DNA from: Bacteroidaceae bacterium
GTDB lineage: Bacteria > Bacteroidota > Bacteroidia > Bacteroidales > Bacteroidaceae
Length of the DNA stretch: 64,000 bases
Assembly (NCBI GenBank): GCA_017464345.1
Contig: JAFUAH010000004.1
Location: 1,269 to 65,268, forward strand
Reading direction: 5' to 3'
Shown here: positions 1 to 64,000 of the stretch, one piece after another
How positions within the stretch are numbered: position 1 is the stretch's first letter
How the letters are laid out: each line of letters opens with the position of its first letter
The notes under the pieces: model-generated
Told to the model about the DNA's origin: nothing
The model's database searches: none
What the model saw: the letters and a program-made list of their open reading frames with translations, nothing else
Made by a program: the position numbers and the translations under genes

Positions 1-233
1 GGGCACAATTCGTGTTTGAGAACAGAAACGCCCCGAATGGCGACAGTGTGCATGATTATGACATCGTGTATGGGCCGATAGCCAACGACCGTGTAGGTTT
101 GCAGATACGCAGGTATATGGAGAAGGAAATCACCTTCGACACGTTCCTTGAACGGTTAAAGTACATGAAGGGCGTTACATATCAGTATTTCTTCGGTACC
201 GAAAGGGCCATAACGCAGTTGCGGAAACTATGA
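1..233 (+). CDS. DUF3990-like protein, C-terminal fragment (5' end outside window)
   Basis: The frame is open from the window edge. The sequence ...DYDIVYGPIANDRVGLQI...YQYFFGTERA resembles the DUF3990 C-terminus as I recall it. The stop overlaps the next start (ATGA at 230-233). Confidence 0.5.
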   Translation, partial: AQFVFENRNAPNGDSVHDYDIVYGPIANDRVGLQIRRYMEKEITFDTFLERLKYMKGVTYQYFFGTERAITQLRKL

Positions 234-448
234 CGGACTTTGACTTTCAGGTGGAACTGATGGCACGCGACTTGGTGCTGTTGCTGATGGAGCGGCGCGG
301 AGTCACGATGCCCGAGGCGCTGGACACCCTGTATAACTCCGATACGTACAGCCGACTGAAGGACAGGCGTTCGGGCTTATACTTCCAGAGTCCAGGCTAT
401 GTCTATGATTTCCTAGAAAAGGAAATCTCCACGGGGCGGATGGGCTGA
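230..448 (+). CDS. DUF3791-like small protein, usual partner of DUF3990
   Basis: 72-aa ORF translationally coupled to the upstream ORF. The DUF3990/DUF3791 pairing is a recurrent two-gene module in Bacteroidales and Firmicutes mobile DNA. Confidence 0.5.
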   Translation: MTDFDFQVELMARDLVLLLMERRGVTMPEALDTLYNSDTYSRLKDRRSGLYFQSPGYVYDFLEKEISTGRMG

Positions 449-503
449 CCTGTTTTCTCCTTTTCAATTACAGCATCCGCGTACACACGTACTTCTTTAG
501 GAG

Positions 504-716
504 TCATTCCACGTCTATGCAGTACCGTTCGGCGATGAAGCGGACGACGTTCGGGGGCAGGACGCGGGCCTTCGGTTGCAGGCCCATGGCCTCGAGGTCG
601 GTGCGGTAGCGTTCGCACCAGGCCATCAGCGTCTTCACGCTCACACCGGCACGGTCGGCCAATTGTTGTTTCGACATTGCTTTCATAGTTCGTAGGTTTT
701 TTCCATACACATACAC
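504..716 (-). CDS. DUF4248-like small HTH protein
   Basis: 70-aa ORF. MSKQQLADRAGVSVKTLMAWCERY...LPPNVVRFIAE matches the DUF4248 pattern seen next to VirE/primase genes in Bacteroides mobile elements. Confidence 0.55.
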   Translation of the reverse strand: MYVYGKNLRTMKAMSKQQLADRAGVSVKTLMAWCERYRTDLEAMGLQPKARVLPPNVVRFIAERYCIDVE

Positions 717-803
717 ATCTTACACGGGTATTTGCAATCTCTCTCACACGTACGCAGGAACTCTCGGAGCGGCGAAAAGTTCCTGCGTACGCGCGAAGGA
801 CTC

Positions 804-2963
804 TTAAGAAACATCTGTATCATCTGTATGTGTATCGGTTTTGTTCTCTGTTTCGGCAGTGGATTCATGTGCCATGTAGTGGCGAATCTGGTGCATCTCA
901 TCGCCTGTGCGGCGCACAACGATGTAGCCGCGCGTGTTGCAGTAGGTGCGACGTTCGTAGCCCTGCTCTACGAAGGCACGTCCCAGGGCCACGGTGGAGA
1001 GTTTCTGTGTGATGCCCATGCCCACGATTTGCAGGGCCAGTGCCACGGACATAAACTCGCCGCCCTCACGCTCACTGGGTCGGCGGAAGTACATCTGCAC
1101 CAGTTCGTGTTCCAGCCGTGGCGTCTCGAACTGGCGGTTGTGGGCCGAGAGGCGCAGGATTTCCTCGCGGGAGAACCAGTAGCGGAAGCCCTGGCGATAG
1201 AGGGCGTAGGCCTGACGGTAGATGGCCTCGTAGTCGAAGGGCGTTTCGCGGGGCGAACGGATGTGCTCCACCTCGAACGGCAGCCAGCGGCGGTTGCCCG
1301 TGGGGTCGGAGAGGAACTGGACGTTGTTGCCCGTGCCGCAGAACGAGGCGATGTGCTTGCGGTGCTCGTGGAAGTGGGCGTAGGCGGCGCGCTCGTCGAT
1401 GGAGGGCATCGTCACGGCGGCCTTCAGTTGGTTGAGGTCGCGGGGCGACATGGTGTCCAGTTCCTCGCAGCATACGAGGCCGTACTGCGCCAGGGTCAGC
1501 AGGTCGTCGCGCCCCATGCGGTTGGCGTTGGTCTTGGTGTAGAAATATCTTGACAGTTCGGGCGGCAGGAGGTAGTTGAACCACGTGGTCTTGTACGACC
1601 CCTGTTCGCCGATGAGCACCAGTATGACGTTGTTTACCACCGCATCGTCCACCCACGCGGCCACCATGCCCACGAGCCACTTCCGCAGGTACAGGCAGAA
1701 CAGCCGTTGCTCCGCCTCGCCGCCCTTCACCGTTACCGTCTCGGCCAGGGTGCGGATGGGGTCAGGACCAGACCCACCCCCCGCCCTCCCTGTGAGGGAG
1801 GGAGTGGGGAGGGTCTCCAGATATTCCCTGAACGGATGGAATTCGGGCACGAAGTCGCTCTCTATCACGCGGTAGATGTCCTGTGCCCTGACGGCCTTGC
1901 GCTTCGACAGTTCCGCCCACAGCGAATTGACCACGCGGTCGGTGATAGGTTGCCAGTCTGGCCCGTACTCCACCCGCCCCGTTATCACATTGTGCCGTAA
2001 TCGGATATGTTCCTTTAGGAACGCCTGTATCTCCTCCACCGTGGCCAGGCCGCCGTTGTCCCCACCGTGTCCGTGAGGGTGCTTCTGTCCGCCCCGTGTA
2101 CCATGTTCCTCCGTCTTCTCGTAGCACGATGCCACCACTTCGGCCGCCTTGTCGTAGTCGGGAAATTCCTTGACAGCCCACTCCATGGCCGCCTCCCTTG
2201 TACACCCGAACTGGTTCAACCGGTAGCCCACGCGCATCACGTAGTCGTTGTGCGAGCCGGGCGCATACACCGCCCCCTCGCTCTCCACCTCCGGCCTGAT
2301 GGTCTTCGCGTAGAGCGCGCGGATGCGGGCCAGTTCGCGGTTGCGCTTGCGGCTCTCCTTCATCGGCTGCTGCATCCGTTCCCATTCGCCCTCTATCCAT
2401 TCTCGGCTGAACGCCTCGGCCTCGGGGTTGTAATAGACCTCGCTGTCGTGCGCCACCACGGACAGGCGCGTCACGTTCTTGCAATGGCCGTCCGCCTCGG
2501 CCCCCAGGAGCCGCTCGTAGTAGGCATTGCCCGCCGCGAACGCCTTCCGGTAGAACTGCACCTGCTGCCGGAGTTCGAACCCCTCATCCAGTTCGTAGCG
2601 GTACAGCACCCGCAGCCCCTCCCCGCTGATGGTCGTATAGCACAACAGCGTATGCGGGTCGGCCATAATTAAGGATTTCAATCCTTCCATTTTTCCATTT
2701 TTCAATGTTTCAATTTTATCAATATCGACCATCGCCATGCCCGTCAGCCTCACGACATGCTTCTGTGCCTTGCCGCCCTCGAAGATGCACGGCACGGCGA
2801 AGAGCATACTCTCGTTCTTCAGCGAGTCCTGCCTGTCCTGCCGATACCCTTCGGTCAGTTCCCGCGTCCGCCGGTCAGAGCGAATCGCCTCCACCATCGC
2901 CTCCAGCGTACTGCTCCGAGGCACCGTGTCCCAGAAGTTCCGAAATACTGATACTTCCACCAT
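804..2963 (-). CDS. VirE-family / BT4734-like primase-helicase (P-loop NTPase) of a mobile element
   Basis: The long ORF extends to 3014; I prefer the start at MVEVSVFRN. The N-terminus is a BT4734/PriCT-like region. The central Walker A is LIGEQGSYKTTW, followed by a VirE-like core (RRWLPFEV). Confidence 0.8.
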   Translation of the reverse strand: MVEVSVFRNFWDTVPRSSTLEAMVEAIRSDRRTRELTEGYRQDRQDSLKNESMLFAVPCIFEGGKAQKHVVRLTGMAMVDIDKIETLKNGKMEGLKSLIMADPHTLLCYTTISGEGLRVLYRYELDEGFELRQQVQFYRKAFAAGNAYYERLLGAEADGHCKNVTRLSVVAHDSEVYYNPEAEAFSREWIEGEWERMQQPMKESRKRNRELARIRALYAKTIRPEVESEGAVYAPGSHNDYVMRVGYRLNQFGCTREAAMEWAVKEFPDYDKAAEVVASCYEKTEEHGTRGGQKHPHGHGGDNGGLATVEEIQAFLKEHIRLRHNVITGRVEYGPDWQPITDRVVNSLWAELSKRKAVRAQDIYRVIESDFVPEFHPFREYLETLPTPSLTGRAGGGSGPDPIRTLAETVTVKGGEAEQRLFCLYLRKWLVGMVAAWVDDAVVNNVILVLIGEQGSYKTTWFNYLLPPELSRYFYTKTNANRMGRDDLLTLAQYGLVCCEELDTMSPRDLNQLKAAVTMPSIDERAAYAHFHEHRKHIASFCGTGNNVQFLSDPTGNRRWLPFEVEHIRSPRETPFDYEAIYRQAYALYRQGFRYWFSREEILRLSAHNRQFETPRLEHELVQMYFRRPSEREGGEFMSVALALQIVGMGITQKLSTVALGRAFVEQGYERRTYCNTRGYIVVRRTGDEMHQIRHYMAHESTAETENKTDTHTDDTDVS

Positions 2964-3269
2964 AATCTTTTCATCCTTTAAGTAACTAATCAAAAACGAC
3001 TTTATTTTTAACACAGAGAATATCTTTTTTAGTGGAATTATACAAGAGGCATCGAAGATGCTGCACAGAGAGGCTACGCCCTTCTTGGACGAGCGGTGTC
3101 TCGCCGTAGGCCTCTGTGTAAGACCTTTGGTCTCTCTTGCGTCCTCTCATAAAATGATAATCTCTGTGTTGAATGCTTAGGCAAAGTTACGGCAATTCGC
3201 AGAGAGCAACAAGCATCTGCACGGCGATGTTCGTTCGCCGTGCGATTATTCAACCCATAGGTTACAAAC

Positions 3270-3431
3270 TCAGTCCCGGAAAAGGTCGCGGACGCGCACA
3301 TCGAGCGCATCCGCTATCTGGTGCAACCGTTCCAGCGAAGGGTCGCACCGCCCACTTATGAACTTGCTCATGGCCTGGGGCGAGATGCCAATCCGCCGGG
3401 CCAAGGCCGTTGCACTTACGTTTTTTCCCAC
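3270..3431 (-). CDS. XRE-family HTH protein; helix 1 is in another frame (apparent A6 homopolymer frameshift)
   Basis: Hand translation gives (V)GKNVSATALARRIGISPQAMSKFISGRCDPSLERLHQIADALDVRVRDLFRD*. An ATG at 3484 opens MKAKTRQYDSQLQLLRVMWEKT*, which would fuse in frame if the A6 run (3421-3426 on plus) were A7. Confidence 0.5.
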   Translation of the reverse strand: MGKNVSATALARRIGISPQAMSKFISGRCDPSLERLHQIADALDVRVRDLFRD

Positions 3432-3518
3432 ATCACACGCAGCAGTTGCAACTGCGAGTCGTACTGTCTTGTTTTTGCTTTCATTGCTTTTGTTACGATT
3501 AAAAAATTAGACAAAATA
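3341..3518. repeat. Left copy of 178-bp direct repeat (5' part and -7 region of the XRE gene)
   Basis: Hand alignment with 10293-10470 gives 170/178 identical positions with no indels. Confidence 0.9.
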
Positions 3519-3763
3519 AGTTGGGGAGTGCAAAGGTACTCTATTTCCTTATGCACCCAAAACTATTAACGATATTTGTGCTACGGATTCACGACTATTA
3601 CAAATTGAATATGCATTGTGGCAGAAGAAACGAGTAGGGGAGAATGGTTCGATTCTTAAATTGCATATCCTGCATCCCAGGTTGCACGGTACAAATACAT
3701 TGACCATAGGGATGAGCAAGGACGATAGGCTTTGGCCAAATCTTAATATATATGCACTTTCTG

Positions 3764-3794
3764 TTTGCAAATATGAGAATTATTTGTAATTTTG
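3764..3794 (+). promoter_or_regulatory. Bacteroidetes-type promoter (TTTG-N19-TAatTTTG) for the cassette's plus-strand operon
   Basis: TTTG lies at 3764-3767 and TAATTTTG at 3787-3794, with the ATG at 3812. This matches the published Bacteroides -33/-7 consensus TTTG / TAnnTTTG. Confidence 0.6.
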
Positions 3795-3811
3795 CAGAAA
3801 TATTTTCAATT

Positions 3812-4054
3812 ATGGAGAAACAAGCAGATAATAGCATTGCTAAGCGTTTCCTCAAAATGGAGATGCTTCGCCGTGGTATCAGTACAGAAGATTTACAAAT
3901 GTTGTTATCCAAACGGGGGCACACCTATACTCTGTCAAGCATCAACAGCAAAATAAGCCGTGGCACATTCAGTGCCTCCTTCATGATAGAGTGTCTTGAG
4001 GCAATGAAATGCGACAAAATAGAACTCAATAATATCGTTGTAGACAATGAGTAG
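3812..4054 (+). CDS. DUF6471-like small HTH protein (putative regulator of the cassette)
   Basis: MEKQADNSIAKRFLKMEMLRRGIS...INSKISRGTFSASFMIECLEAMKC matches the DUF6471 pattern (..NKISRGKFSA.F..QCL.A.). The ORF track starts at 3752; the ATG at 3812 fits the promoter. Confidence 0.6.
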   Translation: MEKQADNSIAKRFLKMEMLRRGISTEDLQMLLSKRGHTYTLSSINSKISRGTFSASFMIECLEAMKCDKIELNNIVVDNE

Positions 4055-6587
4055 TTGTATCAACAAATTAGTTCAATATGTCAATACCTCGCTTAGATAT
4101 CATGACAAAGCGGGAATGGATGAGATATGTGCATCCATTGCCATCATGTATACCATCAAAAGACTTTCAGAATCAGGTCTAAATGGAAATCCATTCCAAG
4201 ATGAATATACGGTATTGAAACTCCACTTTAATGATTTGGTTGAAAGTTACGACCACTATACAAGCCAACTACCTTCTGAGCAACTGCAACAAATTAGCAG
4301 CCTTCTTGATGACATACTCAAAGCCAATGCCAAAGATGACAATATGGTCTCATGGATATATCAGGAACTGAAATCGACTTTAGCCAAGGATGCCTTGAAG
4401 AAAATTGGAAGCGGTAAGAACAAACTGACAGGTAACGAGATTCTCGTCCAAACCCAGTTCTTTACTGACAGTTATATGGTTAGGTACCTTGTTGACGAAA
4501 CTTTCGACCTATGTGAAAAAAATCTTCCGCAGGTCGTGTTTATCGACCCGGCCTGTGGCGGTGGCAATTTCCTGACGTACATCTACACCAAATTGTTCAA
4601 CTGGTACTCCGCCCACACTGATAATGACGCAGAGGTTATTAACTCACTAATTCTCAAAAACAATATCATCGGTTACGACCTTGACAAAAAGCTGTCAAGA
4701 ATAGCAGCATTATCATTATATACGTGTAGCAGACTTCACTCCAGCATCCCAAATACAACAGAAGTATTTGTTTACGGAGGTCTCAATGATGACCCTAAAG
4801 GCTTCCTTGCGAATCATGTCAAATCCAACGCCATTGGGGGAATAGACCTATCGCAGAGGCTGGCATCCATACGTGAGCAGGAAGCCCCCATCGTTTATGT
4901 CACCAACCCACCATTTATGGGAAAAAGAGACATGGATACCAGTTTGAAAGAATACCTGCAAAGCTATTATTCCAGGTCAAAAGGTGACTTGTGCTTTACC
5001 TTCATGGAGCAGATTATGCGCAGTATGCGAGAGCAAGACATTTTTGCCGCAGTTACTCAAAACGGTTGGATGTCTTTGTCATCCATGAAGGATTTCCGTA
5101 GAATGTTACTTGATAAATATTATCTCCGTACATGTATTGATATGGGGCCTAATGCCTTTGAGAATATCAATGGCGAGAAAACCAACATCGTTCTGTCTGT
5201 TATCACAGGTAAGAAGCCAAAGGATGGGCTACATAGTTCCTTTGTCAATCTGAGAGGGCATAATATGGTCGATAAACGAACGGCCTTGTCTAAACGCAAC
5301 TATGAAGTATATTCCGTATGCCAGGATAATTTCTGGCACAATTCCAATCTTGAATTTTGCTATCAATTAGGCAATGACTTCGAACTATTCAAGTCAATGC
5401 ACCGATATAGCGTATTGGGGAAGTGCATGCAGGGTTCTTCGACTGGTGACAACAAATTGATGGTGAAATATATATGGGAAACCGACGAGGAGGGATGGGT
5501 GCTTGCCAGCAAGGGCGGAGGTTACAGCAAGTGGGGAGGCCTTAACTTCTACAAAGTAAAGTGGGGCAAGCGGGGAGAACTACTTAAAGGCAACAAAGGA
5601 AGTGCCCTGAGGAATTCTAGCGAGATAGACAATACGGCCATTGTATATAGCGACACAGGCACATTAGGATTAAGTACCAGAGAACGGCTTGACGGTCAAG
5701 TATTCATTGCTTCTGGGCCTGGCATCAAGGTGTTGAAAGGAGATCCTCTTTGTCATCTTGCTTTCCTGAACTCAAAGTTGGCCACCTATTTCCTAAAGGT
5801 CTTGAATCCTAAGTTTACGGTGAGTGCTGGCTACATTGGAAAGATACCCGTAGCCGACGGAATCCTAGACAGCCCTTTCATATCATCACTGGCAGCCAAG
5901 TGTATCAGGCTCAAGCAGGAATATTTAAGCAGAAAACTTCCAAACTTCGAATTCGTACATGTGGACTATAAGGCCATATTAGACGTGGACTGCTATGTGG
6001 AGGCATGTATTAAAGAGGATGTATTTAACCAATATCGCCGCTATGTGTATGAGCAAGCCATTGATATGTTTATTTTGGATAAATACCAACTCTCTGATAC
6101 ACAGGAAAAAGAGTATGAAAAGATGACTGGCAGCAATATGACCTACACTGGAGACCTGCTGAACATGCGAAAAATTGACAAAATGCTTGCATCCACGATG
6201 AATGGCTGCTGCCAGTCTGTAAGTCGGAAGTTGAACGGATACATCATAGGAACAGAAAATTGCATCGACATGATTTCTTATATGTATTCACTGCGCCCCA
6301 AGGACATTGCCAGATACCTCATAGAGAACGTATCGTCTTTGTCTATTACCAAACGACTGTATAAAAGAGACTTGATACACAAATTGATATTGCAGACTTC
6401 AGGAATATATTCTTTGTCACACGTCCAGCCAGTATTATCCTTGACGGTGGATGACATCCATGCACAACTCATGGAAAACTATCCTGAATTGTATCGGCTA
6501 CTGCAAATCACACCAGAGACGATAAGGGAGATTATTAGTGTAGTTCATCAGAAATGCTTCTTCAATCATCCCATTCTTAAATTATGA
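4047..6587 (+). CDS. N6-adenine DNA methyltransferase, PglX/BREX-like gamma-class architecture
   Basis: Motifs are QTQFFTDSYMVRYLV, motif I FIDPACGGGNFL and motif IV VTNPPFMGK, followed by a long C-terminal region (presumed target recognition). The ORF overlaps both neighbours (8 nt and ATGA). Confidence 0.75.
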   Translation: MSSCINKLVQYVNTSLRYHDKAGMDEICASIAIMYTIKRLSESGLNGNPFQDEYTVLKLHFNDLVESYDHYTSQLPSEQLQQISSLLDDILKANAKDDNMVSWIYQELKSTLAKDALKKIGSGKNKLTGNEILVQTQFFTDSYMVRYLVDETFDLCEKNLPQVVFIDPACGGGNFLTYIYTKLFNWYSAHTDNDAEVINSLILKNNIIGYDLDKKLSRIAALSLYTCSRLHSSIPNTTEVFVYGGLNDDPKGFLANHVKSNAIGGIDLSQRLASIREQEAPIVYVTNPPFMGKRDMDTSLKEYLQSYYSRSKGDLCFTFMEQIMRSMREQDIFAAVTQNGWMSLSSMKDFRRMLLDKYYLRTCIDMGPNAFENINGEKTNIVLSVITGKKPKDGLHSSFVNLRGHNMVDKRTALSKRNYEVYSVCQDNFWHNSNLEFCYQLGNDFELFKSMHRYSVLGKCMQGSSTGDNKLMVKYIWETDEEGWVLASKGGGYSKWGGLNFYKVKWGKRGELLKGNKGSALRNSSEIDNTAIVYSDTGTLGLSTRERLDGQVFIASGPGIKVLKGDPLCHLAFLNSKLATYFLKVLNPKFTVSAGYIGKIPVADGILDSPFISSLAAKCIRLKQEYLSRKLPNFEFVHVDYKAILDVDCYVEACIKEDVFNQYRRYVYEQAIDMFILDKYQLSDTQEKEYEKMTGSNMTYTGDLLNMRKIDKMLASTMNGCCQSVSRKLNGYIIGTENCIDMISYMYSLRPKDIARYLIENVSSLSITKRLYKRDLIHKLILQTSGIYSLSHVQPVLSLTVDDIHAQLMENYPELYRLLQITPETIREIISVVHQKCFFNHPILKL

Positions 6588-8929
6588 ATTACCTCCAATT
6601 ATATAGGGATACCTTGTCAGCCGTTTTGGCAACTCGACAAAAGGATGGTGCAATCATTGACCCTGCCCAGACACACAGACTGATGGTCACCGCCCGTGCT
6701 TATTTTGTAGTTTATTGTTATGTGGTGTCCCATGCTTATAAATGGGGCAGTGCTATGAGCACGCTTGAAGATTGCATCAACTGGATAAAGAAGAATCTTT
6801 CACCAGAAAATCCATTCCTGCTTGTATACGAACAAACAGATGGACAAATCAACTCATGCATAGAATATTATTTGCGACAGATAGACTCTGAAAGCCTTTC
6901 CTGTAATGTGGGTATCATCTATGAAACGCTGCTGCAAATTGATGTCAGTGGAAGTTCTGTAATTGACGGAGATACTTCAAGGAACAGTCAAGGTAGTTAC
7001 TATACTCCAAGTAAACTTGCATCATACGTAACAGAATCTGTCATCGCCAACTATGTAGAAAATAATGGTTTTGAGGCATTGGGCAAGGCTCGCATTCTTG
7101 ATTTTTCATGCGGATCAGGTGTTTTCCTGACAGAAGCACTTCGCAGCATAGGTAAAACCATGAGGATGTCGAAGGCTGGACTATCGGAGTTTGTAGAGAA
7201 TCTATATGCCTGTGATGTGGATTTCATTGCTTTAGAGATATGCAAGTTCAACATCATGGACTTTATCGAAGACATAGGCATATACGCTAAGTTATCCAAA
7301 AATTTCAAGCATGCAAATTTCCTTTTGGACACGATGAATGAGAAGGATAACATTGAAAAGATAAACTCCTATCTTGATGGCTTTCTGTATCACAAGGACC
7401 TTGCCATAGGCATTGACTTCTTGTCAGAATATGACATTATTCTTGGCAACCCGCCATGGGAGAAAATAAGGTTTGAGGAAAAGAGTTTCTATGCACAATA
7501 CGAATCATCCATCGGCAAGTTGAACTTCAAACCCAATTTGCAGACAGGCATAGAGAGTGCAGAGGTTTCGAATCTGCTACTAAAGAACTATTGTCAACAA
7601 TACAGGCAACAAATAATAGACACCAAGGCATTTATCAAAGTCTCGCCACGTTTCGCAGCCTCTTGCGCTGGAGAACTCAATACGAGCAACCTGTTTACAG
7701 AGGCTGCATACAACCTCATGTCAGGAAAAGCATGTGTAGGGATTATCATCAAGAGTTCCACTATTGCCACTAAGGCCAGTAAGCCCTTGTTCGTGAAAAT
7801 CTGTGATAGGATTGATACTGTCTTTGACTTTATCAACCGAAAAAGATACTTCAATATTGACAATAGGGAGAGGTTTACGCTATTGATGATGGATAACAAG
7901 CCACACCAAGGCTTTAGACTGGCTATGAACGTTCATGATGTTGACAGTATAGAGGAGAACATTGTTAAAATTACGAAAGAGGAACTGCACCTCCTTAATC
8001 CCGAGACAGAAATGATTCCCAATCTCTCTTCCTCGAAGGATTTGCCTATCATGCTGTCCATCTATAAGACTTTTAATACTATTGCTGACGAATTCCCGAA
8101 GTTAAAGTACGGCAGACTAGTTCATTTTACGAATCACGCTACAGACATAGAGCGAGAACAAGGGCCGAACAACATCCCTGTCTATGAAGGGAAATTCTTT
8201 TCTGCTTTTGATGGGATGTACGCAGGTTTTAACCATATTCCTGAAACCGACAGATACAAAGCAAAAGCCCATGCGCGAAAGTTGTCTGATAAAGAAAAGC
8301 GGAATCATTGTTATCCCGAGTCGAGATTCTTTATCAAGAAGAGGAAATGGAAAGCATTGTCAGCAACCTATAAAGACGATTATATGTTGGCCTGGCATAG
8401 CCTGACATCGGCCACCAACGAACGCGCTTGCATAGCAACGATACTGCCTTTCATGCCAGCCTCACAGTCTGTTCAGTTTCTGACAACTGGCTCCACTGAT
8501 GCGCTGGTCTATTTGTGTTGCCTATTCAACTCGGTAGTGTTTGACTATATTGTGAAGAACAAATTGACAGGCATCGACCTGACCCAAAGTTTCATCAAGC
8601 AGATCGCAATCCCCAGCATTGACGAGGTGAAAACATACGTTGTTAATTACTGCGGGAAAGCCACCAATGTCTTTTCGCTCCTTCACGATATTTGCAGGAC
8701 GATACTTAAAGACGACGAGCGTTTGACAGCCCTATGGCCACAAAACAAGGACTTGGGTCACATTTTACCGTCAGGCAGAAGGGATTTACTTGTCCTAATG
8801 GATGCGCTGATTTCCCTTGTATATCAGATTCCCGAGGATGATTTGAAATACATCTTCACATCATATTCAAACTATTCAGCAAGTGAGACTGAAAGTATAA
8901 TTGCACAAATTACTCGTCTAAAGGCTTAA
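6584..8929 (+). CDS. N6-adenine DNA methyltransferase, Eco57I / Alw26I-Eco31I-Esp3I-like
   Basis: Motifs are GSYYTPSKLA, motif I ILDFSCGSGVFL and motif IV LGNPPWEKIRF. The C-terminal half is unassigned. Confidence 0.75.
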   Translation: MNYLQLYRDTLSAVLATRQKDGAIIDPAQTHRLMVTARAYFVVYCYVVSHAYKWGSAMSTLEDCINWIKKNLSPENPFLLVYEQTDGQINSCIEYYLRQIDSESLSCNVGIIYETLLQIDVSGSSVIDGDTSRNSQGSYYTPSKLASYVTESVIANYVENNGFEALGKARILDFSCGSGVFLTEALRSIGKTMRMSKAGLSEFVENLYACDVDFIALEICKFNIMDFIEDIGIYAKLSKNFKHANFLLDTMNEKDNIEKINSYLDGFLYHKDLAIGIDFLSEYDIILGNPPWEKIRFEEKSFYAQYESSIGKLNFKPNLQTGIESAEVSNLLLKNYCQQYRQQIIDTKAFIKVSPRFAASCAGELNTSNLFTEAAYNLMSGKACVGIIIKSSTIATKASKPLFVKICDRIDTVFDFINRKRYFNIDNRERFTLLMMDNKPHQGFRLAMNVHDVDSIEENIVKITKEELHLLNPETEMIPNLSSSKDLPIMLSIYKTFNTIADEFPKLKYGRLVHFTNHATDIEREQGPNNIPVYEGKFFSAFDGMYAGFNHIPETDRYKAKAHARKLSDKEKRNHCYPESRFFIKKRKWKALSATYKDDYMLAWHSLTSATNERACIATILPFMPASQSVQFLTTGSTDALVYLCCLFNSVVFDYIVKNKLTGIDLTQSFIKQIAIPSIDEVKTYVVNYCGKATNVFSLLHDICRTILKDDERLTALWPQNKDLGHILPSGRRDLLVLMDALISLVYQIPEDDLKYIFTSYSNYSASETESIIAQITRLKA

Positions 8930-10157
8930 TGAAACCGTATGCACGGCCCGTTCCGTTTCCACCTCTTGCCCAGTCAGAGGACTGTGATACCAACGTGTCA
9001 TATTCGGATTCTTCAAGAATGTACAACTTGTATTTATCGGCTCGACCAATCCTCTCGAATACGAGAATCTTATGCATGAATCCACCGGGCAGCCCCAATC
9101 TAGGCTTGGAAATATCTGTCAGTTTCTCTTTTCCTATAGTTTCCCCCTTTAGTTGTATTCGCCAATTACTATTGTCAGTAGCATATAGAATCGTATTATT
9201 CTTGTAGGCCTTCCCATTATAGACTAAAGTGATGTCCTTGGTCTGGGCATGATTATCCTTGTCGATACCAAAGAACTCCACAGAGCCAGGTTTCTTCACA
9301 CCATTAAGTTTTCCTTTTGCCGAAAGGTCAAGTATGTTTCTTGAGCCTCCTGTCATCCTTTTTGTCTCTATCCACATACTTTCTCCCGCCAACTCTATGG
9401 ATGCCGTATGATATTTGATGTCGCTATTGGTTGGCTCCAACACTTCTGCCCTTACTCTCTTATTGGTACTTTTCCTAAGTCCTCTTCTTTTAATTTCTCC
9501 AAATGTATCTTTCAGTTTCTTAATATCAGAAAGAGACGTGGTAGTCAGTTTTCTTAATTGTTCATTAGTGAATACTCTTGTTGTTTTCTCTGGAAGTACA
9601 ATTTTTGCATTGACAAGCGTGAGCAGAACTTTCTCTGTCAGTTCTTTGCATGAAGTAGCCTCTCCATTAAGGAAACTATTGTAATAGTCGAAGATATCCG
9701 ATAATAGTTCCCGCCCATTTGTATCGTCTTTTTCATAAATATTTTCCACACAGATGGAGGCTTCCACATTTTGGAACAGACCTGATGTCGTGAGATTGGA
9801 AGAGCCAACAATAATGAAGTATTGTGCATTTCCCTCAAACGTGTATATTTTAGGATGATAAACAACCTTGTTGGGGGAATATACGATATAGGTAGGGATG
9901 CGTTCTGCCATCAGCAATTCAAGCGCCTCCTTGGATGTGGCATGCAAATTGACACCTATATATAATCGAACCTTACCGCCACGCTGAATGAACTTCTTCA
10001 AATTAGGAAGAATCTGCTTGACACCACCAGCACTGACAAAAGCCACAAATGCAGAAAAGTCCAGGTAGTCTGCACGCTCAAGAATCTCATTGATAACATC
10101 CCCAGCAGGTTTATCACCTGGTAAAGACAAACCTTGTCCAATGAATTTAACATCCAT
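8910..10157 (-). CDS. PLD-superfamily (single HKD) nuclease with unassigned C-terminal domain; candidate restriction endonuclease (BfiI/NgoFVII-like)
   Basis: The N-terminal domain has VVYHPKIYTF...IIVGSSNLTTSGL (HxK...GSxN). About 190 C-terminal residues carry no motif I recognise. The 3' end overlaps the convergent methylase gene by 20 nt. Confidence 0.7.
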   Translation of the reverse strand: MDVKFIGQGLSLPGDKPAGDVINEILERADYLDFSAFVAFVSAGGVKQILPNLKKFIQRGGKVRLYIGVNLHATSKEALELLMAERIPTYIVYSPNKVVYHPKIYTFEGNAQYFIIVGSSNLTTSGLFQNVEASICVENIYEKDDTNGRELLSDIFDYYNSFLNGEATSCKELTEKVLLTLVNAKIVLPEKTTRVFTNEQLRKLTTTSLSDIKKLKDTFGEIKRRGLRKSTNKRVRAEVLEPTNSDIKYHTASIELAGESMWIETKRMTGGSRNILDLSAKGKLNGVKKPGSVEFFGIDKDNHAQTKDITLVYNGKAYKNNTILYATDNSNWRIQLKGETIGKEKLTDISKPRLGLPGGFMHKILVFERIGRADKYKLYILEESEYDTLVSQSSDWARGGNGTGRAYGFIKPLDE

Positions 10158-10263
10158 ACTCTATCACTTTCTCCAATAATATAAACATATTGATTCTTAT
10201 GTGCAAAAATACAAAAAAAATTGGATAGTAAAGAATGTGCTATGCAGAAATGCAAAATACTAT

Positions 10264-10383
10264 CTAAAAATGTGCAATCAGAGGCGCGTCATGGTCGCAC
10301 CGCCCACTTATGAACTTGCTCATGGCCTGGGGCGAGACACCAATCCGCCGGGCCAAAGCCGTTGCACTTACGTTTTTTCCCAC
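10264..10383 (-). pseudogene. Truncated copy of the XRE HTH gene (inside the right direct repeat)
   Basis: Hand translation gives (V)GKNVSATALARRIGVSPQAMSKFISGRCD, then divergent HDAPLIAHF*. It has the same A6 tract and the same upstream short frame as the left copy. Confidence 0.6.
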
Positions 10384-10470
10384 ATCACGCTCAGCAGTTG
10401 TAACTGCGATTCGTACTGTCTTGTTTTTGCTTTCATTACTTTTGTTACGATTAAAAAATTAGACAAAATA
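10293..10470. repeat. Right copy of 178-bp direct repeat
   Basis: See 3341-3518. Confidence 0.9.
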
Positions 10471-10516
10471 GGTATGGAAATGCCTGTGCAAGCACAGACA
10501 TTATGATTGAAATAAT

Positions 10517-10555
10517 TTGGGAGTGCAAAGATTTTGAAAATCTCGGCACTCCCAA
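10517..10555. terminator. Nested hairpin (TTGGGAGTGC...GCACTCCCAA with inner GATTTT-G-AAAATC)
   Basis: Perfect 10-bp outer arms read directly from the sequence. It lies at the right boundary of the mobile region. Confidence 0.4.
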
Positions 10556-10626
10556 GCGATTCCTAATAGTTTTATTCCTCACAGAAGTCTTCCTTGCCAA
10601 CACCGTAAGGGGGAATGTGTTAATAA

Positions 10627-10770
10627 TTATGCTATTGCCTTGGCAAATTCCCATCCGTAATCCCTGTAGTCATCAAGTGTAGTAGTATCAGGCACCCAGA
10701 GTTTGCCAATGCCGTCGTTCACCAGTTCAAAGCCAGCCTCGGCGAGTTTGAGGCTAATCTGCTTTGCCAT
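10627..10770 (-). CDS. Possible 47-aa small protein coupled to the cupin gene
   Basis: Hand translation gives MAKQISLKLAEAGFELVNDGIGKLWVPDTTTLDDYRDYGWEFAKAIA*. Its ATG overlaps the cupin stop (TAATG). It is below the ORF-track length cutoff. Confidence 0.3.
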   Translation of the reverse strand: MAKQISLKLAEAGFELVNDGIGKLWVPDTTTLDDYRDYGWEFAKAIA

Positions 10771-11126
10771 TATGCTTTCTCGAATTTAACTTTCTGGCTG
10801 ATGTCGTCTTTTATCATCGTGATAATCATCTTGAACGGCTCCACGGCATTGACGGCATGAGGCGCATTGGCGGGGATGATGAATGTCTGGCCTGCTTCCA
10901 GAGTGTGGGCCGTGCCGCTGACGGAAATCTCCATCAGTCCGTCGATGATTTGCAGCACAGCATCAAACGGAGCCGAGTGCTCAGATAGTTGCTGACCCTT
11001 GTCGAAGGAGAACAGCGTGACGCTGCCACCCTCGGTGTGAATGAACTCTTTTGAAACGATGCCACCCTCGGCATAGTCAATTGCTTCGTTGGCTATGAAA
11101 GCCTTTCCTTTTTCTATTGTTGCCAT
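10770..11126 (-). CDS. Cupin-domain protein
   Basis: 118 aa. The pattern G..L.EHSAPFDAVLQIIDG...G....L.AGQ..IIPAN.PHA is typical of cupin_2. Confidence 0.7.
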   Translation of the reverse strand: MATIEKGKAFIANEAIDYAEGGIVSKEFIHTEGGSVTLFSFDKGQQLSEHSAPFDAVLQIIDGLMEISVSGTAHTLEAGQTFIIPANAPHAVNAVEPFKMIITMIKDDISQKVKFEKA

Positions 11127-11283
11127 AGTCTTCAGTATTTATACCTTGTCATCAACAAACCCGCAAAGACCGTGCCAGACGAAAAGTTGGAAACATTTGT
11201 GTCCACTCTGAAGAATCATGTAGGCTGAGCAGGCGATAATTTGGCAGAATTTTGTATCTTTGCGGCAAAATTCAACTGACAAG

Positions 11284-11970
11284 ATGGAAACAAAAGTGAC
11301 CAAGGCATTGTTGCTATGCCCTCTTTTCGAGGGGTTGACGGCAGACGAGATAGAACAGGCGATGTCAGCCGTCAACTATCGACTGGTACATTTCGACAAG
11401 AACGATGTCTATGTGCTGGCAGGCTTTCCTTGTCGCTATGCGGATATTATCGTGGAGGGCGAGTTGACTGCCCGTATGGTAGGCCCTTCCGGTAAGTTTG
11501 TACAGATGGCGACTCGCACCATGGGCAACCTATTGGCACCCGCTTTTATCTTCTCGAAAGACAATAGGATGCCCGTGAGCATTGAGACCAATTCGTCCAC
11601 CATCGTTCTGCGCATGTCTCCCGATGAATTACTGCAACTGATGAAGTCAGACGACCGCATCCATCTGAATTTCATTCGCCAGCTGTCGGCTGTAGGCCAG
11701 TTCCTTGCCAGGAAAGTGCGGATGCTTACCCTCCACACCGTTCGGGAAAAGGTGGCCATCTTCCTGCTTGAAGAAGCCAAGAAGTGCGGTTCCGATAGTT
11801 TCACCCTGAAGAAATCCCGTCAGGAGATTGCTGACAGTTTTGCCATTCAGAAGTTCTCCCTGCAGCGTTGCCTTAATGAGTTGGTAGCAGAGGGAACCAT
11901 CTTGTTAGATGGCAAGCATATAATCATTATAGACAAACAGAAATTAATGTCATTTGGGGCGGTTCCCTAA
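11284..11970 (+). CDS. Crp/Fnr-family transcriptional regulator
   Basis: A cNMP-binding-like N-terminus plus a C-terminal HTH (SRQEIADSFAIQKFSLQRCLNELVAEG). TATCTTTG at 11255-11262 supports the ATG at 11284. Confidence 0.75.
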   Translation: METKVTKALLLCPLFEGLTADEIEQAMSAVNYRLVHFDKNDVYVLAGFPCRYADIIVEGELTARMVGPSGKFVQMATRTMGNLLAPAFIFSKDNRMPVSIETNSSTIVLRMSPDELLQLMKSDDRIHLNFIRQLSAVGQFLARKVRMLTLHTVREKVAIFLLEEAKKCGSDSFTLKKSRQEIADSFAIQKFSLQRCLNELVAEGTILLDGKHIIIIDKQKLMSFGAVP

Positions 11971-12165
11971 TGCACATTATATCACGGCCAACCTCGAAGA
12001 AGTTGCTGGCACCTATCTCTCCCGGCAGGGAATATATCATTGTTTTCTGATAAACCGCTATAATCCACAAATATTTGACCCAAAGAACGCAACATTCCTG
12101 CGAATTATTTGGTTTATAACATAAACTTCTTTATCTTTGCATGGTAATAATTCATCATATACGAT

Positions 12166-12819
12166 ATGGCAATGGAAGATAAGGAAAAAGAGTTGACTCC
12201 GCAGGAGTCGATAGAGGTTATGCAGCGCATGGTGCGCCAGGCAGAAGCGACGGCACACTTCACGGGACAGCCGTTCCTGACGGCCGGTGTTTGCTTCGTC
12301 GTCACGTTTCTCACGATGGCTGTGCTTTATGCGGTGTGGCCCGAACGAAACTGGACGTGGGTTTTGTTTCTGTACGTCGTCCTGCACTTCGTCTTTTGGC
12401 ATCGTTCCCTGCCCAAAAAGGGCTCCCCACAGACGCTGGCCGAGCGGGTGATTGGCGAAGTGTGGAGTACAGGCGAGGGCATGATATTTGGCACCATCCT
12501 GTTTGGCTGCCTTGGTATCAATGAGCATAACTGGCTTGTGCCGCCCATCCTCCTGCTGTTTGTGACCACCATTGTCTGCAATTCCAGTTACACCAACGAT
12601 GACGAGTGGGGCTATCGCCTATCTACCATCGGCATAATTGGTGCCTTGGGTATCATCTTCAACGGAACGCGCTGGACGGTAATGACTTGGGGTGCTTGCC
12701 TCTACTATGCCGTGCTGTTTGCCGTCGTCCTCTTGGGCACGGGCTGGCGCTGGACGTATCTGGCCAAGCATCCCGAGAAACGGAAAACTATGGTGATAGA
12801 CGTGGACGACGATGAGTGA
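12166..12819 (+). CDS. Multi-pass membrane protein of unknown function
   Basis: Several hydrophobic helices. The ORF overlaps the downstream regulator gene by 8 nt. Confidence 0.6.
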   Translation: MAMEDKEKELTPQESIEVMQRMVRQAEATAHFTGQPFLTAGVCFVVTFLTMAVLYAVWPERNWTWVLFLYVVLHFVFWHRSLPKKGSPQTLAERVIGEVWSTGEGMIFGTILFGCLGINEHNWLVPPILLLFVTTIVCNSSYTNDDEWGYRLSTIGIIGALGIIFNGTRWTVMTWGACLYYAVLFAVVLLGTGWRWTYLAKHPEKRKTMVIDVDDDE

Positions 12820-13234
12820 CCAGCCAAGAACATTCCAACCGCTCGACCCGTTGCTGCACGCCGAACTCCGGCTGGCCGTCGTGTCGCTGCTCATCAGCGT
12901 GGGAGAGGCCGAATTCCCCTATATAAAGGAGAAGACGGGAGCCACGGCGGGCAACCTCAGCGTGCAGATAGACAAACTCTCGGCGGCAGGTTACATCGAG
13001 GTCGAAAAGACCTTCAAGGGCAAGAAGCCCTGCACCCGTTGCCGCATTACGCCCACAGGGCTGAAAGCCTTTGAGGCATACGTCGATGCACTGAAAACTT
13101 ACCTTGAAGTAAACGAGGTCGAAAAGACCTTCAAGGGCAAGAAGCCCTGCACCCGTTGCCGCATTACGCCCACAGGGCTGAAAGCCTTTGAGGCATACGT
13201 CGATGCACTGAAAACTTACCTTGAAGTAAAGTAA
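12812..13234 (+). CDS. Winged-helix regulator (HTH_34-like) with duplicated C-terminal 39 residues
   Basis: LDPLLHAELRLAVVSLL....EFPYIKEKTGATAGNLSVQIDKLSAAGYIEVEKTFKGKKPCT matches the HTH_34 pattern. The C-terminal wing and helix occur twice. Confidence 0.75.
   Translation: MSDQPRTFQPLDPLLHAELRLAVVSLLISVGEAEFPYIKEKTGATAGNLSVQIDKLSAAGYIEVEKTFKGKKPCTRCRITPTGLKAFEAYVDALKTYLEVNEVEKTFKGKKPCTRCRITPTGLKAFEAYVDALKTYLEVK
12997..13230. repeat. Perfect 117-bp tandem duplication (2 units) inside the regulator CDS
   Basis: Units 12997-13113 and 13114-13230 are identical by direct comparison. Confidence 0.9.
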
Positions 13235-13279
13235 TATGAAAAGTTTTTAGTACCTTTGTAACGAATAATCAGATAAACC

Positions 13280-14845
13280 ATGAAAAGACTATTTACATTG
13301 ATTATGCTGTTGTGTGCCATGAGCATGCAGGCAGAGACGGCGAAGCCCCGACTGGTGGTGGGCATTATGGTGGACCAGATGCGATGGGACTACCTGGAGC
13401 GGTACAAGGACCGTTACTGCGAGGGCGGATTCCGACGGATGATGGACGAGGGATACAACTGTACGCGCTGCCTGATAAACTACATCCCGGCCGTGACGGC
13501 AGTGGGCCATACGTCGGTCTATACGGGTTCGGTGCCCGCCTTCCACGGCATCACGAACAACTATTTCTATGTAGATGGGAAGGGCACATCGGCCCCCTAC
13601 GACGAAGATATGGCAACCGTGGGCAGCGAGACGAAGGCTGGCAAGCGGTCGCCCCACCTGATGATGGGCACGACGATGGGCGACGAACTGCGCATGGCCA
13701 CAAACTTCCGTTCGAAGGTCATCGGTGTGGCCATCAAGGACCGGGCCTCCATCCTGCCCGCCGGCCATTCGGCAAATGCCGCTTACTGGCTCGACGACAC
13801 GGACGACCGTTTCATCACCAGCACATACTACATGAAGGAACTGCCCCAGTGGGTGGTGGATTTCAACAAACACAACAAGAGCAAGGAATACATGAAGCGC
13901 GACTGGCCCGCGAAGATGATGTACCCCGAGGACACCTACGTGCAGAGCCATCCACGCGACACGCGCATTGAGCACACCGTGGGCAAGGACATCCGCTCAA
14001 CGCCCTGGGGAGCCACATTGACGCTGGACATGGCCCGTGCTGCCGTGGAGGGCGAACAACTGGGCAGCGACGAGTTCACCGACATGCTCTGCGTCAGCAT
14101 CTCCTCCACCGATGCCATTGCCCACCGCGTGGGATGCAACTCGCAGTACATCGAGGATGCCATGCTCTGGCTCGACCACGACCTGGAGGCCTTCTTCACC
14201 TTCCTCGACAAGCAGGTGGGCAAGGGACAGTGGACGGCCTTCCTGACCGCCGACCACGCCGGTAGCCACAACCTGCAGTGGCGCATGGACCACAAGATAC
14301 CCGCCCAGGTGTGGGAATCGACACAAGTCGTAAAGGACCTGAACCAGAAAATCGCCGATGAAACGGGCGTTACGGAAAACGTCGTGAAGAACATCGCCAG
14401 TTTCAAGGTGCTGCTGGATGAGGCCATTATCCGTGAGAAAGGTCTCGACCGCAATCGCGTGGCCGACATCGTCACCGGACACCTGCGCCAATTGTCGTGG
14501 GTAGAGTACGCCTACGACGTGGAGCGCATTCCCGACTACATCCCCGAGCCTCTGCGCACGATGACGCGCAACGGATATTACCCCGGCCGCACGGGGCAGA
14601 TACAGATTATCCCCACGGGCGGCGTGATGGAAGCCTTCAGTTACGGAGAGGGACAGAACCTGAAGGGTGCCAGCCACATGCTCTGGGGCCCCGACGACAC
14701 GCACATACCCCTCGTATTCGTGGGCTGCGGCGTGCCGAAGGGCGAGAACCACCACACGGTGCACATTACCGACATCGCCGCCACCATCTGCTCACTGCTG
14801 CGCATCCAACAGCCTTCGGCCTGCGTCGGCGAACCGATATTCTGA
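13280..14845 (+). CDS. Alkaline phosphatase / nucleotide pyrophosphatase family protein (PafA-like), secreted
   Basis: Signal peptide MKRLFTLIMLLCAMSMQA. Motifs are VVGIMVDQMRWDY, TAVGHTSVYTG and LTADHAG. TACCTTTG at 13250-13257 lies upstream. Confidence 0.8.
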   Translation: MKRLFTLIMLLCAMSMQAETAKPRLVVGIMVDQMRWDYLERYKDRYCEGGFRRMMDEGYNCTRCLINYIPAVTAVGHTSVYTGSVPAFHGITNNYFYVDGKGTSAPYDEDMATVGSETKAGKRSPHLMMGTTMGDELRMATNFRSKVIGVAIKDRASILPAGHSANAAYWLDDTDDRFITSTYYMKELPQWVVDFNKHNKSKEYMKRDWPAKMMYPEDTYVQSHPRDTRIEHTVGKDIRSTPWGATLTLDMARAAVEGEQLGSDEFTDMLCVSISSTDAIAHRVGCNSQYIEDAMLWLDHDLEAFFTFLDKQVGKGQWTAFLTADHAGSHNLQWRMDHKIPAQVWESTQVVKDLNQKIADETGVTENVVKNIASFKVLLDEAIIREKGLDRNRVADIVTGHLRQLSWVEYAYDVERIPDYIPEPLRTMTRNGYYPGRTGQIQIIPTGGVMEAFSYGEGQNLKGASHMLWGPDDTHIPLVFVGCGVPKGENHHTVHITDIAATICSLLRIQQPSACVGEPIF

Positions 14846-14890
14846 GGATATTTTCTTTAACCACGAATTACAGGAATCATATTTTCTTTC

Positions 14891-14983
14891 TTAACTACGA
14901 ATTACACGAATTTTACGAATTATTGCCTTCGGCGTTATTTGAGGGCGTAGCCAATTCGTAAAATTCGTGTAATTCGTAGTTAA
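14891..14983. terminator. Perfect 31-bp-arm inverted repeat between convergent genes; loop carries TTGCCTTCGGCGT...GGCGTAGCC
   Basis: Arms 14891-14921 and 14953-14983 are exact reverse complements, read directly. Confidence 0.6.
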
Positions 14984-15002
14984 AAATATTATTAATTAAT
15001 GT

Positions 15003-16184
15003 CTATTTCAGTATCTCCGTCAGCAGTGCCTTGACGTGTCCGGGCACCACGATGTGGTGGTTGCCAATCGGGTCGGTCAGGAAGTACTGCATCAGTGACG
15101 GGTCGTCCAACCGTATCACCTGTTGCGTACGGCAGAGGTTCGGGCGCGCCTCGTTTCGGAGCAGGGTGCCCTCGGCGACGAAGTGCCGACGGAGGTCGCC
15201 CGAGACCTTGAAGAGCGTGACGTCGCCCTCGCGCATGTAGCCCCGTATGCCCACGCCGATGCCCGACTCGAAGTGCGTGTCCAATTCGTAGCGCTCCACC
15301 ATGTCGAGGGGGATGGTGCAGTGGGCGAGCGTCATCTCTCCCTGCTCGGGGTCGATGCGGGCCGGATTGGCCTGGAAGCCCGATACGCCCGTCAGCGAGC
15401 GGACAATCATCATCGACAGCATGGCGGGCACGTCGCCCTCGCATCCGGCCACCAGCCCCATTCCCGAACTTTGTTCGCCTACCCGTAGCCCCTGGCTGTT
15501 CAGTCGGGCCAAGGCCAGGCACCCCGTATTGTGGACAGCCGACAGGAGGTCGAAGCACCGAATCGTGAAGCCCTGTAGGCGGTTGTCCTCGGTCACGCGC
15601 TTCAGCGCCTCGTATATCTTTTCGGCGCCCGGCAGACCAGCCTCCACCTCGCCCGGCAGGGCTTGCAGCACCTCGTCCATCGGTATGTCGATGAGTTCTA
15701 TGCCCAAGCGTCGGCGCACCTCGTCGCGGTCGGCATGGCTCGATATCAGCCAGTCGCTGGGCTGCCCGATGATGCCCAGCCGTGCGCCCCGGAGTTGCCG
15801 TTTGGCCAGTGCCACGCGCTCCAGCACGTCGATGCGCCGACGGACGTACTCGGCCGTTCCGTGCAGAATCTCCCCTTGCAGCCCCTGCTGGCGCAGATAG
15901 GAAAGAATCTCCATCGAAGCCGCCAGCGAATTGCTGGTGCCCGACGTGAGCAGGTAGAACGGCCCGCCCGCCTTCTGCAACTGGGGCAGCAAGGTCTTGA
16001 AAATGCCCTCCGTACCGCCCGTGCGCACATAAATCAGACTCAGCACCGACTGCCCGTAATCGGCATAGTCGGCACCCTTCATTTCATACTCGATGCCCAG
16101 CGAACTCAGGAACTCGCGGGTACTGGCAGCCACGGCCTCCTCGTCGTGCAACTGCGATGTCAGTGTATAGATAGCAATATTCAT
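15003..16184 (-). CDS. L-fucose/L-arabinose isomerase-like family protein
   Basis: The architecture resembles the fucose-isomerase family by eye. TACCTTTG (16189-16196, minus) lies 4 nt upstream of the ATG at 16184, so the longer ORF to 16283 is unlikely. Confidence 0.6.
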   Translation of the reverse strand: MNIAIYTLTSQLHDEEAVAASTREFLSSLGIEYEMKGADYADYGQSVLSLIYVRTGGTEGIFKTLLPQLQKAGGPFYLLTSGTSNSLAASMEILSYLRQQGLQGEILHGTAEYVRRRIDVLERVALAKRQLRGARLGIIGQPSDWLISSHADRDEVRRRLGIELIDIPMDEVLQALPGEVEAGLPGAEKIYEALKRVTEDNRLQGFTIRCFDLLSAVHNTGCLALARLNSQGLRVGEQSSGMGLVAGCEGDVPAMLSMMIVRSLTGVSGFQANPARIDPEQGEMTLAHCTIPLDMVERYELDTHFESGIGVGIRGYMREGDVTLFKVSGDLRRHFVAEGTLLRNEARPNLCRTQQVIRLDDPSLMQYFLTDPIGNHHIVVPGHVKALLTEILK

Positions 16185-16392
16185 GCTCCAAAGGTACGAA
16201 TAAGCGAGCGATTTCCCAAATATATTTGAGGAAATCCGTAATCGGACGGCCAAAGGCCTACGCTTGCGTAGTTTACGGAGCAAGAACGGCAGTACCTAAG
16301 ACCGAAGGTCAAAGGTACGAATATTTTTTTTATATCCTCACCCTTCTTCTTGAAAACTTTTGTTACCTTTGCCTTATAAATGCTACTAACGA

Positions 16393-18363
16393 GTGAAGAA
16401 ACTCTGTACAATACTGGCTATAGTTCTTTTGTGCTTTCAAGGAACAGCGCAAAATATCTACACGTGGCAAGATTTTGTGAACGAGATATCTGACGACGCG
16501 TATGCCGAGGAGCAGGGCTGGACGGAGCAGATGGAGGAACTGGCCCTGCTGGCGGCGCATCCCATGGACATTAACACGGCCACACAAGAGCAGTTGAGAC
16601 AGTTACCCTTCCTTACAGATAAACAGATAGAGGAGATACACGAATATGTGTTCCTGCACCGAGGTATGCGCTCGATAAGTGAATTAATGGCCATTTCATC
16701 GATAGATTTTCGCACCCGGCGGTTCCTTTCGCTCTTCCTTTATGCCGACCAAGCGGCGTTTGCCCGTCGAGATACACTGACACTGAAAAGCCTGCTGCAC
16801 AATAGCCGACACGAGGCTGCCGTGCGCATGGACATCCCATTATATTATCGCGATGGATATAGTTATCCCCCCCAACAGGGAGGTTACAATGGCAGTGCCC
16901 TGTACAACAACGTACGCTATCGGATGAAGAGTCAGCAGCACTTGGACCTCGGGCTATTGGCTGAGAAGGACCAGGGCGAACCCTTTCGCAAAAACAGCGG
17001 ATGGGACCACTACGGACTGCACGTGATGGTGCGTGACATAGGCATACTGCGCACGGCCATCGTGGGCGACTACAAGATGGGGTTCGGCGAGGGACTGGTG
17101 GTGAACACGGGCTTCACGACGGGAAAATCCAGTCTGATGGGACGTCCCAGCCAGGGCATCCGTGCCCATCAGGGACTGGACGAAGTGAACTTTTTCCGAG
17201 GTGGGGCCGCCACATTCCGAGTGAAGAAAGCGGAGCTAACGGCCTGGGTGTCGCACCGAAAACTGGATGCCACACTGAACAGCGACGGCACCGCACGGAC
17301 GCTACTCACCTCAGGACTGCACCGCACGGACAGCGAACTGGACAAGAAGGGTAACCTGGGCAGTACCCTGGCCGGAGGCAACGTGGCGTGGCAGCATAAG
17401 GGTGTACACCTCGGTGCTACGGGCTATTTTCAGCGGTTTCATCCGAATTTGTCGCCTGGCACAGCCCTCTATCGACGCATCTATCCAATGGGGCGAAACT
17501 TCGGTGTGGTGAGCATGAACTACGGCTACACCCACCTCTGGTTTTCCGTATCGGGCGAGACGGCCTACAGCACTAATCAGGGTGGATGGGCCACGCTGGA
17601 ACGTGCGAGTTGGAAAATCAGTCCCCGATATACCCTGAGCGGGTCGTATCGCTTCTATTCATACAAATACTACTCTTTCTATGCCTCTGCCATCGCGGAA
17701 AACAGCCACGTTCAGAACGAAAGCGGTGCCACGCTACGACTGGATGCCACGCCCGTGGGGCGTTTGTCGACGACCGTCTACGTCGACTTCTTCTATAATC
17801 CCTGGCCGACCTACACGACACCCCGCAGCAGTAGTGGACAGGAACTGACGGCCACGATCCAATATCAGTGGCGACAGCATCATACACTGTCGGTACGCTA
17901 TCAGTTAAAACACAAGGAACAATACGACCTCATGCGCTGGCACAACCGACTGCGACTGCAATACGTCTGGGCCAAAGCATCCTGGAGCCTACGGAGTCTG
18001 CTGAACCTGCACGCCATGGACGGCGACCGGCCGGGCTACGCTCTCTCGCAGCTGGTTCGCTACAAGCATACCACAGGGGACGTAGCCGTCATGGCCAGCT
18101 ACTTCGACACGCCCAACTACGACACTCGGGTCTTCGTCTATGAGCCCACGCTGAGCAACATGTTCCGCTATCCGTCGCTCTACGGAAGGGGAATCAGGTT
18201 GTCCGCCGTGGGCCGTTATTTTGTCTGGCACCGCCGCCTCTGTCTGGAAGTGCTCATCGGCAGCACCCGCTTCACCGACCGCAAAGTCCAAGGGTCGGGA
18301 ATGCAAAAAATCCGTAGTCCCTGGAAGAGTGACATCTCTGCCCAGATAGGACTACGGATATAA
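16393..18363 (+). CDS. Helix-hairpin-helix (ComEA-like) domain protein with large C-terminal beta-rich region
   Basis: GTG start and signal peptide KKLCTILAIVLLCFQGTAQ. The HhH segment is MDINTATQEQLRQLPFLTDKQIEEI...SISELMAISSI. About 500 aa follow with alternating aromatic/polar beta-strand-like patterns. Confidence 0.7.
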   Translation: MKKLCTILAIVLLCFQGTAQNIYTWQDFVNEISDDAYAEEQGWTEQMEELALLAAHPMDINTATQEQLRQLPFLTDKQIEEIHEYVFLHRGMRSISELMAISSIDFRTRRFLSLFLYADQAAFARRDTLTLKSLLHNSRHEAAVRMDIPLYYRDGYSYPPQQGGYNGSALYNNVRYRMKSQQHLDLGLLAEKDQGEPFRKNSGWDHYGLHVMVRDIGILRTAIVGDYKMGFGEGLVVNTGFTTGKSSLMGRPSQGIRAHQGLDEVNFFRGGAATFRVKKAELTAWVSHRKLDATLNSDGTARTLLTSGLHRTDSELDKKGNLGSTLAGGNVAWQHKGVHLGATGYFQRFHPNLSPGTALYRRIYPMGRNFGVVSMNYGYTHLWFSVSGETAYSTNQGGWATLERASWKISPRYTLSGSYRFYSYKYYSFYASAIAENSHVQNESGATLRLDATPVGRLSTTVYVDFFYNPWPTYTTPRSSSGQELTATIQYQWRQHHTLSVRYQLKHKEQYDLMRWHNRLRLQYVWAKASWSLRSLLNLHAMDGDRPGYALSQLVRYKHTTGDVAVMASYFDTPNYDTRVFVYEPTLSNMFRYPSLYGRGIRLSAVGRYFVWHRRLCLEVLIGSTRFTDRKVQGSGMQKIRSPWKSDISAQIGLRI

Positions 18364-18412
18364 GGGAAAAGTAAAACTGTGTATACAATCGTTTTTTTAG
18401 TTTTATCAGAAT

Positions 18413-19078
18413 TTAGCTATTTTCGTTTTTAATAAATCCCTTCACCTTATCCTTCCAGTTCTTCTTATCCTGATTCACGATAATTTGTGCCACCTTGTCG
18501 CCTGCTCGTACGGTAATGAGCCCTGAACGATTCTCGCTACCGTCGTTACTACTGGCTTCAACGGCTATTTTACCATTTGCCGTGTAGACGGTAATCCAAT
18601 CAGGCTGTGAGACTACGGACCACTCCTCAACATTGCAGGTGACCTTTACGTCCTGCTTGAATCCGCTCTTAGGCTTGGCCTTGAAGTCAAGTCTCGACGG
18701 TTCGACAAAAAGCTGTATTTCTACACGTTTTTCCTCCTTCTGCCTTTCTTTTACTTCCTTCTGGGACTGGACAGATACAGCAGTATCAGCCATTTTCTTA
18801 TCGGTAGATACTGGCTGTAATCGCTTGATAGTCTGCTCACATTTCTTTATTTGCTTGTCGCACTTGGCAGTGTTTTCTTCCACATTCTCCTTTGTCTTGG
18901 CATACGCCACTTTGGCTGCCTTGAACTTTAGAATGGCTGCTTGCTGCTTACTCTTTCCGTACTGTTTTTGCAAAGCCAAACCCTCGTTGTACAATTTGTC
19001 TCCCACTGTTTTTTGGCCGAATAACATCATTGGAGAGAGAAACATAAGGATGTAAAGTAATAATCTTAAATTCTTCAT
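18413..19078 (-). CDS. Lipoprotein/secreted protein with C-terminal BACON-like domain
   Basis: Signal peptide present. The C-terminus is ...WSVVSQPDWITVYTANGKIAVEASSNDGSENRSGLITVRAGDKVAQIIVNQ. It lies 14 nt downstream of the kinase gene. Confidence 0.65.
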   Translation of the reverse strand: MKNLRLLLYILMFLSPMMLFGQKTVGDKLYNEGLALQKQYGKSKQQAAILKFKAAKVAYAKTKENVEENTAKCDKQIKKCEQTIKRLQPVSTDKKMADTAVSVQSQKEVKERQKEEKRVEIQLFVEPSRLDFKAKPKSGFKQDVKVTCNVEEWSVVSQPDWITVYTANGKIAVEASSNDGSENRSGLITVRAGDKVAQIIVNQDKKNWKDKVKGFIKNENS

Positions 19079-19092
19079 TTTTGCAATATATT

Positions 19093-20541
19093 TTATTCTG
19101 AAATAATGTCAGCATTTGCTGAAAGATATGTATCTATGTGGCGGGCACGCTCGGCATAGGCCTGTGCCAGTTCAGTTTCGCCCAGCCCAGCAAAATCCTC
19201 AGCTTGTAGGGCCAAGCTCTGTCGGGCAGCATCCAGCTGTGCACCCACGTTTCTAAGGTCCGACTCCACCTTGAGGGCGAGGTCCTGCATGTCCTCTACC
19301 CGAGCTACTTCCAGAGCCTCGGCATAGAGGCGATGGGAGGTTATCAGATAGTTTTCGTAGTTTTCCATATCCTGGTCAGATCCCACGGTCTTGGCCGAAT
19401 CGGCTATGCAGACAAGCGAATCTATCTGATTCTGTATCATCTCATGGTGAATCATGGCCAGTTGTTCAGTTTCCTGACGGCGAACGGCAGACAGGTGATT
19501 GGAGACCGCTACGCAGATGCCGACGATGAGCAGCAGTGCCGCCAGTGTGCCCCCTGCAGCGATGACCAGTGGTTTAGGAATGTGTGGTCTGCCTCCTCCC
19601 TCACGGGTCTGCATTGTCTCCAAGGCGACGCGCATCTGGGCCGAACTCTGGTAACGCTGTTCCTGCCGTTTGGCACAGGCCTTGGCGATGATGTCCCGTA
19701 GGGCTTTGTTCTTGATTACGCCCAGTGGCAGTTTGGCCTTGAGCTGCTTCTCCAGAATTTCATGGCGAGCTCCGTCAAAAGGTGTGTGTCCTACAAGACA
19801 CTGATACAACAGAATGCCCATGGCATAGATATCGGTAGTCTGGTTTTGGTTCTTCACGTCTCCCAGAGCCAGTTCAGGTGCCGCGTACTCGGGTTTCCCC
19901 ATGAAGGCACCAGCCACGGTCAGCCCCTTGTCATTGGTCGTCAGGTTGTTCATCTGCTTGGCAATGCCAAAGTCGATGAGTTTGATGTGGCGGTCTGTCG
20001 TGAGCATGATGTTCGAAGGATCAATGTCACGATGGATGTAGCCTGCATCGTGCAGGGCCATGAGTCCAGAAAGCACGTTCTTCACCACGATGCGTGCAAA
20101 ATATTCAGGATCGTTCCTGTAGTAGCCTAGCATCTCCACAGCGTATGGGACATCCTGTCCGTCCCGGTCTTTCACCTTCCCCTCAAGCACATCGGAGAGC
20201 GAGACACCCGTCAGCAGTTCGCTCACCACGTGGTAGTGTTTGCGTACTTCCCCCGTTACGCTTGTTTCCTCAAGTTCGATGAAGCCCAGCATCTCCACTA
20301 GATTATCGTTACGGAGCTGTATGGCGGCCTCGCGGCGGGCACGCTCTATAGCATGGGCTGGAAGGTCGGCATACATGAACTTGATGGCTACGGGCCTACT
20401 GCTGCCAGTGCGCTCATCTACGCAGATGCCCTTGTATACCTGGCCCATACCTCCGACACCGATGGGCTGGTCATCGGAATTCACTTGATAGTAGACACCT
20501 CGCTGTCTTTCTTCTCTTCCTTGTATCTTTACGTATGGCAT
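19093..20541 (-). CDS. Hanks-type Ser/Thr kinase, bitopic, with about 130-aa extracytoplasmic helical tail
   Basis: Motifs are IGVGGMGQVYKG, VAIKF, HRDIDPSNIML, DFGIAK and GKPEYAAPE. The TM segment is LVIAAGGTLAALLLIVGICVAV. The start overlaps the PP2C stop (TAATG). Confidence 0.85.
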   Translation of the reverse strand: MPYVKIQGREERQRGVYYQVNSDDQPIGVGGMGQVYKGICVDERTGSSRPVAIKFMYADLPAHAIERARREAAIQLRNDNLVEMLGFIELEETSVTGEVRKHYHVVSELLTGVSLSDVLEGKVKDRDGQDVPYAVEMLGYYRNDPEYFARIVVKNVLSGLMALHDAGYIHRDIDPSNIMLTTDRHIKLIDFGIAKQMNNLTTNDKGLTVAGAFMGKPEYAAPELALGDVKNQNQTTDIYAMGILLYQCLVGHTPFDGARHEILEKQLKAKLPLGVIKNKALRDIIAKACAKRQEQRYQSSAQMRVALETMQTREGGGRPHIPKPLVIAAGGTLAALLLIVGICVAVSNHLSAVRRQETEQLAMIHHEMIQNQIDSLVCIADSAKTVGSDQDMENYENYLITSHRLYAEALEVARVEDMQDLALKVESDLRNVGAQLDAARQSLALQAEDFAGLGETELAQAYAERARHIDTYLSANADIISE

Positions 20542-21677
20542 TATTTCGATTTCTTTTTCAGTTTGTCTATTTCCGTTCTCAGCAATACCGATTCTTTCCG
20601 GAGCGAGTCGTTTTGCTCTTGCAGCGAATCCACCTTTCCTTGCAGGCAGACCTCATTCTCCCTAAGCGACTCGTTTTCTGTCAGTTGCTGCTTGTAGGTC
20701 TGATCACTGGAGGCAGTACGTGCCACCAAACTTTGTCGCAGTTCGTCACACTGCCGTGTCAGTTTCTCGACTTGGGCAGAGAGTTGTTGAACCTCTCCTG
20801 ACTTATCGTCTCTGAACAGCAGTGCACCATTACACAGAATGCTTAGCAGGAGTAAGCCTGCCAGTGTAGCGAATATAGTCTTGGTCTTCATATTCCATTT
20901 ATCTTTTAATGTAGAGTCTATCCCCATCTCTATCACAGCCAGTGTGTGATTGTCATAGTGCCCACCAGATGTCGTGCCTATGTTGTCAATTTCTCTTTGC
21001 AAGTTCTCCACCAGGTTGTCCATCGCCACTCCATTGCCTAGGCGTTGGAGCAAGTCGGGATGTGGCATCTCCCCCCATACACCGTCCGTGCACAAGAAGA
21101 AACGATCACCCTTCTGGTAGGGCACGAATGTTATCTCTGCCACATGATTGCTCGTATTGCCTAGTGCCCGCGTGATAACGTTCGACTGTGGGGAAAGGCG
21201 TGCCTGCTCCTCATTCAGAGCCTTGGCCATGACCAATTCGGCCACAAGGGAGTGATCCCGCGTACGAAAGGCTAGTTTGCTCCCATTCATCCGGTAGCAA
21301 CGGCTGTCACCAAGGTGTGCAACGGCTGCGGAATCCTCATTTACAAGTACGGCCACCAACGTGGATCCCATACCACGCAGGTGGGGCTCTTCGTCCATCT
21401 TGCGGTATAGAACATCATTGGCTCGCGACGTTGCCAACTTGATTACATCCTCGCGCGATGCTTGTGGTGAACTTTCGTAGATGGTCTGCATGAATACTTG
21501 TTTGGCCAGGTATGAAGCCATCTTTCCACCAGGACCTCCGCCCATGCCGTCGCAGACAACGAGCAGGAAGCCATGCGGTGTATCAGTCCAGCCCACATCA
21601 TCCTGATTTTCGGGCCGTCCACCAATCAGCGACGATGCATAGCCTGTAATGGGGTATTTTTTGGATTCTATCTGCAT
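20541..21677 (-). CDS. PP2C-family Ser/Thr phosphatase, bitopic, C-terminal coiled coil
   Basis: Motifs are GGRPENQDD, VCDGMGGGPGG and LCTDGVWG. The TM segment is IFATLAGLLLLSILCNGALLF, followed by a heptad-rich tail. Confidence 0.85.
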   Translation of the reverse strand: MQIESKKYPITGYASSLIGGRPENQDDVGWTDTPHGFLLVVCDGMGGGPGGKMASYLAKQVFMQTIYESSPQASREDVIKLATSRANDVLYRKMDEEPHLRGMGSTLVAVLVNEDSAAVAHLGDSRCYRMNGSKLAFRTRDHSLVAELVMAKALNEEQARLSPQSNVITRALGNTSNHVAEITFVPYQKGDRFFLCTDGVWGEMPHPDLLQRLGNGVAMDNLVENLQREIDNIGTTSGGHYDNHTLAVIEMGIDSTLKDKWNMKTKTIFATLAGLLLLSILCNGALLFRDDKSGEVQQLSAQVEKLTRQCDELRQSLVARTASSDQTYKQQLTENESLRENEVCLQGKVDSLQEQNDSLRKESVLLRTEIDKLKKKSK

Positions 21678-21691
21678 GTATCAACTTTTTC

Positions 21692-22318
21692 TCATAAGTT
21701 GGCAAAGATAACCATGACGGAAAAGACAATAATTGCAATGGAGAGGAAAAAGAAAGCCATCCCCCAACCATCCCACGTATCCTGTGCTTCGTTAAATGCC
21801 TCCGCATTCTGCCATCTGCGGTTCTCCCATGCCAGTCTCCGTCCTTGTACGCCGAAAATGATGCTGGGGATGAGTGTCCAGCCCACTGCTATATTGACAA
21901 GAAAGGCCCACCAGCAACCATTAAAAAAGCCCCACAGAGGATAGAACATGAAAGCTCCCCAGCTCCACTCGTCAATCTCGGGCTGAACTTCGGGCATGGG
22001 AGGGGTGATGGGCTGGACTACTACGGGTGGGGTGAAGACAGGTTCGGGTCGACGTGGCGGAAAAAATTGGTCTATCTGGTTCCATGTGACGGGATATTGC
22101 CCCGCCACCATGATAGTGTCACCGTGGTGGATGGGCACGGCTCTGTTCTTCACATTGATGTTATTTATCAACGTGCCGTTAGTACTGGTGTCACGATACA
22201 TCAGCTGGCTACCGTCGTAGTAGAGCGTGGCATGGTACTTGCTGGCATATTGGCAATGGTCATCCAGATAGATATCGCTGTTCTTCGAGCGACCGATGGT
22301 TACCTCTCTTATTGTCAT
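21692..22318 (-). CDS. FHA-domain protein with Pro-rich linker and Trp-rich two-helix membrane module (DUF2628-like)
   Basis: The FHA part is IGRSKNSDIYLDD...HATLYYDGSQLMYRDTSTNGTLIN. The C-terminus is WSWGAFMFYPLWGFFNGCWWAF. Confidence 0.8.
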   Translation of the reverse strand: MTIREVTIGRSKNSDIYLDDHCQYASKYHATLYYDGSQLMYRDTSTNGTLINNINVKNRAVPIHHGDTIMVAGQYPVTWNQIDQFFPPRRPEPVFTPPVVVQPITPPMPEVQPEIDEWSWGAFMFYPLWGFFNGCWWAFLVNIAVGWTLIPSIIFGVQGRRLAWENRRWQNAEAFNEAQDTWDGWGMAFFFLSIAIIVFSVMVIFANL

Positions 22319-22330
22319 GTTTGCTCTCTC

Positions 22331-23707
22331 CTATTGTGATATGTTAAGAATGATTGCACGCTTGTTTTTGGTATCGTACAGGGCAAATGTACCCGCACCG
22401 CCGACCATGTATTCTGCCTTCGTGGTGCCATTTATGCTTGTCTCCACATTGTAGGCACGGACTACTGAGTTTGCCAGGTCCTTGTAGGTAAAACCGTAGG
22501 TCTTTACTTTTTTCTTCTCGGACAGCAGTTTTACTTTCACTAGCTGATAAGCCTCTGCATTATTGCCCACCCCCGCCAAGTGGTATTCCACGCTGACTTT
22601 GGTGCTGCCTGTGCCTGTCGGGGATATACTGAGAGGGATGCTGAGACTGTCCAGCGCCAGTTGCTCATCCACCTCCTTTACTCCGACGAAGGTGGCTGGC
22701 TGGCGGTTCACCATCGCCTCGCCTTCTGCCAGTATGACATCGAAAAGAGGGTTGAACTTGGGATTCTTCTCACGTCTCAGGCTGACGAATTCAGACATGC
22801 TTACCTTGCGCATGTCGCCAGAAACAGTTCTGACCAGAAGGTAGTTCTCCGAGTCCTTCTGGCTCATATAGCTCTGTTCCAAGACTATGCCACGTACTTC
22901 ATCGTTGTATGTAGTATGTACTATATCCAGCAGTTCGCTCTGCTCGAAAATGTCTTGTGAGGCATTCACGGGATGGTATGTGTACTTGACAATGTCGTTT
23001 ACCTTGAATGTCTCTGTCAGCCCTCCCCTTACATACAGGCTTTGGGTGTACTTGGTTTCGTCAGCAGGCTGTCCATCCACGCTTTCCCCTGACTGTAGAC
23101 GGTAGGTACAGTCAATGCCGGAAAGGGCGTTCTTAGCTCGACGATTGGTCTTGATGACGGCCACGTCATCCCAGGAGAGGATGTATGTATTTGGGGAGAG
23201 TTCCAAGTATTTCACCTTGATACCCTTCTCCAAGACTTTCACCTTGGGAATGTTGCGCTTCTGCTGAAGATAATAGGAGAAGCGATGGACTTTGGCAGGC
23301 TTCGCATCATCAGCACTCTTATCAACGTATGTGGAGTCGTCGCCCTCATTGTCTGACCATTCGGCAACAGAGTCGACTTCTGCCTGAAAGCCTGTGAATG
23401 TAATGCTATTAAGCGTCAGTGTCTTTTTGCTACCAACTCTGTCATAAGCATCATTCTCACTGGCCCATTTTGCCCAAGCCTCATCCAGACTGTTCTCATC
23501 ATATACATGGAAACCGATATCAACCTTTGCACCGTCTATCATAATGGTAGCATTTTCGGAACAGAATATCAACCGGCCATCCCCTGACTGCTGGACATAA
23601 CCATTTAGGAGAGAACCATTCTTAAGGTACAGGTGCTGAACGACCTGCGCCTTAGCCACCATAGCCATTGCCAAGGCAGAAATGAGGATGAAAATATTCT
23701 TTTTCAT
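22331..23707 (-). CDS. Secreted protein of unknown function
   Basis: Signal peptide MKKNIFILISALAMAMVAKAQ. I recognise no motif. It is embedded in the operon with 9-12 nt gaps. Confidence 0.7.
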   Translation of the reverse strand: MKKNIFILISALAMAMVAKAQVVQHLYLKNGSLLNGYVQQSGDGRLIFCSENATIMIDGAKVDIGFHVYDENSLDEAWAKWASENDAYDRVGSKKTLTLNSITFTGFQAEVDSVAEWSDNEGDDSTYVDKSADDAKPAKVHRFSYYLQQKRNIPKVKVLEKGIKVKYLELSPNTYILSWDDVAVIKTNRRAKNALSGIDCTYRLQSGESVDGQPADETKYTQSLYVRGGLTETFKVNDIVKYTYHPVNASQDIFEQSELLDIVHTTYNDEVRGIVLEQSYMSQKDSENYLLVRTVSGDMRKVSMSEFVSLRREKNPKFNPLFDVILAEGEAMVNRQPATFVGVKEVDEQLALDSLSIPLSISPTGTGSTKVSVEYHLAGVGNNAEAYQLVKVKLLSEKKKVKTYGFTYKDLANSVVRAYNVETSINGTTKAEYMVGGAGTFALYDTKNKRAIILNISQ

Positions 23708-23716
23708 GGATTTATT

Positions 23717-25291
23717 CTATTTTCTGTGTGGATTACTTAACAATTCTTGGATATATTTTGCCTGTACACCGTAGTTGTAGCCTTGTGTTTCAGGATTCCC
23801 CGAGTTGAGCACACCTATCAGCATACCCTGTTCATTGAATATGGGTGAACCGCTGGCACCATGTGTAGAGATGGCATTGAATCCAAAGGTATACTCTGAG
23901 GCTGCCTGTGTGATGTTACCACCATTGCTGACAGCCTGGATGCCCTTTTCGTTGTCACGCTTCTGAATGATTTCCCAAGTATCGTCCATACCCAAGGGGA
24001 ATCCCATCGTGACCAGATGATTACCTACTTTCAAGGCCTCTTCGCTGATGTCCATGGAATCTTTGACATTGACGTAAGTGCACTTTGATGTGGGAAGTCG
24101 CATCGAAACGGTCTGAACCAGGGCTACATCCTTCTCTTTCTCATCGCCTGCAGACAGGACACGACACTTAATCATATTGTCCGGGTCAAAAATCTCACCT
24201 TGGGGAACTAACGCTATATAGTCCAGTTCACCATCTACCTTTACCTGAGATATGTAGGCCGAGAGACTGGTGGCGTTGCCTCTAAAGTATGTACGCTTCA
24301 CATCTATTGTGGCAATACTCTGGGCTAAACTCTTGGATATGAGATTTTGCAACACTTCTCTTGCGTTGGTGTACAACCATGGCTTGACCACATGCAGGTT
24401 GGTTATGGCCATTCCGTCCTCTGAAATAAAGAATCCAGTACCGGAATATGCTCCGGAATTCATAGTTATCTCATTTATCCAGTTTACAAGGTCTTTGGAA
24501 GATAGGCTACTTACGTCCAGCAATTTGTCACCCGCAAGTAATACCTTGGTAGGAATTTCGAACAAAGCCATTTGCTCAGGTGTCATGTCTCCCACCGTGA
24601 CATTGTAGTGATAGACACCTATCATCATGACTAAAGAACGATTGTAGCGTGCGAAAAGTTCACCGTCATCATATTTTTTATCATGAGTACCTATCAATGT
24701 CTTCACGCCCAGTCCAAGCCCGGCAACTACTATCAGACTGGCAGCTATCTTGAGAAGCGTGGAGAGGGTATCGGCAGGCCATGATATCTGATTCCTTAGG
24801 TTTACGGGCACTCCGCCACAGACGACTGCGCTCGATTTTTTTATGCGGAAGGGGGTGTTTGATGGAATTTTCTTTCCGTCCACGGTTGTGCCGTTCTTGC
24901 TATGGTCCACAATGTAGACTTTGTTGTCACGCCCAACCTTTATGGTAGCATGGTACCGACTCACGGTAGCACCGGATATCTGTATGTCGTTCTGAAAGTT
25001 GGAACCTACACCGTAAATGGCCTTATAGGCTGAATTATCCTCGGACATGGGCACCTGGCTCCATTGCAGTTCTACATCAGCAAAGCGTATGGCATCGCCC
25101 CGACGAACATTTACGGGCTTTCCCGGCTGTATGGGCTGGTTCATGATGAACGTTCCGTTGCGGCTGTTCTTATCTTCAATCTGCATGTCCCCGTTATCCA
25201 GCATCACCAGTTCGGCATGTAGCGAACTTACCCTGTCACTATGCAGCACAATATCACAGGTCTGTGCCCGGCCTATCTTCAGCAGTCTCAT
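23717..25291 (-). CDS. Tandem-FHA / TM / trypsin-like serine protease fusion
   Basis: There are two FHA units (IGRAQTCDIVL...SLHAEL...SRNGTFI and ...SRYHATI...SKNGTTVDG). The TM segment is LLKIAASLIVVAGLGLGV. The protease triad context is ITNLHVV, DVALVQ and GASGSPIF. Confidence 0.85.
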   Translation of the reverse strand: MRLLKIGRAQTCDIVLHSDRVSSLHAELVMLDNGDMQIEDKNSRNGTFIMNQPIQPGKPVNVRRGDAIRFADVELQWSQVPMSEDNSAYKAIYGVGSNFQNDIQISGATVSRYHATIKVGRDNKVYIVDHSKNGTTVDGKKIPSNTPFRIKKSSAVVCGGVPVNLRNQISWPADTLSTLLKIAASLIVVAGLGLGVKTLIGTHDKKYDDGELFARYNRSLVMMIGVYHYNVTVGDMTPEQMALFEIPTKVLLAGDKLLDVSSLSSKDLVNWINEITMNSGAYSGTGFFISEDGMAITNLHVVKPWLYTNAREVLQNLISKSLAQSIATIDVKRTYFRGNATSLSAYISQVKVDGELDYIALVPQGEIFDPDNMIKCRVLSAGDEKEKDVALVQTVSMRLPTSKCTYVNVKDSMDISEEALKVGNHLVTMGFPLGMDDTWEIIQKRDNEKGIQAVSNGGNITQAASEYTFGFNAISTHGASGSPIFNEQGMLIGVLNSGNPETQGYNYGVQAKYIQELLSNPHRK

Positions 25292-25333
25292 AGTAGTCTT
25301 TCTTTTTTATATTGATTACGTGTGTCATTAATT

Positions 25334-25942
25334 TCACCTATCGGCTCGCTTTACGTTTTTGCCCTCTTCATTTATTTTCTTTTCAGGCTCTTTTTTCTTT
25401 TTATCCTTGCTATCCGTCGGCTTGTTCTCCTTCTTATTGGTTGTCTGGGCAGGTCTCAGTTTGGCCAACGAGTCCTTTACAGCTTTCTCAATGGAGTCCT
25501 TTCTTTGCTTCTCCTGCTTTTGCAGTTCTTCGGCCTTGCGTAACCGTTCCAGACTGTCAAGTGCCATTTCTGCCGGAGTGGGAACTGGAGCCTCTTCCTT
25601 GCTCATCCGCTTAATACCAAATACTGCCCCGGCGACAATGACCAGCACTCCAAGGGCTATGATTGCCCAGCGCAGGTAGCCAGCCCCTCCTCTGGGTATC
25701 AGATTCCAGTCGAGCCGGGCCACGTGGGCAAAGGATATATTGTCTTTGCGTGTCACTGGTACGGGCACGTTAGGTGAAATGCGGATGCCATTGACATAGG
25801 TACCGTTGGTGCTCTGGTCCACAATGGTCATCTTTCCAAAACTCTCTACGCTCAGCGTGGCATGGCGGCGACTTATGATATCCGTACGGTCGTTGATGAC
25901 AATGTCACAGCCTTGTTCTCTCCCGATAGAATAAACTTTCAT
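25334..25942 (-). CDS. FHA-domain bitopic protein with Lys/Glu-rich tail
   Basis: The FHA part is IGREQGCDIVIND...RRHATL...STNGTYVNG. The TM segment is WAIIALGVLVIVAGAVFGI, followed by a charged low-complexity tail. Confidence 0.8.
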   Translation of the reverse strand: MKVYSIGREQGCDIVINDRTDIISRRHATLSVESFGKMTIVDQSTNGTYVNGIRISPNVPVPVTRKDNISFAHVARLDWNLIPRGGAGYLRWAIIALGVLVIVAGAVFGIKRMSKEEAPVPTPAEMALDSLERLRKAEELQKQEKQRKDSIEKAVKDSLAKLRPAQTTNKKENKPTDSKDKKKKEPEKKINEEGKNVKRADR

Positions 25943-25948
25943 GTGTAT

Positions 25949-26989
25949 TTACTTTTTAGTGGTTCCTTGTATTAAATCACCTATAGCCTTGAGCTGGCCG
26001 CTCACTTTCTCGAGCGAATCGTTCAGGTGCCTGACACTATCCTGCAGCACTGATTCACGGTGTTGCAGACTGTCCATTTCTACCAGAAAATCCTCGGGGG
26101 TCTTCTTCGAGCGATATTGATACATGTTGGCTGCGATACTGAATGTGCAAAGCAGCAGTAAAGTGAGTAATAGATATTTCGTAAATTGTGTCATCTTAGG
26201 TTGTAGTTTAGAGTTTTTCTTTGTTTCCACAATGGCTAATGTAAGGTTGTCGTGACCGCCTCCGTTTTCGCGCCCGTTATTGTCGATGGTGGTGGCTATG
26301 TCGTCTACCACGGCTCCCAAGGCAGTCTTATGATTTGCCACCATTCTCACTAACTCGGGCTCGGGCATAGTGCCATGAACGCCGTCCGTCGAGAGCAAGA
26401 AGCGGTCTCCCCTCTGATACGGAAGTTCTGCAATATCCACTTCCACGTCTGGTTTCATGCCGAGTGCACGGGTGATGACATTGGACTGGGCCGAAAGACG
26501 GGCCTGTTCTTCTGTGATGACACCCTGGCGCACAAGGTCGAAGACCATGGAGTGGTCGGAAGTGCGAAAGACCTTCCGGTGTCCCCTCACCTGATACACA
26601 CGGGTGTCTCCTACATGGGCCACATAGGCAGCACGGTCTGTAAGCAAAAGCACCGTGGCCGTAGTGCCCATTCCGCGCAATGACGGCTGTTCGTTCCCTG
26701 CGGTGATGATGGCCATGTTGGCGCGGCGTATGGCTTTGATAAGTATATTTTTGCTCTCCTCCTGAATGCCTGCCTCACTGATACTTGCAATAATTTCATG
26801 TACAGCGATGGATGAGGCTGTCTTCCCGCCAGGCCCTCCGCCCATACCGTCACAGACGGTCACAACAAACCCAAACTCTGTATGCTGTGCTCCGAAAGTG
26901 TCCTGATTGTCTTTCCGACCGCCTATCCGAGATTCGCCAAAGGCTGTGAACTGGTCTTCGTCATTGCGGTGTAAGGTGATTAATTCCAT
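25949..26989 (-). CDS. PP2C-family Ser/Thr phosphatase, bitopic (paralog of 20541-21677)
   Basis: Motifs are GGRKDNQDT, VCDGMGGGPGG and LSTDGVHG. The TM segment is YLLLTLLLLCTFSIAANMY, followed by a short helical tail. Confidence 0.85.
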   Translation of the reverse strand: MELITLHRNDEDQFTAFGESRIGGRKDNQDTFGAQHTEFGFVVTVCDGMGGGPGGKTASSIAVHEIIASISEAGIQEESKNILIKAIRRANMAIITAGNEQPSLRGMGTTATVLLLTDRAAYVAHVGDTRVYQVRGHRKVFRTSDHSMVFDLVRQGVITEEQARLSAQSNVITRALGMKPDVEVDIAELPYQRGDRFLLSTDGVHGTMPEPELVRMVANHKTALGAVVDDIATTIDNNGRENGGGHDNLTLAIVETKKNSKLQPKMTQFTKYLLLTLLLLCTFSIAANMYQYRSKKTPEDFLVEMDSLQHRESVLQDSVRHLNDSLEKVSGQLKAIGDLIQGTTKK

Positions 26990-27028
26990 GATAATCGTCT
27001 CCTTTTTCTTTATTTTATCTCGAACTTC

Positions 27029-27958
27029 TTATCCTGTCCAGAACTTCCACCAGGGTGCAGGTTCGGGTAGCAGAGCGTTTTTTATTGCCTCTTTGAAGTC
27101 TCTGGCCGTCTGGTATCGGCGTATCTGTTCTTTTTCCGTAGCCCTGCGGATGACAGAGAGTAGGCGACTGGGGATGCGGTCGGGACAGGGGGGAAGGGGT
27201 TCTTTCATCTGCCGGGTCAGTGTCTCCGCCTCTGTCTTGCAGGCCATGGGATTCTTGCCTGCCAGAAGTTCGTAGAATGTGATGCCCAGTTCGTAGATGT
27301 CGGTGGTTGCATTTATCTGTACGGAAGCTCCGTTCTGTTCACGCAGTATCTGCTCTGGGGCGGAATATTCCGGCGTACCGATAAATCCGAAGGAGGAAAA
27401 CTTGTTACCACCGTTCATGCGTGCTATGCCCAGATCCATGAGGCGCACATTACTGTCCTGTTCGACCATGATGTTTGAGGGTTTTATGTCACGGTGGATG
27501 ACCCCCCGGGAATGTACATAGTCCAGTGCGTCAAGCACGGACACAATGGCATGGCAGATTTTCTCAATACGTGTCGGCGAACTATCGAATTTTCGCACAT
27601 ACTTGTCGATGTCCTCTCCCTGTACGAAGTTGCTTAGTATGAATATGGGGCCATATTCGGGAGCATACTCACAATAGCCTATCATCTCCACCAGGTTAGG
27701 GTGGCGGAAAGCCAGGGATGCCTCTTGCTGGGCACGTTCTCGTATCATCTTGTTGTTGGCATAGAAATCCTTGACACGCTTGACCGCTATCCTGCTGCCC
27801 GTACGACACCGGTAGCCGATATAGACATCGCCCATGGCACCGCTACCGACAGGTTTGTCCATCGGATTATAGCAGTACCATTCGCCCATAACCTGCAGAT
27901 AGAGGTAGGGGTCGCCACGTCGCTGACGTACGGTCTGGGATTGGTATGCAGGACTCAT
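27029..27958 (-). CDS. Hanks-type Ser/Thr kinase, soluble
   Basis: Motifs are VGSGAMGDVYIG, IAVKRV, HRDIKPSNIMV, DLGIARM and GTPEYSAPE. Confidence 0.85.
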   Translation of the reverse strand: MSPAYQSQTVRQRRGDPYLYLQVMGEWYCYNPMDKPVGSGAMGDVYIGYRCRTGSRIAVKRVKDFYANNKMIRERAQQEASLAFRHPNLVEMIGYCEYAPEYGPIFILSNFVQGEDIDKYVRKFDSSPTRIEKICHAIVSVLDALDYVHSRGVIHRDIKPSNIMVEQDSNVRLMDLGIARMNGGNKFSSFGFIGTPEYSAPEQILREQNGASVQINATTDIYELGITFYELLAGKNPMACKTEAETLTRQMKEPLPPCPDRIPSRLLSVIRRATEKEQIRRYQTARDFKEAIKNALLPEPAPWWKFWTG

Positions 27959-27974
27959 GCTTGCTCCTTCTTCC

Positions 27975-28751
27975 CTACATACCTACGGTGCCCCCGTGCT
28001 GATTTCCAGAAGAACCATCAAACCCTACAGTACCTCCTTCGGGTTGGAAGTTTCCACCCCATGGGCCTGATGCCGCAGGATCGAAGGGCTGGAAACCACT
28101 GCGTGTACGGTTGTCGCCAAAGGGGTTGAAGTCGTCCACTGGCTCTTCTTCTTCCTGCTGCTGCAAAGGAACGAAGTTTTCAGCCACTTTCAGCCCCATG
28201 GTGACAGGGTCAAGCAGGATCAGGTAGAGTTCGTAGTTGTCGCCCACGGTGATGATGTCACCGTTCTTGCATTGTACTGCTTCCAAGAAGAGACTCTCAC
28301 CGTTGAGCAGCGTACCGTTGGTAGACTGCCCGTCGGCAATGGATGCCAAAACGCGCTCGGGATTCTTCATTTTGCGCACCACAAGCACGGCATGTTCGCC
28401 CGATACGGTTCCCTCTGGAAGCACTATGTCACACTGCGTGGATTTTCCGATGACGTTCTTACCCACATGCAGTGGCCAGAACTCTCCGGCCATGGTGCGA
28501 GACACACTATACAGGAATCCCACCACGGGTTTGCCAGAGAGCACGGTATTGTTAGCAGGCTGGTGAGGATTGCTTCTGTCTGGCTGAACGTTTACGGATG
28601 GCCGCTGTCCACCCATCATGCCAGGCACCACGGTCCCACGGCCTCCACCCTGTGCCTGGGCATCTGTGCTGCGCGTATAGAAACTCGGAGAACCACCAGG
28701 GCGGGCGCCATCCATCGGTTCAAGACCCTGAATCACTGTTTTGTTTGCCAT
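27975..28751 (-). CDS. FHA-domain protein with Gly/Pro-rich disordered flanks
   Basis: The central FHA is VGKNVIGKSTQCDIVL...SGEHAVL...STNGTLLNG. It is the first gene of the operon. Confidence 0.8.
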   Translation of the reverse strand: MANKTVIQGLEPMDGARPGGSPSFYTRSTDAQAQGGGRGTVVPGMMGGQRPSVNVQPDRSNPHQPANNTVLSGKPVVGFLYSVSRTMAGEFWPLHVGKNVIGKSTQCDIVLPEGTVSGEHAVLVVRKMKNPERVLASIADGQSTNGTLLNGESLFLEAVQCKNGDIITVGDNYELYLILLDPVTMGLKVAENFVPLQQQEEEEPVDDFNPFGDNRTRSGFQPFDPAASGPWGGNFQPEGGTVGFDGSSGNQHGGTVGM

Positions 28752-29306
28752 ATTGTTTTGTATTATGTGTTGAATGACTATTCATTAAGTTTCCATCTTC
28801 AGCGCATATACAAAAAAGCGTGGGAACCACTGCTTGTTGCCCGTCCCACTCTTAGAGGCTTCTCGCATTGCCCGATATTGTGAACGAGCAACGCCGAAGC
28901 CCACGCCGATATGCAATCCTCACTACCATGTCTGTGTGGTATGGCAGGAGTGTATCTGCACATCCCGAGGACATCTACCGTTGCTTCATCCTTGACAATA
29001 TCTGAGAATTTTGCGAGAATTCCTAAGAGCCAAAGACAAAGCGTCATGAGTAAACGCCTTTCATATATGTCATGTTCCTCTGCCCCATCCTTGTGTGATA
29101 TGCCCGCCACTCTTGGCTCGGCGTGAGCTTGCACCTGCAGGGACGCAGGATACACCTGAGGAACAGCGCAAAGTTACGAATAATATCTCTATATAAAAAA
29201 GAAAAAACAAAAAAACTTTTGTATATTGTATAAGTGAGTATAAAGGAAAAAACGTTGGCAGAATTAATAAATGGATAAAAAAGACTACGGTGCCTGACCA
29301 AAATCC

Positions 29307-29370
29307 AGGTTTGGAATGCACGTTCCAAACCTATGAACGCACGTACCAAACCTTGGAACGTGCGTTCATA
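29307..29370. terminator. Two adjacent perfect hairpins sharing the word CGTGC(A/G)TTCCAA
   Basis: The first is AGGTTTGGAA-tgcacg-TTCCAAACCT (29307-29332). The second is TATGAACGCACG-15 nt-CGTGCGTTCATA (29332-29370). Both lie about 90 nt downstream of the stop of 29462-30565 (minus). Confidence 0.5.
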
Positions 29371-29461
29371 ACCTTGGGAACTTCTATGCAGTGTAGTACT
29401 TTTCCTATCCCGCGATACCTTTATTCATAATATATAAGGGAAAAGAACATGTATGTTGTTG

Positions 29462-30565
29462 CTACTGCTGCAACTGAGGTATCATGAAGTAGACGGGTTG
29501 TCCATTAAACTCAATGTTGTCCGACCCGTTCCAGAGATTGAAGCTGGAACCGATAATCTTCGCAACATAGAGTTTGGTGTCCAGATGATAGAATTGCGTG
29601 TTGTCTTCACTGAAGGAATAGGTGAGTTTAAAACCGAAGTCGATAGTGGACTCACCGGGCTGCAGTTCGCGCACCTCGCCCTTGCGCAGCATATTAGACT
29701 TGCTGTCCGTCCAGTAGAACTGATACCACTGCTTCGTCGTGGCACCGATGCCAAAGAGTCCGCCACCCTGTACAGAGGAGAGCTGCTTCAGTTCGATATT
29801 GCCACCAAAGGGATTCTTGCCGTCTGTAGGGAAGAACTCCTGCTTGCCCAAGTCCAGTGTACTGTTGGCAGGAATGGCCACCACGCTCTGTGAGAATCCT
29901 GTGGCCGAGGCAGCCTGTCCGGCTTGTGTGGTCTGCGAAGCGGAAGACTGGGTGAAGGGAGTGCTGATGCCGTGGCGCAGGAAGAAAGTGTTGCCCAGAT
30001 AGACGTAGATGGTCTTGTCGGTCTTGTTCTTCACGTTCACGCCGATACCCGACGTGCGCGGTGCCATACGGGCATAAGTTGCACTTTTATAGATACTATA
30101 GGTAATCTCCACATTCTTGTCGGCCATCTTGGAGTCAGGCGACATGTGCAACAGGCCCACAATCTCCTTGGCTGCGCTGCTCGACACTTTCTTGGAAGAG
30201 TAGACGTTGGTCATATTAAAGTTGGCTATGCACTTTTCGTTGGCTTCCGGGTCACTGGCATCCAGCATCACGGGTTCTGGCTTTGTAGCAGGTGTAGCGG
30301 CCTTGGCTTCCGGCTGGGGCTCCACGCCGATGCGCACCTTCGTGCCGTCGGCCTTCTTCCACAGCAACACTTTGGCTTTCTCGATACTCTTCATCGGAGC
30401 ATCATCCTCGGCTCCGGTCTTGTAGTAAATCTTCTGTGCACCACTGGCATCCACGTCCCATGCCTGGATGCTCTCTCCGTCCTCCGTCATCAGTATGTCC
30501 TGTGCATGGCCTGCGACGGGCAAGAGCAGGAGCAAGAGCAGGAAAAAGAAATTCTTTTTGTTCAT
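29462..30565 (-). CDS. Secreted protein of unknown function
   Basis: Signal peptide MNKKNFFFLLLLLLLPVAGHAQ. No recognisable motif. Confidence 0.7.
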   Translation of the reverse strand: MNKKNFFFLLLLLLLPVAGHAQDILMTEDGESIQAWDVDASGAQKIYYKTGAEDDAPMKSIEKAKVLLWKKADGTKVRIGVEPQPEAKAATPATKPEPVMLDASDPEANEKCIANFNMTNVYSSKKVSSSAAKEIVGLLHMSPDSKMADKNVEITYSIYKSATYARMAPRTSGIGVNVKNKTDKTIYVYLGNTFFLRHGISTPFTQSSASQTTQAGQAASATGFSQSVVAIPANSTLDLGKQEFFPTDGKNPFGGNIELKQLSSVQGGGLFGIGATTKQWYQFYWTDSKSNMLRKGEVRELQPGESTIDFGFKLTYSFSEDNTQFYHLDTKLYVAKIIGSSFNLWNGSDNIEFNGQPVYFMIPQLQQ

Positions 30566-30696
30566 TGTCTCTTGTTTTTATAGTTAATTAATTTCTTACA
30601 AATGATGTAGTATCACTTTCTGGATGACAAAATTACACATATTTTGACATTCAGACAAACATAATTCTAAAAAAAGATGTACCTTTGTCTCCTGAT

Positions 30697-31479
30697 ATGA
30701 GTACAATCATCTATCCATCGCCCATCTTCGGCCCTGTCAGGAGCCGGCGGCTGGGCGTGTCGCTGGGCATCAATCTGTTGCCTGGCGACGGCAAGTGGTG
30801 CACCTTTGACTGCCTTTACTGTGAATGTGGACTGAACGAAGAACGACGGACAAAGAGTCCGCTGCCGACACGCTGTGAGGTGAGCGATGCACTGAAACGC
30901 CAGTTGGCCCGGATGCACGAAGAAGGGCCCCGGCCTGACGTGCTGACCTTCGCTGGCAATGGGGAGCCGACGCTGCATCCCGCATTTCCCGAGATTGTGG
31001 AAGACACCATCCGGCTGCGCGACCAGTTCTGCCCCGAAGCCCAGATTTCGGTGCTGTCGAATTCAACACAGATTCACCGTCCCAGGGTGCGCGAGGCACT
31101 GCTCAGGACGGACAATCCCATCATGAAGCTGGACACCGTGTCGGCGGACTTCATCCGTTTGATGGACCGCCCGCAGGGCCACTACGATGTGGAAAACATC
31201 ATCGCCCATCTGGCGGAGATGAGCCCGAAGGTCATCATACAGACCATGTTCCTAAACGCCACCTCCGACTCCTCCCTCACGGTAGGAACCAACACGGGCG
31301 ATGAATACGTACTGCCCTGGCTGGAGGCTGTGAAGCAGATACAGCCCAGACAGGTAATGATATACACTGTAGACCGCGAGACACCCGTTCTGGGACTGGA
31401 AAAGGCCAGTCGGGAGGTGCTCGATGGCATTGCGGAGAGAGTGAGACAAATGGGCATCGACTGCAGCGTCTCATACTAA
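30697..31479 (+). CDS. Radical SAM protein
   Basis: CTFDCLYCECG (CxxxCxxC). The ATG at 30697 is preferred over the TTG at 30685 because TACCTTTG lies at 30680-30687. Confidence 0.8.
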   Translation: MSTIIYPSPIFGPVRSRRLGVSLGINLLPGDGKWCTFDCLYCECGLNEERRTKSPLPTRCEVSDALKRQLARMHEEGPRPDVLTFAGNGEPTLHPAFPEIVEDTIRLRDQFCPEAQISVLSNSTQIHRPRVREALLRTDNPIMKLDTVSADFIRLMDRPQGHYDVENIIAHLAEMSPKVIIQTMFLNATSDSSLTVGTNTGDEYVLPWLEAVKQIQPRQVMIYTVDRETPVLGLEKASREVLDGIAERVRQMGIDCSVSY

Positions 31480-31526
31480 AAAAAATGCTGCGATGGCATC
31501 GCAGCATAGAAAAATAGAGAAAAGAG

Positions 31527-33017
31527 ATGAAGAAGAGCATATTTGGCATGTTACTGACACTGGAAAGCTTATTCATGGCTTTTACGCTGGCAGTGGCGCT
31601 GTACTATCATTACACGCTGGGGGAAACGGACTGGAAGGCCTTCCTCTGGACGACGGTCATCACCCTGCTGTCAGGCGTGCTGCTGACGAGCTATGGTCAC
31701 ACCAAACTTGGACGCTCGCAAAAACAGCTGTCGCGTGGTGGCTCGTTCATCATAGTGGGCCTGACGTGGGTGGTGTTCTCTTTGTTTGGCATGTTGCCCT
31801 TCATCCTCTATGAGGGACTGGATGTGGACATGGCCAGTGCCTACTTTGAGACGATGAGCGGGTTCACCACTATGGGGGCTACCATCATACCAGACATCGA
31901 GGCCATGCCACATGGCATATTACTGTGGCGCAGTCTGACGCAGTGGATGGGCGGACTGGGCGTGGTGGTCTTTGCCTTTGCCTTGCTACCTGTAAGGGAC
32001 ATGAAGAACTCCACCATGTTCATAGCTGAGATGTCGGGGCTGACCATCAACCGCTTGAAGCCCAAGATTGGGGCTACGTCGCGTCGCCTTTTGCTTATCT
32101 ACATTGTGCTGACACTCCTCTGCATAGGCATGTTCTGGCTGGGACCGATGAATCTTTTCGATGCCCTCTGCTACGGACTGTCCACGACGGCCACGGGAGG
32201 TTTCGGTACTCACACGGAGAGCATTGGCTACTTCCATTCGGCCTACGTGGAGTACGTCTGTGCCACCTTTATGTTAGCCTCAAGCCTAAACTTCGGGCTC
32301 TACTACTATATCTCCATCTGGCGTGGACGCGAATGCCTGAAGAATGAGGAATTGCGCTCCTTCCTGCTCACCGCCATGGGGCTTGTGGCCCTGTTCTGTT
32401 TGTTGTTCCGCTTCACGGCGGGCGATGGTTCAGTGGCCGTTCCACGGACGGGCGAGGAGGTTTTCCGCACGAGCCTCTTCCACGTGGCCACAATAATCAC
32501 CAGCAGTGGTTTCCAGGCCGAGGCCTTCGACTACGTGGGCTGGGGTACGGCCTTCTGGATGCCCACCGTGGCAATGATGATAATGGGAGGATGCACCGTG
32601 AGCACAGCGGGTGGCATGAAGATGATGCGCGTCATCATCTATCTGAAGTACGCAATGCGCGAGTTCCGCATCCATCTGCATCCCCACGCTGTTATCAGCA
32701 TCAAGCTGAACGGGCGCATCATTGCCGAACAGCACATCCGCCGTGTCATCTCTTATCTCATACTCTACGTCCTCATCCTGATTGTGGGCTGCGCAGCAAT
32801 GACCATGTTCATGGGATTCGACATCACGACGGCCTTTGGTGCCACGGTCTCCAGCTTAGGCAACACAGGGACGGCATTAGGCGCACTGGGTCCCGCCAAC
32901 AACTTTGTGGCCGTACCTGCAGCAGGAAAGTTGTTGCTTAGTTTCTTGATGCTCGTCGGACGTCTGGAAATCTTCACCGTCCTCTTCCTCTTCATGCCCA
33001 AGGCATGGCGGCTATAA
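31527..33017 (+). CDS. trkH: TrkH-family potassium uptake protein
   Basis: Polytopic protein with repeated pore-loop-like segments (MSGFTTMGAT, STTATGGFGT, TSSGFQ, SSLGNTGTALG). Confidence 0.85.
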   Translation: MKKSIFGMLLTLESLFMAFTLAVALYYHYTLGETDWKAFLWTTVITLLSGVLLTSYGHTKLGRSQKQLSRGGSFIIVGLTWVVFSLFGMLPFILYEGLDVDMASAYFETMSGFTTMGATIIPDIEAMPHGILLWRSLTQWMGGLGVVVFAFALLPVRDMKNSTMFIAEMSGLTINRLKPKIGATSRRLLLIYIVLTLLCIGMFWLGPMNLFDALCYGLSTTATGGFGTHTESIGYFHSAYVEYVCATFMLASSLNFGLYYYISIWRGRECLKNEELRSFLLTAMGLVALFCLLFRFTAGDGSVAVPRTGEEVFRTSLFHVATIITSSGFQAEAFDYVGWGTAFWMPTVAMMIMGGCTVSTAGGMKMMRVIIYLKYAMREFRIHLHPHAVISIKLNGRIIAEQHIRRVISYLILYVLILIVGCAAMTMFMGFDITTAFGATVSSLGNTGTALGALGPANNFVAVPAAGKLLLSFLMLVGRLEIFTVLFLFMPKAWRL

Positions 33018-33093
33018 CCGTAAAAAAGTCGTAAAATACTACCGCAAACCGGCATTTTTATGTAATTTTGTAGTCACATAGCAATTCAATACC

Positions 33094-34683
33094 ATGATAC
33101 GTAAATTCGATTTCCTTATTATTGGCGGTGGCGTGGCCGGCATGAGTTACGCCCTGAAAGTAGCAAACAGCAAGAAGGGCAAGGTTGCCCTCGTCTGCAA
33201 AACCACGCTCGACGAGGCCAACACGGCCAAGGCACAAGGCGGCATAGCCTCGGTGACGAACCTGCGGGTGGACAACTTCGAGAAACACATTCAGGACACG
33301 ATGATTGCGGGCGACTACATCAGCGATCCGGCAGCTGTGGAGCAGGTGGTCAGGAACGCCCCCAAGGGCATTGAGGATCTGGTCCGATGGGGCGTGAACT
33401 TCGACAAGAAGGAGGACGGTGAGTTCGACCTGCACCGCGAGGGCGGACACTCGGAGTTCCGCATCCTGCACCACGCCGACGACACGGGATTCGAGATACA
33501 GCGCGGACTGATGGAGGCCGTGCGCCACAACAAACGCATCACCGTCCTGGAGAACCACTACGCCGTGGAAATCATCACCCAGCACCACCTGGGCCGCGAG
33601 GTGAACCGCCACATGACCGACATCGAGTGCTACGGCGCCTACATCCTGGACCCCGACACGCAGAAGGTGGACACCTTCCTCTCCCGCGTCACCCTGATGG
33701 CCACGGGCGGCACGGGAGCCGTCTACGCCACCACCTCCAACCCCAACATCGCCACGGGCGACGGCATTGCCATGGTATACCGCGCCAAAGGCATCGTCAA
33801 GGACATGGAGTTCGTGCAGTTCCACCCCACCGTGCTCTACAATCCTGCTGAGACACACCCCGCCTACCTCATCACCGAGGCCATGCGCGGCTACGGCGGC
33901 ATCCTGCGCCTGCCCAACGGCGAGGAGTTCATGCAGAAGTACGACAAACGTCTCTCCCTGGCACCGCGCGACATCGTGGCACGCGCCATCGACCGCGAAA
34001 TGAAAATCCACGGCATCGACCACGTCTGCCTCGACGTCACACACAAGGACCCCGAGGAGACGCGCCACCACTTCCCCAACATCTACGCTAAGTGCCTCTC
34101 CATAGGCATCGACATCACCCGGCAGATGATTCCCGTCTGCCCCTCGGCCCATTACATGTGCGGCGGCATCAAGGTGGACCTCAACGGCGAGTCCACCATC
34201 CACCGCCTCTACGCCGTGGGCGAATGCTCGTGCACGGGCCTGCACGGCGGCAACCGCCTGGCCTCCAACTCCCTCATCGAGGCCGTCGTCTATGCCGACG
34301 CTGCCGCCAAGCACTCACTGCAGGTCATCGACCAGTACCAGTTCAACGAGCAAGTGCCCGAGTGGAACGACGAAGGAACGATGTCGAACGAAGAGAAGGT
34401 GCTCATCGCACAGGACATGAAGGAGGTGGGACAGATAATGTCCAACTACGTAGGCATAGTGCGCTCCGACCTGCGCCTGCACCGCGCTTGGACGCGCCTC
34501 GACCTGCTGTACGAAGAGACCGAGGAACTCTTCAAGCGCGTGAAGCCCACCAAGGACATCTGCGAACTGCGCAACATGATAAACGTAGGCTACCTCATCA
34601 CCCGCCAGGCCCTGGAGCGCAAGGAGAGCCGCGGCCTCCACTACACCGTCGACTACCCCAAGCACGCCTACGACCAGAAGTAA
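33094..34683 (+). CDS. nadB: L-aspartate oxidase
   Basis: FAD motif DFLIIGGGVAGMS. Also AQGGIA, HPT and the RGYGG..R region, with an SRG.HY C-terminus typical of NadB. TAATTTTG at 33063-33070 lies upstream. Confidence 0.9.
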   Translation: MIRKFDFLIIGGGVAGMSYALKVANSKKGKVALVCKTTLDEANTAKAQGGIASVTNLRVDNFEKHIQDTMIAGDYISDPAAVEQVVRNAPKGIEDLVRWGVNFDKKEDGEFDLHREGGHSEFRILHHADDTGFEIQRGLMEAVRHNKRITVLENHYAVEIITQHHLGREVNRHMTDIECYGAYILDPDTQKVDTFLSRVTLMATGGTGAVYATTSNPNIATGDGIAMVYRAKGIVKDMEFVQFHPTVLYNPAETHPAYLITEAMRGYGGILRLPNGEEFMQKYDKRLSLAPRDIVARAIDREMKIHGIDHVCLDVTHKDPEETRHHFPNIYAKCLSIGIDITRQMIPVCPSAHYMCGGIKVDLNGESTIHRLYAVGECSCTGLHGGNRLASNSLIEAVVYADAAAKHSLQVIDQYQFNEQVPEWNDEGTMSNEEKVLIAQDMKEVGQIMSNYVGIVRSDLRLHRAWTRLDLLYEETEELFKRVKPTKDICELRNMINVGYLITRQALERKESRGLHYTVDYPKHAYDQK

Positions 34684-34957
34684 CCCCCATCAATGTTCGT
34701 CAATTGGTTCGTGTTGATGAACTGAACACAACAGTATCCCTGGACGGAGTGTTCAGGGATTTTTGTTTGTTCGGTGCGCACGGAATGATTGTTCCGTCAC
34801 CACCGAATGATTGTTCGGTGCGTACCGAACAAAGAAATATATAGGAAGGAGGCAGACCTTCGCAGGCTTGCCCCCTTCTTTGCTTCCTGATGTTTTGATT
34901 TAGATTTTTATTCACATTCTGAAAATTAACAACGGAAGCCTCATTCTTAAGGGTAAT

Positions 34958-35551
34958 TCAGAAGTTGATGCTTAACCGTAGCGAGTGTCCGACCTTAGTC
35001 ATTTCATAGTAGGAATCGTATCCCTGCATGGTATCAAGGCCGTAGCCTATGGAGAAGCGGTCACAGACCTGCAAACCCAGCGTAAAGTCAATGGCACAGT
35101 GGTTGCTTTGTTCCACGCGATAATAAGATGAATAATAAGAATCGTGGTAGTCATTGTGCCAACTGCCGCCATATCCGAGAGCAAAGGACATGAAACCCTT
35201 TAACTTCTTGTTTACGAAGGCTGGGGTGAATCCCCTGACACCTGTGGTCAGGGCTATTTCATCCACGTTATCAGCATTTCCACTACCATAAAACCAGTTA
35301 TCCTCACTCCAATCGCGGGTATATTTAAAGGCAAGAATATCCCAGGCGAAATAGCGGCCGAAATTGTGCTGCCATCGTACGCCCAACTTGAACTGCTGAC
35401 CTATACCCAGATCGATGGCAAAACTGTTCTTTTTGGGTTTCTTGGCCGTGTCCAGGCCATAGATGTCGAAGCCCTCATATACGTTTGTCTTCTGGGCGAA
35501 GCCTGGCACGCAGAGAAGGGCAACGAACAGGATAGTAATCAGCCGTTTCAT
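34958..35551 (-). CDS. Small outer-membrane beta-barrel protein
   Basis: Signal peptide, alternating beta pattern and a C-terminal ...LSINF. Confidence 0.6.
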   Translation of the reverse strand: MKRLITILFVALLCVPGFAQKTNVYEGFDIYGLDTAKKPKKNSFAIDLGIGQQFKLGVRWQHNFGRYFAWDILAFKYTRDWSEDNWFYGSGNADNVDEIALTTGVRGFTPAFVNKKLKGFMSFALGYGGSWHNDYHDSYYSSYYRVEQSNHCAIDFTLGLQVCDRFSIGYGLDTMQGYDSYYEMTKVGHSLRLSINF

Positions 35552-35997
35552 TTCTTCTCGCTTTTAAAGACATTGAAACTGGTGCCGCGGTGACCACGGA
35601 AGACGGGGTCGGTCCAGACCTCGTCGCTCATCGAACGGAAGTTCTTGTACGTGGCCGGGCGACCAGTGACGGTGATGCTGGTCACCTTGTTGATGAGGAG
35701 GCCGAATGGGCCCTTCTTGTGCGAGAGCACGAACTGCGGTTCGAGCAGCATGTCGGCATTGCCGTTCTTCTCCAGAGCCTCGTTAATGGCGGCCTGCTTC
35801 ACGTTGGCCACACCTCCGGCCCTAACCTCCTTGCTGGGAGTCATGGTGTAGGTGATGCGCTTGGGTGCTACCTCAAGGTCGGCCACCGTGGCGTTGTACA
35901 TCGAATAGGGGACACTCTCGGTGCGTGCCGTTTTCGTTGTTGTGGTGCAGGAGGCAGCCATCAGTGCTGCCACTGCAATGAGCATATATTTCTTCAT
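35548..35997 (-). CDS. Lipoprotein of unknown function (paralog A)
   Basis: Lipobox MAASC. It is similar throughout to 36026-36487. Its stop overlaps the downstream start (ATGA). Confidence 0.65.
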   Translation of the reverse strand: MKKYMLIAVAALMAASCTTTTKTARTESVPYSMYNATVADLEVAPKRITYTMTPSKEVRAGGVANVKQAAINEALEKNGNADMLLEPQFVLSHKKGPFGLLINKVTSITVTGRPATYKNFRSMSDEVWTDPVFRGHRGTSFNVFKSEKK

Positions 35998-36025
35998 CGT
36001 TCTGTTCTCCTTTCTATATTACAGT

Positions 36026-36487
36026 TTATTTCTTTATGGGGCATGCTTCGGGATGCATGGGGGCACCTTTGTATATGTTCAGATTAGCCTTGCTGCCACG
36101 GAAGATGGGGTCGGTCCATACCTTATCGTCCAGTGAGCGGAAGTTCTTGTACTTGGCTGGACGACCGGTGACGGTGATGCTGGTTATCTTGGTGCCGAAC
36201 ATGCCCTTGCGCTTCGAGATGACGAACTGGGGTTCAACCAGCAGGTCGGCATTGCCGTTCTGCACCAGTACCTCCTGTATGGCGGCCTTCTTCACGTTGG
36301 CATCGCCTGCGCGGCGGATTTCCTTCGTGGGTACCATCGTAAAGGCTACACGGTCACCCACCTCAAGGTCGGCCACGTTAGCGTTGTACATGGTGTAGGG
36401 AATGCTCTCGGTGCGTGCCGTTTTCGTTGTTGTGGTGCAAGAGGCAAAAGCCACCACTGCACCTACGAGTAAAAGATACTTTTTCAT
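36026..36487 (-). CDS. Lipoprotein of unknown function (paralog B)
   Basis: Lipobox AFASC. The shared sequence is CTTTTKTARTES(V/I)PY(S/T)MYNA(T/N)VADLEV...ITVTGRPA(T/K)YKNFRS. Confidence 0.65.
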   Translation of the reverse strand: MKKYLLLVGAVVAFASCTTTTKTARTESIPYTMYNANVADLEVGDRVAFTMVPTKEIRRAGDANVKKAAIQEVLVQNGNADLLVEPQFVISKRKGMFGTKITSITVTGRPAKYKNFRSLDDKVWTDPIFRGSKANLNIYKGAPMHPEACPIKK

Positions 36488-36622
36488 AACTTTTGTTTTT
36501 TGGTGAATAATTAAAGTTGTATGATGTTAACTTTTTGCAAAAGTAACACTTCTGTAAACCAAAGTGCTGCATCCGTGCGTTGCACTTTGTGACACATGCG
36601 TTGCAAAGTGTCACACGGGCGG

Positions 36623-36952
36623 TCAGTCGAGCGACTCCCTGAGCAGTTGCAGGAGGGCAGGAGGCAGTCCAGCGGTCTGCACACGGCCGCCTACGATAGG
36701 CAGCACGATGGTTGGCGGCTGAATGTCAGGCGCGTGCTCCGGCGCAAAGTAGACATTATGGATGAAATCGTAATCAAGCACATCGGAAATGAGTATCAGG
36801 CGCTCGATGTCGATGCTCTTGCTCTCGAAGATGCGGTAGAGACTGGTGCGCGCCACATGTATCTGACGGGCAAACTCGGCATAGTTCATGTGCGAATCAT
36901 CCAACCGTTGCTGGATAATCTTACCTATGTATATATTATTGTAACTATGCAT
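36623..36952 (-). CDS. XRE-like HTH transcriptional regulator
   Basis: IGKIIQQRLDDSHMNYAEFARQIHVARTSLYRIFESKSIDIERLILISDVL. Confidence 0.65.
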   Translation of the reverse strand: MHSYNNIYIGKIIQQRLDDSHMNYAEFARQIHVARTSLYRIFESKSIDIERLILISDVLDYDFIHNVYFAPEHAPDIQPPTIVLPIVGGRVQTAGLPPALLQLLRESLD

Positions 36953-36973
36953 CTCGTATATAAATATAATTAA

Positions 36974-37166
36974 GGCGTGAGTATATTACTTATTAGCATC
37001 TTGAGGCCTTCGACTGCCCTGACTCTGTAATAAGTAAACTCACGCCATACGCATATATCACCCCCCGGACACGGGGTAGTTATATACACTGCGTGAGCAT
37101 TACTGCTTACCATCCAGAGTCATGAAGTTGTCGAAGTTTCAAGAAGGATAATAGCGTAATCGCTCA
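36974..37166 (-). other. Structured 5' leader / possible ncRNA: two related long hairpins
   Basis: Hairpin 1 (36974-37046) has 8 + 10 bp arms. Hairpin 2 (37094-37166) has 10 bp with one bulge. Both start with GCGTGAG. TAACTTTG on the minus strand at about 37217-37228 would place them in the leader of the HTH gene. Confidence 0.35.
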
Positions 37167-37339
37167 TTTTACGAAAATGTGCTGATGTGTCTCCCACGCT
37201 TGGGCGTCAGCATTAGCGCAAAGTTAAGAAATAAATTTTTTATACGACCTCATTTGAACTAAAAGTTGTAATATATTTGGCATTTCAGTCGCTTTACATT
37301 ATCTTTGCCCATGAGAATTCAAGACTGAAGGACAACACT

Positions 37340-38548
37340 ATGACCATAAGACGGACAACTATACTCCTCCTATACCTATTACTCTATACGTGCGCACAAG
37401 GCGCAAACGACATACTGCCGGACGACACGGCCACCTGGACGGGACGAATGCAGCGTCGGCTGGACTCGCTGGTGAACCTGCCCTTGTTCCGTACCACGCA
37501 AGTGGGACTGTACGTGCGCGACCTGACCACGGGGCGCGACCTGGTGAGCGTGAACCGCCACCAGCGTATGCGCCCGGCCAGCAACCAGAAGGTGGTGACG
37601 GCCGTGGCGGCCCTGCACTGTCTGGGGGCGAAGCACTGCTACCGCACGCAGATGTGGCTGACGGGCCAGGTGTGCGACAGTGTGCTGCAGGGCAACGTCT
37701 GTGTGGTGGGCGGTATGGACCCTCTGCTCTCACAGGGTGAGGTGATGCGCATGGCCGAGGCACTGCACGAGGCTGGCATCGACAGCATTGCGGGCAACAT
37801 CTGTCTGGACCTGACGATGAAGAACAGCGACGACTGGGGATGGGGATGGTGTTGGGACGACGACATGACGCCCCTGCGCCCGCTCTTGGTGGATAAGAAA
37901 GACCGCTTCACGAGCGAACTGCTCGGCGACATGGCCCATGTGGGCATACGCGGAGACTATGGCAGTCGTGTGACACAAGGCGAGTGCCCACAGGAGGGCC
38001 GCCTGTTCTGCGAGGTGACGCACACGGTGGAGCAGGCACTGCAGCGCATGATGAAGCGGTCGGACAACTACTATGCCGAGAGCATGTTCTACCTGCTGGG
38101 GGTACAGGGCGGCCGAAAGCGGGTGGGCCGGAAGGAGTGCGCCAGCGAGGTGGAGCGCGTCATCCGTGCCGTGGGACTGAATCCGGCGGACTACCAAGTG
38201 GCCGACGGCAGTGGTGTCTCGCTCTACAACTACGTGTCGCCCGAACTGCTGGTGCGCCTGCTCGAACATGCCTGGCGCACGGAGCGCATCCGTCAGGCGC
38301 TGTACCCCAGTCTGCCCATCGCCGGAGTAGATGGGACGCTGGAGAAGCGTATGCGCCGTACAGCCGCAGAGGGCAACGTACATGCCAAGACGGGCACCGT
38401 GGCCGGTGTGAGCAGCCTGAGCGGCTACGCCACTTCGCCCGAGGGGCACATACTCTGTTTCAGTATCATCAACCAGGGCATACCTTCCGCACAATTGGGC
38501 CGCGACTGGCAAGACAAGGTGTGCGAAGTGCTCTGTAGCAAACTATAG
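37340..38548 (+). CDS. dacB: D-alanyl-D-alanine carboxypeptidase/endopeptidase (PBP4, S13 family)
   Basis: Motifs are PASNQKV (SxxK), SDN (KRSDNYYAE) and KTGT (HAKTGTVAG). TATCTTTG at 37300-37307 supports the ATG at 37340. Confidence 0.85.
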   Translation: MTIRRTTILLLYLLLYTCAQGANDILPDDTATWTGRMQRRLDSLVNLPLFRTTQVGLYVRDLTTGRDLVSVNRHQRMRPASNQKVVTAVAALHCLGAKHCYRTQMWLTGQVCDSVLQGNVCVVGGMDPLLSQGEVMRMAEALHEAGIDSIAGNICLDLTMKNSDDWGWGWCWDDDMTPLRPLLVDKKDRFTSELLGDMAHVGIRGDYGSRVTQGECPQEGRLFCEVTHTVEQALQRMMKRSDNYYAESMFYLLGVQGGRKRVGRKECASEVERVIRAVGLNPADYQVADGSGVSLYNYVSPELLVRLLEHAWRTERIRQALYPSLPIAGVDGTLEKRMRRTAAEGNVHAKTGTVAGVSSLSGYATSPEGHILCFSIINQGIPSAQLGRDWQDKVCEVLCSKL

Positions 38549-38577
38549 GGCCCATAAGACCCATAAATCATAAGACT

Positions 38578-39813
38578 ATGAAGTACAAGCTTATTGTCCT
38601 CGACGTTGACGGCACAATGCTCAACTCGAACCGCGAACTGACAAAGCGCACGGTGCAGACCCTGCGCAGGGTGCAACAAATGGGTATCCGGGTGGCACTG
38701 GCTTCGGGACGGCCCACATACGGCATACTGCCGCTGGCACGGGCCATAGACCTGGGCGTGTATGAGGGTTATATCATCTCGTACAACGGTGCACAGGTGA
38801 TGGCGGCCCGGGACGGCCAAGTGCTCTTCGAGCGGCGCATCGACCCCCAGATGGTGCCCTACCTGGAGAAGAAGGCCCGGAAGATGGGACTCACCATGGC
38901 CTACTACGACGGCAACGAGGTGGTCTCGACGGACACGACGAACCCGCACATCGTGGATGAGGCCGAGATGAACGGCATGACACTGCGCCAGGACGACGTG
39001 CTCTCCCTCTCGATGGACGACTGGCCTGCCGAGGTGATGCTGGTCAGCGACGACGAGCAGGCGCTCAGTAGTCTGGCCGAGCACATGCAGCGCCACCTGA
39101 GCGGTGTCATGGACACCATACACTCCAACCCCTACTACCTGGAGATTGTGGGCTACCAGGTGGGCAAGAGCTATGCCATGAGTGCCCTGGTGCAGAAGAT
39201 GGGCATCGGGCTGGACGAGGTGCTGGCCATCGGCGACGGCGAGGCCGACATCAACATGATACAGATGGCCGGTACGGGCGTGGCCATGGCCAATGCCACC
39301 GAGGGTGTGCGGCGCTGTGCCGACTTCACGACGCTCTCCTGCGACGAGGACGGTGCTGCCGTGGCCATAGAGAAGGCCATCATGCAGGAAGTGCGCATCA
39401 CCGACGTACCCATCGACGCGCTGAACGCCCAGAGCGGCTCGACACTGATGGGCAACCTGGGCATACAATATACCTTTGCCAGCGCCGAGCGCGTGGAGGC
39501 AACGATGCCCGTCGATCACCGCACACGCCAGCCCTTCGGCATCCTGCACGGCGGAGCCACACTGGCCCTGGCCGAGACGGTGGCCGGACTGGGCTCCATG
39601 ATAGCCTGTCAGCCCGACGAGGCCGTCGTGGGTATGCAGGTCAGCGGCAACCACGTCAGCAGTGCCCACGAGGGCGACACCGTACGTGCCGTCTGCACTC
39701 CCGTCCACCTGGGCCGTTCGAGCCACGTATGGAACGTCGATGTCTTCACCTCCACCGACAAACTCGTCTCCAGCATCCGCGTGGTGAACGCCGTGATGAA
39801 GAAGCGCGGCTAA
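38578..39813 (+). CDS. Fusion of Cof-type HAD-IIB hydrolase and PaaI/YdiI-type hotdog thioesterase
   Basis: The N-terminus has LIVLDVDGTML, ASGR and AIGDGEADINM. The C-terminus has NLGIQY...ATMPVD...QPFGILHGGATLALAET..G. Confidence 0.8.
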   Translation: MKYKLIVLDVDGTMLNSNRELTKRTVQTLRRVQQMGIRVALASGRPTYGILPLARAIDLGVYEGYIISYNGAQVMAARDGQVLFERRIDPQMVPYLEKKARKMGLTMAYYDGNEVVSTDTTNPHIVDEAEMNGMTLRQDDVLSLSMDDWPAEVMLVSDDEQALSSLAEHMQRHLSGVMDTIHSNPYYLEIVGYQVGKSYAMSALVQKMGIGLDEVLAIGDGEADINMIQMAGTGVAMANATEGVRRCADFTTLSCDEDGAAVAIEKAIMQEVRITDVPIDALNAQSGSTLMGNLGIQYTFASAERVEATMPVDHRTRQPFGILHGGATLALAETVAGLGSMIACQPDEAVVGMQVSGNHVSSAHEGDTVRAVCTPVHLGRSSHVWNVDVFTSTDKLVSSIRVVNAVMKKRG

Positions 39814-39830
39814 GCCAACACCCATTATCA

Positions 39831-39985
39831 CCCGTAGGAACAAGTAACAAAGCCCATAGAAGCAAGTGACAAAGTCCGCAGGGACAACATGCTCTGCCAT
39901 ATAGTGGCAGAAATGTCTGCCATAGTATGGCAGAAACTTTTGCCATATAGTGGCAGACGAGGTAGCCCGTAGGGACAAGTACACG
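39831..39985. repeat. Degenerate 22-23-bp tandem array (about 7 units), middle three units palindromic
   Basis: Units start near 39831, 39853, 39875, 39894, 39917, 39940 and 39966. The palindromes are CTGCCATATAGTGGCAG, TCTGCCATAGTATGGCAGA and TGCCATATAGTGGCA. Confidence 0.75.
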
Positions 39986-40037
39986 CGTCTGTACAGATTA
40001 CCCCTTTTGTGGTATTGCACGGCCACGGGAATGTCCG

Positions 40038-40045
40038 TAACTTTG
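40038..40045 (+). promoter_or_regulatory. -7 box TAACTTTG upstream of cysK
   Basis: Exact TAnnTTTG match about 45 nt upstream of the ATG at 40090. Confidence 0.45.
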
Positions 40046-40089
40046 CACTCAGAAAAGGACAAACAGTTTAACCATTAATATAATAAGGT

Positions 40090-41031
40090 ATGATTTACAA
40101 GAATCTGACAGAGTTGGTAGGCAATACACCGCTCGTAGAGTTGCAGCGACTGGCTGCCCAGAAGGGTGCCAAGGCACAGGTAGTGGCAAAGGTGGAATAC
40201 TTCAATCCAGGCGGAAGCGTGAAGGATCGCATAGCCCTGAACATGATTGAGGATGCCGAACGGCGCGGCGTGCTGAAGCCCGGAGCCACCATCATTGAAC
40301 CCACAAGCGGCAACACCGGCGTCGGCCTGGCATGGATTAGCCGTGTGAAGGGCTATCAGGCCATCATCACCATGCCCGAGACCATGAGTAAGGAGCGCCA
40401 GAATCTGCTGCGTGCAGCCGGAGCCAAGCTCGTCCTGACCGACGGCTCGAAGGGCATGAAGGGTGCCATCGCCGAGGCTAACCGCCTGAAGGAGGAGATT
40501 CCCGGAGCCGTCATCCTGCAACAGTTCCAGAACCCTGCCAACCCCGAGATACACCAGCAGCGGACGGGTGAGGAAATCTGGCGCGACACGGACGGACGGG
40601 TCGATGTCTTTGTGGCCGGCGTAGGTACGGGCGGCACGGTGACCGGTGTCGGTCGCACGCTGAAGCGCTACAATCCCGACGTGAAGATTATAGCCGTAGA
40701 GCCACAGAGCAGCCCCGTGCTGAGCGGTGGTCAGCCTGGCCCGCATAAGATACAAGGCATCGGTGCCGGCTTCGTGCCCGATACGTACGGCAGCGACGTG
40801 GTCGATGAAATCATTCAGGTGGCCGACGACGATGCCATCCGCACGGGTCGCGAACTGAGCCTCAACGAGGGACTACTCGTAGGCATCTCCAGCGGCGCAG
40901 CCACCTACGCAGCCCTGCAAGTGGCACAGCGCCCCGAATTGGCTGGCAAGCGCATCGTGGTTCTCCTGCCCGACACCGGCGAACGCTACCTCTCCACACT
41001 GCTCTATGCTTTCGAAGACTATCCTTTGTAA
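40090..41031 (+). CDS. cysK: Cysteine synthase A (O-acetylserine sulfhydrylase)
   Basis: Motifs are [15 protein letters not shown] and GVGTGGT. Confidence 0.9.
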
Positions 41032-41055
41032 AATTCAAAATAAATAAATTCAAAA

Positions 41056-41697
41056 TTGATAATTGCCGATAGACAAGAAATAACGCGATATGCCTTGATG
41101 CAGCTCGCCAGAGAGCTGGGCATGACCGAAGGAATCACTATCGCCCTGAACACGTCAGCCATACGCGATGCGCTGCGTGTTCAGGGCGTGTCTGCTTCGG
41201 AGCTCGTCGTCCTCGACTACTCTACCCTCAACATCACCGAGGAGGAGCTACTCATGCTGCACTTCCGCTACCCATGTGCCCACTTTCTGCTCTTCAGCGA
41301 GCAACTTAGCCGCGACCTCCTGCGCCGCCTGCTTTTGGGCAACAAGCAGTTCAGCGTCGTACTCAAGGACTCTTCTATCGCCGAGGTGCGCCAGGCACTA
41401 CAGTATGCCCTGCGCAACCAGCAGTACATCTGCACCGATGCCCAGGCACTCATCAGCATGCCCGAGCATTCAGCCCCTGACCGTTCCCCACTCTCCCGCA
41501 CCGAGCGCGACATACTGCGCCTCATGGCCTTGGGCAAGAACAGCAAGGCCATTGCCGCCGAGCGTTTCCTCTCCGTCTACACCGTGATGACCCATCGCAA
41601 GAACATCTTCCGCAAACTGCAGGTCAATAACGCACAGGAGGCCATACGCTATGCACTGCGTGCCGGCATCGTAGACCCGCTGGAGTACTACATCTGA
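41056..41697 (+). CDS. LuxR-family regulator with degenerate receiver-like N-terminal domain
   Basis: TTG start. The C-terminal HTH is LSRTERDILRLMALGKNSKAIAAERFLSVYTVMTHRKNIFRKL. The N-terminus lacks the usual acidic DD pair (IIADRQEITR). Confidence 0.7.
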   Translation: MIIADRQEITRYALMQLARELGMTEGITIALNTSAIRDALRVQGVSASELVVLDYSTLNITEEELLMLHFRYPCAHFLLFSEQLSRDLLRRLLLGNKQFSVVLKDSSIAEVRQALQYALRNQQYICTDAQALISMPEHSAPDRSPLSRTERDILRLMALGKNSKAIAAERFLSVYTVMTHRKNIFRKLQVNNAQEAIRYALRAGIVDPLEYYI

Positions 41698-41789
41698 CAA
41701 CTGCTAAGGGAGGCAGTTTCCCCTTCCCCATTGCAAGTTACTCTCATCGTAAAGTTTTTTCAATATCATGTAATTCGTGGTTAAAATAA

Positions 41790-41832
41790 AAAGAGAGGCT
41801 ATGTCGTTTTCATTTTGACATAGCCTCTCTTT
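41790..41832. terminator. Bidirectional intrinsic terminator hairpin (16-bp perfect stem)
   Basis: AAGAGAGGCTATGTC-gttttcatttt-GACATAGCCTCTCTT, flanked by A/T runs, between convergent genes. Confidence 0.75.
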
Positions 41833-41850
41833 AACATGCGAAAAAGTGAA

Positions 41851-43143
41851 TTATATCTTGTCCAGGGCCTGCGCAAGGTCGGCCAAGAGGTCGTCGATGT
41901 GCTCCGTACCGATAGACAGGCGCACGGTGGACGGCGTGATGTGCTGTTCGGCCAGTTCGGCATCAGAGAGCTGGGAGTGCGTGGTGGTGTAGGGATGGAT
42001 GACAAGGCTCTTCACGTCTGCCACATTGGCCAAGAGAGAGAATATTTGCAGGGCATCGATGAAACGCCAAGCCTCTTCCTGTCCCCCCTTCACCTCGAAG
42101 GTGAAGATGCTGGCAGCACCGTTGGGGAAATATTTTTTGTAAAGAGCATGATCGGGATGGCTCTCCAGTGCAGGATGATTCACACGGGCCACCTTGGGAT
42201 GACTGGCCAAGAAAGCCACCACGCGCAAGGCATTCTCTACATGACGTTCCACACGCAGGCTCAGCGTCTCCAGTCCCTGCAGCAGTATCCAGGCATTGAA
42301 GGGAGAGATGGCTGCACCAGTGTCGCGAAGGATGACGGCACGGATGCGCGTCACAAAGGCGGCCGCACCAGCCACATCGGCAAACACGGCTCCATGATAC
42401 GAGGGGTCGGGCAGGGCCAGGGTGGGGAACTTGGCGGGCTCCTTCTTCCAGTCGAAACGGCCACCGTCCACAATTACACCACCCAGACTGCTACCATGGC
42501 CGCCCAGGAACTTGGTGGCTGAGTGCACCACGATGTCAGCTCCGTGCTCAATGGGGCGGATGAGGTAGGGCGTACCGAAGGTATTGTCCACGATGACGGG
42601 CACATGGTGACTGTGGGCAACGCGAGCCACACCATCGATGTCCAGTACATCACTGTTCGGGTTGCCGAATGTCTCTACGAAGACAGCCTTTGTGTTCGGA
42701 CGTATAGCAGCCTCCAAGGCCTGCAAGTCGTTGGCGCGGACAATGGTGTTAGTGATGCCCTGGGTGGAGAGCGTGTGCGTAATCAGGTTGTACGACCCAC
42801 CGTACAGATTGTCAGCAGCCACGATGTGGTCTCCGGCCTGAGCCACGTTCTGCAGGGCATACGTGATGGCAGCCGCACCTGAGGCTACTGCCAGTCCGGC
42901 CACGCCACCCTCCAGGGCAGCCACGCGTTCCTCGAACACCCCTTGGGTGGAATTGGTCAGACGACCATAAATGTTACCTGCATCACGCAGACCAAAACGG
43001 TCGGCGGCATGTTGCGAATTGCGGAAGACATACGAGGTGGTCTGATAGATGGGCACTGCCCGTGCATCCGTTGCAGGGTCGGGCTGTTCCTGCCCTACGT
43101 GTAATTGCAATGTCTCAAAGTGTAGTTTCTTTTCTTGTGCCAT
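41851..43143 (-). CDS. metY: O-acetylhomoserine sulfhydrylase (PLP-dependent)
   Basis: The fold is of the Cys/Met metabolism PLP family. [11 protein letters not shown] contains the PLP lysine context. Confidence 0.85.
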
Positions 43144-43230
43144 AGTGCTTCTTATTATTTATTTGTTATATTATTTGTTATGCTTACTTATCAATGCGAA
43201 TCATCTACACTGCAAAGTTACATATAAACA

Positions 43231-43272
43231 GCAGAATATCCCAAATATTTTACTTTATTTGGAATATTCTGC
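43231..43272. promoter_or_regulatory. 17-bp-arm inverted repeat upstream of the metY promoter
   Basis: GCAGAATATCCCAAATA-8 nt-TATTTGGAATATTCTGC (one mismatch). TAACTTTG (minus) lies just downstream, around 43211-43220. Confidence 0.45.
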
Positions 43273-43400
43273 CAAATCAGTTATAAGTAATAATAATAAT
43301 ATTCTATAAAAGAGTTTCAAACAAATAACAGACAGAATAATATTCTTCGGAGAGAATATCCGAACCTTTCCGCCCATTGTCGGCAAGACAACAGAGCAGG

Positions 43401-45638
43401 CTACGAAAGGACTTTCTTCAGTTTCATCAACTCTGCCGAACCTCCAGCCAACCAGAGTTTATCGCCAGTGCGAATCTCAAAGTCGGCCCCAGCCACATGC
43501 ATGTTTCCACTCTTCGACTCGAAGCCCACCACCATGCAATGGTACTGGTCGCGGATGCCACTGTCTTTAATGAGCGAACCCACAAGGGAACTCTTAGCTC
43601 CCACCTGTATGCACATCAGTTGCATCAGATTGCCATCGTCCTCTTGCCGGGGATGCTCCACATCGGTGTTCAGTCGCTGACGAAAGTGCTCTATGCGTTC
43701 ATCATCGCCCACTACCTCCAGTATGTCATGAGGGAAAAGCATCGTACTGCCACCAGGTACGTTCAGACGATGATGGTCGCGGAGGATGGCAGCCACATGC
43801 ACTCCCGTACGACCGCCGATACCCAATTGGGCCAGTGTGCGACCGCCCCAGGTGCTGCCCTCCGGCAATGACAGACGGGCAATGTGGAGGTCTCGCCCAC
43901 GCAATTGACGCGCATAGGCTGGTCCCGTATTTTCGCGCCGGGTCAGGTTCTCCATGAAAGTAGTCTCCATGCGCATGCTCACCTTACGTATCCAACGGCT
44001 ACGCACTATCAGCAGTACAATGACCACACTGGCCAATACATGCCAGTACCACCGATAGGGCGAAAGAAAGTTCAGTACATAGTAGACAATATTTGTCGCC
44101 AATACAAAACGAACAAAGATGGTGAAGTGAACCAGCAGACTGCCCAGCGTACCACGGCTGCGCAACAGATTGGCCTCACGAGACATGTTGTTCTTCATGA
44201 TGATGGGACGCAGCAGCGGAGCCAACAACAACAGTACCAGCACACCACAAACGGCATTGCCTACCCAGTGGCCGAAGACATGGCGACAGGCCACCAACAG
44301 CGACACAAACAGCAATGAGATGACAGCTATGCAGAGCACACCATAGACGATGGTCTGCAAAAATATCTTGCGCAGAAAACCTGAAATGGGCGAATAGGAT
44401 GCTTTCGACTTTACCCTACGCTCATTTCTTCTGCCTTCCTCATCCTTCATGCCTGGTTCCTTACCCTTCACACCCTGTTTTCCTCTCAAAGCTTCGGCCA
44501 GTTTTATCATATAGGGCGTGAGAAAGGTGGTAATGATGCTCACAGCCACTACAATGGGCATGAGAAAACTCTCCGTCACCTTCAGTGACTCGCCCAACGC
44601 GGCTATGATAAAGGCAAACTCACCTATCTGTGCCATGGAGAATCCACTCATCAGTGCATCGCTGCGACTACTGCCGGAAAGCAGGTAACCCATGGTACCA
44701 AAGACAGCCTGCCCCAGCAAAATGGCACATACCAACACCAGAATGGGCAGCCAGTGAGTCAGTAGGTCGGCAGGTGAAACCATCATGCCCACCGACACAA
44801 AGAAGATGGCCCCGAAGAGATCCTTTATCGATGAAATGGCCGAATCTATGCGCTCCGCCTCCAGCGTTTCGGCCAATATGCTACCCATCACAAAGGCACC
44901 AAGCGCTGTACTGTAGCCTACCGAATCGGCCACCACTACCATCAGAAAACACAGACCGATGGAGACTATTACCAATGTTTCCTTGTTGATGAAAGAGCGA
45001 TTGCGATGCAGGAAGGTGGGAATAATCCACATGCCCACCAAGAACCACAGCAACAGAAAGAAGCCCAGCTTCAGCAGTGAGGCTATGAGTTCCGCCCCTT
45101 CCAACTTATTGCTCACAGCAACAGCTGATAGTAATACCATGACCACAATGCCCAATATGTCCTCCAGAATGAGTACCGACATCACCTTAGAGGCAAAACG
45201 GCGACTCATCAGCCCCATATCGTCGAAAGCCTTATAGATGATGGTGGTACTGGACATGGCTAACATGCCACCCACAAACATGCAGTTGATGGGAGTCCAG
45301 CCCAGCAGATAGCCGGCACCACAACCGATGCCCCACATAGAGGTCATGATAAAAAAGGCTGCAATGATGGGCGAAGCACCGCCTTTGAGTATTTTCTTGA
45401 AAGAAAACTCTAGTCCCAAGGAGAACATCAGGAAGATGACACCTATCTGGCTCCATACTTCTATGCTCTCGTGCTCCTCCACACTGGGCATATATGGCAT
45501 ATGGGGCCCGGCCAGAAAACCGGCCAAAATGTAGCCTAGCACCAATGGCTGCTTCAGTCGCTTGAATATGATAGTAGTTACTCCGGCCACTATCAGTATC
45601 AACGCAAGGTCGCTAATGAGTTGAGGTAATTCGGACAA
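43401..45638 (-). CDS. Cation:proton antiporter (Kef/YbaL-like) with extra TM block and two RCK_C domains
   Basis: The N-terminus is LILIVAGVTTIIFKRLKQPLVLGYILAGFLAGP. The C-terminus has two TrkA-C-like repeats. Confidence 0.8.
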   Translation of the reverse strand: MSELPQLISDLALILIVAGVTTIIFKRLKQPLVLGYILAGFLAGPHMPYMPSVEEHESIEVWSQIGVIFLMFSLGLEFSFKKILKGGASPIIAAFFIMTSMWGIGCGAGYLLGWTPINCMFVGGMLAMSSTTIIYKAFDDMGLMSRRFASKVMSVLILEDILGIVVMVLLSAVAVSNKLEGAELIASLLKLGFFLLLWFLVGMWIIPTFLHRNRSFINKETLVIVSIGLCFLMVVVADSVGYSTALGAFVMGSILAETLEAERIDSAISSIKDLFGAIFFVSVGMMVSPADLLTHWLPILVLVCAILLGQAVFGTMGYLLSGSSRSDALMSGFSMAQIGEFAFIIAALGESLKVTESFLMPIVVAVSIITTFLTPYMIKLAEALRGKQGVKGKEPGMKDEEGRRNERRVKSKASYSPISGFLRKIFLQTIVYGVLCIAVISLLFVSLLVACRHVFGHWVGNAVCGVLVLLLLAPLLRPIIMKNNMSREANLLRSRGTLGSLLVHFTIFVRFVLATNIVYYVLNFLSPYRWYWHVLASVVIVLLIVRSRWIRKVSMRMETTFMENLTRRENTGPAYARQLRGRDLHIARLSLPEGSTWGGRTLAQLGIGGRTGVHVAAILRDHHRLNVPGGSTMLFPHDILEVVGDDERIEHFRQRLNTDVEHPRQEDDGNLMQLMCIQVGAKSSLVGSLIKDSGIRDQYHCMVVGFESKSGNMHVAGADFEIRTGDKLWLAGGSAELMKLKKVLS

Positions 45639-45663
45639 AAGAAAAAGAATTAAAAATTAATAA

Positions 45664-46671
45664 TTAGAGTCCCAATTGTGCCGAGATTTCCAACATACGA
45701 TTGATGGGACGCACGGCACGTTCGGCTACGGCAGGGTCTACCTCCACGGTGGGCCATTCGTACTTCAGACAGTTATAGAGTTTCTCCAGTGTGATGAGCT
45801 TCATGTAGTTGCACTCGTTGCAGGCACACGTAGAATCGTTTGGTGGAGCAGGAATGAAAGTTTTCTCCGGACAACGCTTCTGCATCTCATGCAGGATGCC
45901 GCTCTCCGTGGCCACGATGAACTCCCGGGCATCGTCCTGAATGGCAAACTTCAAGAGGGCAGCCGTACTGCCCACCTTATCGGCTACACGCACCACGGGT
46001 CCCTTGCACTCAGGGTGCACCAGTATCTTAGCCTCGGGATGCTCAGCCTTCAGGGCCAGAATCTTCTCCAGCGAGAACTTCTCGTGCACATGACAGGCAC
46101 CATTCCATAGGAGCATTGAGCGGCCAGTGATGCTGTTTATGTATCCACCCAAGTTCTGGTCGGGAGCAAAGATAATCTTCTCGTCCTTCGGGAACGACTC
46201 CACTATCTGACGGGCATTGCCGGAGGTCACCACCACGTCGGTCACAGCCTTAGTAGCTGCGGTAGTGTTCACATAACTGATGACGGTATGGTTGGGATGA
46301 GCCTTTACGAATGCCTCAAATGCACCAGCCTCACAGCTTTCGGCCAACGAACAGGTGGCGTTCAGGTCGGGCACCAGTACCTTCTTCTCGGGGCACAATA
46401 TCTTGTTAGTCTCACCCATAAAATGCACACCACACATGACGATGATGTCGGCACTCGTACGGGCAGCCTGCTGAGCCAGTGCCAACGAGTCACCCACAAA
46501 GTCAGCCAAGTCCTGTATCTCGCCGTCCACGTAATAATGAGCCATAATGACGGCATTCTTCTCACGGGCCATACGGCGTATCTCGGTCCTGAGGTCTGTT
46601 CCCTCGGGAATGGGTTCGTCGGCATAACCTTTTTCAGTCCATTTTGCAATGTTTTGTTCAGTTTTCATCAT
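45664..46671 (-). CDS. nadA: Quinolinate synthase
   Basis: Features include MCGVHFMGE, the Cys ligand context (CSLAESC, ACNECNYM) and a HPEC block. Confidence 0.9.
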   Translation of the reverse strand: MMKTEQNIAKWTEKGYADEPIPEGTDLRTEIRRMAREKNAVIMAHYYVDGEIQDLADFVGDSLALAQQAARTSADIIVMCGVHFMGETNKILCPEKKVLVPDLNATCSLAESCEAGAFEAFVKAHPNHTVISYVNTTAATKAVTDVVVTSGNARQIVESFPKDEKIIFAPDQNLGGYINSITGRSMLLWNGACHVHEKFSLEKILALKAEHPEAKILVHPECKGPVVRVADKVGSTAALLKFAIQDDAREFIVATESGILHEMQKRCPEKTFIPAPPNDSTCACNECNYMKLITLEKLYNCLKYEWPTVEVDPAVAERAVRPINRMLEISAQLGL

Positions 46672-47065
46672 TTTATTATTATATGCTTTATTTATTTTTT
46701 CAAAGATAGATAGATATGATGATGATAATAGTATGTTGAAAAGGGGAATAAATAATTGGAGAAATATTTGTCTATGAAGTTATTGTATAAAGGTATACTG
46801 TTATTATTCATTTATTAACATCATCAGAATACTTGTATCTTGCATAGATAGAATGACATATATTTTGTAATTTATCAATTATTAACAGACTATTGATAAG
46901 TGCAAAGATAACAAATATTTTTTGTTTATGGTGATGATAATTCAGCAAAATCTTGTGAATAGTGAATAATAACTTGTCCCCGATGTGGATAATTAAGTAT
47001 TGTTAATGGTGAATTGTCAATTTATTTGTACTTTTGCACCAGGTTATGAACAACTATTGTTAATA

Positions 47066-47602
47066 ATGAGAAAACTGAAAATAACGGAAATGGACCGCCT
47101 ATCGGTGGAAGAATATCGCGAAAGTGATAAGACACCTCTGGTGGTGGTATTGGATCACGTGCGCTCGCTCTATAATGTGGGTTCAGTATTTCGAACAGCC
47201 GATGCTTTTCGTCTGCGTGGAATATGTCTGTGTGGCATCACGGCACGTCCACCACACCCCGAGATACACAAAACGGCCCTAGGGGCCGAGTATAGTGTGG
47301 CATGGCACTACTTTGCAGAGACAGAAGAATGTGTGGTTTGGCTGAAGAAACAGGGATACATCGTCTTGGCAGTGGAACAGTGTGAGGGGAGTACGCTGCT
47401 GAGTTCAGAGTTCAAAGTTCAGAGTTCAAAGTTGGCGATTGTCCTAGGCAACGAAGTAAGGGGTGTACAGCAGCAGGTAGTAGATTTGTGTGACGGCTGT
47501 CTGGAAATTCCACAATACGGAACCAAACATTCCATGAATGTCAGTGTTACGGCTGGCATTGTCATCTGGGAACTATTTAAGAAGTTGAAAGTTGAAAATT
47601 GA
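47066..47602 (+). CDS. SpoU/TrmH-family RNA 2'-O-methyltransferase
   Basis: Motifs are VVLDHVRSLYNVGSVFRTADAF, LGNEVRGV and IPQYGTKHSMNVSV. TACTTTTG at 47026-47033 supports the ATG at 47066. Confidence 0.8.
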   Translation: MRKLKITEMDRLSVEEYRESDKTPLVVVLDHVRSLYNVGSVFRTADAFRLRGICLCGITARPPHPEIHKTALGAEYSVAWHYFAETEECVVWLKKQGYIVLAVEQCEGSTLLSSEFKVQSSKLAIVLGNEVRGVQQQVVDLCDGCLEIPQYGTKHSMNVSVTAGIVIWELFKKLKVEN

Positions 47603-47657
47603 AAGTTTTGCCTTCGGCGTGACAGCCAATAACAATGGCGTAGCCCAACTTTCAACT
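47583..47657. terminator. Hairpin between convergent genes with the same conserved loop ends as 14891-14983
   Basis: The arms are (AG)TTGAAAGTT / AACTTTCAA(CT). The loop starts TTGCCTTCGGCGT and ends GGCGTAGCC. The hairpin overlaps both stop codons. Confidence 0.55.
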
Positions 47658-48304
47658 CACAGCACTCCCGCTTCCACTTGTCGCACGACACGTTCCGTCA
47701 GTTTGTCGTCACCTTCGGGATCGTATTCCTTTTTTAGACTGGCCTTGAAGGTCCAGGCAAACATCTGGTAAAAGGTGGCCCTTGTGGGGCCCAAAAAGGC
47801 CTTCACCACCTCATAGCCCGACTGATTACACTCGCGGTCTACCAATTTTATCAGTAGTTTACCTTGTGAGTACGTCAGTTTCTTCATCTCTGGCTTATAG
47901 GTTTTCATAATTTCCTTTTCCACCATCTTGATGTGGGCTGCCTTTGATTTCTTGTCGGGTAATGTTTCCAGAACTTTGTATGTCTCCTGTATCATGGCAT
48001 TGACCTGCTGAGCCAATGGCAGTACTTTCTTGACATTATATACCAGTCGGTTGTAGCGTTGCTGTTCCTTCTTGTTTTTAAAATGTAAAGGTTGGTAGAC
48101 AGGCAATTCGGACATAAGAATAGTCCAGATGGTATCGCCCTCATAGATATAGTCTCTACCTACTAGATACCATACTTGCTTACGTGCATCCTTGAATTCT
48201 TCACCCTTGAAGTCCTGAATATCCATACCAAGGTCTTCGGTCTGGGCTAGTATGTTAAGCACCGGGCACAGAAAAAGGAATAATATGAAGAACTTATTTT
48301 TCAC
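47657..48304 (-). CDS. DUF4294-like secreted protein
   Basis: GTG start and a signal peptide. TACCTTTG lies 4 nt upstream of the start. Confidence 0.6.
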   Translation of the reverse strand: MKNKFFILFLFLCPVLNILAQTEDLGMDIQDFKGEEFKDARKQVWYLVGRDYIYEGDTIWTILMSELPVYQPLHFKNKKEQQRYNRLVYNVKKVLPLAQQVNAMIQETYKVLETLPDKKSKAAHIKMVEKEIMKTYKPEMKKLTYSQGKLLIKLVDRECNQSGYEVVKAFLGPTRATFYQMFAWTFKASLKKEYDPEGDDKLTERVVRQVEAGVL

Positions 48305-48421
48305 GACTGCAAAGGTACGTATTATTTTTCTTACTCACACTCATCCATAGTCTTTTTTAAGAAAGATTAAAGTTTCGTATTTCTATTTTTGCTTTGTCTC
48401 TTTCTATTATAAAATAAGAAA

Positions 48422-48455
48422 ATCTCTGGACAACCGAAATAGGTTGTCCAGAGAT
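48422..48455 (-). terminator. Intrinsic terminator of ddh
   Basis: ATCTCTGGACAACC-gaaata-GGTTGTCCAGAGAT (14-bp perfect stem), followed on the minus strand by TTTTCTTATTTT. Confidence 0.8.
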
Positions 48456-48492
48456 GTAAATAAGATAAGTATGAAATTTAATGTATGTGTAT

Positions 48493-49395
48493 TTACACTA
48501 GGTGACGGATGATGTCTTCGCGATTGCCGGGTAGTAGGTCGATGACTGGTATCTCTATCATCGTATAGCATCCGGGTTGCTGCTTCATGCTGGCACGGGC
48601 CACGTTTACGAGCACTTGGGCAGTCAGTGCGGGGTTATTTATCTTCATGTTGAACTCGAAGAGTTGGTTGTGGGTCTGACCACTCACACCCTTGCGCACG
48701 AGATTCACGCCGTGGCCTACGTCGTTCAGTGCATCCACACTATCGACCTGGAAGACGTGCGTCTCGTCGGAAGCAAAGTAGGGATCGGCCTTGATAGCGC
48801 GGGTCACTTCCTCCAGGTCGGTACCGTCCTCCAGCTCTACATACACCATACGACGATGTATGCCCTGGCCGACGGGAATGGTCATGGAGAGGGCATCGCG
48901 GACGCCGGCCTTGGAACGGACACATACGCTGTGACCCATTGAGCGGCCCGGGCCGAAGTTAGTGTAGGAGATACCCTTAGGGGCAAGGCTCTCCATCAGT
49001 GTGCGCACGACGCTATCACTTCCGGGGTCCCAACCGGCAGAGATGATGCTTACGGCACCATGTTCCTTGGCCACCTTGTCGAGCGAACGACGCAAATCGA
49101 CGATTTGTCCGTGGATGTCGAACGAATCGACGGTATTGATGCCCTTGGCCAGATATTGCTTAGCATATTCTTCCACGCTGCGCGTCGGGGTGGCCAGAAT
49201 AGCTACGTCCACCTGTCCCAGTTCGTCAATGTCCTTCACTACCTTATAGTCTTCCAGTTCCTTGGGCAGATTCTCAGCACCTCGGCGGCGCACTACACCG
49301 GCCACCTCCATGTCTGAAGCCTCCTGCAGAGCCTGCAAGGCGTACTTTCCAATGTTGCCATAACCTACGATGGCCACTTTAATCTTCTTTTCCAT
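48493..49395 (-). CDS. ddh: meso-Diaminopimelate D-dehydrogenase
   Basis: KVAIVGYGNIGK Rossmann motif. The roughly 300-aa length and overall pattern are typical of Bacteroidetes Ddh. Confidence 0.8.
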   Translation of the reverse strand: MEKKIKVAIVGYGNIGKYALQALQEASDMEVAGVVRRRGAENLPKELEDYKVVKDIDELGQVDVAILATPTRSVEEYAKQYLAKGINTVDSFDIHGQIVDLRRSLDKVAKEHGAVSIISAGWDPGSDSVVRTLMESLAPKGISYTNFGPGRSMGHSVCVRSKAGVRDALSMTIPVGQGIHRRMVYVELEDGTDLEEVTRAIKADPYFASDETHVFQVDSVDALNDVGHGVNLVRKGVSGQTHNQLFEFNMKINNPALTAQVLVNVARASMKQQPGCYTMIEIPVIDLLPGNREDIIRHLV

Positions 49396-49431
49396 AATAC
49401 CTATTAATTCTTAATTCTTCTTTTTTAATTC

Positions 49432-50826
49432 TTAATTTTCAACAGAGAACATCGGGTCCCAAGCCGGCAACTTCACGGGTTTCTGCTTTAAGAGGGAGAG
49501 AATGTTTTCGGGGATGTACTTCTTATTTACTACTACGCGGAACATGTACTCGCGGAACCATTCGTCGGTCATGATGAGGTGACCGCTGTAGCCGTAGGTA
49601 GGGCCCCAGGAGTTTTCCACCTTCCACTTTGTCGGTTTGCCGTCCTTGTCAAGGTCCACAGCCACGAGGGTCATGGCGTGACTCGAACCCGAGTCGTGGG
49701 TCTGTATGCGTTGCTTCTTGGTCATACCGAATGTGGTGCCGAAGAGGTCGGCGTAGTCGTAGTTGTTTACGTCCAGCAGACCATTGGCGCGATTCAGTTG
49801 TTTGCCTACGTCACACGAGAAGTACATGGGCACACTGTCCTGCAGCGAAGCGATGGCCAAGGGGGCGAGGTCGTCGATGTCGAGATTCAGATACAGCCAG
49901 TTGTGACCGTCATAGACGTGGCGGTCCATGTCTATCTCATATACCTTATTGTAGGGACGGCTGGGGTCGTTCATCAGCATCACGTAGTCCGCATTCAGGT
50001 CTTCCTCGGGAGCGCACACCTCCTTGTAGAACGACAGCGGCGTGTATCGCTTCGGTTCGGAGAGCAGTTTGCCCTTCTTGTCTCTGGGTGCCCAGGTGAA
50101 TTCCTTTACAGGCTCTCCGTATGCCATGACAAGCATCCGATAGACCACCTTCAGCTGTTCCACCTTGTAGGCTTCCAGTTCTTTCACGCTCTGTCCGGCT
50201 TCGCTCTGTTCGCGGATGTTGATGGCTATCTCGCGCAACTTGCGCTTCAGGTGACCGTTGAACTCGCTGGTCGAGTTCGATACGTAAGTCTCCGGCATGA
50301 TGTCCTTTGGCACCAGTCCGTACTTCGTCACCAAGTCGGCCACGCCCGTATAAGTACCGCCGTCCGAGAGTGGGTTCGACATGAGCCACTGCACCTGTTG
50401 CGAGTCGATGTCCTGCTTCCGTGTATCGATGATACCCTGTAGGAACAGGTTCGACTTCTCCAGTTGGTCGTAAAAGAACGTATAGACGTGGCTAAACATA
50501 AAGCCCTCAATGCGCAGGTTCTTCATGGCCCGTTGGCGCAGTACGTTTGTGCCCGTAAACAGCCAGCACCGACCCGAGCTCTCCTGATTCGAGATGCCCG
50601 AGTTCTTCACTTCCACCGAGAACCACGTGTCCAGTGCCTGCTGATTGTTCTGAACCAGTGCCATTTTATTGATACTATTACTCTGTATGGCATTCTGCAG
50701 TGCCCGTTCAGTTCCCGTCATACTTCCTGTGCTTTCTAACTTCGCAAGCACCTCCGGCGTTATCGCCTCTTGTGCCTGCATCATTCCGCAGCATAACAAT
50801 GCCGCAATAACTACTTTTCCTTTCAT
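49432..50826 (-). CDS. pepC: Aminopeptidase C / bleomycin-hydrolase-like C1 cysteine peptidase, secreted
   Basis: The catalytic Cys context is QESSGRCWLF, the His context is SSHAMTLV, and ENSWG is present. A signal peptide is present. Confidence 0.8.
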   Translation of the reverse strand: MKGKVVIAALLCCGMMQAQEAITPEVLAKLESTGSMTGTERALQNAIQSNSINKMALVQNNQQALDTWFSVEVKNSGISNQESSGRCWLFTGTNVLRQRAMKNLRIEGFMFSHVYTFFYDQLEKSNLFLQGIIDTRKQDIDSQQVQWLMSNPLSDGGTYTGVADLVTKYGLVPKDIMPETYVSNSTSEFNGHLKRKLREIAINIREQSEAGQSVKELEAYKVEQLKVVYRMLVMAYGEPVKEFTWAPRDKKGKLLSEPKRYTPLSFYKEVCAPEEDLNADYVMLMNDPSRPYNKVYEIDMDRHVYDGHNWLYLNLDIDDLAPLAIASLQDSVPMYFSCDVGKQLNRANGLLDVNNYDYADLFGTTFGMTKKQRIQTHDSGSSHAMTLVAVDLDKDGKPTKWKVENSWGPTYGYSGHLIMTDEWFREYMFRVVVNKKYIPENILSLLKQKPVKLPAWDPMFSVEN

Positions 50827-50942
50827 ATTGTCGGTATTTGGTTACAAAGTTAATACATTTTGTTAATATAGTAATAAATTATCAATTGAAATGTAATTGA
50901 AAAAATCATTATTCATTATAAATAGGTATCATTTTGATGAAC

Positions 50943-51599
50943 TTACAAACTATTTCCATATTTGTCTAACCACTCTTGTGCCTGTTTATAATTGGGGCAA
51001 TGAGAATTGAGTAATGTCTGAAACTTGATGGTATGTTTCATAATGATAGTATGGCAAAGTTCGTGGGTTATGACATAGTCGATGACAAAAGGTGGGGCTT
51101 TGATAATCCTCCAGTTAATGGATATATTCTTTTCTCTGGAACAATTGCCCCACTTCCTTTTCTGACTTCTGATATATAGGTGGTTGTAAGGTAGAAGTAG
51201 ATTTGATGATAAGAGACGAATCCTTTTCTCTATATATTTCCGCGCTTCCTTTTTTAGCCATTGTTCTTGCACTTCGCTATCCAAAAGATTCTGTCGGGCT
51301 TGGATAGTTTTGGTATTATGATTGATAACGATTTTATATTTATATGTAGTAGAATAGAAATAAGTATATCGGTTGCCTAACAATAATATTTCGTTTCTGC
51401 GTAAGAGAATCTTTGCTTTTTGTTTGAAATAGTTCTGTTTGGATGCAATCCACGAACTTTTCATGTTCAGCACCTTTTGAATGTCCTCATCTGTAAAAGC
51501 AAAGGGAACGAACAGATGTACGCTGCCATCCTCATGCACACGAAGTCTGGCATGTTTGACATCCCGTCGGACAACATTATAGTTTTCGGGCAGCACCAT
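50943..51599 (-). CDS. YgjP-like (DUF45 / M48-type) zinc metallopeptidase
   Basis: HELCH motif (VITHELCHTI). Its ATG overlaps the hsdR stop (TGATG). Confidence 0.7.
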   Translation of the reverse strand: MVLPENYNVVRRDVKHARLRVHEDGSVHLFVPFAFTDEDIQKVLNMKSSWIASKQNYFKQKAKILLRRNEILLLGNRYTYFYSTTYKYKIVINHNTKTIQARQNLLDSEVQEQWLKKEARKYIEKRIRLLSSNLLLPYNHLYIRSQKRKWGNCSREKNISINWRIIKAPPFVIDYVITHELCHTIIMKHTIKFQTLLNSHCPNYKQAQEWLDKYGNSL

Positions 51600-54500
51600 C
51601 AATTTAGGCTAAAATTTGTTTTTACGGAATTCATTATCAATTCCGCCGTTTGGTCGTCAGTATCAAGATTCATGGCTTCGTATTTCGGATTGGCAGCCAA
51701 TAATGCAAGTTCACCTTTTAGTCGGTTATATTCTTGGGGAACTTCTTGCCATCCAATGTAGATGTGTCCTCGAATTACATTTGTAAAGTCATCGGCAAAA
51801 TCCCTTACCAACTGTTCTTGGAAATTGGATATCTCGTTCTTGATAATCTGATAAATCTCAAATGTCCCCTTGTCTCTAAATCCCATTCGGCGAGGTATTT
51901 CAATAGCCTCATCTACATCTGTATAGAGTTCACTCAACTTTTTCAAGAGTCCTTCTATCTCAATGGTATTAGCATTCTTTTGTCGAATCAGGGCATCCAG
52001 TCGTTCCTGAAATTCTATGTATATGGCACTATTGTTCTGATTCGTACGAATCATGGTCTCAATGTCACGGATGATTTTCTCTGCCTTGTCACTGGGCGAG
52101 AGTTTTGTTTCCTGCAGTTTTGTCAGATAGTCGGCATCGATGGCTATTTCTGGTAAATGACCTCTGAAATCGAGTAAGGTGGCATTCTCTTTCAGCAGTT
52201 TTTGTGTCTGGGCCGCATAGAAGTCGGCATCGAAGTCAGAACGACGAAACTCCTCCATATAGAGTTCGTAGATGGTAACCAACCATAAATATGGATTTCT
52301 GAATGGGCGAAGCCCTGGATTGGGGCTGATTGCCTCCCACAATTGTACCACTTTGTGGAAGTCGTTTTCAAACTTTCCGTGGTCAATTTCGCTGAGTTTG
52401 CGTATCAGTGCCATCTGGCATTCGTAGGTATCCTCCAGTTTAATATTCTCAAAAGGCTTAAAAGCAGTGTGCAGTACTTTTGGAAAATCTTTCAACAGTG
52501 CATCCACGTCTTCAAACTCTCCAATGTCTTCGGGATCGTAGTTCAGTGCCTCTTTGTAATTTTGGAAAATGCCCACATAATCTACTATTCGCCCAAATTC
52601 CTTTGAGAGTTTAGTGACCTTGTCATCATAAGGTCTATTCGTTCTGGCCACGGCTTGCAACAGATTGTGGTCTCTCAGTGGGCTGTCCAGATACATGGTC
52701 TGCTCAATGGGTGCATCGAATCCCGTCAATAACATATTGCAGACAATGAATATCTTCAGGTTATTGCCCTTGGCTATTTCCTCGCCGGTGATGCGTGTCT
52801 TGAAATTCTCAATCAGTCGTTTCCGCTCTTTTTCATCGAGATAGAACGGAGAAAACATTTTGTATTGTTCGCTGGTTTCATATTGTCCTGTAGAGAATAT
52901 GATTTGCAGTTCCGACTTATCGAAGTATTTCAGTAGTTCGTGATAATACATTACGCAAGCCTCTTTGTCGATAGCCACCACCTGTGCCTTGTAGCCTTGC
53001 GGTTCCAAGCGCTCACGGAAATCTTCGGCTATGTCCTTAGCCAGCATAGCGATGCGCTCGGGCTTTTTCATCAGCGTTTTCCAGGGTTGCACCTTTTGCT
53101 CCACCTGTCGTCTTTCGTCTTCTTCCAGGTCGGCGGTGATTTCCTCATAACCCTTTTTCAGATTTTCTCTGTCCAAAAACCATTGTGTCGGCCCAAAAGT
53201 GTATTTGATGGGTTTGGTGGCCCCGTCTTCGATGGCATCTATCACGCTGTATTTGTCCAGATAGAATTCCATCTTTCCATCGCTGTCCTTGATACCAAAC
53301 TCACGGTGGGTCTTGGGGACTGGTGTTCCCGTGAAAGCAAATCGCTTGGCATTGGGCAGAACGGCCCTTAGTTCCATTTGGTAATCGCCGTATTCCGTGC
53401 GGTGCGCCTCGTCTATCAGCACGATTACGTTGTCCCGTTCGTCCTTAATATCTCCCAGTTCCCGAAATTTCTGTATGGTAGTGATAAACACGCCTGCGGG
53501 TTTATTCTTGATGATGGAGATTAGGTCGCCAATGGAGGTCACTTGTCTTGCATTGGGAAATACACAGTCGAGGAACGTATCGCCCATCTGGTCTTTCAGT
53601 TCCTTACGGTCCACAACGATGTAGATAGTTGGGTCGTTGAGCGACATCTCACGCCGCAGTTTGTAGGCTGTATAGAGCATAGTCAGTGACTTTCCCGAGC
53701 CTTGTGTGTGCCATATCACTCCCTGCTTTTTGTCGGTATGCGCCACGCGCTCCACAATCTTGTTGGCAGCACGTAGTTGTTGGTAACGGGCTACTTTCTT
53801 GATGATTTTCTCGTCTTCCCGTTCAAACACGATGAAGTGTTGCAGGAAGTCCAGCACTCGCTCGGGTTGCAACAATCCGATGATGCCGAACTTCATTTGT
53901 TCCAGCAGTTTCCCATTGGGTAGGTGTTCCACATCGAAGTGCATCGCTCCGTCTTCCTCGTCCCGATAGGTTGTGCACAGGTCATTGCCGGGAGCAAGGA
54001 TGGGATTGGCATGTTCGCAGGCGAGCGTAGAGTCTTTCCATTCGTTGAAGTACGACGATGAGGCTCCCGGTATGCCGTATTTGCAAAGTCGCCCATTGCA
54101 AGCCACACCAAATAGATGTGCCATAAAGAGTTTATCACCTCTTTGGTCGTAGGTCTGGAATTGACTGACACCCTCTAACCAGTTCGTACCTCTCCGTGCA
54201 CATTGTTTAGCCTCTATCGGCACTAGTGGGATACCATTTACCAACAGACAAATATCTACACGAATCTGTTGCACACTATATTGATTGGTCACGATAAAAC
54301 TGTTCTGCCAGATGTTCTCAAAGTCGATAAACCGAATGGTCTTGTCCTCTCTGTCAACAGTCAGCGTCACACCATTCACCAACTGATTCAGAAACTTCTC
54401 GTTTCCTTCTATTGGACTTTGATTCTGCAGGTTGTTTAGCAACATCTCTACAGCCGTCTTAGCCACAGATTGTGTAACGCCGTTTATCGCTTTCACCTTC

Positions 54501-54646
54501 TCCACCAAGATAGGCTCAATCACCGCATTCATCTGCAAACGGTTATAAGGCTTCAAATCCTCAGCCGACCGTAACGTCCAGCCCATCTTCGACAACCATT
54601 CCGTCACCTTTGCCTCAACAGGTATGTTTTCGTGTAGTGTTGACAT
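51599..54646 (-). CDS. hsdR: Type I restriction enzyme R subunit
   Basis: Features include a nuclease-like N-terminus, helicase motifs HTQGSGKSLT (I), LIDEAHR (DEAH box) and QAVARTNR (VI), and the characteristic length. Confidence 0.9.
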   Translation of the reverse strand: MSTLHENIPVEAKVTEWLSKMGWTLRSAEDLKPYNRLQMNAVIEPILVEKVKAINGVTQSVAKTAVEMLLNNLQNQSPIEGNEKFLNQLVNGVTLTVDREDKTIRFIDFENIWQNSFIVTNQYSVQQIRVDICLLVNGIPLVPIEAKQCARRGTNWLEGVSQFQTYDQRGDKLFMAHLFGVACNGRLCKYGIPGASSSYFNEWKDSTLACEHANPILAPGNDLCTTYRDEEDGAMHFDVEHLPNGKLLEQMKFGIIGLLQPERVLDFLQHFIVFEREDEKIIKKVARYQQLRAANKIVERVAHTDKKQGVIWHTQGSGKSLTMLYTAYKLRREMSLNDPTIYIVVDRKELKDQMGDTFLDCVFPNARQVTSIGDLISIIKNKPAGVFITTIQKFRELGDIKDERDNVIVLIDEAHRTEYGDYQMELRAVLPNAKRFAFTGTPVPKTHREFGIKDSDGKMEFYLDKYSVIDAIEDGATKPIKYTFGPTQWFLDRENLKKGYEEITADLEEDERRQVEQKVQPWKTLMKKPERIAMLAKDIAEDFRERLEPQGYKAQVVAIDKEACVMYYHELLKYFDKSELQIIFSTGQYETSEQYKMFSPFYLDEKERKRLIENFKTRITGEEIAKGNNLKIFIVCNMLLTGFDAPIEQTMYLDSPLRDHNLLQAVARTNRPYDDKVTKLSKEFGRIVDYVGIFQNYKEALNYDPEDIGEFEDVDALLKDFPKVLHTAFKPFENIKLEDTYECQMALIRKLSEIDHGKFENDFHKVVQLWEAISPNPGLRPFRNPYLWLVTIYELYMEEFRRSDFDADFYAAQTQKLLKENATLLDFRGHLPEIAIDADYLTKLQETKLSPSDKAEKIIRDIETMIRTNQNNSAIYIEFQERLDALIRQKNANTIEIEGLLKKLSELYTDVDEAIEIPRRMGFRDKGTFEIYQIIKNEISNFQEQLVRDFADDFTNVIRGHIYIGWQEVPQEYNRLKGELALLAANPKYEAMNLDTDDQTAELIMNSVKTNFSLN
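54571..54646. repeat. hsdR 5' end, copy A of a 76-bp direct repeat
   Basis: 68/76 positions are identical to 55538-55613 by hand alignment. Confidence 0.85.
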
Positions 54647-54647
54647 A

Positions 54648-55514
54648 TCAATTCTCCTCGTAATAATATGAATAATCTATTCCTTTCATAAACATTTCGC
54701 GGTCGTTAATATTGTCGGTGAGGGCATCTGACAGCAACTGCCGTATGGCCGAACTGTCAGCCCCACTTTGTTCCATCGCGCGAAGATAGTCATTTTTATT
54801 AATTTGACTCCAGTCCACACATTTTTGCAGGCGTTTCTTGAAAATCAGGTCAAGCCAGATACGAGTGCTACGGCCATTACCCTCCATGAAAGGATGCGCC
54901 ACATTCATCTCTACATATTTATTTACAATCTCATCGAATGTGTTTTCTGACATTCGATCTATAGTCTGTAGGGCTTGGGGTAAGTACTGGGCAAGACAAA
55001 AAGTAAAACCGCCTTTGGAGATAGTCTTTGTTCGTATCTGTCCTGCAAAGTCGTAGAGTCCGCCAAATAGGAAGGCATGGATTTTCTGCAAGCCTTTGGT
55101 TGTGCCAATTTCATTGTCATCAATCAGATTACTCTCCCAAAACTCGTATGCTTTCTTCTTACTCTTCCCATCTATCGTGTTATCACTATATGTGAACCAA
55201 TCCATGAAATCCGCAGTCTTCTTACTTGGAATGGCTTTTACCAGTTCTACGATGTCATCTTGCAAGAAGCAATCGGTGGCATATTTCTTGCCATCGGCCG
55301 CAGATATTTTCAGTTGACTACAGCGTGTAGTCAACTTGTTGCTGGCTTTTTTGAGACGTGTTTTCAGGACACTCCAATACTTTCTGGGATTGGGACTTTC
55401 GGTAATCGCTCCCACAACATCAACAGCGGTAAACCACCACTTGGCTCTTTCCTCGTCCCAAACAGCACGAACTTCATGGTCGTTATAAAATCGAATAGAT
55501 GTTTTCATTTTCAT
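54648..55514 (-). CDS. Bro-N-like DNA-binding domain fused to Fic (AMPylase-type) domain
   Basis: The N-terminus is IRFYNDHEVRAVWDEERAKWWFTAVDVVGAI. The Fic motif is HPFMEGNGRSTR (HxFx[DE]GNGRxxR). The stop lies 1 nt before the hsdR ATG. Confidence 0.8.
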   Translation of the reverse strand: MKMKTSIRFYNDHEVRAVWDEERAKWWFTAVDVVGAITESPNPRKYWSVLKTRLKKASNKLTTRCSQLKISAADGKKYATDCFLQDDIVELVKAIPSKKTADFMDWFTYSDNTIDGKSKKKAYEFWESNLIDDNEIGTTKGLQKIHAFLFGGLYDFAGQIRTKTISKGGFTFCLAQYLPQALQTIDRMSENTFDEIVNKYVEMNVAHPFMEGNGRSTRIWLDLIFKKRLQKCVDWSQINKNDYLRAMEQSGADSSAIRQLLSDALTDNINDREMFMKGIDYSYYYEEN

Positions 55515-55537
55515 TTACATTAAAAAAACTGTTGTTT

Positions 55538-55613
55538 GTAACATCCAGCCCATCTTGGACAGCCATTCCGTCACCTTTGCCTCAACAGGTATGCTTTCGT
55601 GTAGTTTGCTCAT
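55538..55613. repeat. Copy B of 76-bp repeat: remnant hsdR start overlapping the hsdS stop
   Basis: It encodes MSKLHESIPVEAKVTEWLSKMGW..., versus the hsdR N-terminus MSTLHENIPVEAKVTEWLSKMGW. It overlaps the hsdS stop as ATGA. Confidence 0.85.
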
Positions 55614-56902
55614 GATTCTATTCTTATTTTGCCAGTTAATAGATTTTGCATCAGAGATTTCTTCAAATGTTCTAATACAGCAATTTGTTGCTGCTTAGAC
55701 GAGATGATAGTATTGAATTGACATAAGCACTCTGAAATGGCATTTCTTTCATTTTTGTTTTTGGGATAATACAACCTCAATTTCCTTATTGCCCCTTGGA
55801 ATATGTTCCCTTGTACAGAAGATGCAACAGCCACCTTCATTTGGTTTTGTAAATAATGCGACTGAAACATTAATTCTGCAAATTGAGAATCTATCATATC
55901 CTTTTTCAATTTAACCAAAGCAGCACTTCTAACCATTCCACCAACGAAATCGTCTGGAACTATACAAACATTTCCAATTGTTCCAGAACAAGAAATCAAA
56001 ATATCCCCAGCTTGTGGATTGCATCTTTTCTGGATGCGAATCAATTCCTTTTCTGGGATATAATCAACATCTTCAAGTGACAAATAGCCATTCTTAATAT
56101 TACGAGCTGATAATAAATAAAAGCCATTATCCGTCCTTTCTGGAGTTTGATGCTCACCATCAGTTACAAGAATACTTAAATCTTGTACTTTCTTTACTTC
56201 CCAACCTACTGGTACTTTACCAAACTTTTCATCGACATAGAATTCGTCGGGCTTTCTGAATGTGCCGTCAGGTTTCATCTTACCAGTAAGGAGATTTTGC
56301 ATCAGGCTCTTTTTTAGCCGTTCAGCCATAGTTATGCTATGTTGAACAGACTCTATTGCTTCATCTACTTTAGAAAGGATATTGGCAATAGCGCTCTTCT
56401 CTGCTTTTGACGAAGGGAGAATAATGCGCATATTTCGGATATCACTATCACCAATGGCGGGATAGTTTGTTCCTGCAACATAACTATAGAATTGGCTTCC
56501 ACAAATATCACTTAGCAATTCATAATATGCTATCATACTATCTTCCTTTGCTTTTGCAGTTAATACGAAAAAACCAGTTGAACAAATCCAATTGTTGTTA
56601 TCTGGTTTCTTAAATACAGCAAATGCTTTAAGGTTTGGCCGAACACCAGAAATAAGGATATCTCCCTCTCTCACAATGCGTCGTGCTCTGCCAGGAGATT
56701 CACTGAATATGAAACTGTCACAACCAGCATATTCGATATGATTTGTACTAATCTGCTCAATAGGGATATACTTAAATTGATAATCAGGCGGAGTATTAGA
56801 AGGTAGAGACAACTCATTGATATCGAAAATATCCTTGAGTTTTTTCACTACCCATCCAGAAGGAAGTTCACCGAATCGTTCTTTTATTCTTTCTTCCATC
56901 AC
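55610..56902 (-). CDS. hsdS: Type I restriction enzyme S subunit (two TRDs)
   Basis: The conserved-region helices are duplicated (LKKSLMQNLLTGKM... and LKKSLMQNLLTGKI...), with two variable halves. Confidence 0.9.
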   Translation of the reverse strand: MMEERIKERFGELPSGWVVKKLKDIFDINELSLPSNTPPDYQFKYIPIEQISTNHIEYAGCDSFIFSESPGRARRIVREGDILISGVRPNLKAFAVFKKPDNNNWICSTGFFVLTAKAKEDSMIAYYELLSDICGSQFYSYVAGTNYPAIGDSDIRNMRIILPSSKAEKSAIANILSKVDEAIESVQHSITMAERLKKSLMQNLLTGKMKPDGTFRKPDEFYVDEKFGKVPVGWEVKKVQDLSILVTDGEHQTPERTDNGFYLLSARNIKNGYLSLEDVDYIPEKELIRIQKRCNPQAGDILISCSGTIGNVCIVPDDFVGGMVRSAALVKLKKDMIDSQFAELMFQSHYLQNQMKVAVASSVQGNIFQGAIRKLRLYYPKNKNERNAISECLCQFNTIISSKQQQIAVLEHLKKSLMQNLLTGKIRIES

Positions 56903-58395
56903 TCTCCTCCTTCCTTTTCTTGCTCAATGACTTCCCAATGACCACCCTTGTCGGGACCAACGCGACGGATAAGGCCTTGCTCACGTAATCTATTTAGAAT
57001 CTTCCAAACTCCACTTCTTGATAATCCAGTTACTTCTTGAAAAAGAGGAATAGGTGTATAAGGATTCGTTTTTATTTGTTCCATGATAGCAAGTTCTTTT
57101 TTCATGTTACTTTTCATGTTACTTTTCATGTTACTTTTCATGCTACCATGTTCCTCTTTTCTCCCTGTTTTCAGGCCACTTTTCGGGCCACTATTCAAGT
57201 TCTGCGTACTTTTCAGGCCACTTTCTTCCTTCAAAACCGAAGTTAGTTTCACCTTGACCATAAACTCCACCTGTTTGTACTCTGGGGCAGGATTGCCTGC
57301 CTCGGCCATTTCGCGGAACATACGGTCAACACCTTCGCCGAACTCCTTCACCAGTTTGTACTGCTGCATGAACTGAACAATTTTTGGATTTCGTGAGAAG
57401 TGCATCTGTCGGATGTTGTCAATACGCACCATGCCTGGCAGGATGCCAGGACTCTCCACCACATAGTGATGGTCGAAAATCTTTACTATAATATCAGTAC
57501 CCAAGATGCTGTAGTCGCGATGGGCAACGGCATTCACTATCAACTCCGTCCAACAGAAAGGCGGATATTGGGGAATGGTCACGAAATGGGCATCTTCGCC
57601 TAAGAATGTGTATTCCTTGATTTGCGTATCGACAAAGTCTATCGCTTTCTGGGTCATATCCAAGATGCGACCCTCAAACCAAACGTCCTTAACCACATTC
57701 ATCTCACGACCAAAGCGTTCCTCGTCGCCCAAGTAGCGGACAATACGGATGCGGGCACGCTGGAAAAACTTCTGCGGATCCTTACCAAATAACAAAATGG
57801 CTGCACCCGACACCTTTTCTACACCATTGACAGTTGTAATATAGCCTTTGTTGGTGCGCAGATAGGTGGCAGCATCTTTTGTATAGCCAATCTTACGGCA
57901 ATATTCGGTTACGAAGTCGAGGTCGATGTCATCAATGGTGGCCTTATAGACAGGCTCATCCTCGAAGTACCGCCCACCCTTAGCATAGAACAACTGCATG
58001 CGCATCTCGAAGTTCAGTTTCTTCGACTTGTCACCTACCCGATAGAAGGCATCGTCGGCCTGATTGGCATGAACCTGCATACTGGGCTCTACATGTATTG
58101 CCAACACCCGATTAGGCTGGCCATTCACATCTATGCAATCTATAAAATGAACCTCAACGGGAACAGATGGCACACAAAAGTCGAAGGGAGCACGCAACAG
58201 TTCGTTCAAATGGTCTTCATTACCATTGATTCCTGTGATATGGCCATCGTCTTCGATACCTATCACCACATCGCCACCATCGGCATTGGCAAAAGCGACC
58301 ATAATGACGGCCAGTGCCTTCGAGTCGATGCGAAAACTTTTGCGGTCGAATTGCTGACCCTCTGGCTCTTGCTGTAAATCCTTTATATCAATCAT
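56899..58395 (-). CDS. AlbA_2 (Schlafen-like) / HATPase-like / winged-helix putative regulator embedded in the R-M operon
   Basis: The N-terminus is FDRKS....KALAVIMVAFANADGGDVVIGIEDDG. The C-terminal wHTH is LSRSGVWKILNRLREQGLI. It overlaps hsdM by 8 nt and hsdS by 4 nt. Confidence 0.75.
   Translation of the reverse strand: MIDIKDLQQEPEGQQFDRKSFRIDSKALAVIMVAFANADGGDVVIGIEDDGHITGINGNEDHLNELLRAPFDFCVPSVPVEVHFIDCIDVNGQPNRVLAIHVEPSMQVHANQADDAFYRVGDKSKKLNFEMRMQLFYAKGGRYFEDEPVYKATIDDIDLDFVTEYCRKIGYTKDAATYLRTNKGYITTVNGVEKVSGAAILLFGKDPQKFFQRARIRIVRYLGDEERFGREMNVVKDVWFEGRILDMTQKAIDFVDTQIKEYTFLGEDAHFVTIPQYPPFCWTELIVNAVAHRDYSILGTDIIVKIFDHHYVVESPGILPGMVRIDNIRQMHFSRNPKIVQFMQQYKLVKEFGEGVDRMFREMAEAGNPAPEYKQVEFMVKVKLTSVLKEESGLKSTQNLNSGPKSGLKTGRKEEHGSMKSNMKSNMKSNMKKELAIMEQIKTNPYTPIPLFQEVTGLSRSGVWKILNRLREQGLIRRVGPDKGGHWEVIEQEKEGGE
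57099..57146. repeat. 12-bp tandem repeat x4 (TTTTCATGTTAC) encoding (KSNM)n
   Basis: Read directly; the last unit has one mismatch. Confidence 0.85.
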
Positions 58396-60442
58396 GGTTG
58401 TTTGCTTTTAGTGTATTCAACAAGTCGTTCAGAGACTTCATGGCCTCAGACTCTGTCTGCATGGCTGCCTGAAAATCGCGAATGGCCTCTTGCAGGTCAA
58501 TCTGCTCTTCGGGTTCAAAAGTATCGACATAGCGAGGTATGTTAAGGTTGAACTCGTTTTCCTCTATGTCTGCCATGTCCGCAATGGCAAAATAGCGTTT
58601 GCGCAACTCGGGGTCAGCAAACATTTGCATGAGTTCCGTTTCAACGTCTGTAATGGCCTTTCGCTGTTTTTCGGCTCGTTCTTGGGCAGCCTGAATCTTT
58701 GTTGATAAGGTTGTCTGCAACTTGTCCAATGCTTTTTGACTGATTTCAACTGCTTTTAGTTCACCCTTTGTTGGCTTTTTGTTTTTACCTTCTTTTTCGG
58801 AAATGATGTCTTTTGCCTTATTCAGTTTGACCGTTTGTTTGGCAATGTCGTCGGCAAATTCGTTATTGGCTTCGGAGATTTCAAACTCAAGGTTTATCTG
58901 TATGTCGCTGTATAATTTCAGTTTACGTTGTTTTATCCATGCCTTGGCCTTATCCACATCGCCCCAACTTTCCAGTATGGTGGAGATGCGAAGCACGTCC
59001 TGCGGCTCCAATACACTCATGTTGGCATCTTCCCGGTACCAGCCTTTCTTGGCAGCATATACCATGAGTACCTTGTCCTTACGCTCGGCAGGTTTGTTCT
59101 TGTCGAAAAAGATAATGGCACCAGGAATCGTCGTACCATAAAAAAGGTTACTTGGCAGAACGACAATGGCATCTATGATATTGATATGCATCTTGATATC
59201 TTTGCCTTGCAAGAATCCACGGCGGATGAGGTATTCGACATCGGCTTTACGATTCAGTCCGTCTTCCTCCTCTGTCTTTTCGGGTTGCCCACGGAAGAGT
59301 ACACCTTGCGGACATACCACACCAGCCTTGCCGTTCTCCTCGTCCATAGAGGCTACAATATGTTGCAGGAAGGCAAAGTCGCCGTTGCTGTAGGGCGGTG
59401 TGCCATATATTAGCCGTTTATAGTTATCTGTAAACTCTTTTTTGTATTCCAGTTGTGGAGTACCGTCTTTCTTGTTTATGGCCTTGCCTTTCTTGTCCTT
59501 TTTAGGCTCTCCATTTTGCGCCCAGTTTTCCAGCGAGAAGGGGAAGTTGGCCATGACTTTATTGAAAGTACGTAGTCGCAATTCGTCTTTTTCGTTTTTG
59601 AATTTCGGTTCTCGGATGGTGTCACCCTGTTCAATGCGTGCATCCAGGCCATGAAGAATCATGTTGATATTGCAGATGGCCCAGGTGTTCCAAACCAGTT
59701 CCTGCCCGAAGAGGCGAACGCTCTTTTGTGTGCCATAACTGGATTTTGCATATTTGGCCGCATTCAACAAGAAACCGCCAGAGCCACATGTCGGGTCGTA
59801 GATAGTTTCGCCGCTTTGTGGCTTCAGATAATTGACGATGATATCTACAACCTCCTGTGGAGTATAGAATTGTCCGGCCATGGTGCCGCCTTTGTTTTCA
59901 TCGGCAAACCGCTTAATGAGGTATTCGTAAGCATCACCCAGCACGTCAACCGTCACATTCTTGTTACTGAGATTGACTGCATCCAGATAACTGATAAGGT
60001 TAGAGAGCACCTCGGGGTCGAGTTTCTTTCCGCCAGAGCCGTCGGGAGCAGGCTCGTTCCAGCGTACTGTATTTATGATTCCTTTCAGGATATATTTTCC
60101 GTTGGCATCTTTGTTTGCATCTGCAATATAGTTAACGGCATCGTTAAGTTTTTCATTCTTTTTATCTATTGAGGCGCTACGGACATCTTCCCAGAAACAA
60201 CCTTTAGGGATGACAAAATCGTGCATACGCTTGGTGATAACTTCCAGTTCTCTTTCTGAAGGTTCGCGTAAATTACTTTCCTTAAAATGTTGCTTCCCAT
60301 TGTCAATTTCCCATTGATAGTTATCAGACAGGCGTTTGAAGAAAAGCAAGGAAAGGATATAGGACTTGTAATCCTCCACCTTATCCCGAAGAATATCAGC
60401 CATGCCGAAAAGCAGGCTTCCTAATGCTTGTTTTGTGAGCAT
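58388..60442 (-). CDS. hsdM: Type I restriction enzyme M subunit (N6-adenine methyltransferase)
   Basis: Motifs are the HsdM_N-type LFFKRLSD, GQFYTPQEVV, motif I IYDPTCGSGGFL and motif IV MANFPFS. TATATTTG (60470-60477, minus) supports the ATG at 60442 rather than 60481. Confidence 0.9.
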   Translation of the reverse strand: MLTKQALGSLLFGMADILRDKVEDYKSYILSLLFFKRLSDNYQWEIDNGKQHFKESNLREPSERELEVITKRMHDFVIPKGCFWEDVRSASIDKKNEKLNDAVNYIADANKDANGKYILKGIINTVRWNEPAPDGSGGKKLDPEVLSNLISYLDAVNLSNKNVTVDVLGDAYEYLIKRFADENKGGTMAGQFYTPQEVVDIIVNYLKPQSGETIYDPTCGSGGFLLNAAKYAKSSYGTQKSVRLFGQELVWNTWAICNINMILHGLDARIEQGDTIREPKFKNEKDELRLRTFNKVMANFPFSLENWAQNGEPKKDKKGKAINKKDGTPQLEYKKEFTDNYKRLIYGTPPYSNGDFAFLQHIVASMDEENGKAGVVCPQGVLFRGQPEKTEEEDGLNRKADVEYLIRRGFLQGKDIKMHINIIDAIVVLPSNLFYGTTIPGAIIFFDKNKPAERKDKVLMVYAAKKGWYREDANMSVLEPQDVLRISTILESWGDVDKAKAWIKQRKLKLYSDIQINLEFEISEANNEFADDIAKQTVKLNKAKDIISEKEGKNKKPTKGELKAVEISQKALDKLQTTLSTKIQAAQERAEKQRKAITDVETELMQMFADPELRKRYFAIADMADIEENEFNLNIPRYVDTFEPEEQIDLQEAIRDFQAAMQTESEAMKSLNDLLNTLKANNHD

Positions 60443-60528
60443 ATCATCAAAATATTTGGTTTCTGTCCACAAATATAGCAAAAAGAAATGATAAGGGTTG
60501 TCCTTTAGGACAAAAAAGAGTAAAGGGT

Positions 60529-61230
60529 TTATGATTCTTTCCTGAAGAGAGTATGGAAGTTTTTGTGCATCTGCCGGATGAGGGTTTCGATGTGGATGCC
60601 GAGCTGGTCAGCAACGGTGGCATAGAGGTCGGCAATGGGGTGGAGGACATCGTCGTCGGTCTCGAGAAGGAGGCGATGGAGCGGGCAGGCGATGAGGGCT
60701 TCCCTGTTGTGGCGATAGCCAAAACTGAAGTAGAAAGCATCTCTTCCGGTTTCCCTTGTGGAGGGAAGGGATTGCTCTGATGGTTTAAGGAGTTGCTGGA
60801 TTTGTTCGGCACCGCCACGGTAGCCGTGCCAGATGATGGGTTGGCGGGCGTGCAGTTCGTGACGGATGCGAAGCACGTCGTCGATGGCGCGGACGCAGTG
60901 GAGGAAGAGCGGGAGCTGGAGCTGTTCGCTGAGGGCTACTTCCTCGCGGAAGACCTGGAGCTGCAGGGCGTAGGGGGTGTCGCAGAGGCGGTCGAGACCG
61001 CTTTCGCCAATGGCGAGGAGGGAGGGGGAGTGGCTGCAACAAAACTGCAGCCCACCCGACGTTGTGGATAACGAGGGTGCGGATGACGAGGGTGTGAGGG
61101 ATGGATGGATGGCGGATGTAAGAAGATGCCAGGGATGGCGACCACGGGTGTGGATGCCATCTTGTATGACGCACTCACCCGCCAAACTGGGGTGGTGAGT
61201 GTGAAAGTCTATATATCTTTCATCCTGCAT
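60529..61230 (-). CDS. TatD-family metal-dependent hydrolase
   Basis: Motifs are IDFHTHH, AIGESGLD, LPLFLHC and LLLETDD. Confidence 0.75.
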   Translation of the reverse strand: MQDERYIDFHTHHPSLAGECVIQDGIHTRGRHPWHLLTSAIHPSLTPSSSAPSLSTTSGGLQFCCSHSPSLLAIGESGLDRLCDTPYALQLQVFREEVALSEQLQLPLFLHCVRAIDDVLRIRHELHARQPIIWHGYRGGAEQIQQLLKPSEQSLPSTRETGRDAFYFSFGYRHNREALIACPLHRLLLETDDDVLHPIADLYATVADQLGIHIETLIRQMHKNFHTLFRKES

Positions 61231-61268
61231 TCTTCACCTTTTCACCTTTTCATCTTTTCATCTTTTCA
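61231..61268. repeat. 8-bp tandem repeat (CTTTTCAY, about 4.6 units) between yidD stop and tatD start
   Basis: The minus strand reads GTGAAAAG ATGAAAAG ATGAAAAG GTGAAAAG GTGAAGA ATG. Confidence 0.8.
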
Positions 61269-61490
61269 CGGTACCGGATCATAGCCACTGCCGCCCCAGG
61301 GATGGCAGCGGAGGATGCGACGGATGGCGAGATAGGTGCCATAGAAGGGGCCATGCTTCTGTAGTGCCTCGATGGCATATTGGCTGCATGTAGGCGTGAA
61401 GCGACATGCGGGAGGGGTGAGGGGGGAAATGAAGCGCTGATACATGCGGATGGGGGCAATGAGCAGCGACGAGAGTAGTCTGTTTATCAT
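61266..61490 (-). CDS. yidD: Membrane protein insertion efficiency factor
   Basis: YQRFISP....[17 protein letters not shown]...[12 protein letters not shown] is the canonical YidD sequence. Confidence 0.9.
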
Positions 61491-61924
61491 AGATTTTCGG
61501 CGATTCGCCAGTTCTCGGCAATTCGTTGCAAGAGGTTCTTCATCCGGGTTTCGAGGGTGGCATAGTCGCAGCGTTCGTTTCCAATCCAGATGAATGCTAC
61601 GTGGAGGTGCTTTCCAGCGTTTAGGTGGTCGTAGAGGAGACGTTTGTTCAGCCGGTATGCTTCGCGGATGAGGCGTTTGGTGCGGTTGCGGTCTACGGCA
61701 TGTCTGAAGCGACGTTTGGAGACGGAGACCAGTATTTGCACCTGGGCAGCGTTCTCCTTGAGATTGTCTGCAGGTGCATAAACGGCTCGCAGGGGATAGG
61801 CCGAGAGTGAACGGCTGCCCCCTGCGTGGTCGGTGTCTACGCTGTGCTTTCCGAAGAACAGTGCTTCGATATGTTTTTTGCTACACAGTCGTTCAGCCTT
61901 GGTGAAGGTCTGTGGCTGCGACAT
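61487..61924 (-). CDS. rnpA: Ribonuclease P protein component
   Basis: The basic RNR-like region is [25 protein letters not shown]. It has the conserved position upstream of yidD. Confidence 0.85.
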
Positions 61925-62667
61925 TATGCATTGTGTTCTTTGACGTAGTCGGCAAGTGCCATGGTGATGCTGGTGTACTGGGGGGTGGGAGCCTCCAGTT
62001 GTACGGAGAGTCCGGCATCCTTGGCAGCCTTGGCAGTGTGGGCGCCGAAGGTGGCAATGGCAATGTCCCGCTGCTGGAAGTCGGGGAAGTTCTTCAGTAA
62101 AGCTGATATACCACTGGGGCTGAAGAAGATGAGCATATCGTAGTCGAATGGTTCGTCTTTGGCGAAGTCATTGCTGACGGTGCGGTACATGATGCCCTGT
62201 GTGAACTGCAGTTTCTTGCTCTCCAGCAGGTTCTGTATTTCATCGGTGTGCACATCACTCATGGGCACGAAGTACTTTTCGTTCTTATGCTTTATCATGG
62301 TGGGCAGCAAGTCGTTAATTTTGCCGGTGGAACCGAAGAATACCTTGCGCTTGCGATATTGGACATATTTTTGGATGTAGAGTGCCACCGTCTCGGTGAT
62401 GCAGAAGTATTTCATGTCCTCGGGAATGGTGAGTCGCATCTCCTTGCAAAGGCTGAAAAAGTGGTCGATGGCATGACGCGAGGTGAAGACGATGGCAGTG
62501 TGTTCCAGAATATTTATTTTCTGTGCCCTGAATTCGCGAGTGCTGAGGCTCTCCACTTTGATGAAGGGACGAAAGACCATTTCTACGCCATATTTTTTCG
62601 CGATGTCGAAATATGGTGACTTGTCGGAAGAGGGTTTAGGCTGAGAAACCAGTATCTTCTTAATCAT
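61924..62667 (-). CDS. Uroporphyrinogen-III synthase-like protein
   Basis: Bacteroidetes HemD-like pattern (ILVSQPKP......Y.......G.......FI). Confidence 0.65.
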   Translation of the reverse strand: MIKKILVSQPKPSSDKSPYFDIAKKYGVEMVFRPFIKVESLSTREFRAQKINILEHTAIVFTSRHAIDHFFSLCKEMRLTIPEDMKYFCITETVALYIQKYVQYRKRKVFFGSTGKINDLLPTMIKHKNEKYFVPMSDVHTDEIQNLLESKKLQFTQGIMYRTVSNDFAKDEPFDYDMLIFFSPSGISALLKNFPDFQQRDIAIATFGAHTAKAAKDAGLSVQLEAPTPQYTSITMALADYVKEHNA

Positions 62668-62676
62668 AAAAATGTC

Positions 62677-63489
62677 CTAATATTTTACTATTAAATTATC
62701 AGTAATGAGCCCCAAAGCCTTCCAAAGAATAAGCATGGGCATCAATTCAAGGGTGCAAAGGTACGCAAAAAGATGGAATAAGCCATAGATTTTTTGGAAA
62801 AAGATTTTTAACGCCTTGTATGCTAGTAAAATTTTAACGCTTATTAAGATAAAAAGAAAAAATAGGAGTATTTTTTCGGCAGAAATATCCAAATAAATGG
62901 AAAAGACAGTCAAAGGAAAAATCAAAATGGATTCGACGGAAATGAGATAGGAATTGCTGTCATTCCATAATTTTTGTTGAGATTTCGGAAAAAAAATCCA
63001 GTTGATGAAGGCACTGAGTATGCGCTTCGCGGTGAAGTAGGCAACGAAGCAACCGACATAGGCAGCCAGCAACAGTTCCGGAGGGGTCTGGTAGGGTGGA
63101 ATATCGGTTCGTTGCATGAAGTAGGCCAGGGCCAGCAATCCGCACATGAGGCATAGCTGGAGGATGACGAGCAGGCGGGCCTGGTTCTCGAAACTGGTCT
63201 CGACGGCAAAGAGCCCGACGCGTTCCTTGGGTGCAATGAAGAAGTCGTGGGTCTGCTGAGCCAACTGATGTCGCGTCTGATTGACGACATAGGCCAGAAT
63301 GAGCAAGCAGAAGAGCAGGGTGGCAGTGGCCAGGTCGCCGTTGCGCAACTGGTAGGGCACCGGCATGGCACTCTGCCCCCAGGTGCGGTAGGGCAGTTCG
63401 GGGTGGAGCAGTGGGTTGCCGTTGAAGAAGCCGGAAAGCCCATGGGGCTCTGTGGCTTCAGATTTTGGCAAAGCGTCGTATGCTTTCAT
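62677..63489 (-). CDS. DUF4271-like polytopic membrane protein
   Basis: Multiple TM helices. I chose the ATG at 63489 because the longer ORF (to 63630) overlaps the LOG gene extensively. Confidence 0.6.
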   Translation of the reverse strand: MKAYDALPKSEATEPHGLSGFFNGNPLLHPELPYRTWGQSAMPVPYQLRNGDLATATLLFCLLILAYVVNQTRHQLAQQTHDFFIAPKERVGLFAVETSFENQARLLVILQLCLMCGLLALAYFMQRTDIPPYQTPPELLLAAYVGCFVAYFTAKRILSAFINWIFFPKSQQKLWNDSNSYLISVESILIFPLTVFSIYLDISAEKILLFFLFILISVKILLAYKALKIFFQKIYGLFHLFAYLCTLELMPMLILWKALGLITDNLIVKY

Positions 63490-64000
63490 CGATGAGGGGG
63501 GTGGTGAAGACGAGGTCGATGGCCTCCTGGGCTGTCTGGGCCACGCGCCAGATGTCGGCATGGGCGCGGCGCATGAAGTTCTCCTCGATGGAGTGTTCGA
63601 GGTGGCGGAGCAGATGGTCGTAGTAGCCATCGACGTTGAGCACGACGATGGGTTTCAGATAGACGCCCAGTTGCTTGAGGGTGACAATCTCGAAGAATTC
63701 GTCCAGCGTGCCGCATCCGCCGGGCAGGATGATGGCGGCATCGCTGATGTCATTGATGGTCTGCTTGCGCGACTCCATGTCTGCGGTCTCGATGAGCTGG
63801 GTGAGGCCCGTGTGGTGCCAGTTCTGGGCTATCATGAAGGAGGGTATGACGCCGACAACCCGTCCGCCGGCGGCGAGTGCGGCATCCGATGCGGCCTGCA
63901 TCAGGCCCATGTTGCCGGCACCATTGACCTGCGTGACGCCGCGCTCGGCCAGTCCCCGGCCGAGTGCGCGGGCCACCTCGTAGTAGATGGGTTTTATCTT
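63458..64000 (-). CDS. LOG-family (TIGR00730) nucleotide phosphoribohydrolase, 5' end outside window
   Basis: Motifs are GAGNMGLMQ and PGGCGTLDEFFE. The frame stays open to the window edge. Confidence 0.8.
   Translation of the reverse strand, partial: KIKPIYYEVARALGRGLAERGVTQVNGAGNMGLMQAASDAALAAGGRVVGVIPSFMIAQNWHHTGLTQLIETADMESRKQTINDISDAAIILPGGCGTLDEFFEIVTLKQLGVYLKPIVVLNVDGYYDHLLRHLEHSIEENFMRRAHADIWRVAQTAQEAIDLVFTTPLIDESIRRFAKI

Follow-up and report, generated by a model that had tools for sequence, protein, structure and literature searches.

A predicted Type IIS-like restriction-modification cassette inserted with long target duplication in a genomic island of a rumen Bacteroidales strain

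The 'insertion with long target duplication' of restriction-modification (R-M) systems was first described by Nobusato et al. (2000), according to the account given by Furuta, Abe and Kobayashi (2010, NAR 38:2428; PMC2853133). In the latter study the class was defined by the presence of R and M genes on an insert of less than 20 kb without mobility genes, by flanking repeats of more than 30 bp, and by both repeats aligning to the same single copy of an insert-free genome (PMC2853133). The published target duplications range from 46 to 423 bp, the first cases described were Type IIS systems, and the published hosts comprise Proteobacteria, cyanobacteria, Thermus and an actinobacterium (PMC2853133). 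The mechanism is unexplained in the literature; the authors proposed a succession of invasion, amplification via the repeats and release, with evidence for the amplification only (PMC2853133). The entry of R-M and defence cassettes into genomes without a recombinase is a 25-year-old question.

A further arrangement in which a long repeat flanks an insert is known from prophage e14 and phage 21, which integrate into the icd gene and bring along a replacement gene end, with the integrase acting at a short core. In these cases a slightly diverged duplicate of the gene end of ~165 bp flanks the insert, and the divergence is that of the donor's own version of the gene.

The locus described here lies in a window of 64,000 nucleotides (the whole stretch of DNA that was analyzed) from a MAG of a rumen Bacteroidales strain (1.9 Mb, 61% complete). 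The window contains two direct repeats at positions 3341-3531 and 10293-10483, 6952 nt apart and with 93% identity across 191 nt, and a search of the whole 1.9-Mb assembly (E 2e-78) found the repeat in exactly two copies, namely these two. Their core consists of 178 nt with 170 identical positions and no indels. The left repeat (minus strand) overlaps an XRE-family HTH gene (3270-3484, minus strand; Pfam HTH_26/HTH_3) and comprises its 5′ UTR, part of the promoter, an upstream ORF of 22 codons and an A6 run, together with the intact XRE gene as far as codon 30. The A6 run (3421-3426) splits the gene, as it shifts the frame between the upstream ORF (3484 to 3416) and a complete HTH ORF of 53 aa (3431 to 3270). 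Both copies share this frameshift with a related, insert-free genome (G022, see below); the 55% identical XRE homologue of another genome (G193) is encoded in a single frame and reads ...EKNVS.... Both repeats include ~47 nt upstream of the ATG, which is located at 3484 in the left copy. The right repeat (minus strand) holds the same segment directly upstream of a nuclease gene and ends in a truncated XRE ORF of 39 codons (10383 to 10264), which reads ...FISGRCD, followed by nine unrelated codons (HDAPLIAHF) and a stop.

The sequence enclosed by the repeats comprises 6761 nt (3532-10292) and has a GC content of 41.1%, compared to 58% in the island to its left and 53% to its right; the insert is foreign DNA. 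It contains four intact genes. The first encodes a small DUF6471 protein (3812-4054, plus strand; Pfam PF20075, E 3e-19), whose position is conserved in related cassettes. It is followed by two genes for Eco57I/N6_Mtase proteins, the first of which (4047-6587, plus strand) encodes an Eco57I/MmeI-type, PglX-like adenine methyltransferase of 846 aa with an NPPF motif, with relatives of 62-73% identity that sit in the same four-gene unit. The second (6584-8929, plus strand) encodes an Eco57I-type enzyme of 781 aa with an NPPW motif that is related to the Alw26I/Eco31I/Esp3I Type IIS family. The fourth gene, on the opposite strand (8910-10157, minus strand), encodes a PLD-family nuclease of 415 aa (Pfam PLDc_2 and RE_NgoFVII; PADLOC REase_II and DrmC), the N-terminal domain of which resembles BfiI and NgoFVII (match to PDB 2C1L, BfiI, E 1e-5). 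The shorter nuclease of 335 aa reported in one assembly was considered as an inactivating mutation, and this was rejected since the DNA is identical and only the gene call differs. Among the Pfam domains of the four genes there is no recombinase, integrase or transposase, and no Rfam family was found within 2800-11300. The left margin of the insert (3532-3763), which opens with a minus-strand TACCTTTG box directed towards the XRE gene, is an orphan for which no homologues were found in related cassettes or elsewhere; homology to related cassettes begins at ~3764.

Judged from its domains, the cassette appears to be a Type IIS-like R-M system composed of DUF6471, two adenine methylases and a BfiI-like PLD nuclease. 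BfiI-type Type IIS systems combine a nuclease that has a PLD catalytic domain and a DNA-binding domain with two methyltransferases for an asymmetric site, and the cassette resembles them in the N-terminal PLD domain of its nuclease, to which half of the protein the match is limited, as well as in its two separate methylases, one of them related to Alw26I/Eco31I/Esp3I. It differs from them in the PglX/MmeI-like nature of methylase 1 and in the DUF6471 gene that belongs to the unit. Taken together, these results agree with the earlier note on this DNA, which had described an AT-rich, R-M-like insert of four genes between indel-free direct repeats (3341-3518 and 10293-10470, 170/178 identical), with the left copy continuing into a complete HTH and the right copy diverging after ...FISGRCD; the ORFs show both, and the re-measurement lengthens the repeats to 191 nt.

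An empty site in a related genome, which had been named before as the comparison to seek, is present in G022 (MAG JAFUFK01), another species of the same genus from roe-deer omasum. One of its contigs (C3) carries the VirE gene, the XRE gene and one copy of the repeat, continuous with both flanks of the window, so that a single XRE copy runs into the right flank. The VirE/VapE-type primase-helicase-like gene of the window (804-3014, minus strand; assigned by Pfam), which is located downstream of the XRE gene in the left flank of the target, is 98.6% identical to that of G022, and the baseline divergence between G022 and the island in the window is 1.33% (85/6383). At least five metagenome assemblies, independent of each other and derived from different samples, reproduce the occupied structure across both repeats with 99.8-100% identity, and the cassette is present in each of the eight assembled contigs that carry this exact VirE allele. 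Contigs of the Logan collection break exactly at the stretches of at least 31 nt that the repeats share (3489, 10388). Because of the empty site in G022 and the reproduction of both repeats in independent assemblies, the arrangement is neither an assembly artefact nor a pair of independent paralogous XRE genes, the latter being rejected by the single-copy repeat at the empty site. The structure is real and fixed across all assemblies of this strain, and the repeat represents the target sequence, which is single-copy in an empty-site genome.

Within the genus the cassette is confined to its source: a search of 179 genomes detected it only in the source genome itself, and no close DNA or protein relatives were found in species-representative genomes and plasmids. 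An exact 30-mer from the repeat occurs among genomes only in G022 and is absent from JGI metagenomes. To find a donor or an empty allele, exact matches were sought for the cupin, nuclease, methylase and VirE proteins, which returned the same strain only, always in the occupied state.

With these data, the locus can be placed in the class of Furuta, Abe and Kobayashi (2010). R and M homologues are present as two N6-adenine methylases and a PLD/BfiI-like nuclease; the insert of 6761 nt is filled by four genes and carries no recombinase domain; the repeats of 178-191 nt are non-dispersed, with two copies in the genome; and both correspond to a single copy in an insert-free genome that retains both flanks (G022). 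The locus is therefore an R-M insertion with long target duplication, in agreement with all criteria by which the class was defined. The resemblance to the published cases extends to the GC content, which is lower in the insert than in its surroundings, and to the Type IIS systems among the first cases. Differences are seen in the host, here a rumen Bacteroidales, in the repeats, which appear to derive from two alleles of the locus, and in the strain, where the geometry is seen twice more, once around non-R-M cargo. The earlier note did not recognize the locus as belonging to this described class (PMC2853133).

The two repeats relate differently to the empty site. Relative to G022, the left repeat is changed at 3/177 positions, in line with the baseline of 1.33%, while the right repeat is changed at 9/177 (P = 7e-4 against the baseline). 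In a three-way comparison of left copy, right copy and G022 (left-copy coordinates), seven sites are private to the right copy (3387, 3405, 3437, 3439, 3449, 3458 and 3486, where it has A, A, G, T, T, T and A, respectively), one is private to the left copy (3386) and three are private to G022 (3497, 3501 and 3508), the left and right copies being identical at the latter. The left repeat thus looks like a mosaic, which resembles G022 up to 3486 and has the same sequence as the right repeat over 3487-3518. Of the six changes at coding positions of the right copy, three are synonymous and one is a conservative exchange of D for E.

Next to the right repeat lies a patch of raised divergence (10484-11132, minus strand), made up of intergenic DNA, of what is left of a flavodiiron-protein gene (47 aa, 10627-10770) and of a gene encoding a cupin (10770-11126). 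The divergence from G022 amounts to ~16% in the intergenic stretch, 10.8% in the flavodiiron remnant (P < 1e-9) and 4.8% in the cupin gene (P = 8e-6), and identity is back at 99.4% from 11145. The right repeat and the next ~650 bp form one contiguous diverged patch of foreign appearance. The flanks proper to this strain comprise the VirE gene with an element at 2955-3175 on one side and the 47-aa flavodiiron remnant on the other. In the same tract the window is devoid of the enolase and flavodoxin genes of G022, and its flavodiiron gene is truncated, whereas that of G022 is complete. The dinucleotide CA that borders the right repeat on its outside (10291-10292) matches not the left copy but a natural XRE allele found at L083, a G022-like strain with a 99% identical VirE gene, whose contig stops 30 nt into the repeat.

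As a whole, the locus is best explained by the insertion of the cassette just upstream of the XRE gene of the VirE island, accompanied by the duplication of ~180-190 bp of target, that is, by an insertion with long target duplication; we put the probability of this reading at roughly three in four. As to where the duplication took place, the evidence leans slightly towards an origin outside this lineage, followed by the import of a pre-formed repeat-cassette-repeat tract by double homologous recombination. This import is favored because the right repeat and its flank are diverged, while the left repeat is baseline-like and mosaic. The donor would have been a version of the same island, ~5% diverged and already bearing the repeat-cassette-repeat arrangement, and the imported tract would extend from ~3487-3496 inside the left repeat through the cassette and the right repeat into the flank, up to ~11140. 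Double homologous recombination would be the simplest single event to bring in such a tract, and the eight mismatches between the repeats would therefore be allelic differences and not the result of decay. The three structural differences to G022 in the diverged tract (enolase, flavodoxin and flavodiiron), together with the CA at 10291-10292, count for the import. Since the flank comparison is based on one empty-site genome (G022), the direction of change in the right flank follows from parsimony, and the mosaic signal of the left repeat stems from three sites in an interval of 12 nt, for which one mutational event in G022 could account. Genome, metagenome and exact-protein look-ups found no donor lineage for the imported tract.

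Several other routes to the same arrangement have to be weighed against this import. The earlier note had proposed a Campbell-type integration, in which a non-replicating circle carrying the cassette and a 190-bp 5′ fragment of the XRE gene underwent one crossover with the resident XRE gene, leaving fragment, insert and gene in this order. The insertion as such, its geometry and the empty site all stand, and the right repeat is donor-like over 3387-3486, so that a crossover to the right of 3486 would yield the observed left copy. A circle with one repeat is also the expected product of recombination between such repeats, and Logan contigs of ~6.9 kb have the length of the cassette plus one repeat, although assembly breaks induced by the repeats fully account for them and the circle junction is contained in no contig. 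A single crossover predicts reciprocal hybrid repeats and a native right flank, and it is the latter that fits poorly: the actual flank differs from G022 by 5-16% and directly continues the divergence of the right repeat, for which import by a double crossover gives the better fit. Campbell integration would moreover need changes private to G022 at 3497-3508 and a separate event for the flank patch and its three indels, and we consider it unlikely. The classical reading of a long target duplication, namely that it formed in situ at insertion and that decay then proceeded more rapidly in the non-functional right fragment than in the functional left copy, agrees with the truncated state of the right gene and with the frameshift-bearing A6 run in both copies. 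Nevertheless, seven private changes of the right copy within 178 nt, compared to one of the left, are difficult to reconcile with an island diverged by only 1.3%, and the synonymous half of the coding changes together with the conservative D to E exchange is not what such decay would suggest. The adjacent flank is far too diverged for neutral decay over the same time, and the boundary bases at 10291-10292 match a segregating allele, all of which renders decay after in situ duplication quite improbable.

Transposition, or integration at an att site with the integrase supplied in trans, might be suspected from the mobile-element type of the island (VirE, DUF3990/DUF3791) and from a relative (L036/L037) that is flanked by just a 28-nt repeat. 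Such a process is nonetheless very hard to maintain for an insert that lacks a recombinase, whose ends are not conserved between relatives and whose flanking repeats vary from site to site in sequence and in length (22-237 nt); the junctions of the three duplications in the strain show no common motif by eye. A DNA transposon or IS-borne R-M system was rejected on the absence of terminal inverted repeats and the duplication of 178-191 nt, and an integrase-mediated element with attL and attR on the missing recombinase, the unconserved ends among relatives and the repeats that differ from site to site. This bears out the earlier view that the repeat is too long for a transposase target duplication, as 178-191 nt of this sequence are too target-specific for either a transposase or an att site.

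Whatever its origin, the repeat pair should allow RecA-dependent deletion, amplification or circle release, as expected from established recombination biology, and loss of the cassette by precise recombination between the repeats is plausible on the same grounds.

The geometry recurs in the same strain, as had been pointed out for a Fic insertion. A Fic/Bro-N gene (54648-55514) located between hsdS and hsdR of a Type I R-M operon is bracketed by two copies of the hsdR 5′ end (54571-55605 in total, minus strand), which form repeats of 68 nt at 54571-54638 and 55538-55605 with 64/68 identical positions. Homologous Fic genes are found in 52 of 178 other genomes of the genus; no flanking repeats were present at the nine of these loci that were examined. 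A third case is located to the left of the VirE gene, where a block of 3.6 kb lies between direct repeats of 114 nt (112/114 identical). The second copy of this repeat is found at 430-543 and the first 3.7 kb leftward, outside the window, the block being seen in contigs identical to the window. It holds genes for radical-SAM/SPASM, nitroreductase, HxlR, DUF3791 and DUF3990 proteins, i.e., non-R-M cargo, and within the block the adjacent promoter is duplicated over 73 nt. In G022 the 114-nt repeat is single-copy and no insert is present to the left of VirE. The duplication around non-R-M cargo in the same island argues against a mechanism that needs restriction breaks.

The arrangement is also encountered among relatives of the cassette. 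The core of two methyltransferases and a PLD nuclease (MTase-MTase-PLD) is found across Bacteroidota and beyond, and two of the loci (L042 and L045) share a common unit of 6.58 kb with 91.7% identity in unrelated contexts. An XRE-family gene beside the L045 cassette was considered as a counterpart of the XRE gene in the window and rejected, the two being unrelated. Among the ~30 related MTase-MTase-PLD loci with adequate flanks, ~8 are flanked by direct repeats of at least 45 nt (45-237 nt), whereas inverted repeats of at least 45 nt were found at none of them. At one (L087), a repeat of 73 nt spans a gene end and a terminator hairpin, and the corresponding empty site is present in another genome (G220). 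Other relatives have repeats of 22-28 nt or none, and neither conserved cassette termini nor an att core were found across the relatives. The suggestion to look for the cassette in other contexts has thus borne fruit in that its relatives are often flanked by long direct repeats.

Compared to e14 and phage 21, the locus shares the long, slightly diverged duplicate of a gene end that flanks the insert. There, an integrase is involved and the copy borne by the element restores the gene; here, no integrase is present, the native-like copy belongs to the intact gene, and what has diverged is a useless fragment.

The insertion mode itself has been known since 2000, and the locus does not reveal the primary insertion mechanism; what is seen is the outcome of the original duplication and not the event itself. 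Its contribution consists of the evidence for a mosaic of alleles, of an example with non-R-M cargo within one island and of a cassette family with a tendency towards long flanking repeats, and the locus adds a well-documented Bacteroidales case with an empty site. It provides evidence that the two repeats can be two alleles that homologous recombination has joined; in that case, spread between relatives, and not primary insertion, may be what some of the published 'duplications' record. The MTase-MTase-PLD family, being repeatedly flanked by long direct repeats across Bacteroidota, is suited to systematic study. Considering the three cases in one strain, it is tempting to speculate, with little confidence so far, that insertion with long target duplication might be a general, cargo-independent route in this Bacteroidales island, with cassettes cycling between repeat-flanked and circular forms and re-entering homologous islands by RecA-dependent recombination. 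If this were true, rumen populations would be a natural system for catching the release step that is missing from Kobayashi's 'virus-like life cycle' hypothesis.

Through the right repeat of the R-M cassette, the XRE 5′ UTR and promoter together with a truncated HTH ORF are placed directly upstream of the PLD nuclease gene and in the same orientation (10157-10483), a segment in which promoter-like boxes of the cassette's own are also present. In its position, the truncated HTH ORF before the nuclease gene resembles a C-protein. The XRE reading frame itself is broken by an A6 run, located at 3421-3426 in the left copy and at 10373-10378 in the right copy, and the same applies to G022, a MAG of another species of the genus in which the cassette site is empty. 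A homologue in the genome G193 (L031) keeps one unbroken frame, which includes EKNVS. Since both copies and G022 share the A6 frameshift, it arose before the two repeat alleles separated. The frameshift is tolerated, with an internal GTG start or slippage as possible explanations. One of the cassette's relatives carries an IS21-type element (IstA/IstB; L040:14582-17221) that has inserted between the genes for methylase 2 and the PLD nuclease and truncated the former.

The flanks of the cassette were also compared with G022. Between the VirE gene and XRE lies a repeat element, roughly 190-220 nt long (2955-3175), with imperfect terminal inverted repeats (3007-3029 and 3151-3173), which is missing from the corresponding site of G022. 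About ten more copies with 78-83% identity are found on contigs C1, C3, C5, C7, and C20 of the same genome, and the element looks like a MITE-like insertion. Further to the left, beyond VirE, direct repeats of 114 nt enclose a 3.6 kb non-R-M block that lies to the left of the window (L071:2616-6497); the second repeat copy corresponds to 430-543 in the window. The block encodes radical-SAM/SPASM, nitroreductase, HxlR, DUF3791, and DUF3990 proteins and contains, in L071, an internal 73-nt promoter duplicate. The site of this block is empty in G022 too, and in one strain (L072/L147) an ABM-domain gene replaces the radical-SAM gene.

On the right flank, all that is left of a flavodiiron-protein gene is a 47-aa ORF (10627-10770), in which the first five codons (MAKQI) are fused to the last 42 at a KQI microhomology. 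The window lacks the full flavodiiron gene that G022 has here, the enolase gene that follows it, and a flavodoxin gene located in G022 between those for cupin and Crp. Within the HTH_34 gene, a perfect 117-nt tandem duplication (12997-13230) is polymorphic, with a single unit in G022 and in L072, an assembly otherwise one mismatch from the window. The alignment of another strain (L074) has 24 differing columns, which cluster at 12988-13105.

For the Fic/Bro-N gene (54648-55514), 52 of the 178 other genomes of the genus have a homologue, at about 70% identity at the DNA level. As homology among these loci is limited to the gene proper, the gene behaves like a single-gene cassette that has been shuffled widely.

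Follow-up and report, generated by a model that had tools for sequence, protein, structure and literature searches.

A mobile Bacteroidales cassette predicted to pair two adenine methyltransferases with a BfiI-like PLD-family nuclease

What does a gene cluster do in which two large DNA methyltransferases converge on a single-HKD nuclease of the PLD family? The question is raised by a locus in the window, by which we mean the whole 64,000-nucleotide stretch of DNA analysed here, taken from a genome that is a metagenome bin, 61% complete. Within positions 3812-10157 of the window we found four intact open reading frames, encoding a DUF6471 protein, two methylases (M1 and M2) and a convergent nuclease (R), all of them where the original prediction had placed them. 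It had also described the PLD gene as convergent with a 20-nt overlap, and the 3' ends of M2 and R do overlap by that length (8910-8929). The M1/M2 junction is an ATGA overlap and the DUF6471 gene overlaps M1 by 8 nt; tail-to-tail overlaps of 4 to 57 nt are also present in relatives. The features of the locus are the following.

3341..3531, no strand assigned: left 191-nt direct repeat bracketing the cassette
3764..3795, plus strand: presumed Bacteroides-type promoter of the modification operon, from a comparison of the upstream regions of seven DUF6471 genes
3812..4054, plus strand: DUF6471 gene (Pfam PF20075, 2.8e-19), 80 aa from the ATG at 3812
4047..6587, plus strand: M1, predicted gamma-class N6-adenine DNA methyltransferase, PglX/MmeI-like, 846 aa
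6584..8929, plus strand: M2, second predicted gamma-class N6-adenine DNA methyltransferase, 781 aa
8910..8929, no strand assigned: overlap of the convergent 3' ends of M2 and R, 20 nt
8910..10157, minus strand: R, single-HKD PLD-family nuclease, 415 aa (PLDc_2, 4.7e-8)
10293..10483, no strand assigned: right direct repeat, 93% identical to the left copy and truncated, upstream of R on the minus strand

We consider it likely that the cassette encodes Type II restriction-modification of the BfiI kind, that is, a Type IIS system with a PLD nuclease. This was the simplest reading offered by the original prediction, and it gained support from the BfiI tetrad and BfiI-like fold match of R and from the two adenine-methylase genes that adjoin it. 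Comparative genomics and the analogy with BfiI predict that two monomers of R, each with a single HKD motif, would combine to form one metal-independent active site, that R would cut beside a short asymmetric DNA sequence read by its C-terminal domain, and that M1 would methylate an adenine on one strand of this site and M2 an adenine on the other, so protecting the host DNA. The overlapping convergent 3' ends may couple the expression of R to that of the methylases.

The nuclease is laid out as a BfiI/NgoFVII-like catalytic domain (residues ~1-140), a helical linker (~145-220) and a C-terminal domain (~257-415). It bears the motifs YHPK at residues 100-103 and GSSNLT at 118-123, and the single HKD motif per chain implies dimerisation. 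R matches the Pfam family RE_NgoFVII (3.9e-5) and aligns with the NgoFVII family over the PLD domain at 97.7% probability (hhalign), while its best solved sequence match is BfiI 2c1l (phmmer E 1e-5; family profile 4.4e-8). The catalytic residues of BfiI have been named as H105, K107, N125 and E136 (PMC4081073). Residues H101, K103, N121 and E132 of R align with these four and are invariant among 46 homologues. Foldseek searches with the full-length AF2 model of R (pLDDT 83) returned BfiI 2c1l as the top match (9.7e-13, 454 aligned columns) and NgoAVII-R 4rct as the next (2.1e-9, 426 columns); among the matches listed, only these two aligned over more than 400 columns, the PLD-only proteins covering about 160-275. 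The alignments establish a BfiI/NgoFVII-type PLD domain in R, with a complete putative catalytic tetrad.

The original prediction left some 190 C-terminal residues of the PLD protein without an assigned fold, and in our searches residues ~225-415 likewise had no Pfam match and no PDB sequence match. When the domain was checked for the B3/EcoRII-N fold that had been proposed for comparison, the Foldseek alignments and the order of helices and strands were in favour, but profile comparison was not: EcoRII-N gave 21.8% over 26 columns (hhalign), and nothing was detected against the NgoFVII C-terminal domain. From residue 260 on, the strand-helix order of the model fits the B3 pattern, beta-beta-alpha-beta-beta-beta-alpha-beta-beta. 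A B3-like C-terminal domain is thus what the model suggests. BfiI and NgoAVII-R are described in the cited papers as a PLD plus a B3-like domain. Conservation of R's C-terminal domain matches or exceeds that of the PLD domain, and in sequence comparisons the C-terminal domain is confined to R's family; conservation this strong would also be compatible with a function that lacks sequence specificity. Elsewhere the domain occurs in fusions, one kind with an AAA_5 (McrB-like) domain and another with a Metallophos domain, and judging from these it is presumably a portable DNA reader. Some R variants bear an N-terminal HTH_3 domain, resembling a fused controller protein.

The genetic partners of R are two adenine methyltransferases that look active. 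M1 carries QFFT at residue 137, DPACGGGNF at 167 and NPPF at 287, and M2 carries GSYYTP at 137, DFSCGSGVF at 173 and NPPW at 289. The claim that both proteins keep SAM motif I and their NPPF or NPPW motif extends to their orthologues: in 42 M1 sequences QFFT and NPPF are invariant and the motif I D-x-A-x-G-G-G-N-F nearly so, and in 43 M2 sequences NPPW is invariant, with the cores of GSYYTP and motif I nearly so. Conservation peaks downstream of the catalytic motifs in each case, at residues 481-640 of M1 and 601-680 of M2. Pfam matches are to Eco57I (6.2e-15), MmeI_Mtase (1.1e-9) and N6_Mtase for M1, and to Eco57I (2.2e-7) and N6_Mtase (7.2e-6) for M2, and neither protein matched a Pfam nuclease domain or MmeI_N. 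The proposed kinship of M1 with PglX stood in part, in that its best PADLOC match is PglX (1e-65) and its closest solved relative PglX/BrxX 8c45 (1.4e-30, over residues 284-604), but against the NCBIfam BREX-1 PglX model it reached 253.6 bits, under the cut-off of 500. For the two methylases, alignments to Type IIG and PglX profiles begin past the N-terminal parts of those profiles, and M1 lacks the ends of PglX. M2 is Eco57I/Esp3I-like as had been suggested, the Esp3I side being distant (81 bits against the Alw26I/Eco31I/Esp3I m6A family TIGR02987, cut-off 353.5); a search for a PDB relative of M2 found none.

Homologues of R number 754 at E 1e-3 or better, and there are 232 clusters with the C-terminal domain at 50% identity. 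Family members span about ten phyla, so that the gene set, which had been called unusual, is better described as a conserved mobile cassette in which DUF6471 belongs merely to a subset. Dozens of genomes share the set as a unit, which is therefore not a chance juxtaposition. A two-methylase pair adjoins R in 70 of the 83 related loci: 46 have the convergent M2 and M1 pair, and 24 have an unrelated convergent pair, made up of a D12-class and a RelB-fused EcoRI-type adenine methylase. Five more hold a contig-cut copy of the M1 and M2 pair, and seven of the remaining eight are cut at a contig end or have a truncated R match. One further context of R has a single 1237-aa Eco57I/TaqI_C protein.

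The two pairs appear to have been exchanged around the nuclease. The nuclease of locus L020, which has the D12/EcoRI-type pair, is 88% identical to that of L019, which has the M1/M2 pair, and it nests within a well-supported M1/M2 clade, while clostridial M1/M2-type nucleases cluster with the other clade; this nesting and grouping point to at least two swaps of the methylase pair. That nucleases 88% identical are found with different methylase pairs argues that R reads DNA itself. Both pairs should protect the same site. As a separate observation, a transposase lies between R and the methylases in L020, and that system could be decaying.

A bolder version is that the PLD restriction endonucleases include a third subfamily, to which R belongs and whose sequences differ from those of the BfiI and NgoAVII groups, with an unnamed non-B3 reader, one specificity across some ten phyla, two interchangeable methylase pairs, and re-use of the reader in McrB-like and Metallophos proteins. 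We put this forward tentatively and think it rather doubtful. Were it true, the family would supply a metal-independent Type IIS enzyme and a DNA-reading module, both of them new, as well as an example from nature of four methylase families converging on one asymmetric site.

Could R instead have no specificity of its own and be recruited by M1, M2 or both, in a split Type IIG or Type III-like arrangement where the TRD of a methylase picks the site? In favour, enzymes of the MmeI/PglX lineage, of which M1 is one, normally act fused to effectors or alongside them, and for a specificity domain the C-terminal part of R shows unusually high conservation. Yet nearly the same R stands beside two structurally unrelated methylase pairs, with the 1237-aa protein as a third context, and partners so dissimilar are unlikely to be served by one conserved docking surface; the C-terminal domain is also found attached to other nuclease and NTPase modules. 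In both M1 and M2 the putative TRD region is conserved as well, so that one family-wide specificity explains the conservation of the C-terminal domain. We regard the recruitment of R as quite improbable.

Nor do we expect, except as a slim chance, that the cassette is a PLD restriction-modification system outside Type IIS, with a symmetric or degenerate site and methylases that are redundant or have different targets. The asymmetry of the site is deduced solely from how many methylases there are and which families they belong to, and D12 and EcoRI-type enzymes, the alternative pair, often act on palindromes. However, two methylases with invariant catalytic motifs are kept in both architectures, in about 70 loci, which argues that both are needed, and the characterised relatives of M1 (MmeI, PglX) and of M2 (the Alw26I/Esp3I m6A domain) modify a single strand of asymmetric sites. 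The characterised PLD enzymes with a separate reader, BfiI and CglI, likewise cut beside an asymmetric site.

More improbable still is an epigenetic defence of the BREX, DISARM or MADS sort with a PglX-like methylase and a DrmC-like PLD protein at its core, a reading that could draw on the best PADLOC matches (PglX for M1, DrmC for R at 6.5e-8) and on weak matches of both methylases to MAD2, but M1 falls under the PglX cut-off and is without the PglX ends, the DrmC match spans the generic PLD core alone, the sole PglZ-domain ORF of the genome is unlinked and on another contig, and in the contexts examined the cassette has no conserved companion gene for a helicase, an ATPase, PglZ or BrxC.

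In the favoured restriction-modification system, the DUF6471 protein, where encoded, would control the methylase operon through an operator overlapping its promoter. The DUF6471 reading frame has two candidate starts, 3752 and 3812, and ends at 4054 on the plus strand; of these the ATG at 3812 is preferred, since homologues begin there and the promoter lies inside 3752-3811. A -33 element TTTG (3764-3767), a 20-nt spacer and a -7 element TAATTTTG (3788-3795) form what we take to be a promoter of the Bacteroides type, following the established consensus for that genus. In the spacer, ATATGAGAA is one half of an inverted repeat that is imperfect here and perfect in a relative (L004), and this promoter-overlapping repeat is a candidate operator. 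The protein itself is probably a small accessory regulator of the HTH type: hhalign places DUF6471 in register with HTH_3, but at a probability of only 9%, and a search for a PDB relative found none. The gene stands upstream of M1 in only 11 related loci, and one locus with the D12/EcoRI-type pair (L066) has a 33% tblastn match to DUF6471 near the EcoRI-type methylase gene. Most cassettes have no DUF6471 gene, the protein being an optional accessory.

Judged by its sequence and setting, the cassette is an intact, horizontally acquired mobile unit. On the minus strand, the left copy of the repeat comprises the 5' part of a resident XRE-type gene together with its promoter, and a genome of the same genus (G422, locus L095) has a single repeat copy and no cassette, which is to say an empty site. 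With 40% G+C, the cassette is inserted in a Bacteroidales mobile element of about 60% G+C. The flanks of its relatives vary, and include integrase, relaxase and defence-island genes.

To our knowledge, few metal-independent PLD restriction enzymes have been characterised, namely BfiI, BmrI and, in part, the NgoFVII/NgoAVII/CglI group; such enzymes are useful cleavage modules. In two RefSeq plasmid records the only label for R is 'phospholipase D family protein', and one of the methylases is entered as 'hypothetical' or 'N-6 DNA methylase'; because of labels this generic, genome annotation and defence-system finders may fail to recognise the R family as a restriction system. The exchange of methylase pairs beside a nearly identical nuclease would make a clean test of unrelated methylases converging on one target, and in practice such predicted cassettes would be barriers to transforming gut and rumen Bacteroidales.

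How, then, does the cassette compare with known systems? It resembles those with C proteins or regulator-fused Type II methylases in that a small protein of HTH-like pattern heads an operon behind an inverted-repeat promoter, and in that other members fuse a RelB-type domain to the methylase or HTH_3 to R. Unlike C proteins, DUF6471 belongs to no recognised C-protein family and is only putatively of HTH nature, and its gene precedes the methylases rather than the nuclease and is absent from most cassettes. M1 shares with BREX PglX and the MmeI Type IIG/IIL enzymes the gamma-class motif order and the region after the catalytic domain, but it is a stand-alone protein of 846 aa with neither an MmeI-type nuclease domain nor BREX partner genes. 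A fused Type IIG enzyme was rejected on the Pfam nuclease and MmeI_N results for M1 and M2. BREX was rejected because M1 scores below the PglX family cut-off and genes for PglZ, BrxC and BrxL are absent beside the cassette, here and in relatives, and on the same grounds we find no support for a new system type based on PglX. DISARM was set aside for want of a helicase or DUF1998 gene inside the cassette or conserved next to it.

With the NgoAVII, NgoFVII and CglI enzymes R shares a homologous PLD domain and a Foldseek alignment along the whole length of R.NgoAVII 4rct. Those systems have a helicase-like ATPase partner, whereas none is conserved beside R in the loci examined, and they are protected by cytosine methylation. 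An ATP-dependent NgoAVII/CglI type was rejected because what is conserved is R together with two methylases, the regulator being optional, and the flanking genes vary between loci. The enzymes of this group recognise GCSGC or GCCGC. R is about 14% identical to BfiI (Foldseek), with sequence similarity restricted to the PLD core and a C-terminal domain that forms a distinct family by sequence, and the target of the cassette need not resemble ACTGGG. The BfiI methylases are N4-cytosine enzymes, in contrast to the predicted N6-adenine enzymes of the cassette, which are of the gamma class or, in the alternative architecture, of the D12 and EcoRI types. Like BfiI and BmrI (ACTGGG 5/4), however, R has a single-HKD N-terminal PLD domain with the same four catalytic residues, a linker, a separate C-terminal domain and a similar size (415 versus 358 aa), and it is adjoined by two separate methyltransferase genes.

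The intact cassette at 3812-10157 is probably a BfiI-like Type IIS restriction-modification system that uses adenine methylases. This is how it was read in the original prediction, and the reading is supported by the BfiI-type catalytic residues of its nuclease (R), by BfiI as the top fold match and by the two coupled adenine methylases (M1 and M2). Four closely packed ORFs lie in a low-G+C island (38-44% at ~3000-10500 vs 53-64% in the flanks):

3752/3812-4054, plus strand: DUF6471 gene (Pfam DUF6471, 2.8e-19)
4047-6587, plus strand: M1 gene, 846 aa, motifs QFFT, DPACGGG and NPPF
6584-8929, plus strand: M2 gene, 781 aa, motifs GSYYTP, DFSCGSG and NPPW
8910-10157, minus strand: R gene, 415 aa, motifs YHPK and GSSNLT

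These motifs, among them the ones previously claimed for M1, M2 and R, are all present in the ORF translations, and the genes do overlap, by 8 nt, 4 nt and, at the convergent M2/R ends, the 20 nt described before. A Bacteroides-type promoter (-33 TTTG, 20 nt, -7 TAATTTTG) lies inside 3752-3811, and homologues of the DUF6471 protein begin at the equivalent of ATG 3812; the start originally proposed, the ATG at 3812, is therefore the right one.

In Pfam, PADLOC and NCBIfam R matches PLDc_2 and, at the borderline, RE_NgoFVII, with no match in these three collections past about residue 170. BfiI (2c1l) is the sole PDB sequence relative of R (E 1e-5), while the family profile additionally detects SauUSI and R.NgoAVII. 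Residues H101, K103, N121 and E132 of R align on BfiI H105, K107, N125 and E136 (BfiI catalytic residues as named in PMC4081073) and are invariant across 46 homologues, and the N-terminal domain aligns with eleven NgoFVII-family proteins at an hhalign probability of 97.7%. A single-sequence AlphaFold model of R was unusable (pLDDT 36), and an alignment-based AlphaFold model was used instead (pLDDT 83). With this model, the top Foldseek match was BfiI (9.7e-13, 454 aligned columns), closely followed by R.NgoAVII (2.1e-9, 426 columns); every PLD-only protein aligns over just ~160-275 columns, so that the alignment extends through the C-terminal half of R for BfiI and R.NgoAVII only. Both of these enzymes are described as a PLD domain plus a B3-like domain (PMC4081073 among other papers). 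A Foldseek search of viral structures with R gave PLD matches only. Two further restriction-like ORFs lie elsewhere in the source genome, on contig C5, one for an NgoFVII-type PLD protein (28339-28761, 346-aa frame, 3.2e-29), the other for an EcoRII-N-domain protein (68398-68763, 423-aa frame, 2.2e-24).

From residue 260, the R model shows a strand (WIET), a loop (MTGGSRN), a strand (ILDL) and a helix, followed by three strands ending in NSNWRIQL, a helix and two strands (KILVFER, KYKLYIL). The B3 fold runs beta-beta-alpha-beta-beta-beta-alpha-beta-beta, and this is the order found in R. We consider the domain likely, and only likely, to be B3-like because it matches nothing at the sequence level: neither Pfam nor PDB sequences gave a match, hhalign against the EcoRII-N alignment reached a non-significant 21.8% over the last hairpin only, and hhalign against the C-terminal half of NgoFVII-family proteins gave nothing. 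In close relatives the conservation of this domain equals that of the PLD domain, and in most distant ones it is higher (31-39% vs 25-30% identity), with W262, the MTGGSRNILDLS stretch and N329-x-x-WR nearly invariant. A search of 1.84 billion representative proteins with its profile retrieved only 232 clusters, nearly all of them 400-440-aa proteins made of PLD plus this domain. Two related proteins carry it in another setting, P0249 (540 aa) after an AAA_5 (McrB-like) domain and P0259 (1054 aa) at the C-terminus of a Metallophos-domain protein, both retaining the MTGGS/ARN and NGTWRLQ motifs. Since it is reused with different nuclease or NTPase modules, the domain appears to behave like a DNA-targeting module. 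Five further forms of ~470-510 aa (P0194, P0203, P0208, P0217 and P0209) have an XRE-type HTH_3 domain fused N-terminal to the PLD nuclease, as if a controller protein had been joined to the restriction enzyme it regulates.

M1 matches Eco57I, MmeI_Mtase and N6_Mtase, its best name being PglX (1e-65), although at 253.6 bits it is far under the BREX-1 PglX cut-off of 500. M2 matches Eco57I and N6_Mtase, and shows a distant match to the Alw26I/Eco31I/Esp3I m6A family (81 bits vs a cut-off of 353.5). In gamma-class enzymes, target-recognition domains sit downstream of the catalytic motifs, and it is downstream of these motifs that conservation peaks both in M1 (residues 481-640) and in M2 (601-680). 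Across 41-42 orthologues the catalytic motifs do not vary. Together with the conserved C-terminal domain of R, these conserved stretches and invariant motifs point to a single predicted specificity common to the whole family.

The R family comprises 754 proteins at E 1e-3 or better, more than 120 of them at E 1e-117 or better, in genomes of Bacteroidota, Bacillota, Pseudomonadota, Actinomycetota, Spirochaetota, Campylobacterota, Planctomycetota, Acidobacteriota, Thermodesulfobacteriota, Peregrinibacteria and Cyanobacteriota, and the cassette is repeatedly found beside integrases, a relaxase or other defence genes. A megablast search of complete E. coli genomes with the E. coli homologue (locus L055) gave no match. 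Convergent M2 and M1 genes adjoin R in 46 of 83 related loci (type A), and in five more the pair is interrupted by a contig end. A different convergent pair, a D12-class methylase (278 aa) and an EcoRI-type methylase (PF13651) that usually carries an N-terminal RelB fusion, accompanies R in 24 of the 83 (type B); the remaining eight have neither pair, and seven of these run into a contig end or are truncated. Type-B loci occur, for example, in Brenneria roseae LMG 27714 and Serratia sp. AKBS12, and cultured carriers of the cassette include Chryseobacterium gossypii 1RM2, Mucilaginibacter terrae CCM 8645, Persicobacter psychrovividus NBRC 101262 and Enterococcus gallinarum K205-4a. The maximum-likelihood tree of R requires the methylase pair to have been exchanged at least twice: the L020 nuclease, which has type-B methylases, is 88% identical to that of the type-A locus L019 and nested in a well-supported type-A clade, and type-A nucleases of Clostridia cluster with the type-B clade. 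The main rival explanation, that R has no specificity of its own and is a subunit recruited by M1 or M2, is argued against by the retention of a near-identical nuclease while the methylase pair was replaced by an unrelated one. As the sequence of R is kept while unrelated methylases take over as protectors, its conservation implies that R must locate its target unaided, in which case both pairs would have to modify the same target.

Some loci depart from these arrangements. In a Pyrinomonadaceae MAG (L025, 5196-8909), a nuclease 83% identical to type-A members has neither pair and lies directly behind a 1237-aa DUF4391/Eco57I/TaqI_C protein, which may be a third partner arrangement. A Mutator-family transposase lies between the nuclease and D12/EcoRI-type methylase genes of L020, from a Syntrophales MAG (10351-11544), and the cassette on the Persicobacter psychrovividus plasmid pPP10 (L100, 6408-16030) is interrupted, ~3.4 kb with two hypothetical genes splitting the nuclease from the methylases.

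Only 11 related loci, chiefly from gut or rumen Bacteroidales plus Faecalimonas, have a DUF6471 gene ahead of M1, and its product is therefore accessory and not a core component. In the type-B locus L066, a 33% tblastn match to it occurs near the EcoRI-type methylase gene. Its sequence pattern resembles XRE-type helix-turn-helix proteins, with an hhalign alignment to HTH_3 that is in register at a non-significant probability of only 9%, and a PDB search gave no solved relative. The regions upstream of DUF6471 genes share a promoter and an inverted repeat, TTCTCATATATG / CATATATGAGAA, perfect in the related locus L004 and partial in the window (ATATGAGAA at 3771-3779). It is a reasonable inference that the protein autoregulates the methylase operon, which would parallel those members in which RelB is fused to the methylase or an HTH domain to the nuclease.

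The cassette is bracketed by a direct repeat:

3341-3531: left copy, 191 nt
10293-10483: right copy, 191 nt, 93% identical to the left

The minus strand of this repeat holds the promoter and the 5' portion of an XRE-type gene that belongs to a resident Bacteroidales mobile element; the element also carries a VirE-type primase at 804-3014. In a genome of the same genus (G422, locus L095), the primase, one XRE copy and the right flank are contiguous without the cassette, forming an empty site. This fits an insertion of the cassette with a long target duplication, and no less well a subsequent deletion between the repeats. The foreign G+C content shows that the cassette arrived from outside at some point. 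Scanned against Rfam with the flanking repeats in view, 2800-11400 gave nothing, and a tRNA scan for an integration site found none. In each repeat copy the XRE-type frame is split at six consecutive A (minus strand, 3421-3426 and 10373-10378), where a seventh A would join MKAKTRQYDSQLQLLRVMWEK to NVSATALARRIGISPQAMSKFISGRCD... and yield a canonical HTH protein; the split may reflect a genuine frameshift, phase variation or a sequencing error in the homopolymer. Further along, a 140-aa ORF (12812-13234) ends with two identical copies of EVEKTFKGKKPCTRCRITPTGLKAFEAYVDALKTYLEV, a perfect tandem duplication within a small HTH-like regulator gene.

Several known system types were considered and set aside. 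Among solved structures M1 is closest to PglX/BrxX (8c45 at 1.4e-30), yet it is a shorter, stand-alone methylase below the PglX cut-off; BREX and DISARM are rejected because their partner genes are absent, with none linked to M1 for BREX and no helicase or ATPase gene conserved next to the cassette in the loci examined for DISARM. The only PglZ-domain ORF of the genome is unlinked (contig C37, 27374-27955, 530 aa, 2.8e-39), and its size suggests a PglZ-domain regulator rather than a BREX component. An NgoAVII/CglI-like system was dismissed, a helicase/ATPase gene not being conserved beside the cassette, as was Type IIG, since Pfam finds no nuclease domain in M1 or M2. A 2008 survey of Type II enzymes listed just two PLD subfamilies, BfiI and NgoAVII (PMC2441816), and a 2014 review mentions that REBASE contains over 40 putative PLD enzymes (PMC4081073). 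Our literature search found no paper on the nuclease family of R or on DUF6471, and the two RefSeq plasmid records examined label R merely as "phospholipase D family protein". The cassette is of interest chiefly for how widely it occurs, for the interchange of its methylase pairs and for a reader domain that has no name. As to the target of R, LlaKI, a partially purified, metal-independent 50-kDa dimeric isoschizomer of FokI, offers an intriguing lead that we do not count as evidence, since the abstract and outline of its paper give no sequence (PMC4392985); its site GGATG has an adenine on each strand.

Follow-up and report, generated by a model that had tools for sequence, protein, structure and literature searches.

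What is the function of a block of genes that combines FHA domains, Ser/Thr kinases, PP2C phosphatases and a protease, mostly in membrane-anchored proteins, in the genome of a Bacteroidaceae bacterium? In the 64,000-nucleotide stretch of DNA analyzed here (the window), ten minus-strand open reading frames, g1 to g10, span positions 18413-28751, exactly where the original prediction had placed them (Table 1). The gaps from g1 to g10 are 16, 39, 6, 42, 9, 12, 14, -1 and 14 nt, the stop codon of g8 overlapping the start of g9 by 1 nt, in agreement with the predicted packing (gaps of 42 nt or less and a single start/stop overlap). Pfam searches identified five FHA domains (g1, g4, g7 and two copies in g5), two Hanks kinases (Pkinase; g2 and g9), two PP2C domains (PP2C_2; g3 and g8), one trypsin-like protease (Trypsin_2; g5) and one BACON domain (g10), which bears out the proposed complement of four FHA readers, two kinases and two phosphatases. 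Hydrophobicity analysis places one transmembrane (TM) segment in each of g3, g4, g5, g8 and g9, two in g7 and an N-terminal signal-like segment in g6, with none in g1 or g2. Pfam found no PASTA domain among the ten genes; Pfam and NCBIfam found no DNA-binding domain, and the kinases and phosphatases are the sole cytoplasmic enzymes, leaving the protease as the only evident effector.

Table 1. Positions of the operon genes and upstream elements in the window.
Feature	Positions	Strand	Support
g1, soluble FHA protein, 258 aa	27975..28751	-	FHA residues 100-170, E 1.7e-12; no TM
g2, soluble canonical Hanks Ser/Thr kinase, 309 aa	27029..27958	-	Pkinase E 1.8e-41; no TM
g3, bitopic PP2C, 346 aa	25949..26989	-	PP2C_2 E 4.9e-18; TM 269-290
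g4, FHA-TM protein, 202 aa	25334..25942	-	FHA E 6.2e-17; TM 92-110
g5, FHA-FHA-TM-protease, 524 aa	23717..25291	-	FHA x2 E 3.5e-34; Trypsin_2 E 3.9e-12; TM ~175-204
g6, periplasmic all-beta protein, 458 aa, predicted cleavable signal peptide	22331..23707	-	AF2 pLDDT 87
g7, FHA, Pro-rich linker and Trp-rich two-TM module, 208 aa	21692..22318	-	FHA E 2.2e-14; TM 139-157, 187-205
g8, second bitopic PP2C with coiled-coil tail, 378 aa	20541..21677	-	PP2C_2 E 3.2e-15; bZIP-like coiled-coil matches; TM 268-286
g9, bitopic Hanks-type kinase, atypical catalytic loop, 482 aa	19093..20541	-	Pkinase E 7.1e-36; TM 326-344
g10, secreted BACON-domain protein, 221 aa	18413..19078	-	BACON E 7.2e-9, 35.9 bits vs cut-off 25
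Conserved structured leader RNA, ~265 nt	28801..29065	-	nhmmer and CM matches
Candidate Bacteroidetes-type promoter -7 box (TAACTTTG)	29169..29176	-	Pattern TAnnTTTG

Synteny analysis recovered the same gene order in 46 species-level loci, which belong to Prevotella, Xylanibacter, Bacteroides, Phocaeicola, Paraprevotella and Muribaculaceae. Further metagenome contigs show it too, among them one from a Parabacteroides sp. and one from a widely sampled species. The core order is FHA, (TM kinase), soluble kinase, PP2C-TM, FHA-TM, FHA-FHA-TM-protease and 458-aa protein. This recurrence shows that the arrangement is not due to chance, and the ten genes form a real operon kept across gut and rumen Bacteroidales. 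The genes thus travel together, as anticipated, but not as an indivisible set of ten: g1-g6 are the invariant core, while g7-g10 are an extension confined to a Prevotella-like lineage, with g7 and g10 being accessory genes found in 19 and 21 loci, respectively. The proposal of two paralogous modules holds only in the limited sense that g8 and g9 are a lineage-specific duplicate of the core PP2C/TM-kinase pair; g8 is a paralogue of g3 with 45% identity, and a neighbor-joining tree nests the g9 clade inside the upstream TM kinases, the ancestral member of which has been lost from the window's copy. In many loci neighboring genes have overlapping stop and start codons, which suggests translational coupling. 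A full-text literature search gave no description of the cluster, in line with the initial view that no characterized equivalent was known, and it is apparently unstudied.

The two kinases differ in their catalytic motifs. The soluble g2 has conserved AVK, HRDIKPSN, DLG and GTPEYSAPE motifs, and no other gene in the cluster is as well conserved (49-82% identity between loci). In place of the canonical HRDxKxxN and GTxxYxAPE found in g2, g9 and its membrane-kinase relatives have HRD-x-D-P-[ST]-N and GKPEYAAPE, the combination of HRDIDPSN and GKPEYAAPE being present in 47 of the approximately 50 membrane kinases of the system. With Asp replacing the catalytic-loop Lys, the membrane kinase may be a weak or atypical enzyme or a pseudokinase. 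Its activation loop contains an invariant T208 within an LTVxG motif, and its 138-aa extracytoplasmic tail is poorly conserved. The Gly/Pro-rich tails of g1 contain four conserved T-[VI] motifs, at T5, T40, T241 and T255, which resemble this activation-loop motif; the corresponding patterns (KTVIxG, [RK]GTVVxGM, GGTVG[FLM]DG and a C-terminal GGT[VI]GM) are kept in about 30 of 34 orthologues, making g1 a candidate multi-site phospho-scaffold. The FHA domain of g4 is followed beyond the membrane by a 92-aa Lys/Glu-rich tail (28 K+R, 19 D+E) of low conservation. The C-terminal module of g7 gave no match to DUF2628, the family once suggested for it, even at E<=1. In g3, the cytoplasmic PP2C domain, with invariant DGMGG and other metal-site motifs, precedes one TM segment and an extracytoplasmic helical tail of ~56 aa; the protein scores 195.6 bits against the Stp1/IreP model, under the 230 cut-off. 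The paralogous g8 lacks a C-terminal region of ~110 aa found in most orthologues (mostly 482-513 aa).

This set of architectures recalls the actinobacterial FhaA/FhaB/PstP/PknA/PknB module, with an FHA protein bearing a disordered region (FhaA-like), small FHA-TM proteins (FhaB/FipA-like), a bitopic PP2C (PstP-like), and both a bitopic and a second kinase, and the best NCBIfam FHA matches are to FhaB/FipA, though under cut-off. A Bacteroidales counterpart of that module, with targets outside the cluster through which it would control peptidoglycan synthesis, cell division or growth of the envelope, is nevertheless very unlikely: neither the loci examined nor their flanks contain a SEDS, PBP or other division gene, PASTA domains are missing, and every equivalog score is far under its cut-off. 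The predicted absence of a type VI secretion (T6SS) or divisome context also held in relatives, since no such gene adjoins the cluster in the window, in five Pfam-annotated related loci or among 105 flanking proteins of 33 further loci; the flanks vary from lineage to lineage.

The protein linking these signaling domains to a potential output is g5, which is predicted to comprise two cytoplasmic FHA domains, one TM helix and a periplasmic serine protease domain. The catalytic triad (H299, D388 and S481) is conserved in at least 95% of 45 sequences. AF2 modeled the periplasmic domain with pLDDT values mostly above 90 and the FHA domains with low confidence; the second FHA domain has Ser at the position that normally holds the phosphate-binding Arg. 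The top Foldseek matches in the PDB are DegP, HtrA1, Deg1, DegQ and AlgW (E down to 3.4e-11), with TM-scores of 0.72-0.75 to the HtrA1 catalytic domain. The protein stops directly after the protease domain, which has an HtrA fold and no PDZ domain. HtrA proteases assemble into trimers or larger oligomers to function, and PDZ domains usually act as their switch; among them, the inner-membrane-anchored DegS and AlgW initiate proteolytic cascades in envelope stress. The HtrA fold, the intact conserved triad and the lack of a PDZ domain make regulated periplasmic proteolysis a plausible output of the system, and the best reading of the operon, in our view, is a trans-envelope phosphothreonine scaffold that would control such proteolysis.

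In every complete locus the protease gene is followed by g6, either directly or past an inserted block of WG-repeat, outer-membrane (OM) barrel and lipoprotein genes. This signature protein of the system is 26-50% identical between loci. It has no family match in Pfam, NCBIfam or PADLOC, no Foldseek PDB match at E<=1e-3 and no PDB sequence match; its family comprises 219 homologues, and 521 clusters at 50% identity among 1.84e9 representatives. The terminal g10 had been taken for a lipoprotein, but although it has a signal peptide it has no lipobox, and its first Cys is residue 73. Given this and the signal peptides of its orthologues, which end in A-x-A/Q ahead of a conserved mature N-terminus (GDKLFxEGQxLQ), g10 is a protein secreted through signal peptidase I and not a lipoprotein.

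The accessory genes of relatives are likewise all extracytoplasmic. About 30 loci add a WG-repeat protein (WG_beta_rep), a small OM barrel (OMP_b-brl_2, PF13568) and a lipoprotein, often together with a secreted protease; a gene for the latter ends 19 of the 46 loci (S41 in 8, M6 in 6, C10, carrying an I69 pro-inhibitor, in 4, and a T9SS-tailed trypsin in 1). The window copy lacks all of these genes, which most relatives have.

Upstream of g1 lies a conserved leader RNA with a minimum free energy of -105.1 kcal/mol (z = -5.8) and an R1 score of 194 bits. It ends in a terminator-like GUGGGA...UCCCAC hairpin and U-run (28849-28812), 55-60 nt ahead of the g1 start codon. Across 81 copies from metagenomes, pairing holds in 94.7% of cells, compared with 35-54% for slid controls; in two of the helices, every pair shows compensatory changes. 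A coding origin was rejected, as tblastx matches fall in several frames and on both strands, with stops. Searches with nhmmer and a CM detected the RNA upstream of g1 in eight other species loci, and in only 9 of the approximately 34 loci that include this region; elsewhere it precedes genes for BspA-type LRR surface proteins, a C10 protease, dockerin proteins and NusG/UpxY-like capsule-locus proteins. With no Rfam 15 match at E<=1, it is a previously undescribed structured RNA, also found ahead of many surface-protein genes. About 105 nt upstream of it, a candidate promoter is marked by the -7 box TAACTTTG, which follows an A/T-rich tract. Of 70 other copies of the RNA, 69 have a TAnnTTTG box in the 260 nt upstream, a pattern that occurs in 16% of random windows.

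The shared leader RNA, the secreted protease genes of four catalytic classes and the PF13568 barrel could also be explained if the signaling module adjusted how surface-exported proteases are secreted or processed, or how active they are, or did so for surface proteins more broadly, with g5 as a processing protease. We judge this unlikely, as at least nine related loci, like the window, have no secreted protease gene adjoining the cluster, and the change of protease class between loci indicates no single conserved substrate relationship. In a further alternative, kinase signaling would trigger a protease effector as part of an anti-phage or inter-bacterial conflict system; this is the least probable of the explanations weighed here. 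Among PADLOC models, PD-T4-6 and mad6 are matched by the kinases (E down to 6e-58), PDC-M21C by the PP2Cs and, weakly, RT-protease models by the protease, but these are generic domain matches and g1, g6, g7 and g10 have none. Variation in accessory genes between loci and two restriction-modification islands, 8 kb and 23 kb from the operon inside the window, would suit a defense role; however, the direct flanks of the operon are housekeeping genes, gene order is kept over several families with identities dropping with taxonomic distance, no g6 relative occurs in 2.9 million viral contigs, and all non-signaling components are extracytoplasmic, unlike abortive-infection effectors.

More weight attaches to the possibility, still somewhat unlikely, that the flow of information is reversed, from periplasm to cytoplasm. 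The input side would then consist of g6, the periplasmic protease and the accessory proteins, which might, for example, process or sense a cue from the envelope or surface that turns on the membrane kinase. The output would be soluble g1, a GarA/OdhI-like switch whose phosphorylated tail threonines bind its own FHA domain and so release or capture cytoplasmic targets encoded elsewhere. The layout of g1, an FHA domain between disordered tails with conserved Thr motifs, is GarA-like, and g1 is the sole soluble non-enzyme component. The extracytoplasmic parts evolve fastest, as a sensor might (26-50% identity for g6 and an essentially unconserved kinase tail, against 49-82% for g2). In the threonine-phosphorylation pathway of the Pseudomonas T6SS, periplasmic and OM proteins (TagR and TagQ) act upstream of PpkA, and by analogy the same could apply here. 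Against this, no locus encodes a cytoplasmic target, the scores of g1 fall well short of the equivalog cut-offs for OdhI and FhaB, and the three further FHA proteins are membrane-anchored, which fits a scaffold better than a diffusible switch.

For a scaffold controlling periplasmic proteolysis, we infer the following interactions and direction of signaling. Transcription into the operon would be gated by the leader RNA through its hairpin and U-run. The bitopic kinase, through its variable extracytoplasmic tail, would sense the state of the envelope or cell surface, in most relatives aided by the WG-repeat protein, OM barrel and lipoprotein; the window locus lacks these three, and such aid could apply there only if their genes lie in another part of the genome. 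Together with g2 the kinase would phosphorylate Thr in T-V-x-x-G motifs, of which its own activation loop contains one and the g1 tails four. Docking of the cytoplasmic FHA domains of g4, g5 and g7 on these phosphothreonines may cluster the three proteins, and this clustering would control oligomerization, and hence activity, of the g5 protease domain in the periplasm. That domain would act on, or in concert with, its constant neighbor g6, and possibly also on the coiled-coil tails of partner proteins. The bitopic phosphatases g3 and g8 would reset the system. Taken together, these results lead us to assign a probability of roughly 40% to the reading that this conserved, chromosomally inherited Bacteroidales operon encodes a membrane-embedded phosphothreonine signaling complex coupled to a periplasmic protease.

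The ten co-directional, tightly packed minus-strand genes proposed in the original prediction were found at the exact coordinates, encoding proteins of 258, 309, 346, 202, 524, 458, 208, 378, 482 and 221 aa (g1 to g10, from the 5' end) with intergenic gaps of 16, 39, 6, 42, 9, 12, 14, -1 and 14 nt; the one overlap is that of the g8 stop codon with the g9 start. Pfam bore out the domain set, with FHA domains in g1, g4, g5 (two copies) and g7, Pkinase in g2 and g9, PP2C_2 in g3 and g8, Trypsin_2 in g5 and BACON in g10, while the Pfam scan of g6 returned no domain. This set is of the same kind as that of Hanks-kinase/PP2C/FHA operons already known. A hydrophobicity scan placed one transmembrane (TM) segment each in g3, g4, g5, g8 and g9, two in g7 and none in g1 or g2, and gave g6 a signal-like N-terminus. 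As FHA, kinase and PP2C domains act in the cytoplasm, the predicted topology means that the C-terminal parts of g3, g4, g5, g8 and g9 must face the periplasm; those of g3, g4, g8 and g9 show low conservation and have a charged, helix-prone sequence. Four details of the first description changed, those of g8 and g9 being given further below. The g10 protein, described as a BACON lipoprotein, has the BACON domain (PF13004, 35.9 bits against a cut-off of 25), but it does not appear to be a lipoprotein: its first cysteine is residue 73, and in its orthologues an AxA/Q site of the signal-peptidase-I type comes before a conserved GDKLFxEGQxLQ motif. A DUF2628 domain had been suggested for g7, the FHA protein with a Pro linker and two TM segments; its C-terminal 102 residues gave no match at E<=1 other than DUF4337 at E 0.19.

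Features of the operon, its 5' region and the rest of the window
Feature	Coordinates	Strand	Basis or remark
Ten-gene operon, g1-g10	18413-28751	-	
g8, PP2C-TM-coiled coil	20541-21677	-	
g9, membrane kinase	19093-20541	-	HRDIDPSN at residues 170-177, GKPEYAAPE at residues 216-224
Leader RNA	28801-29065	-	covariance model from nine-copy alignment, 194 bits
Hairpin and U-run at leader end	28849-28812	-	GUGGGA...UCCCAC; 55-60 nt 5' of g1 ATG
Bacteroidetes -7 box, TAACTTTG	29176-29169	-	pattern TAnnTTTG and sequence reading; candidate promoter
Nested inverted repeats	29300-29400	-	ATGAACGCACG...CGTGCGTTCAT; TTCCAAGGTTTGG...CCAAACCTGG
Terminator-like hairpin, one arm pair of these repeats	29333-29306	-	11 pairs
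367-aa ORF	29462-30565	-	no Pfam match
426-aa ORF	15003-16283	-	TTG start, 60% GC stretch; no Pfam match
Low-GC island	804-10157		40-42% GC
Type I restriction-modification locus	51599-60481		42-47% GC

Synteny was examined in 46 loci obtained by scanning one genome per GTDB species, the ORFs of each locus being named by their best match among the ten window proteins. The loci come from Prevotella, Xylanibacter caecicola, Bacteroides ilei, B. rodentium, Phocaeicola massiliensis, P. faecalis, Paraprevotella, Prevotellamassilia, Duncaniella and other Muribaculaceae; the titles of two records read Lachnospiraceae and Pseudoflavonifractor, labels that look unlikely for a Bacteroidales cluster. The order g2-g3-g4-g5 ... 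g6 is kept in all sufficiently long loci, and g1 lies 5' of this block wherever its ORF was called. The expectation that all ten genes travel together therefore holds for the g1-g6 core but not for g7, g8, g9 and g10, which are confined to a Prevotella-like subset (19, 27, 26 and 21 distinct sequences, respectively). The same core is present on contigs of a Parabacteroides sp. and of another, widely sampled species, so that the system, at 8 to about 13 genes, is kept from Prevotella to Phocaeicola, Parabacteroides and Muribaculaceae. About half of the loci have an additional membrane kinase between g1 and g2. In a neighbor-joining tree of kinase domains the soluble g2 kinases form one clade and all membrane kinases another, within which the downstream copies, including g9 of the window, nest inside the upstream ones. 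This nesting, together with the 45% identity of g3 and g8, marks g8-g9 as a lineage-specific duplicate of the ancestral PP2C/membrane-kinase pair, the upstream membrane kinase having been lost later in the lineage of the window. The two paralogous modules first proposed are borne out only in part. The PP2C domain and TM segment predicted for g8 are present, but the protein has 378 aa against 482-513 aa in most orthologues and lacks a C-terminal helical region of ~110 aa; since a form of 383 aa is known from locus L036, the short g8 may be a natural variant rather than a truncation.

Unlabelled neighbors were clustered and the cluster representatives scanned against Pfam, which identified three further families that accompany the cluster in about 30 of 46 loci in fixed order: a WG_beta_rep protein with a signal peptide (~500 aa), an OMP_b-brl_2 barrel (~230 aa) and a lipoprotein (~350-500 aa) with an SSCSNDD-type lipobox that we presume may mark surface export (loci L001, L004, L009, L011, L013, L018, L020, L023-L027, L029-L038, L040-L046, L048, L170 and L171). 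In Muribaculaceae, Phocaeicola and B. rodentium this trio separates g5 from g6; in Prevotella-like loci it is found 3' of g9 or g10. Stop/start overlaps with the adjoining cluster genes are common. A secreted protease gene often follows the trio: a Peptidase_S41 lipoprotein in 8 loci, Peptidase_M6 in 6, Peptidase_C10 with an I69 pro-inhibitor in 4 and a trypsin with a T9SS sorting tail in 1. Such neighbors would be expected if the system controlled secreted or surface proteases. Tblastn found neither the trio nor these protease families anywhere in the window, and about ten other loci likewise end at g10; we consider this explanation clearly unlikely. Neither g6 nor g10 could be tied by homology to the accessory families (F0-F3), as their signal peptides alone align.

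The genes around the cluster vary by lineage. In the window they encode an HhH protein, a phosphodiesterase, a radical SAM enzyme, TrkH and an FAD-dependent oxidoreductase (FAD_binding_2 / Succ_DH_flav_C matches), and in other lineages ribosomal protein S15 / BipA, CysS, DUF1232 / CARDB proteins and glycoside hydrolases; in a set of 105 flank proteins, drawn from 33 loci, each Pfam family occurs at most 4 times. The top 25 flank families of this set include no T6SS or divisome family, and five Pfam-annotated related loci have no T6SS gene, so that the absence of either context, first noted for the window, extends to its relatives. Neither the 367-aa nor the 426-aa ORF near the operon is kept beside the cluster in relatives. 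In the Muribaculaceae loci L032-L034 (about 11270-15000) and L039 the cluster is followed by genes for a protein with an SH3_3 domain, a Cys/Ser/Gly-rich peptide bearing a TAT signal and two proteins whose Cys-rich motifs look radical-SAM/SPASM-like by eye; this cassette looks RiPP-like and is probably a separate unit. Elsewhere in the window, the low-GC island encodes a primase-helicase (VapE-like / BT4734-like), two N6-methyltransferases of the Eco57I/MmeI type (846 and 781 aa) and a nuclease of the PLD family (NgoFVII-like), and is probably a mobile restriction-modification island. The Type I locus (HsdR 1015 aa, HsdM 697 aa) contains an inserted Schlafen/AlbA_2-HATPase_c_4-wHTH gene (498 aa).

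The original prediction of two Hanks kinases is upheld for the soluble g2, in which every kinase motif is canonical and conserved in orthologues (AVK, HRDIKPSN, DLG, GTPEYSAPE), but g9 is not a canonical member. It matches Pkinase at 124 bits and has VAIK, the alphaC Glu and DFG, with an atypical catalytic loop and P+1 loop. The motifs HRD-[ILV]-D-P-[ST]-N and G-K-P-E-Y-A-A-P-E recur in 47 of the ~50 membrane kinases of the system (L004-L049 and the window); relative to the canonical HRDxKxxN and G-T-x-x-Y-x-A-P-E, replacement of the catalytic-loop Lys by Asp is thus coupled to replacement of the P+1-loop Thr by Lys. This D/K swap possibly represents a relocated active-site lysine, and the membrane kinases could equally be pseudokinases that activate g2. 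Both phosphatases score well above the PP2C_2 cut-off of 24 (65.9 bits for g3, 56.7 bits for g8), and their orthologues keep the DGMGG, GD[ST]R, TDG and DN motifs that qualify them as PPM/PP2C phosphatases. The five FHA domains score 48-117 bits (PF00498, cut-off 20.7); the GR...SxxH...NG phosphothreonine-binding signature is present in g4, g7 and the first FHA domain of g5, and its Arg position is occupied by Lys in g1 and by Ser in the second FHA domain of g5. The disordered Gly/Pro-rich tails of g1 hold four motifs kept in ~30 of 34 orthologues: K-T-V-I-x-G, [RK]-G-T-V-V-x-G-M, G-G-T-V-G-[FLM]-D-G and a C-terminal G-G-T-[VI]-G-M. Because these resemble the invariant L-T-V-x-G of the membrane-kinase activation loop, they are good candidate phospho-acceptor and FHA-docking sites. 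Phosphorylation of g1 could also be the end point of the pathway, with signals passing in the opposite direction and g1 acting as a GarA-like cytoplasmic output; we regard this reversed direction as unlikely, if still a serious contender. Apart from its kinases and phosphatases the cluster has no cytoplasmic enzyme, DNA-binding domains are absent from it, and the periplasmic protease is its sole evident effector.

Close to the cluster in layout is the fhaA-fhaB-pstP-rodA-pbpA-pknA-pknB operon of Mycobacterium, Corynebacterium and Streptomyces, which shares an FHA protein with an extended disordered region, small FHA proteins anchored in the membrane, a bitopic PP2C with an extracytoplasmic tail and two Hanks kinases, at least one of them bitopic. 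An actinobacterial-type control of the cell wall would account for this likeness. However, genes for SEDS (RodA/FtsW) and class B PBP proteins and the PASTA domain are absent from the window and related loci, and the cluster, which belongs to a different phylum, adds the FHA-FHA-tethered HtrA-fold protease and the g6 family and, in relatives, the WG-repeat, outer-membrane barrel and lipoprotein genes. The PknB_PASTA model reaches 177 and 153 bits against a cut-off of 450, over the kinase domain only; the FHA proteins score 30.8-58.9 bits with the FhaB/FipA equivalog NF049868 (cut-off 125), and the PP2Cs 195.6 and 177.2 bits with the Stp1/IreP-type equivalog NF033484 (cut-off 230). The resemblance to actinobacterial FHA and PP2C proteins is one of architecture only, and we judge control of the cell wall improbable. 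In the threonine phosphorylation pathway of the Pseudomonas aeruginosa T6SS (Fha1/TagH, PpkA, PppA, TagQRST), a kinase/PP2C/FHA scaffold controls the assembly of an envelope machine, with periplasmic and outer-membrane accessories upstream of the kinase. The cluster shares the bitopic Hanks kinase, PP2C and FHA protein, but no T6SS gene (TssA-M, Hcp, VgrG) lies near any locus, Pfam finds no vWA domain in g9, so that the kinase is without the vWA ectodomain, and there are five FHA domains, most of them membrane-anchored, instead of one. With the TagH model TIGR03354 (cut-off 120.25), g4, g5 and g7 score 44.6, 53.7 and 40.9 bits.

The periplasmic part of g5 matches Trypsin_2 at 47.5 bits (cut-off 27.6), and its triad H299, D388 and S481 is conserved in at least 95% of 45 sequences. 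In the AF2 model this domain is confident (pLDDT mostly >90), and the top 50 Foldseek matches in the PDB are all HtrA-type (DegP, DegQ, HtrA1, HtrA3, Deg1, AlgW and MucD; E 3.4e-11 to 1.9e-9), with a TM score of 0.72-0.75 to the HtrA1 catalytic domain and helical insertions at residues 265-276 and 310-349. Pfam finds no PDZ domain, and the protein stops at the end of the protease domain; scores fall below the HtrA equivalog cut-offs (degP_htrA_DO 27.5 bits against 416, HhoA_HhoB_HtrA 33.2 bits against 450). By its modelled fold, g5 is a PDZ-less, HtrA-like protease of chymotrypsin fold with a catalytic triad (MEROPS S1C comparison). The g6 protein is also modelled confidently by AF2, as an all-beta protein (pLDDT 87), with no PDB match by structure (Foldseek, E<=1e-3) or by profile sequence search. 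Internal repeats were rejected, as hhalign between g6 segments reached at best 23% probability. We detected 219 g6 homologues, and its relatives form 521 clusters at 50% identity among 1.84 billion representative proteins.

HtrA proteases are active as trimers or larger oligomers, and PDZ domains normally serve as their switch; DegS and AlgW, which initiate envelope-stress proteolysis, are members anchored in the inner membrane. Like these, g5 is tethered to the membrane on its N-terminal side and carries an HtrA-fold protease with the His-Asp-Ser triad in the periplasm. Unlike them, it is without the PDZ domain that is their allosteric switch, carries two cytoplasmic FHA domains before the TM helix and has helical insertions in the protease, and the cluster holds no sigma or anti-sigma gene. 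The arrangement of a cytoplasmic FHA domain, single TM segment and periplasmic domain in g4 and g5 also recalls T3SS SctD/YscD and Myxococcus GltG, and there are sub-threshold Pfam/NCBIfam matches to Yop-YscD_cpl and GltG; by contrast, secretion and motility genes are absent here and the periplasmic part is a protease or a low-complexity charged tail instead of a ring-building domain. The membrane anchor and HtrA fold, the missing PDZ domain, the two cytoplasmic FHA domains of g5 and the lack of another effector lead us to favor a model in which FHA-dependent clustering controls the g5 protease, to which we assign a probability of roughly 0.4 and in which we infer every interaction. The kinases would phosphorylate threonines of g1 as well as their own, the FHA proteins anchored in the membrane (g4, g5 and g7) would dock on these residues, and the bitopic PP2Cs would erase the marks; the resulting clustering would set the oligomeric state of g5 and hence its protease activity towards, or together with, g6. 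A role in defence is suggested by the PADLOC-DB 2.0 models PD-T4-6 and mad6, which match the kinases, and PDC-M21C, which matches the PP2Cs. However, these are matches to generic kinase, PP2C and protease domains, with none for g1, g6, g7 or g10; no PADLOC-listed system has this gene composition, and no viral contig among 2.9 million searched has a g6 relative, which leaves a defence system very improbable.

The region between g1 and its upstream gene spans 710 nt. The nested inverted repeats within it lie just downstream of the 367-aa ORF and are probably the terminator of that upstream gene. A stretch 3' of the -7 box is conserved at the DNA level in distant loci and is non-coding, as its conservation is not frame-specific; a small ORF in the leader was rejected, as a 118-aa GTG ORF overlaps it but tblastx conservation runs in several frames on both strands, with stops. 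A nine-copy alignment yielded a consensus structure of 44 pairs, 20 of them with compensatory changes, and the stretch folds at -105 kcal/mol (z = -5.8). Among the genome and contig loci (L001, L003-L049), the covariance model matches only 5' of g1, in the window and in eight of 47 (L001, L004, L009, L010, L023, L024, L027 and L047). No Rfam 15 family matches at E<=1 on either strand of 17500-30000. A pattern scan of metagenome contigs gave at least 120 stretches, and in the 80 loci examined among the matches listed (L050-L129) full-length copies were found in all 80, at 67-217 bits. Over 81 sequences, standard pairs fill 94.7% of pair cells, a fraction that the model-fitted alignment inflates somewhat, compared to 35-54% with slid partners, and in two helices (7 and 6 pairs) each of the pairs has compensatory changes.

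These copies also show that the leader is not specific to this operon: among the matches listed, a g1-type gene adjoins none of the 74 copies with enough downstream DNA, and 70 of the 74 have no cluster-related gene downstream at all. Among the same matches, a TAnnTTTG box lies within 260 nt upstream of 69 of 70 copies (16% of random windows), at a distance of ~83 nt, and the first ORF is on the leader's strand in 58 of 64 copies, a median of 71 nt downstream. The fixed orientation (58/64) and distance, the position of the promoter box outside the element and the occurrence of all four Watson-Crick pair types in helices 3 and 5 rule out an invertible promoter or MITE. The genes that follow, among the matches listed, encode BspA-type LRR proteins (15), NusG/UpxY-like proteins (4), dockerin proteins (2), a C10 protease (1) and two LytTR regulators heading a different FHA / PP2C / kinase cluster, and the other proteins are mostly surface-associated by their domains, e.g. 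DUF285, Big_2 and outer-membrane barrel. The element recalls terminator-containing 5' leaders (riboswitches, and processive-antitermination leaders such as EAR or the LoaP/UpxY-dependent ones) in being promoter-proximal and structured with strong covariation, in having a hairpin and U-run 50-90 nt before the first gene, and in preceding long operons, surface-protein genes and capsule-type loci beginning with NusG paralogues; it differs in its unusually large size (~230-310 nt) and in lying outside Rfam 15. It looks like a new RNA family, which we read as a modular, promoter-proximal leader with a putative terminator; it could be a riboswitch or an attenuation / processive-antitermination element, or perhaps a separate small RNA. 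Read as a shared regulatory element, it would place the operon in a regulon of surface and envelope genes.

The view that the cluster has no characterised equivalent agrees with the full-text literature (most subscription journals being outside its coverage), which gave no description of the cluster or the leader RNA; Aravind-lab papers on conflict systems mention FHA and PP2C in other contexts only. We could find no described counterpart of the g6 family, of an FHA-tethered PDZ-less HtrA protease or of a D/K-swapped membrane kinase. Taken together, these observations permit a broader reading that makes two linked claims: an unrecognised trans-envelope signalling machine of Bacteroidales, and a surface-gene regulon under a new leader RNA. 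In the machine, cytoplasmic phosphothreonine/FHA clustering would replace the PDZ switch of HtrA proteases and control proteolysis across the inner membrane, the membrane kinases would form a new Hanks class with a relocated active-site lysine (HRDxD... / GK-P-E-Y), and g6 would have a new periplasmic fold; in the regulon, the large terminator-containing leader would be a riboswitch or a processive-antitermination element. That both claims hold in full seems to us doubtful, though well worth entertaining.

Bacteroidota dominate gut and rumen communities, and to our knowledge their Ser/Thr phospho-signalling is almost unstudied. The cluster supplies concrete candidate phospho-sites for mutation, one plausible effector, an HtrA protease that has no PDZ domain and is linked through the membrane to FHA domains, and carriers in culture that would suit genetic work (Phocaeicola massiliensis DSM 17679, Phocaeicola faecalis, Bacteroides ilei, Bacteroides rodentium and Xylanibacter caecicola). 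Should the protease indeed be switched by FHA docking, this would be a new means of information transfer across the inner membrane and a new regulatory logic for HtrA proteases. Because it precedes BspA-type proteins, capsule-type loci and two kinds of FHA/kinase clusters, the leader RNA may mark a surface-remodelling regulon in Prevotella-like bacteria.
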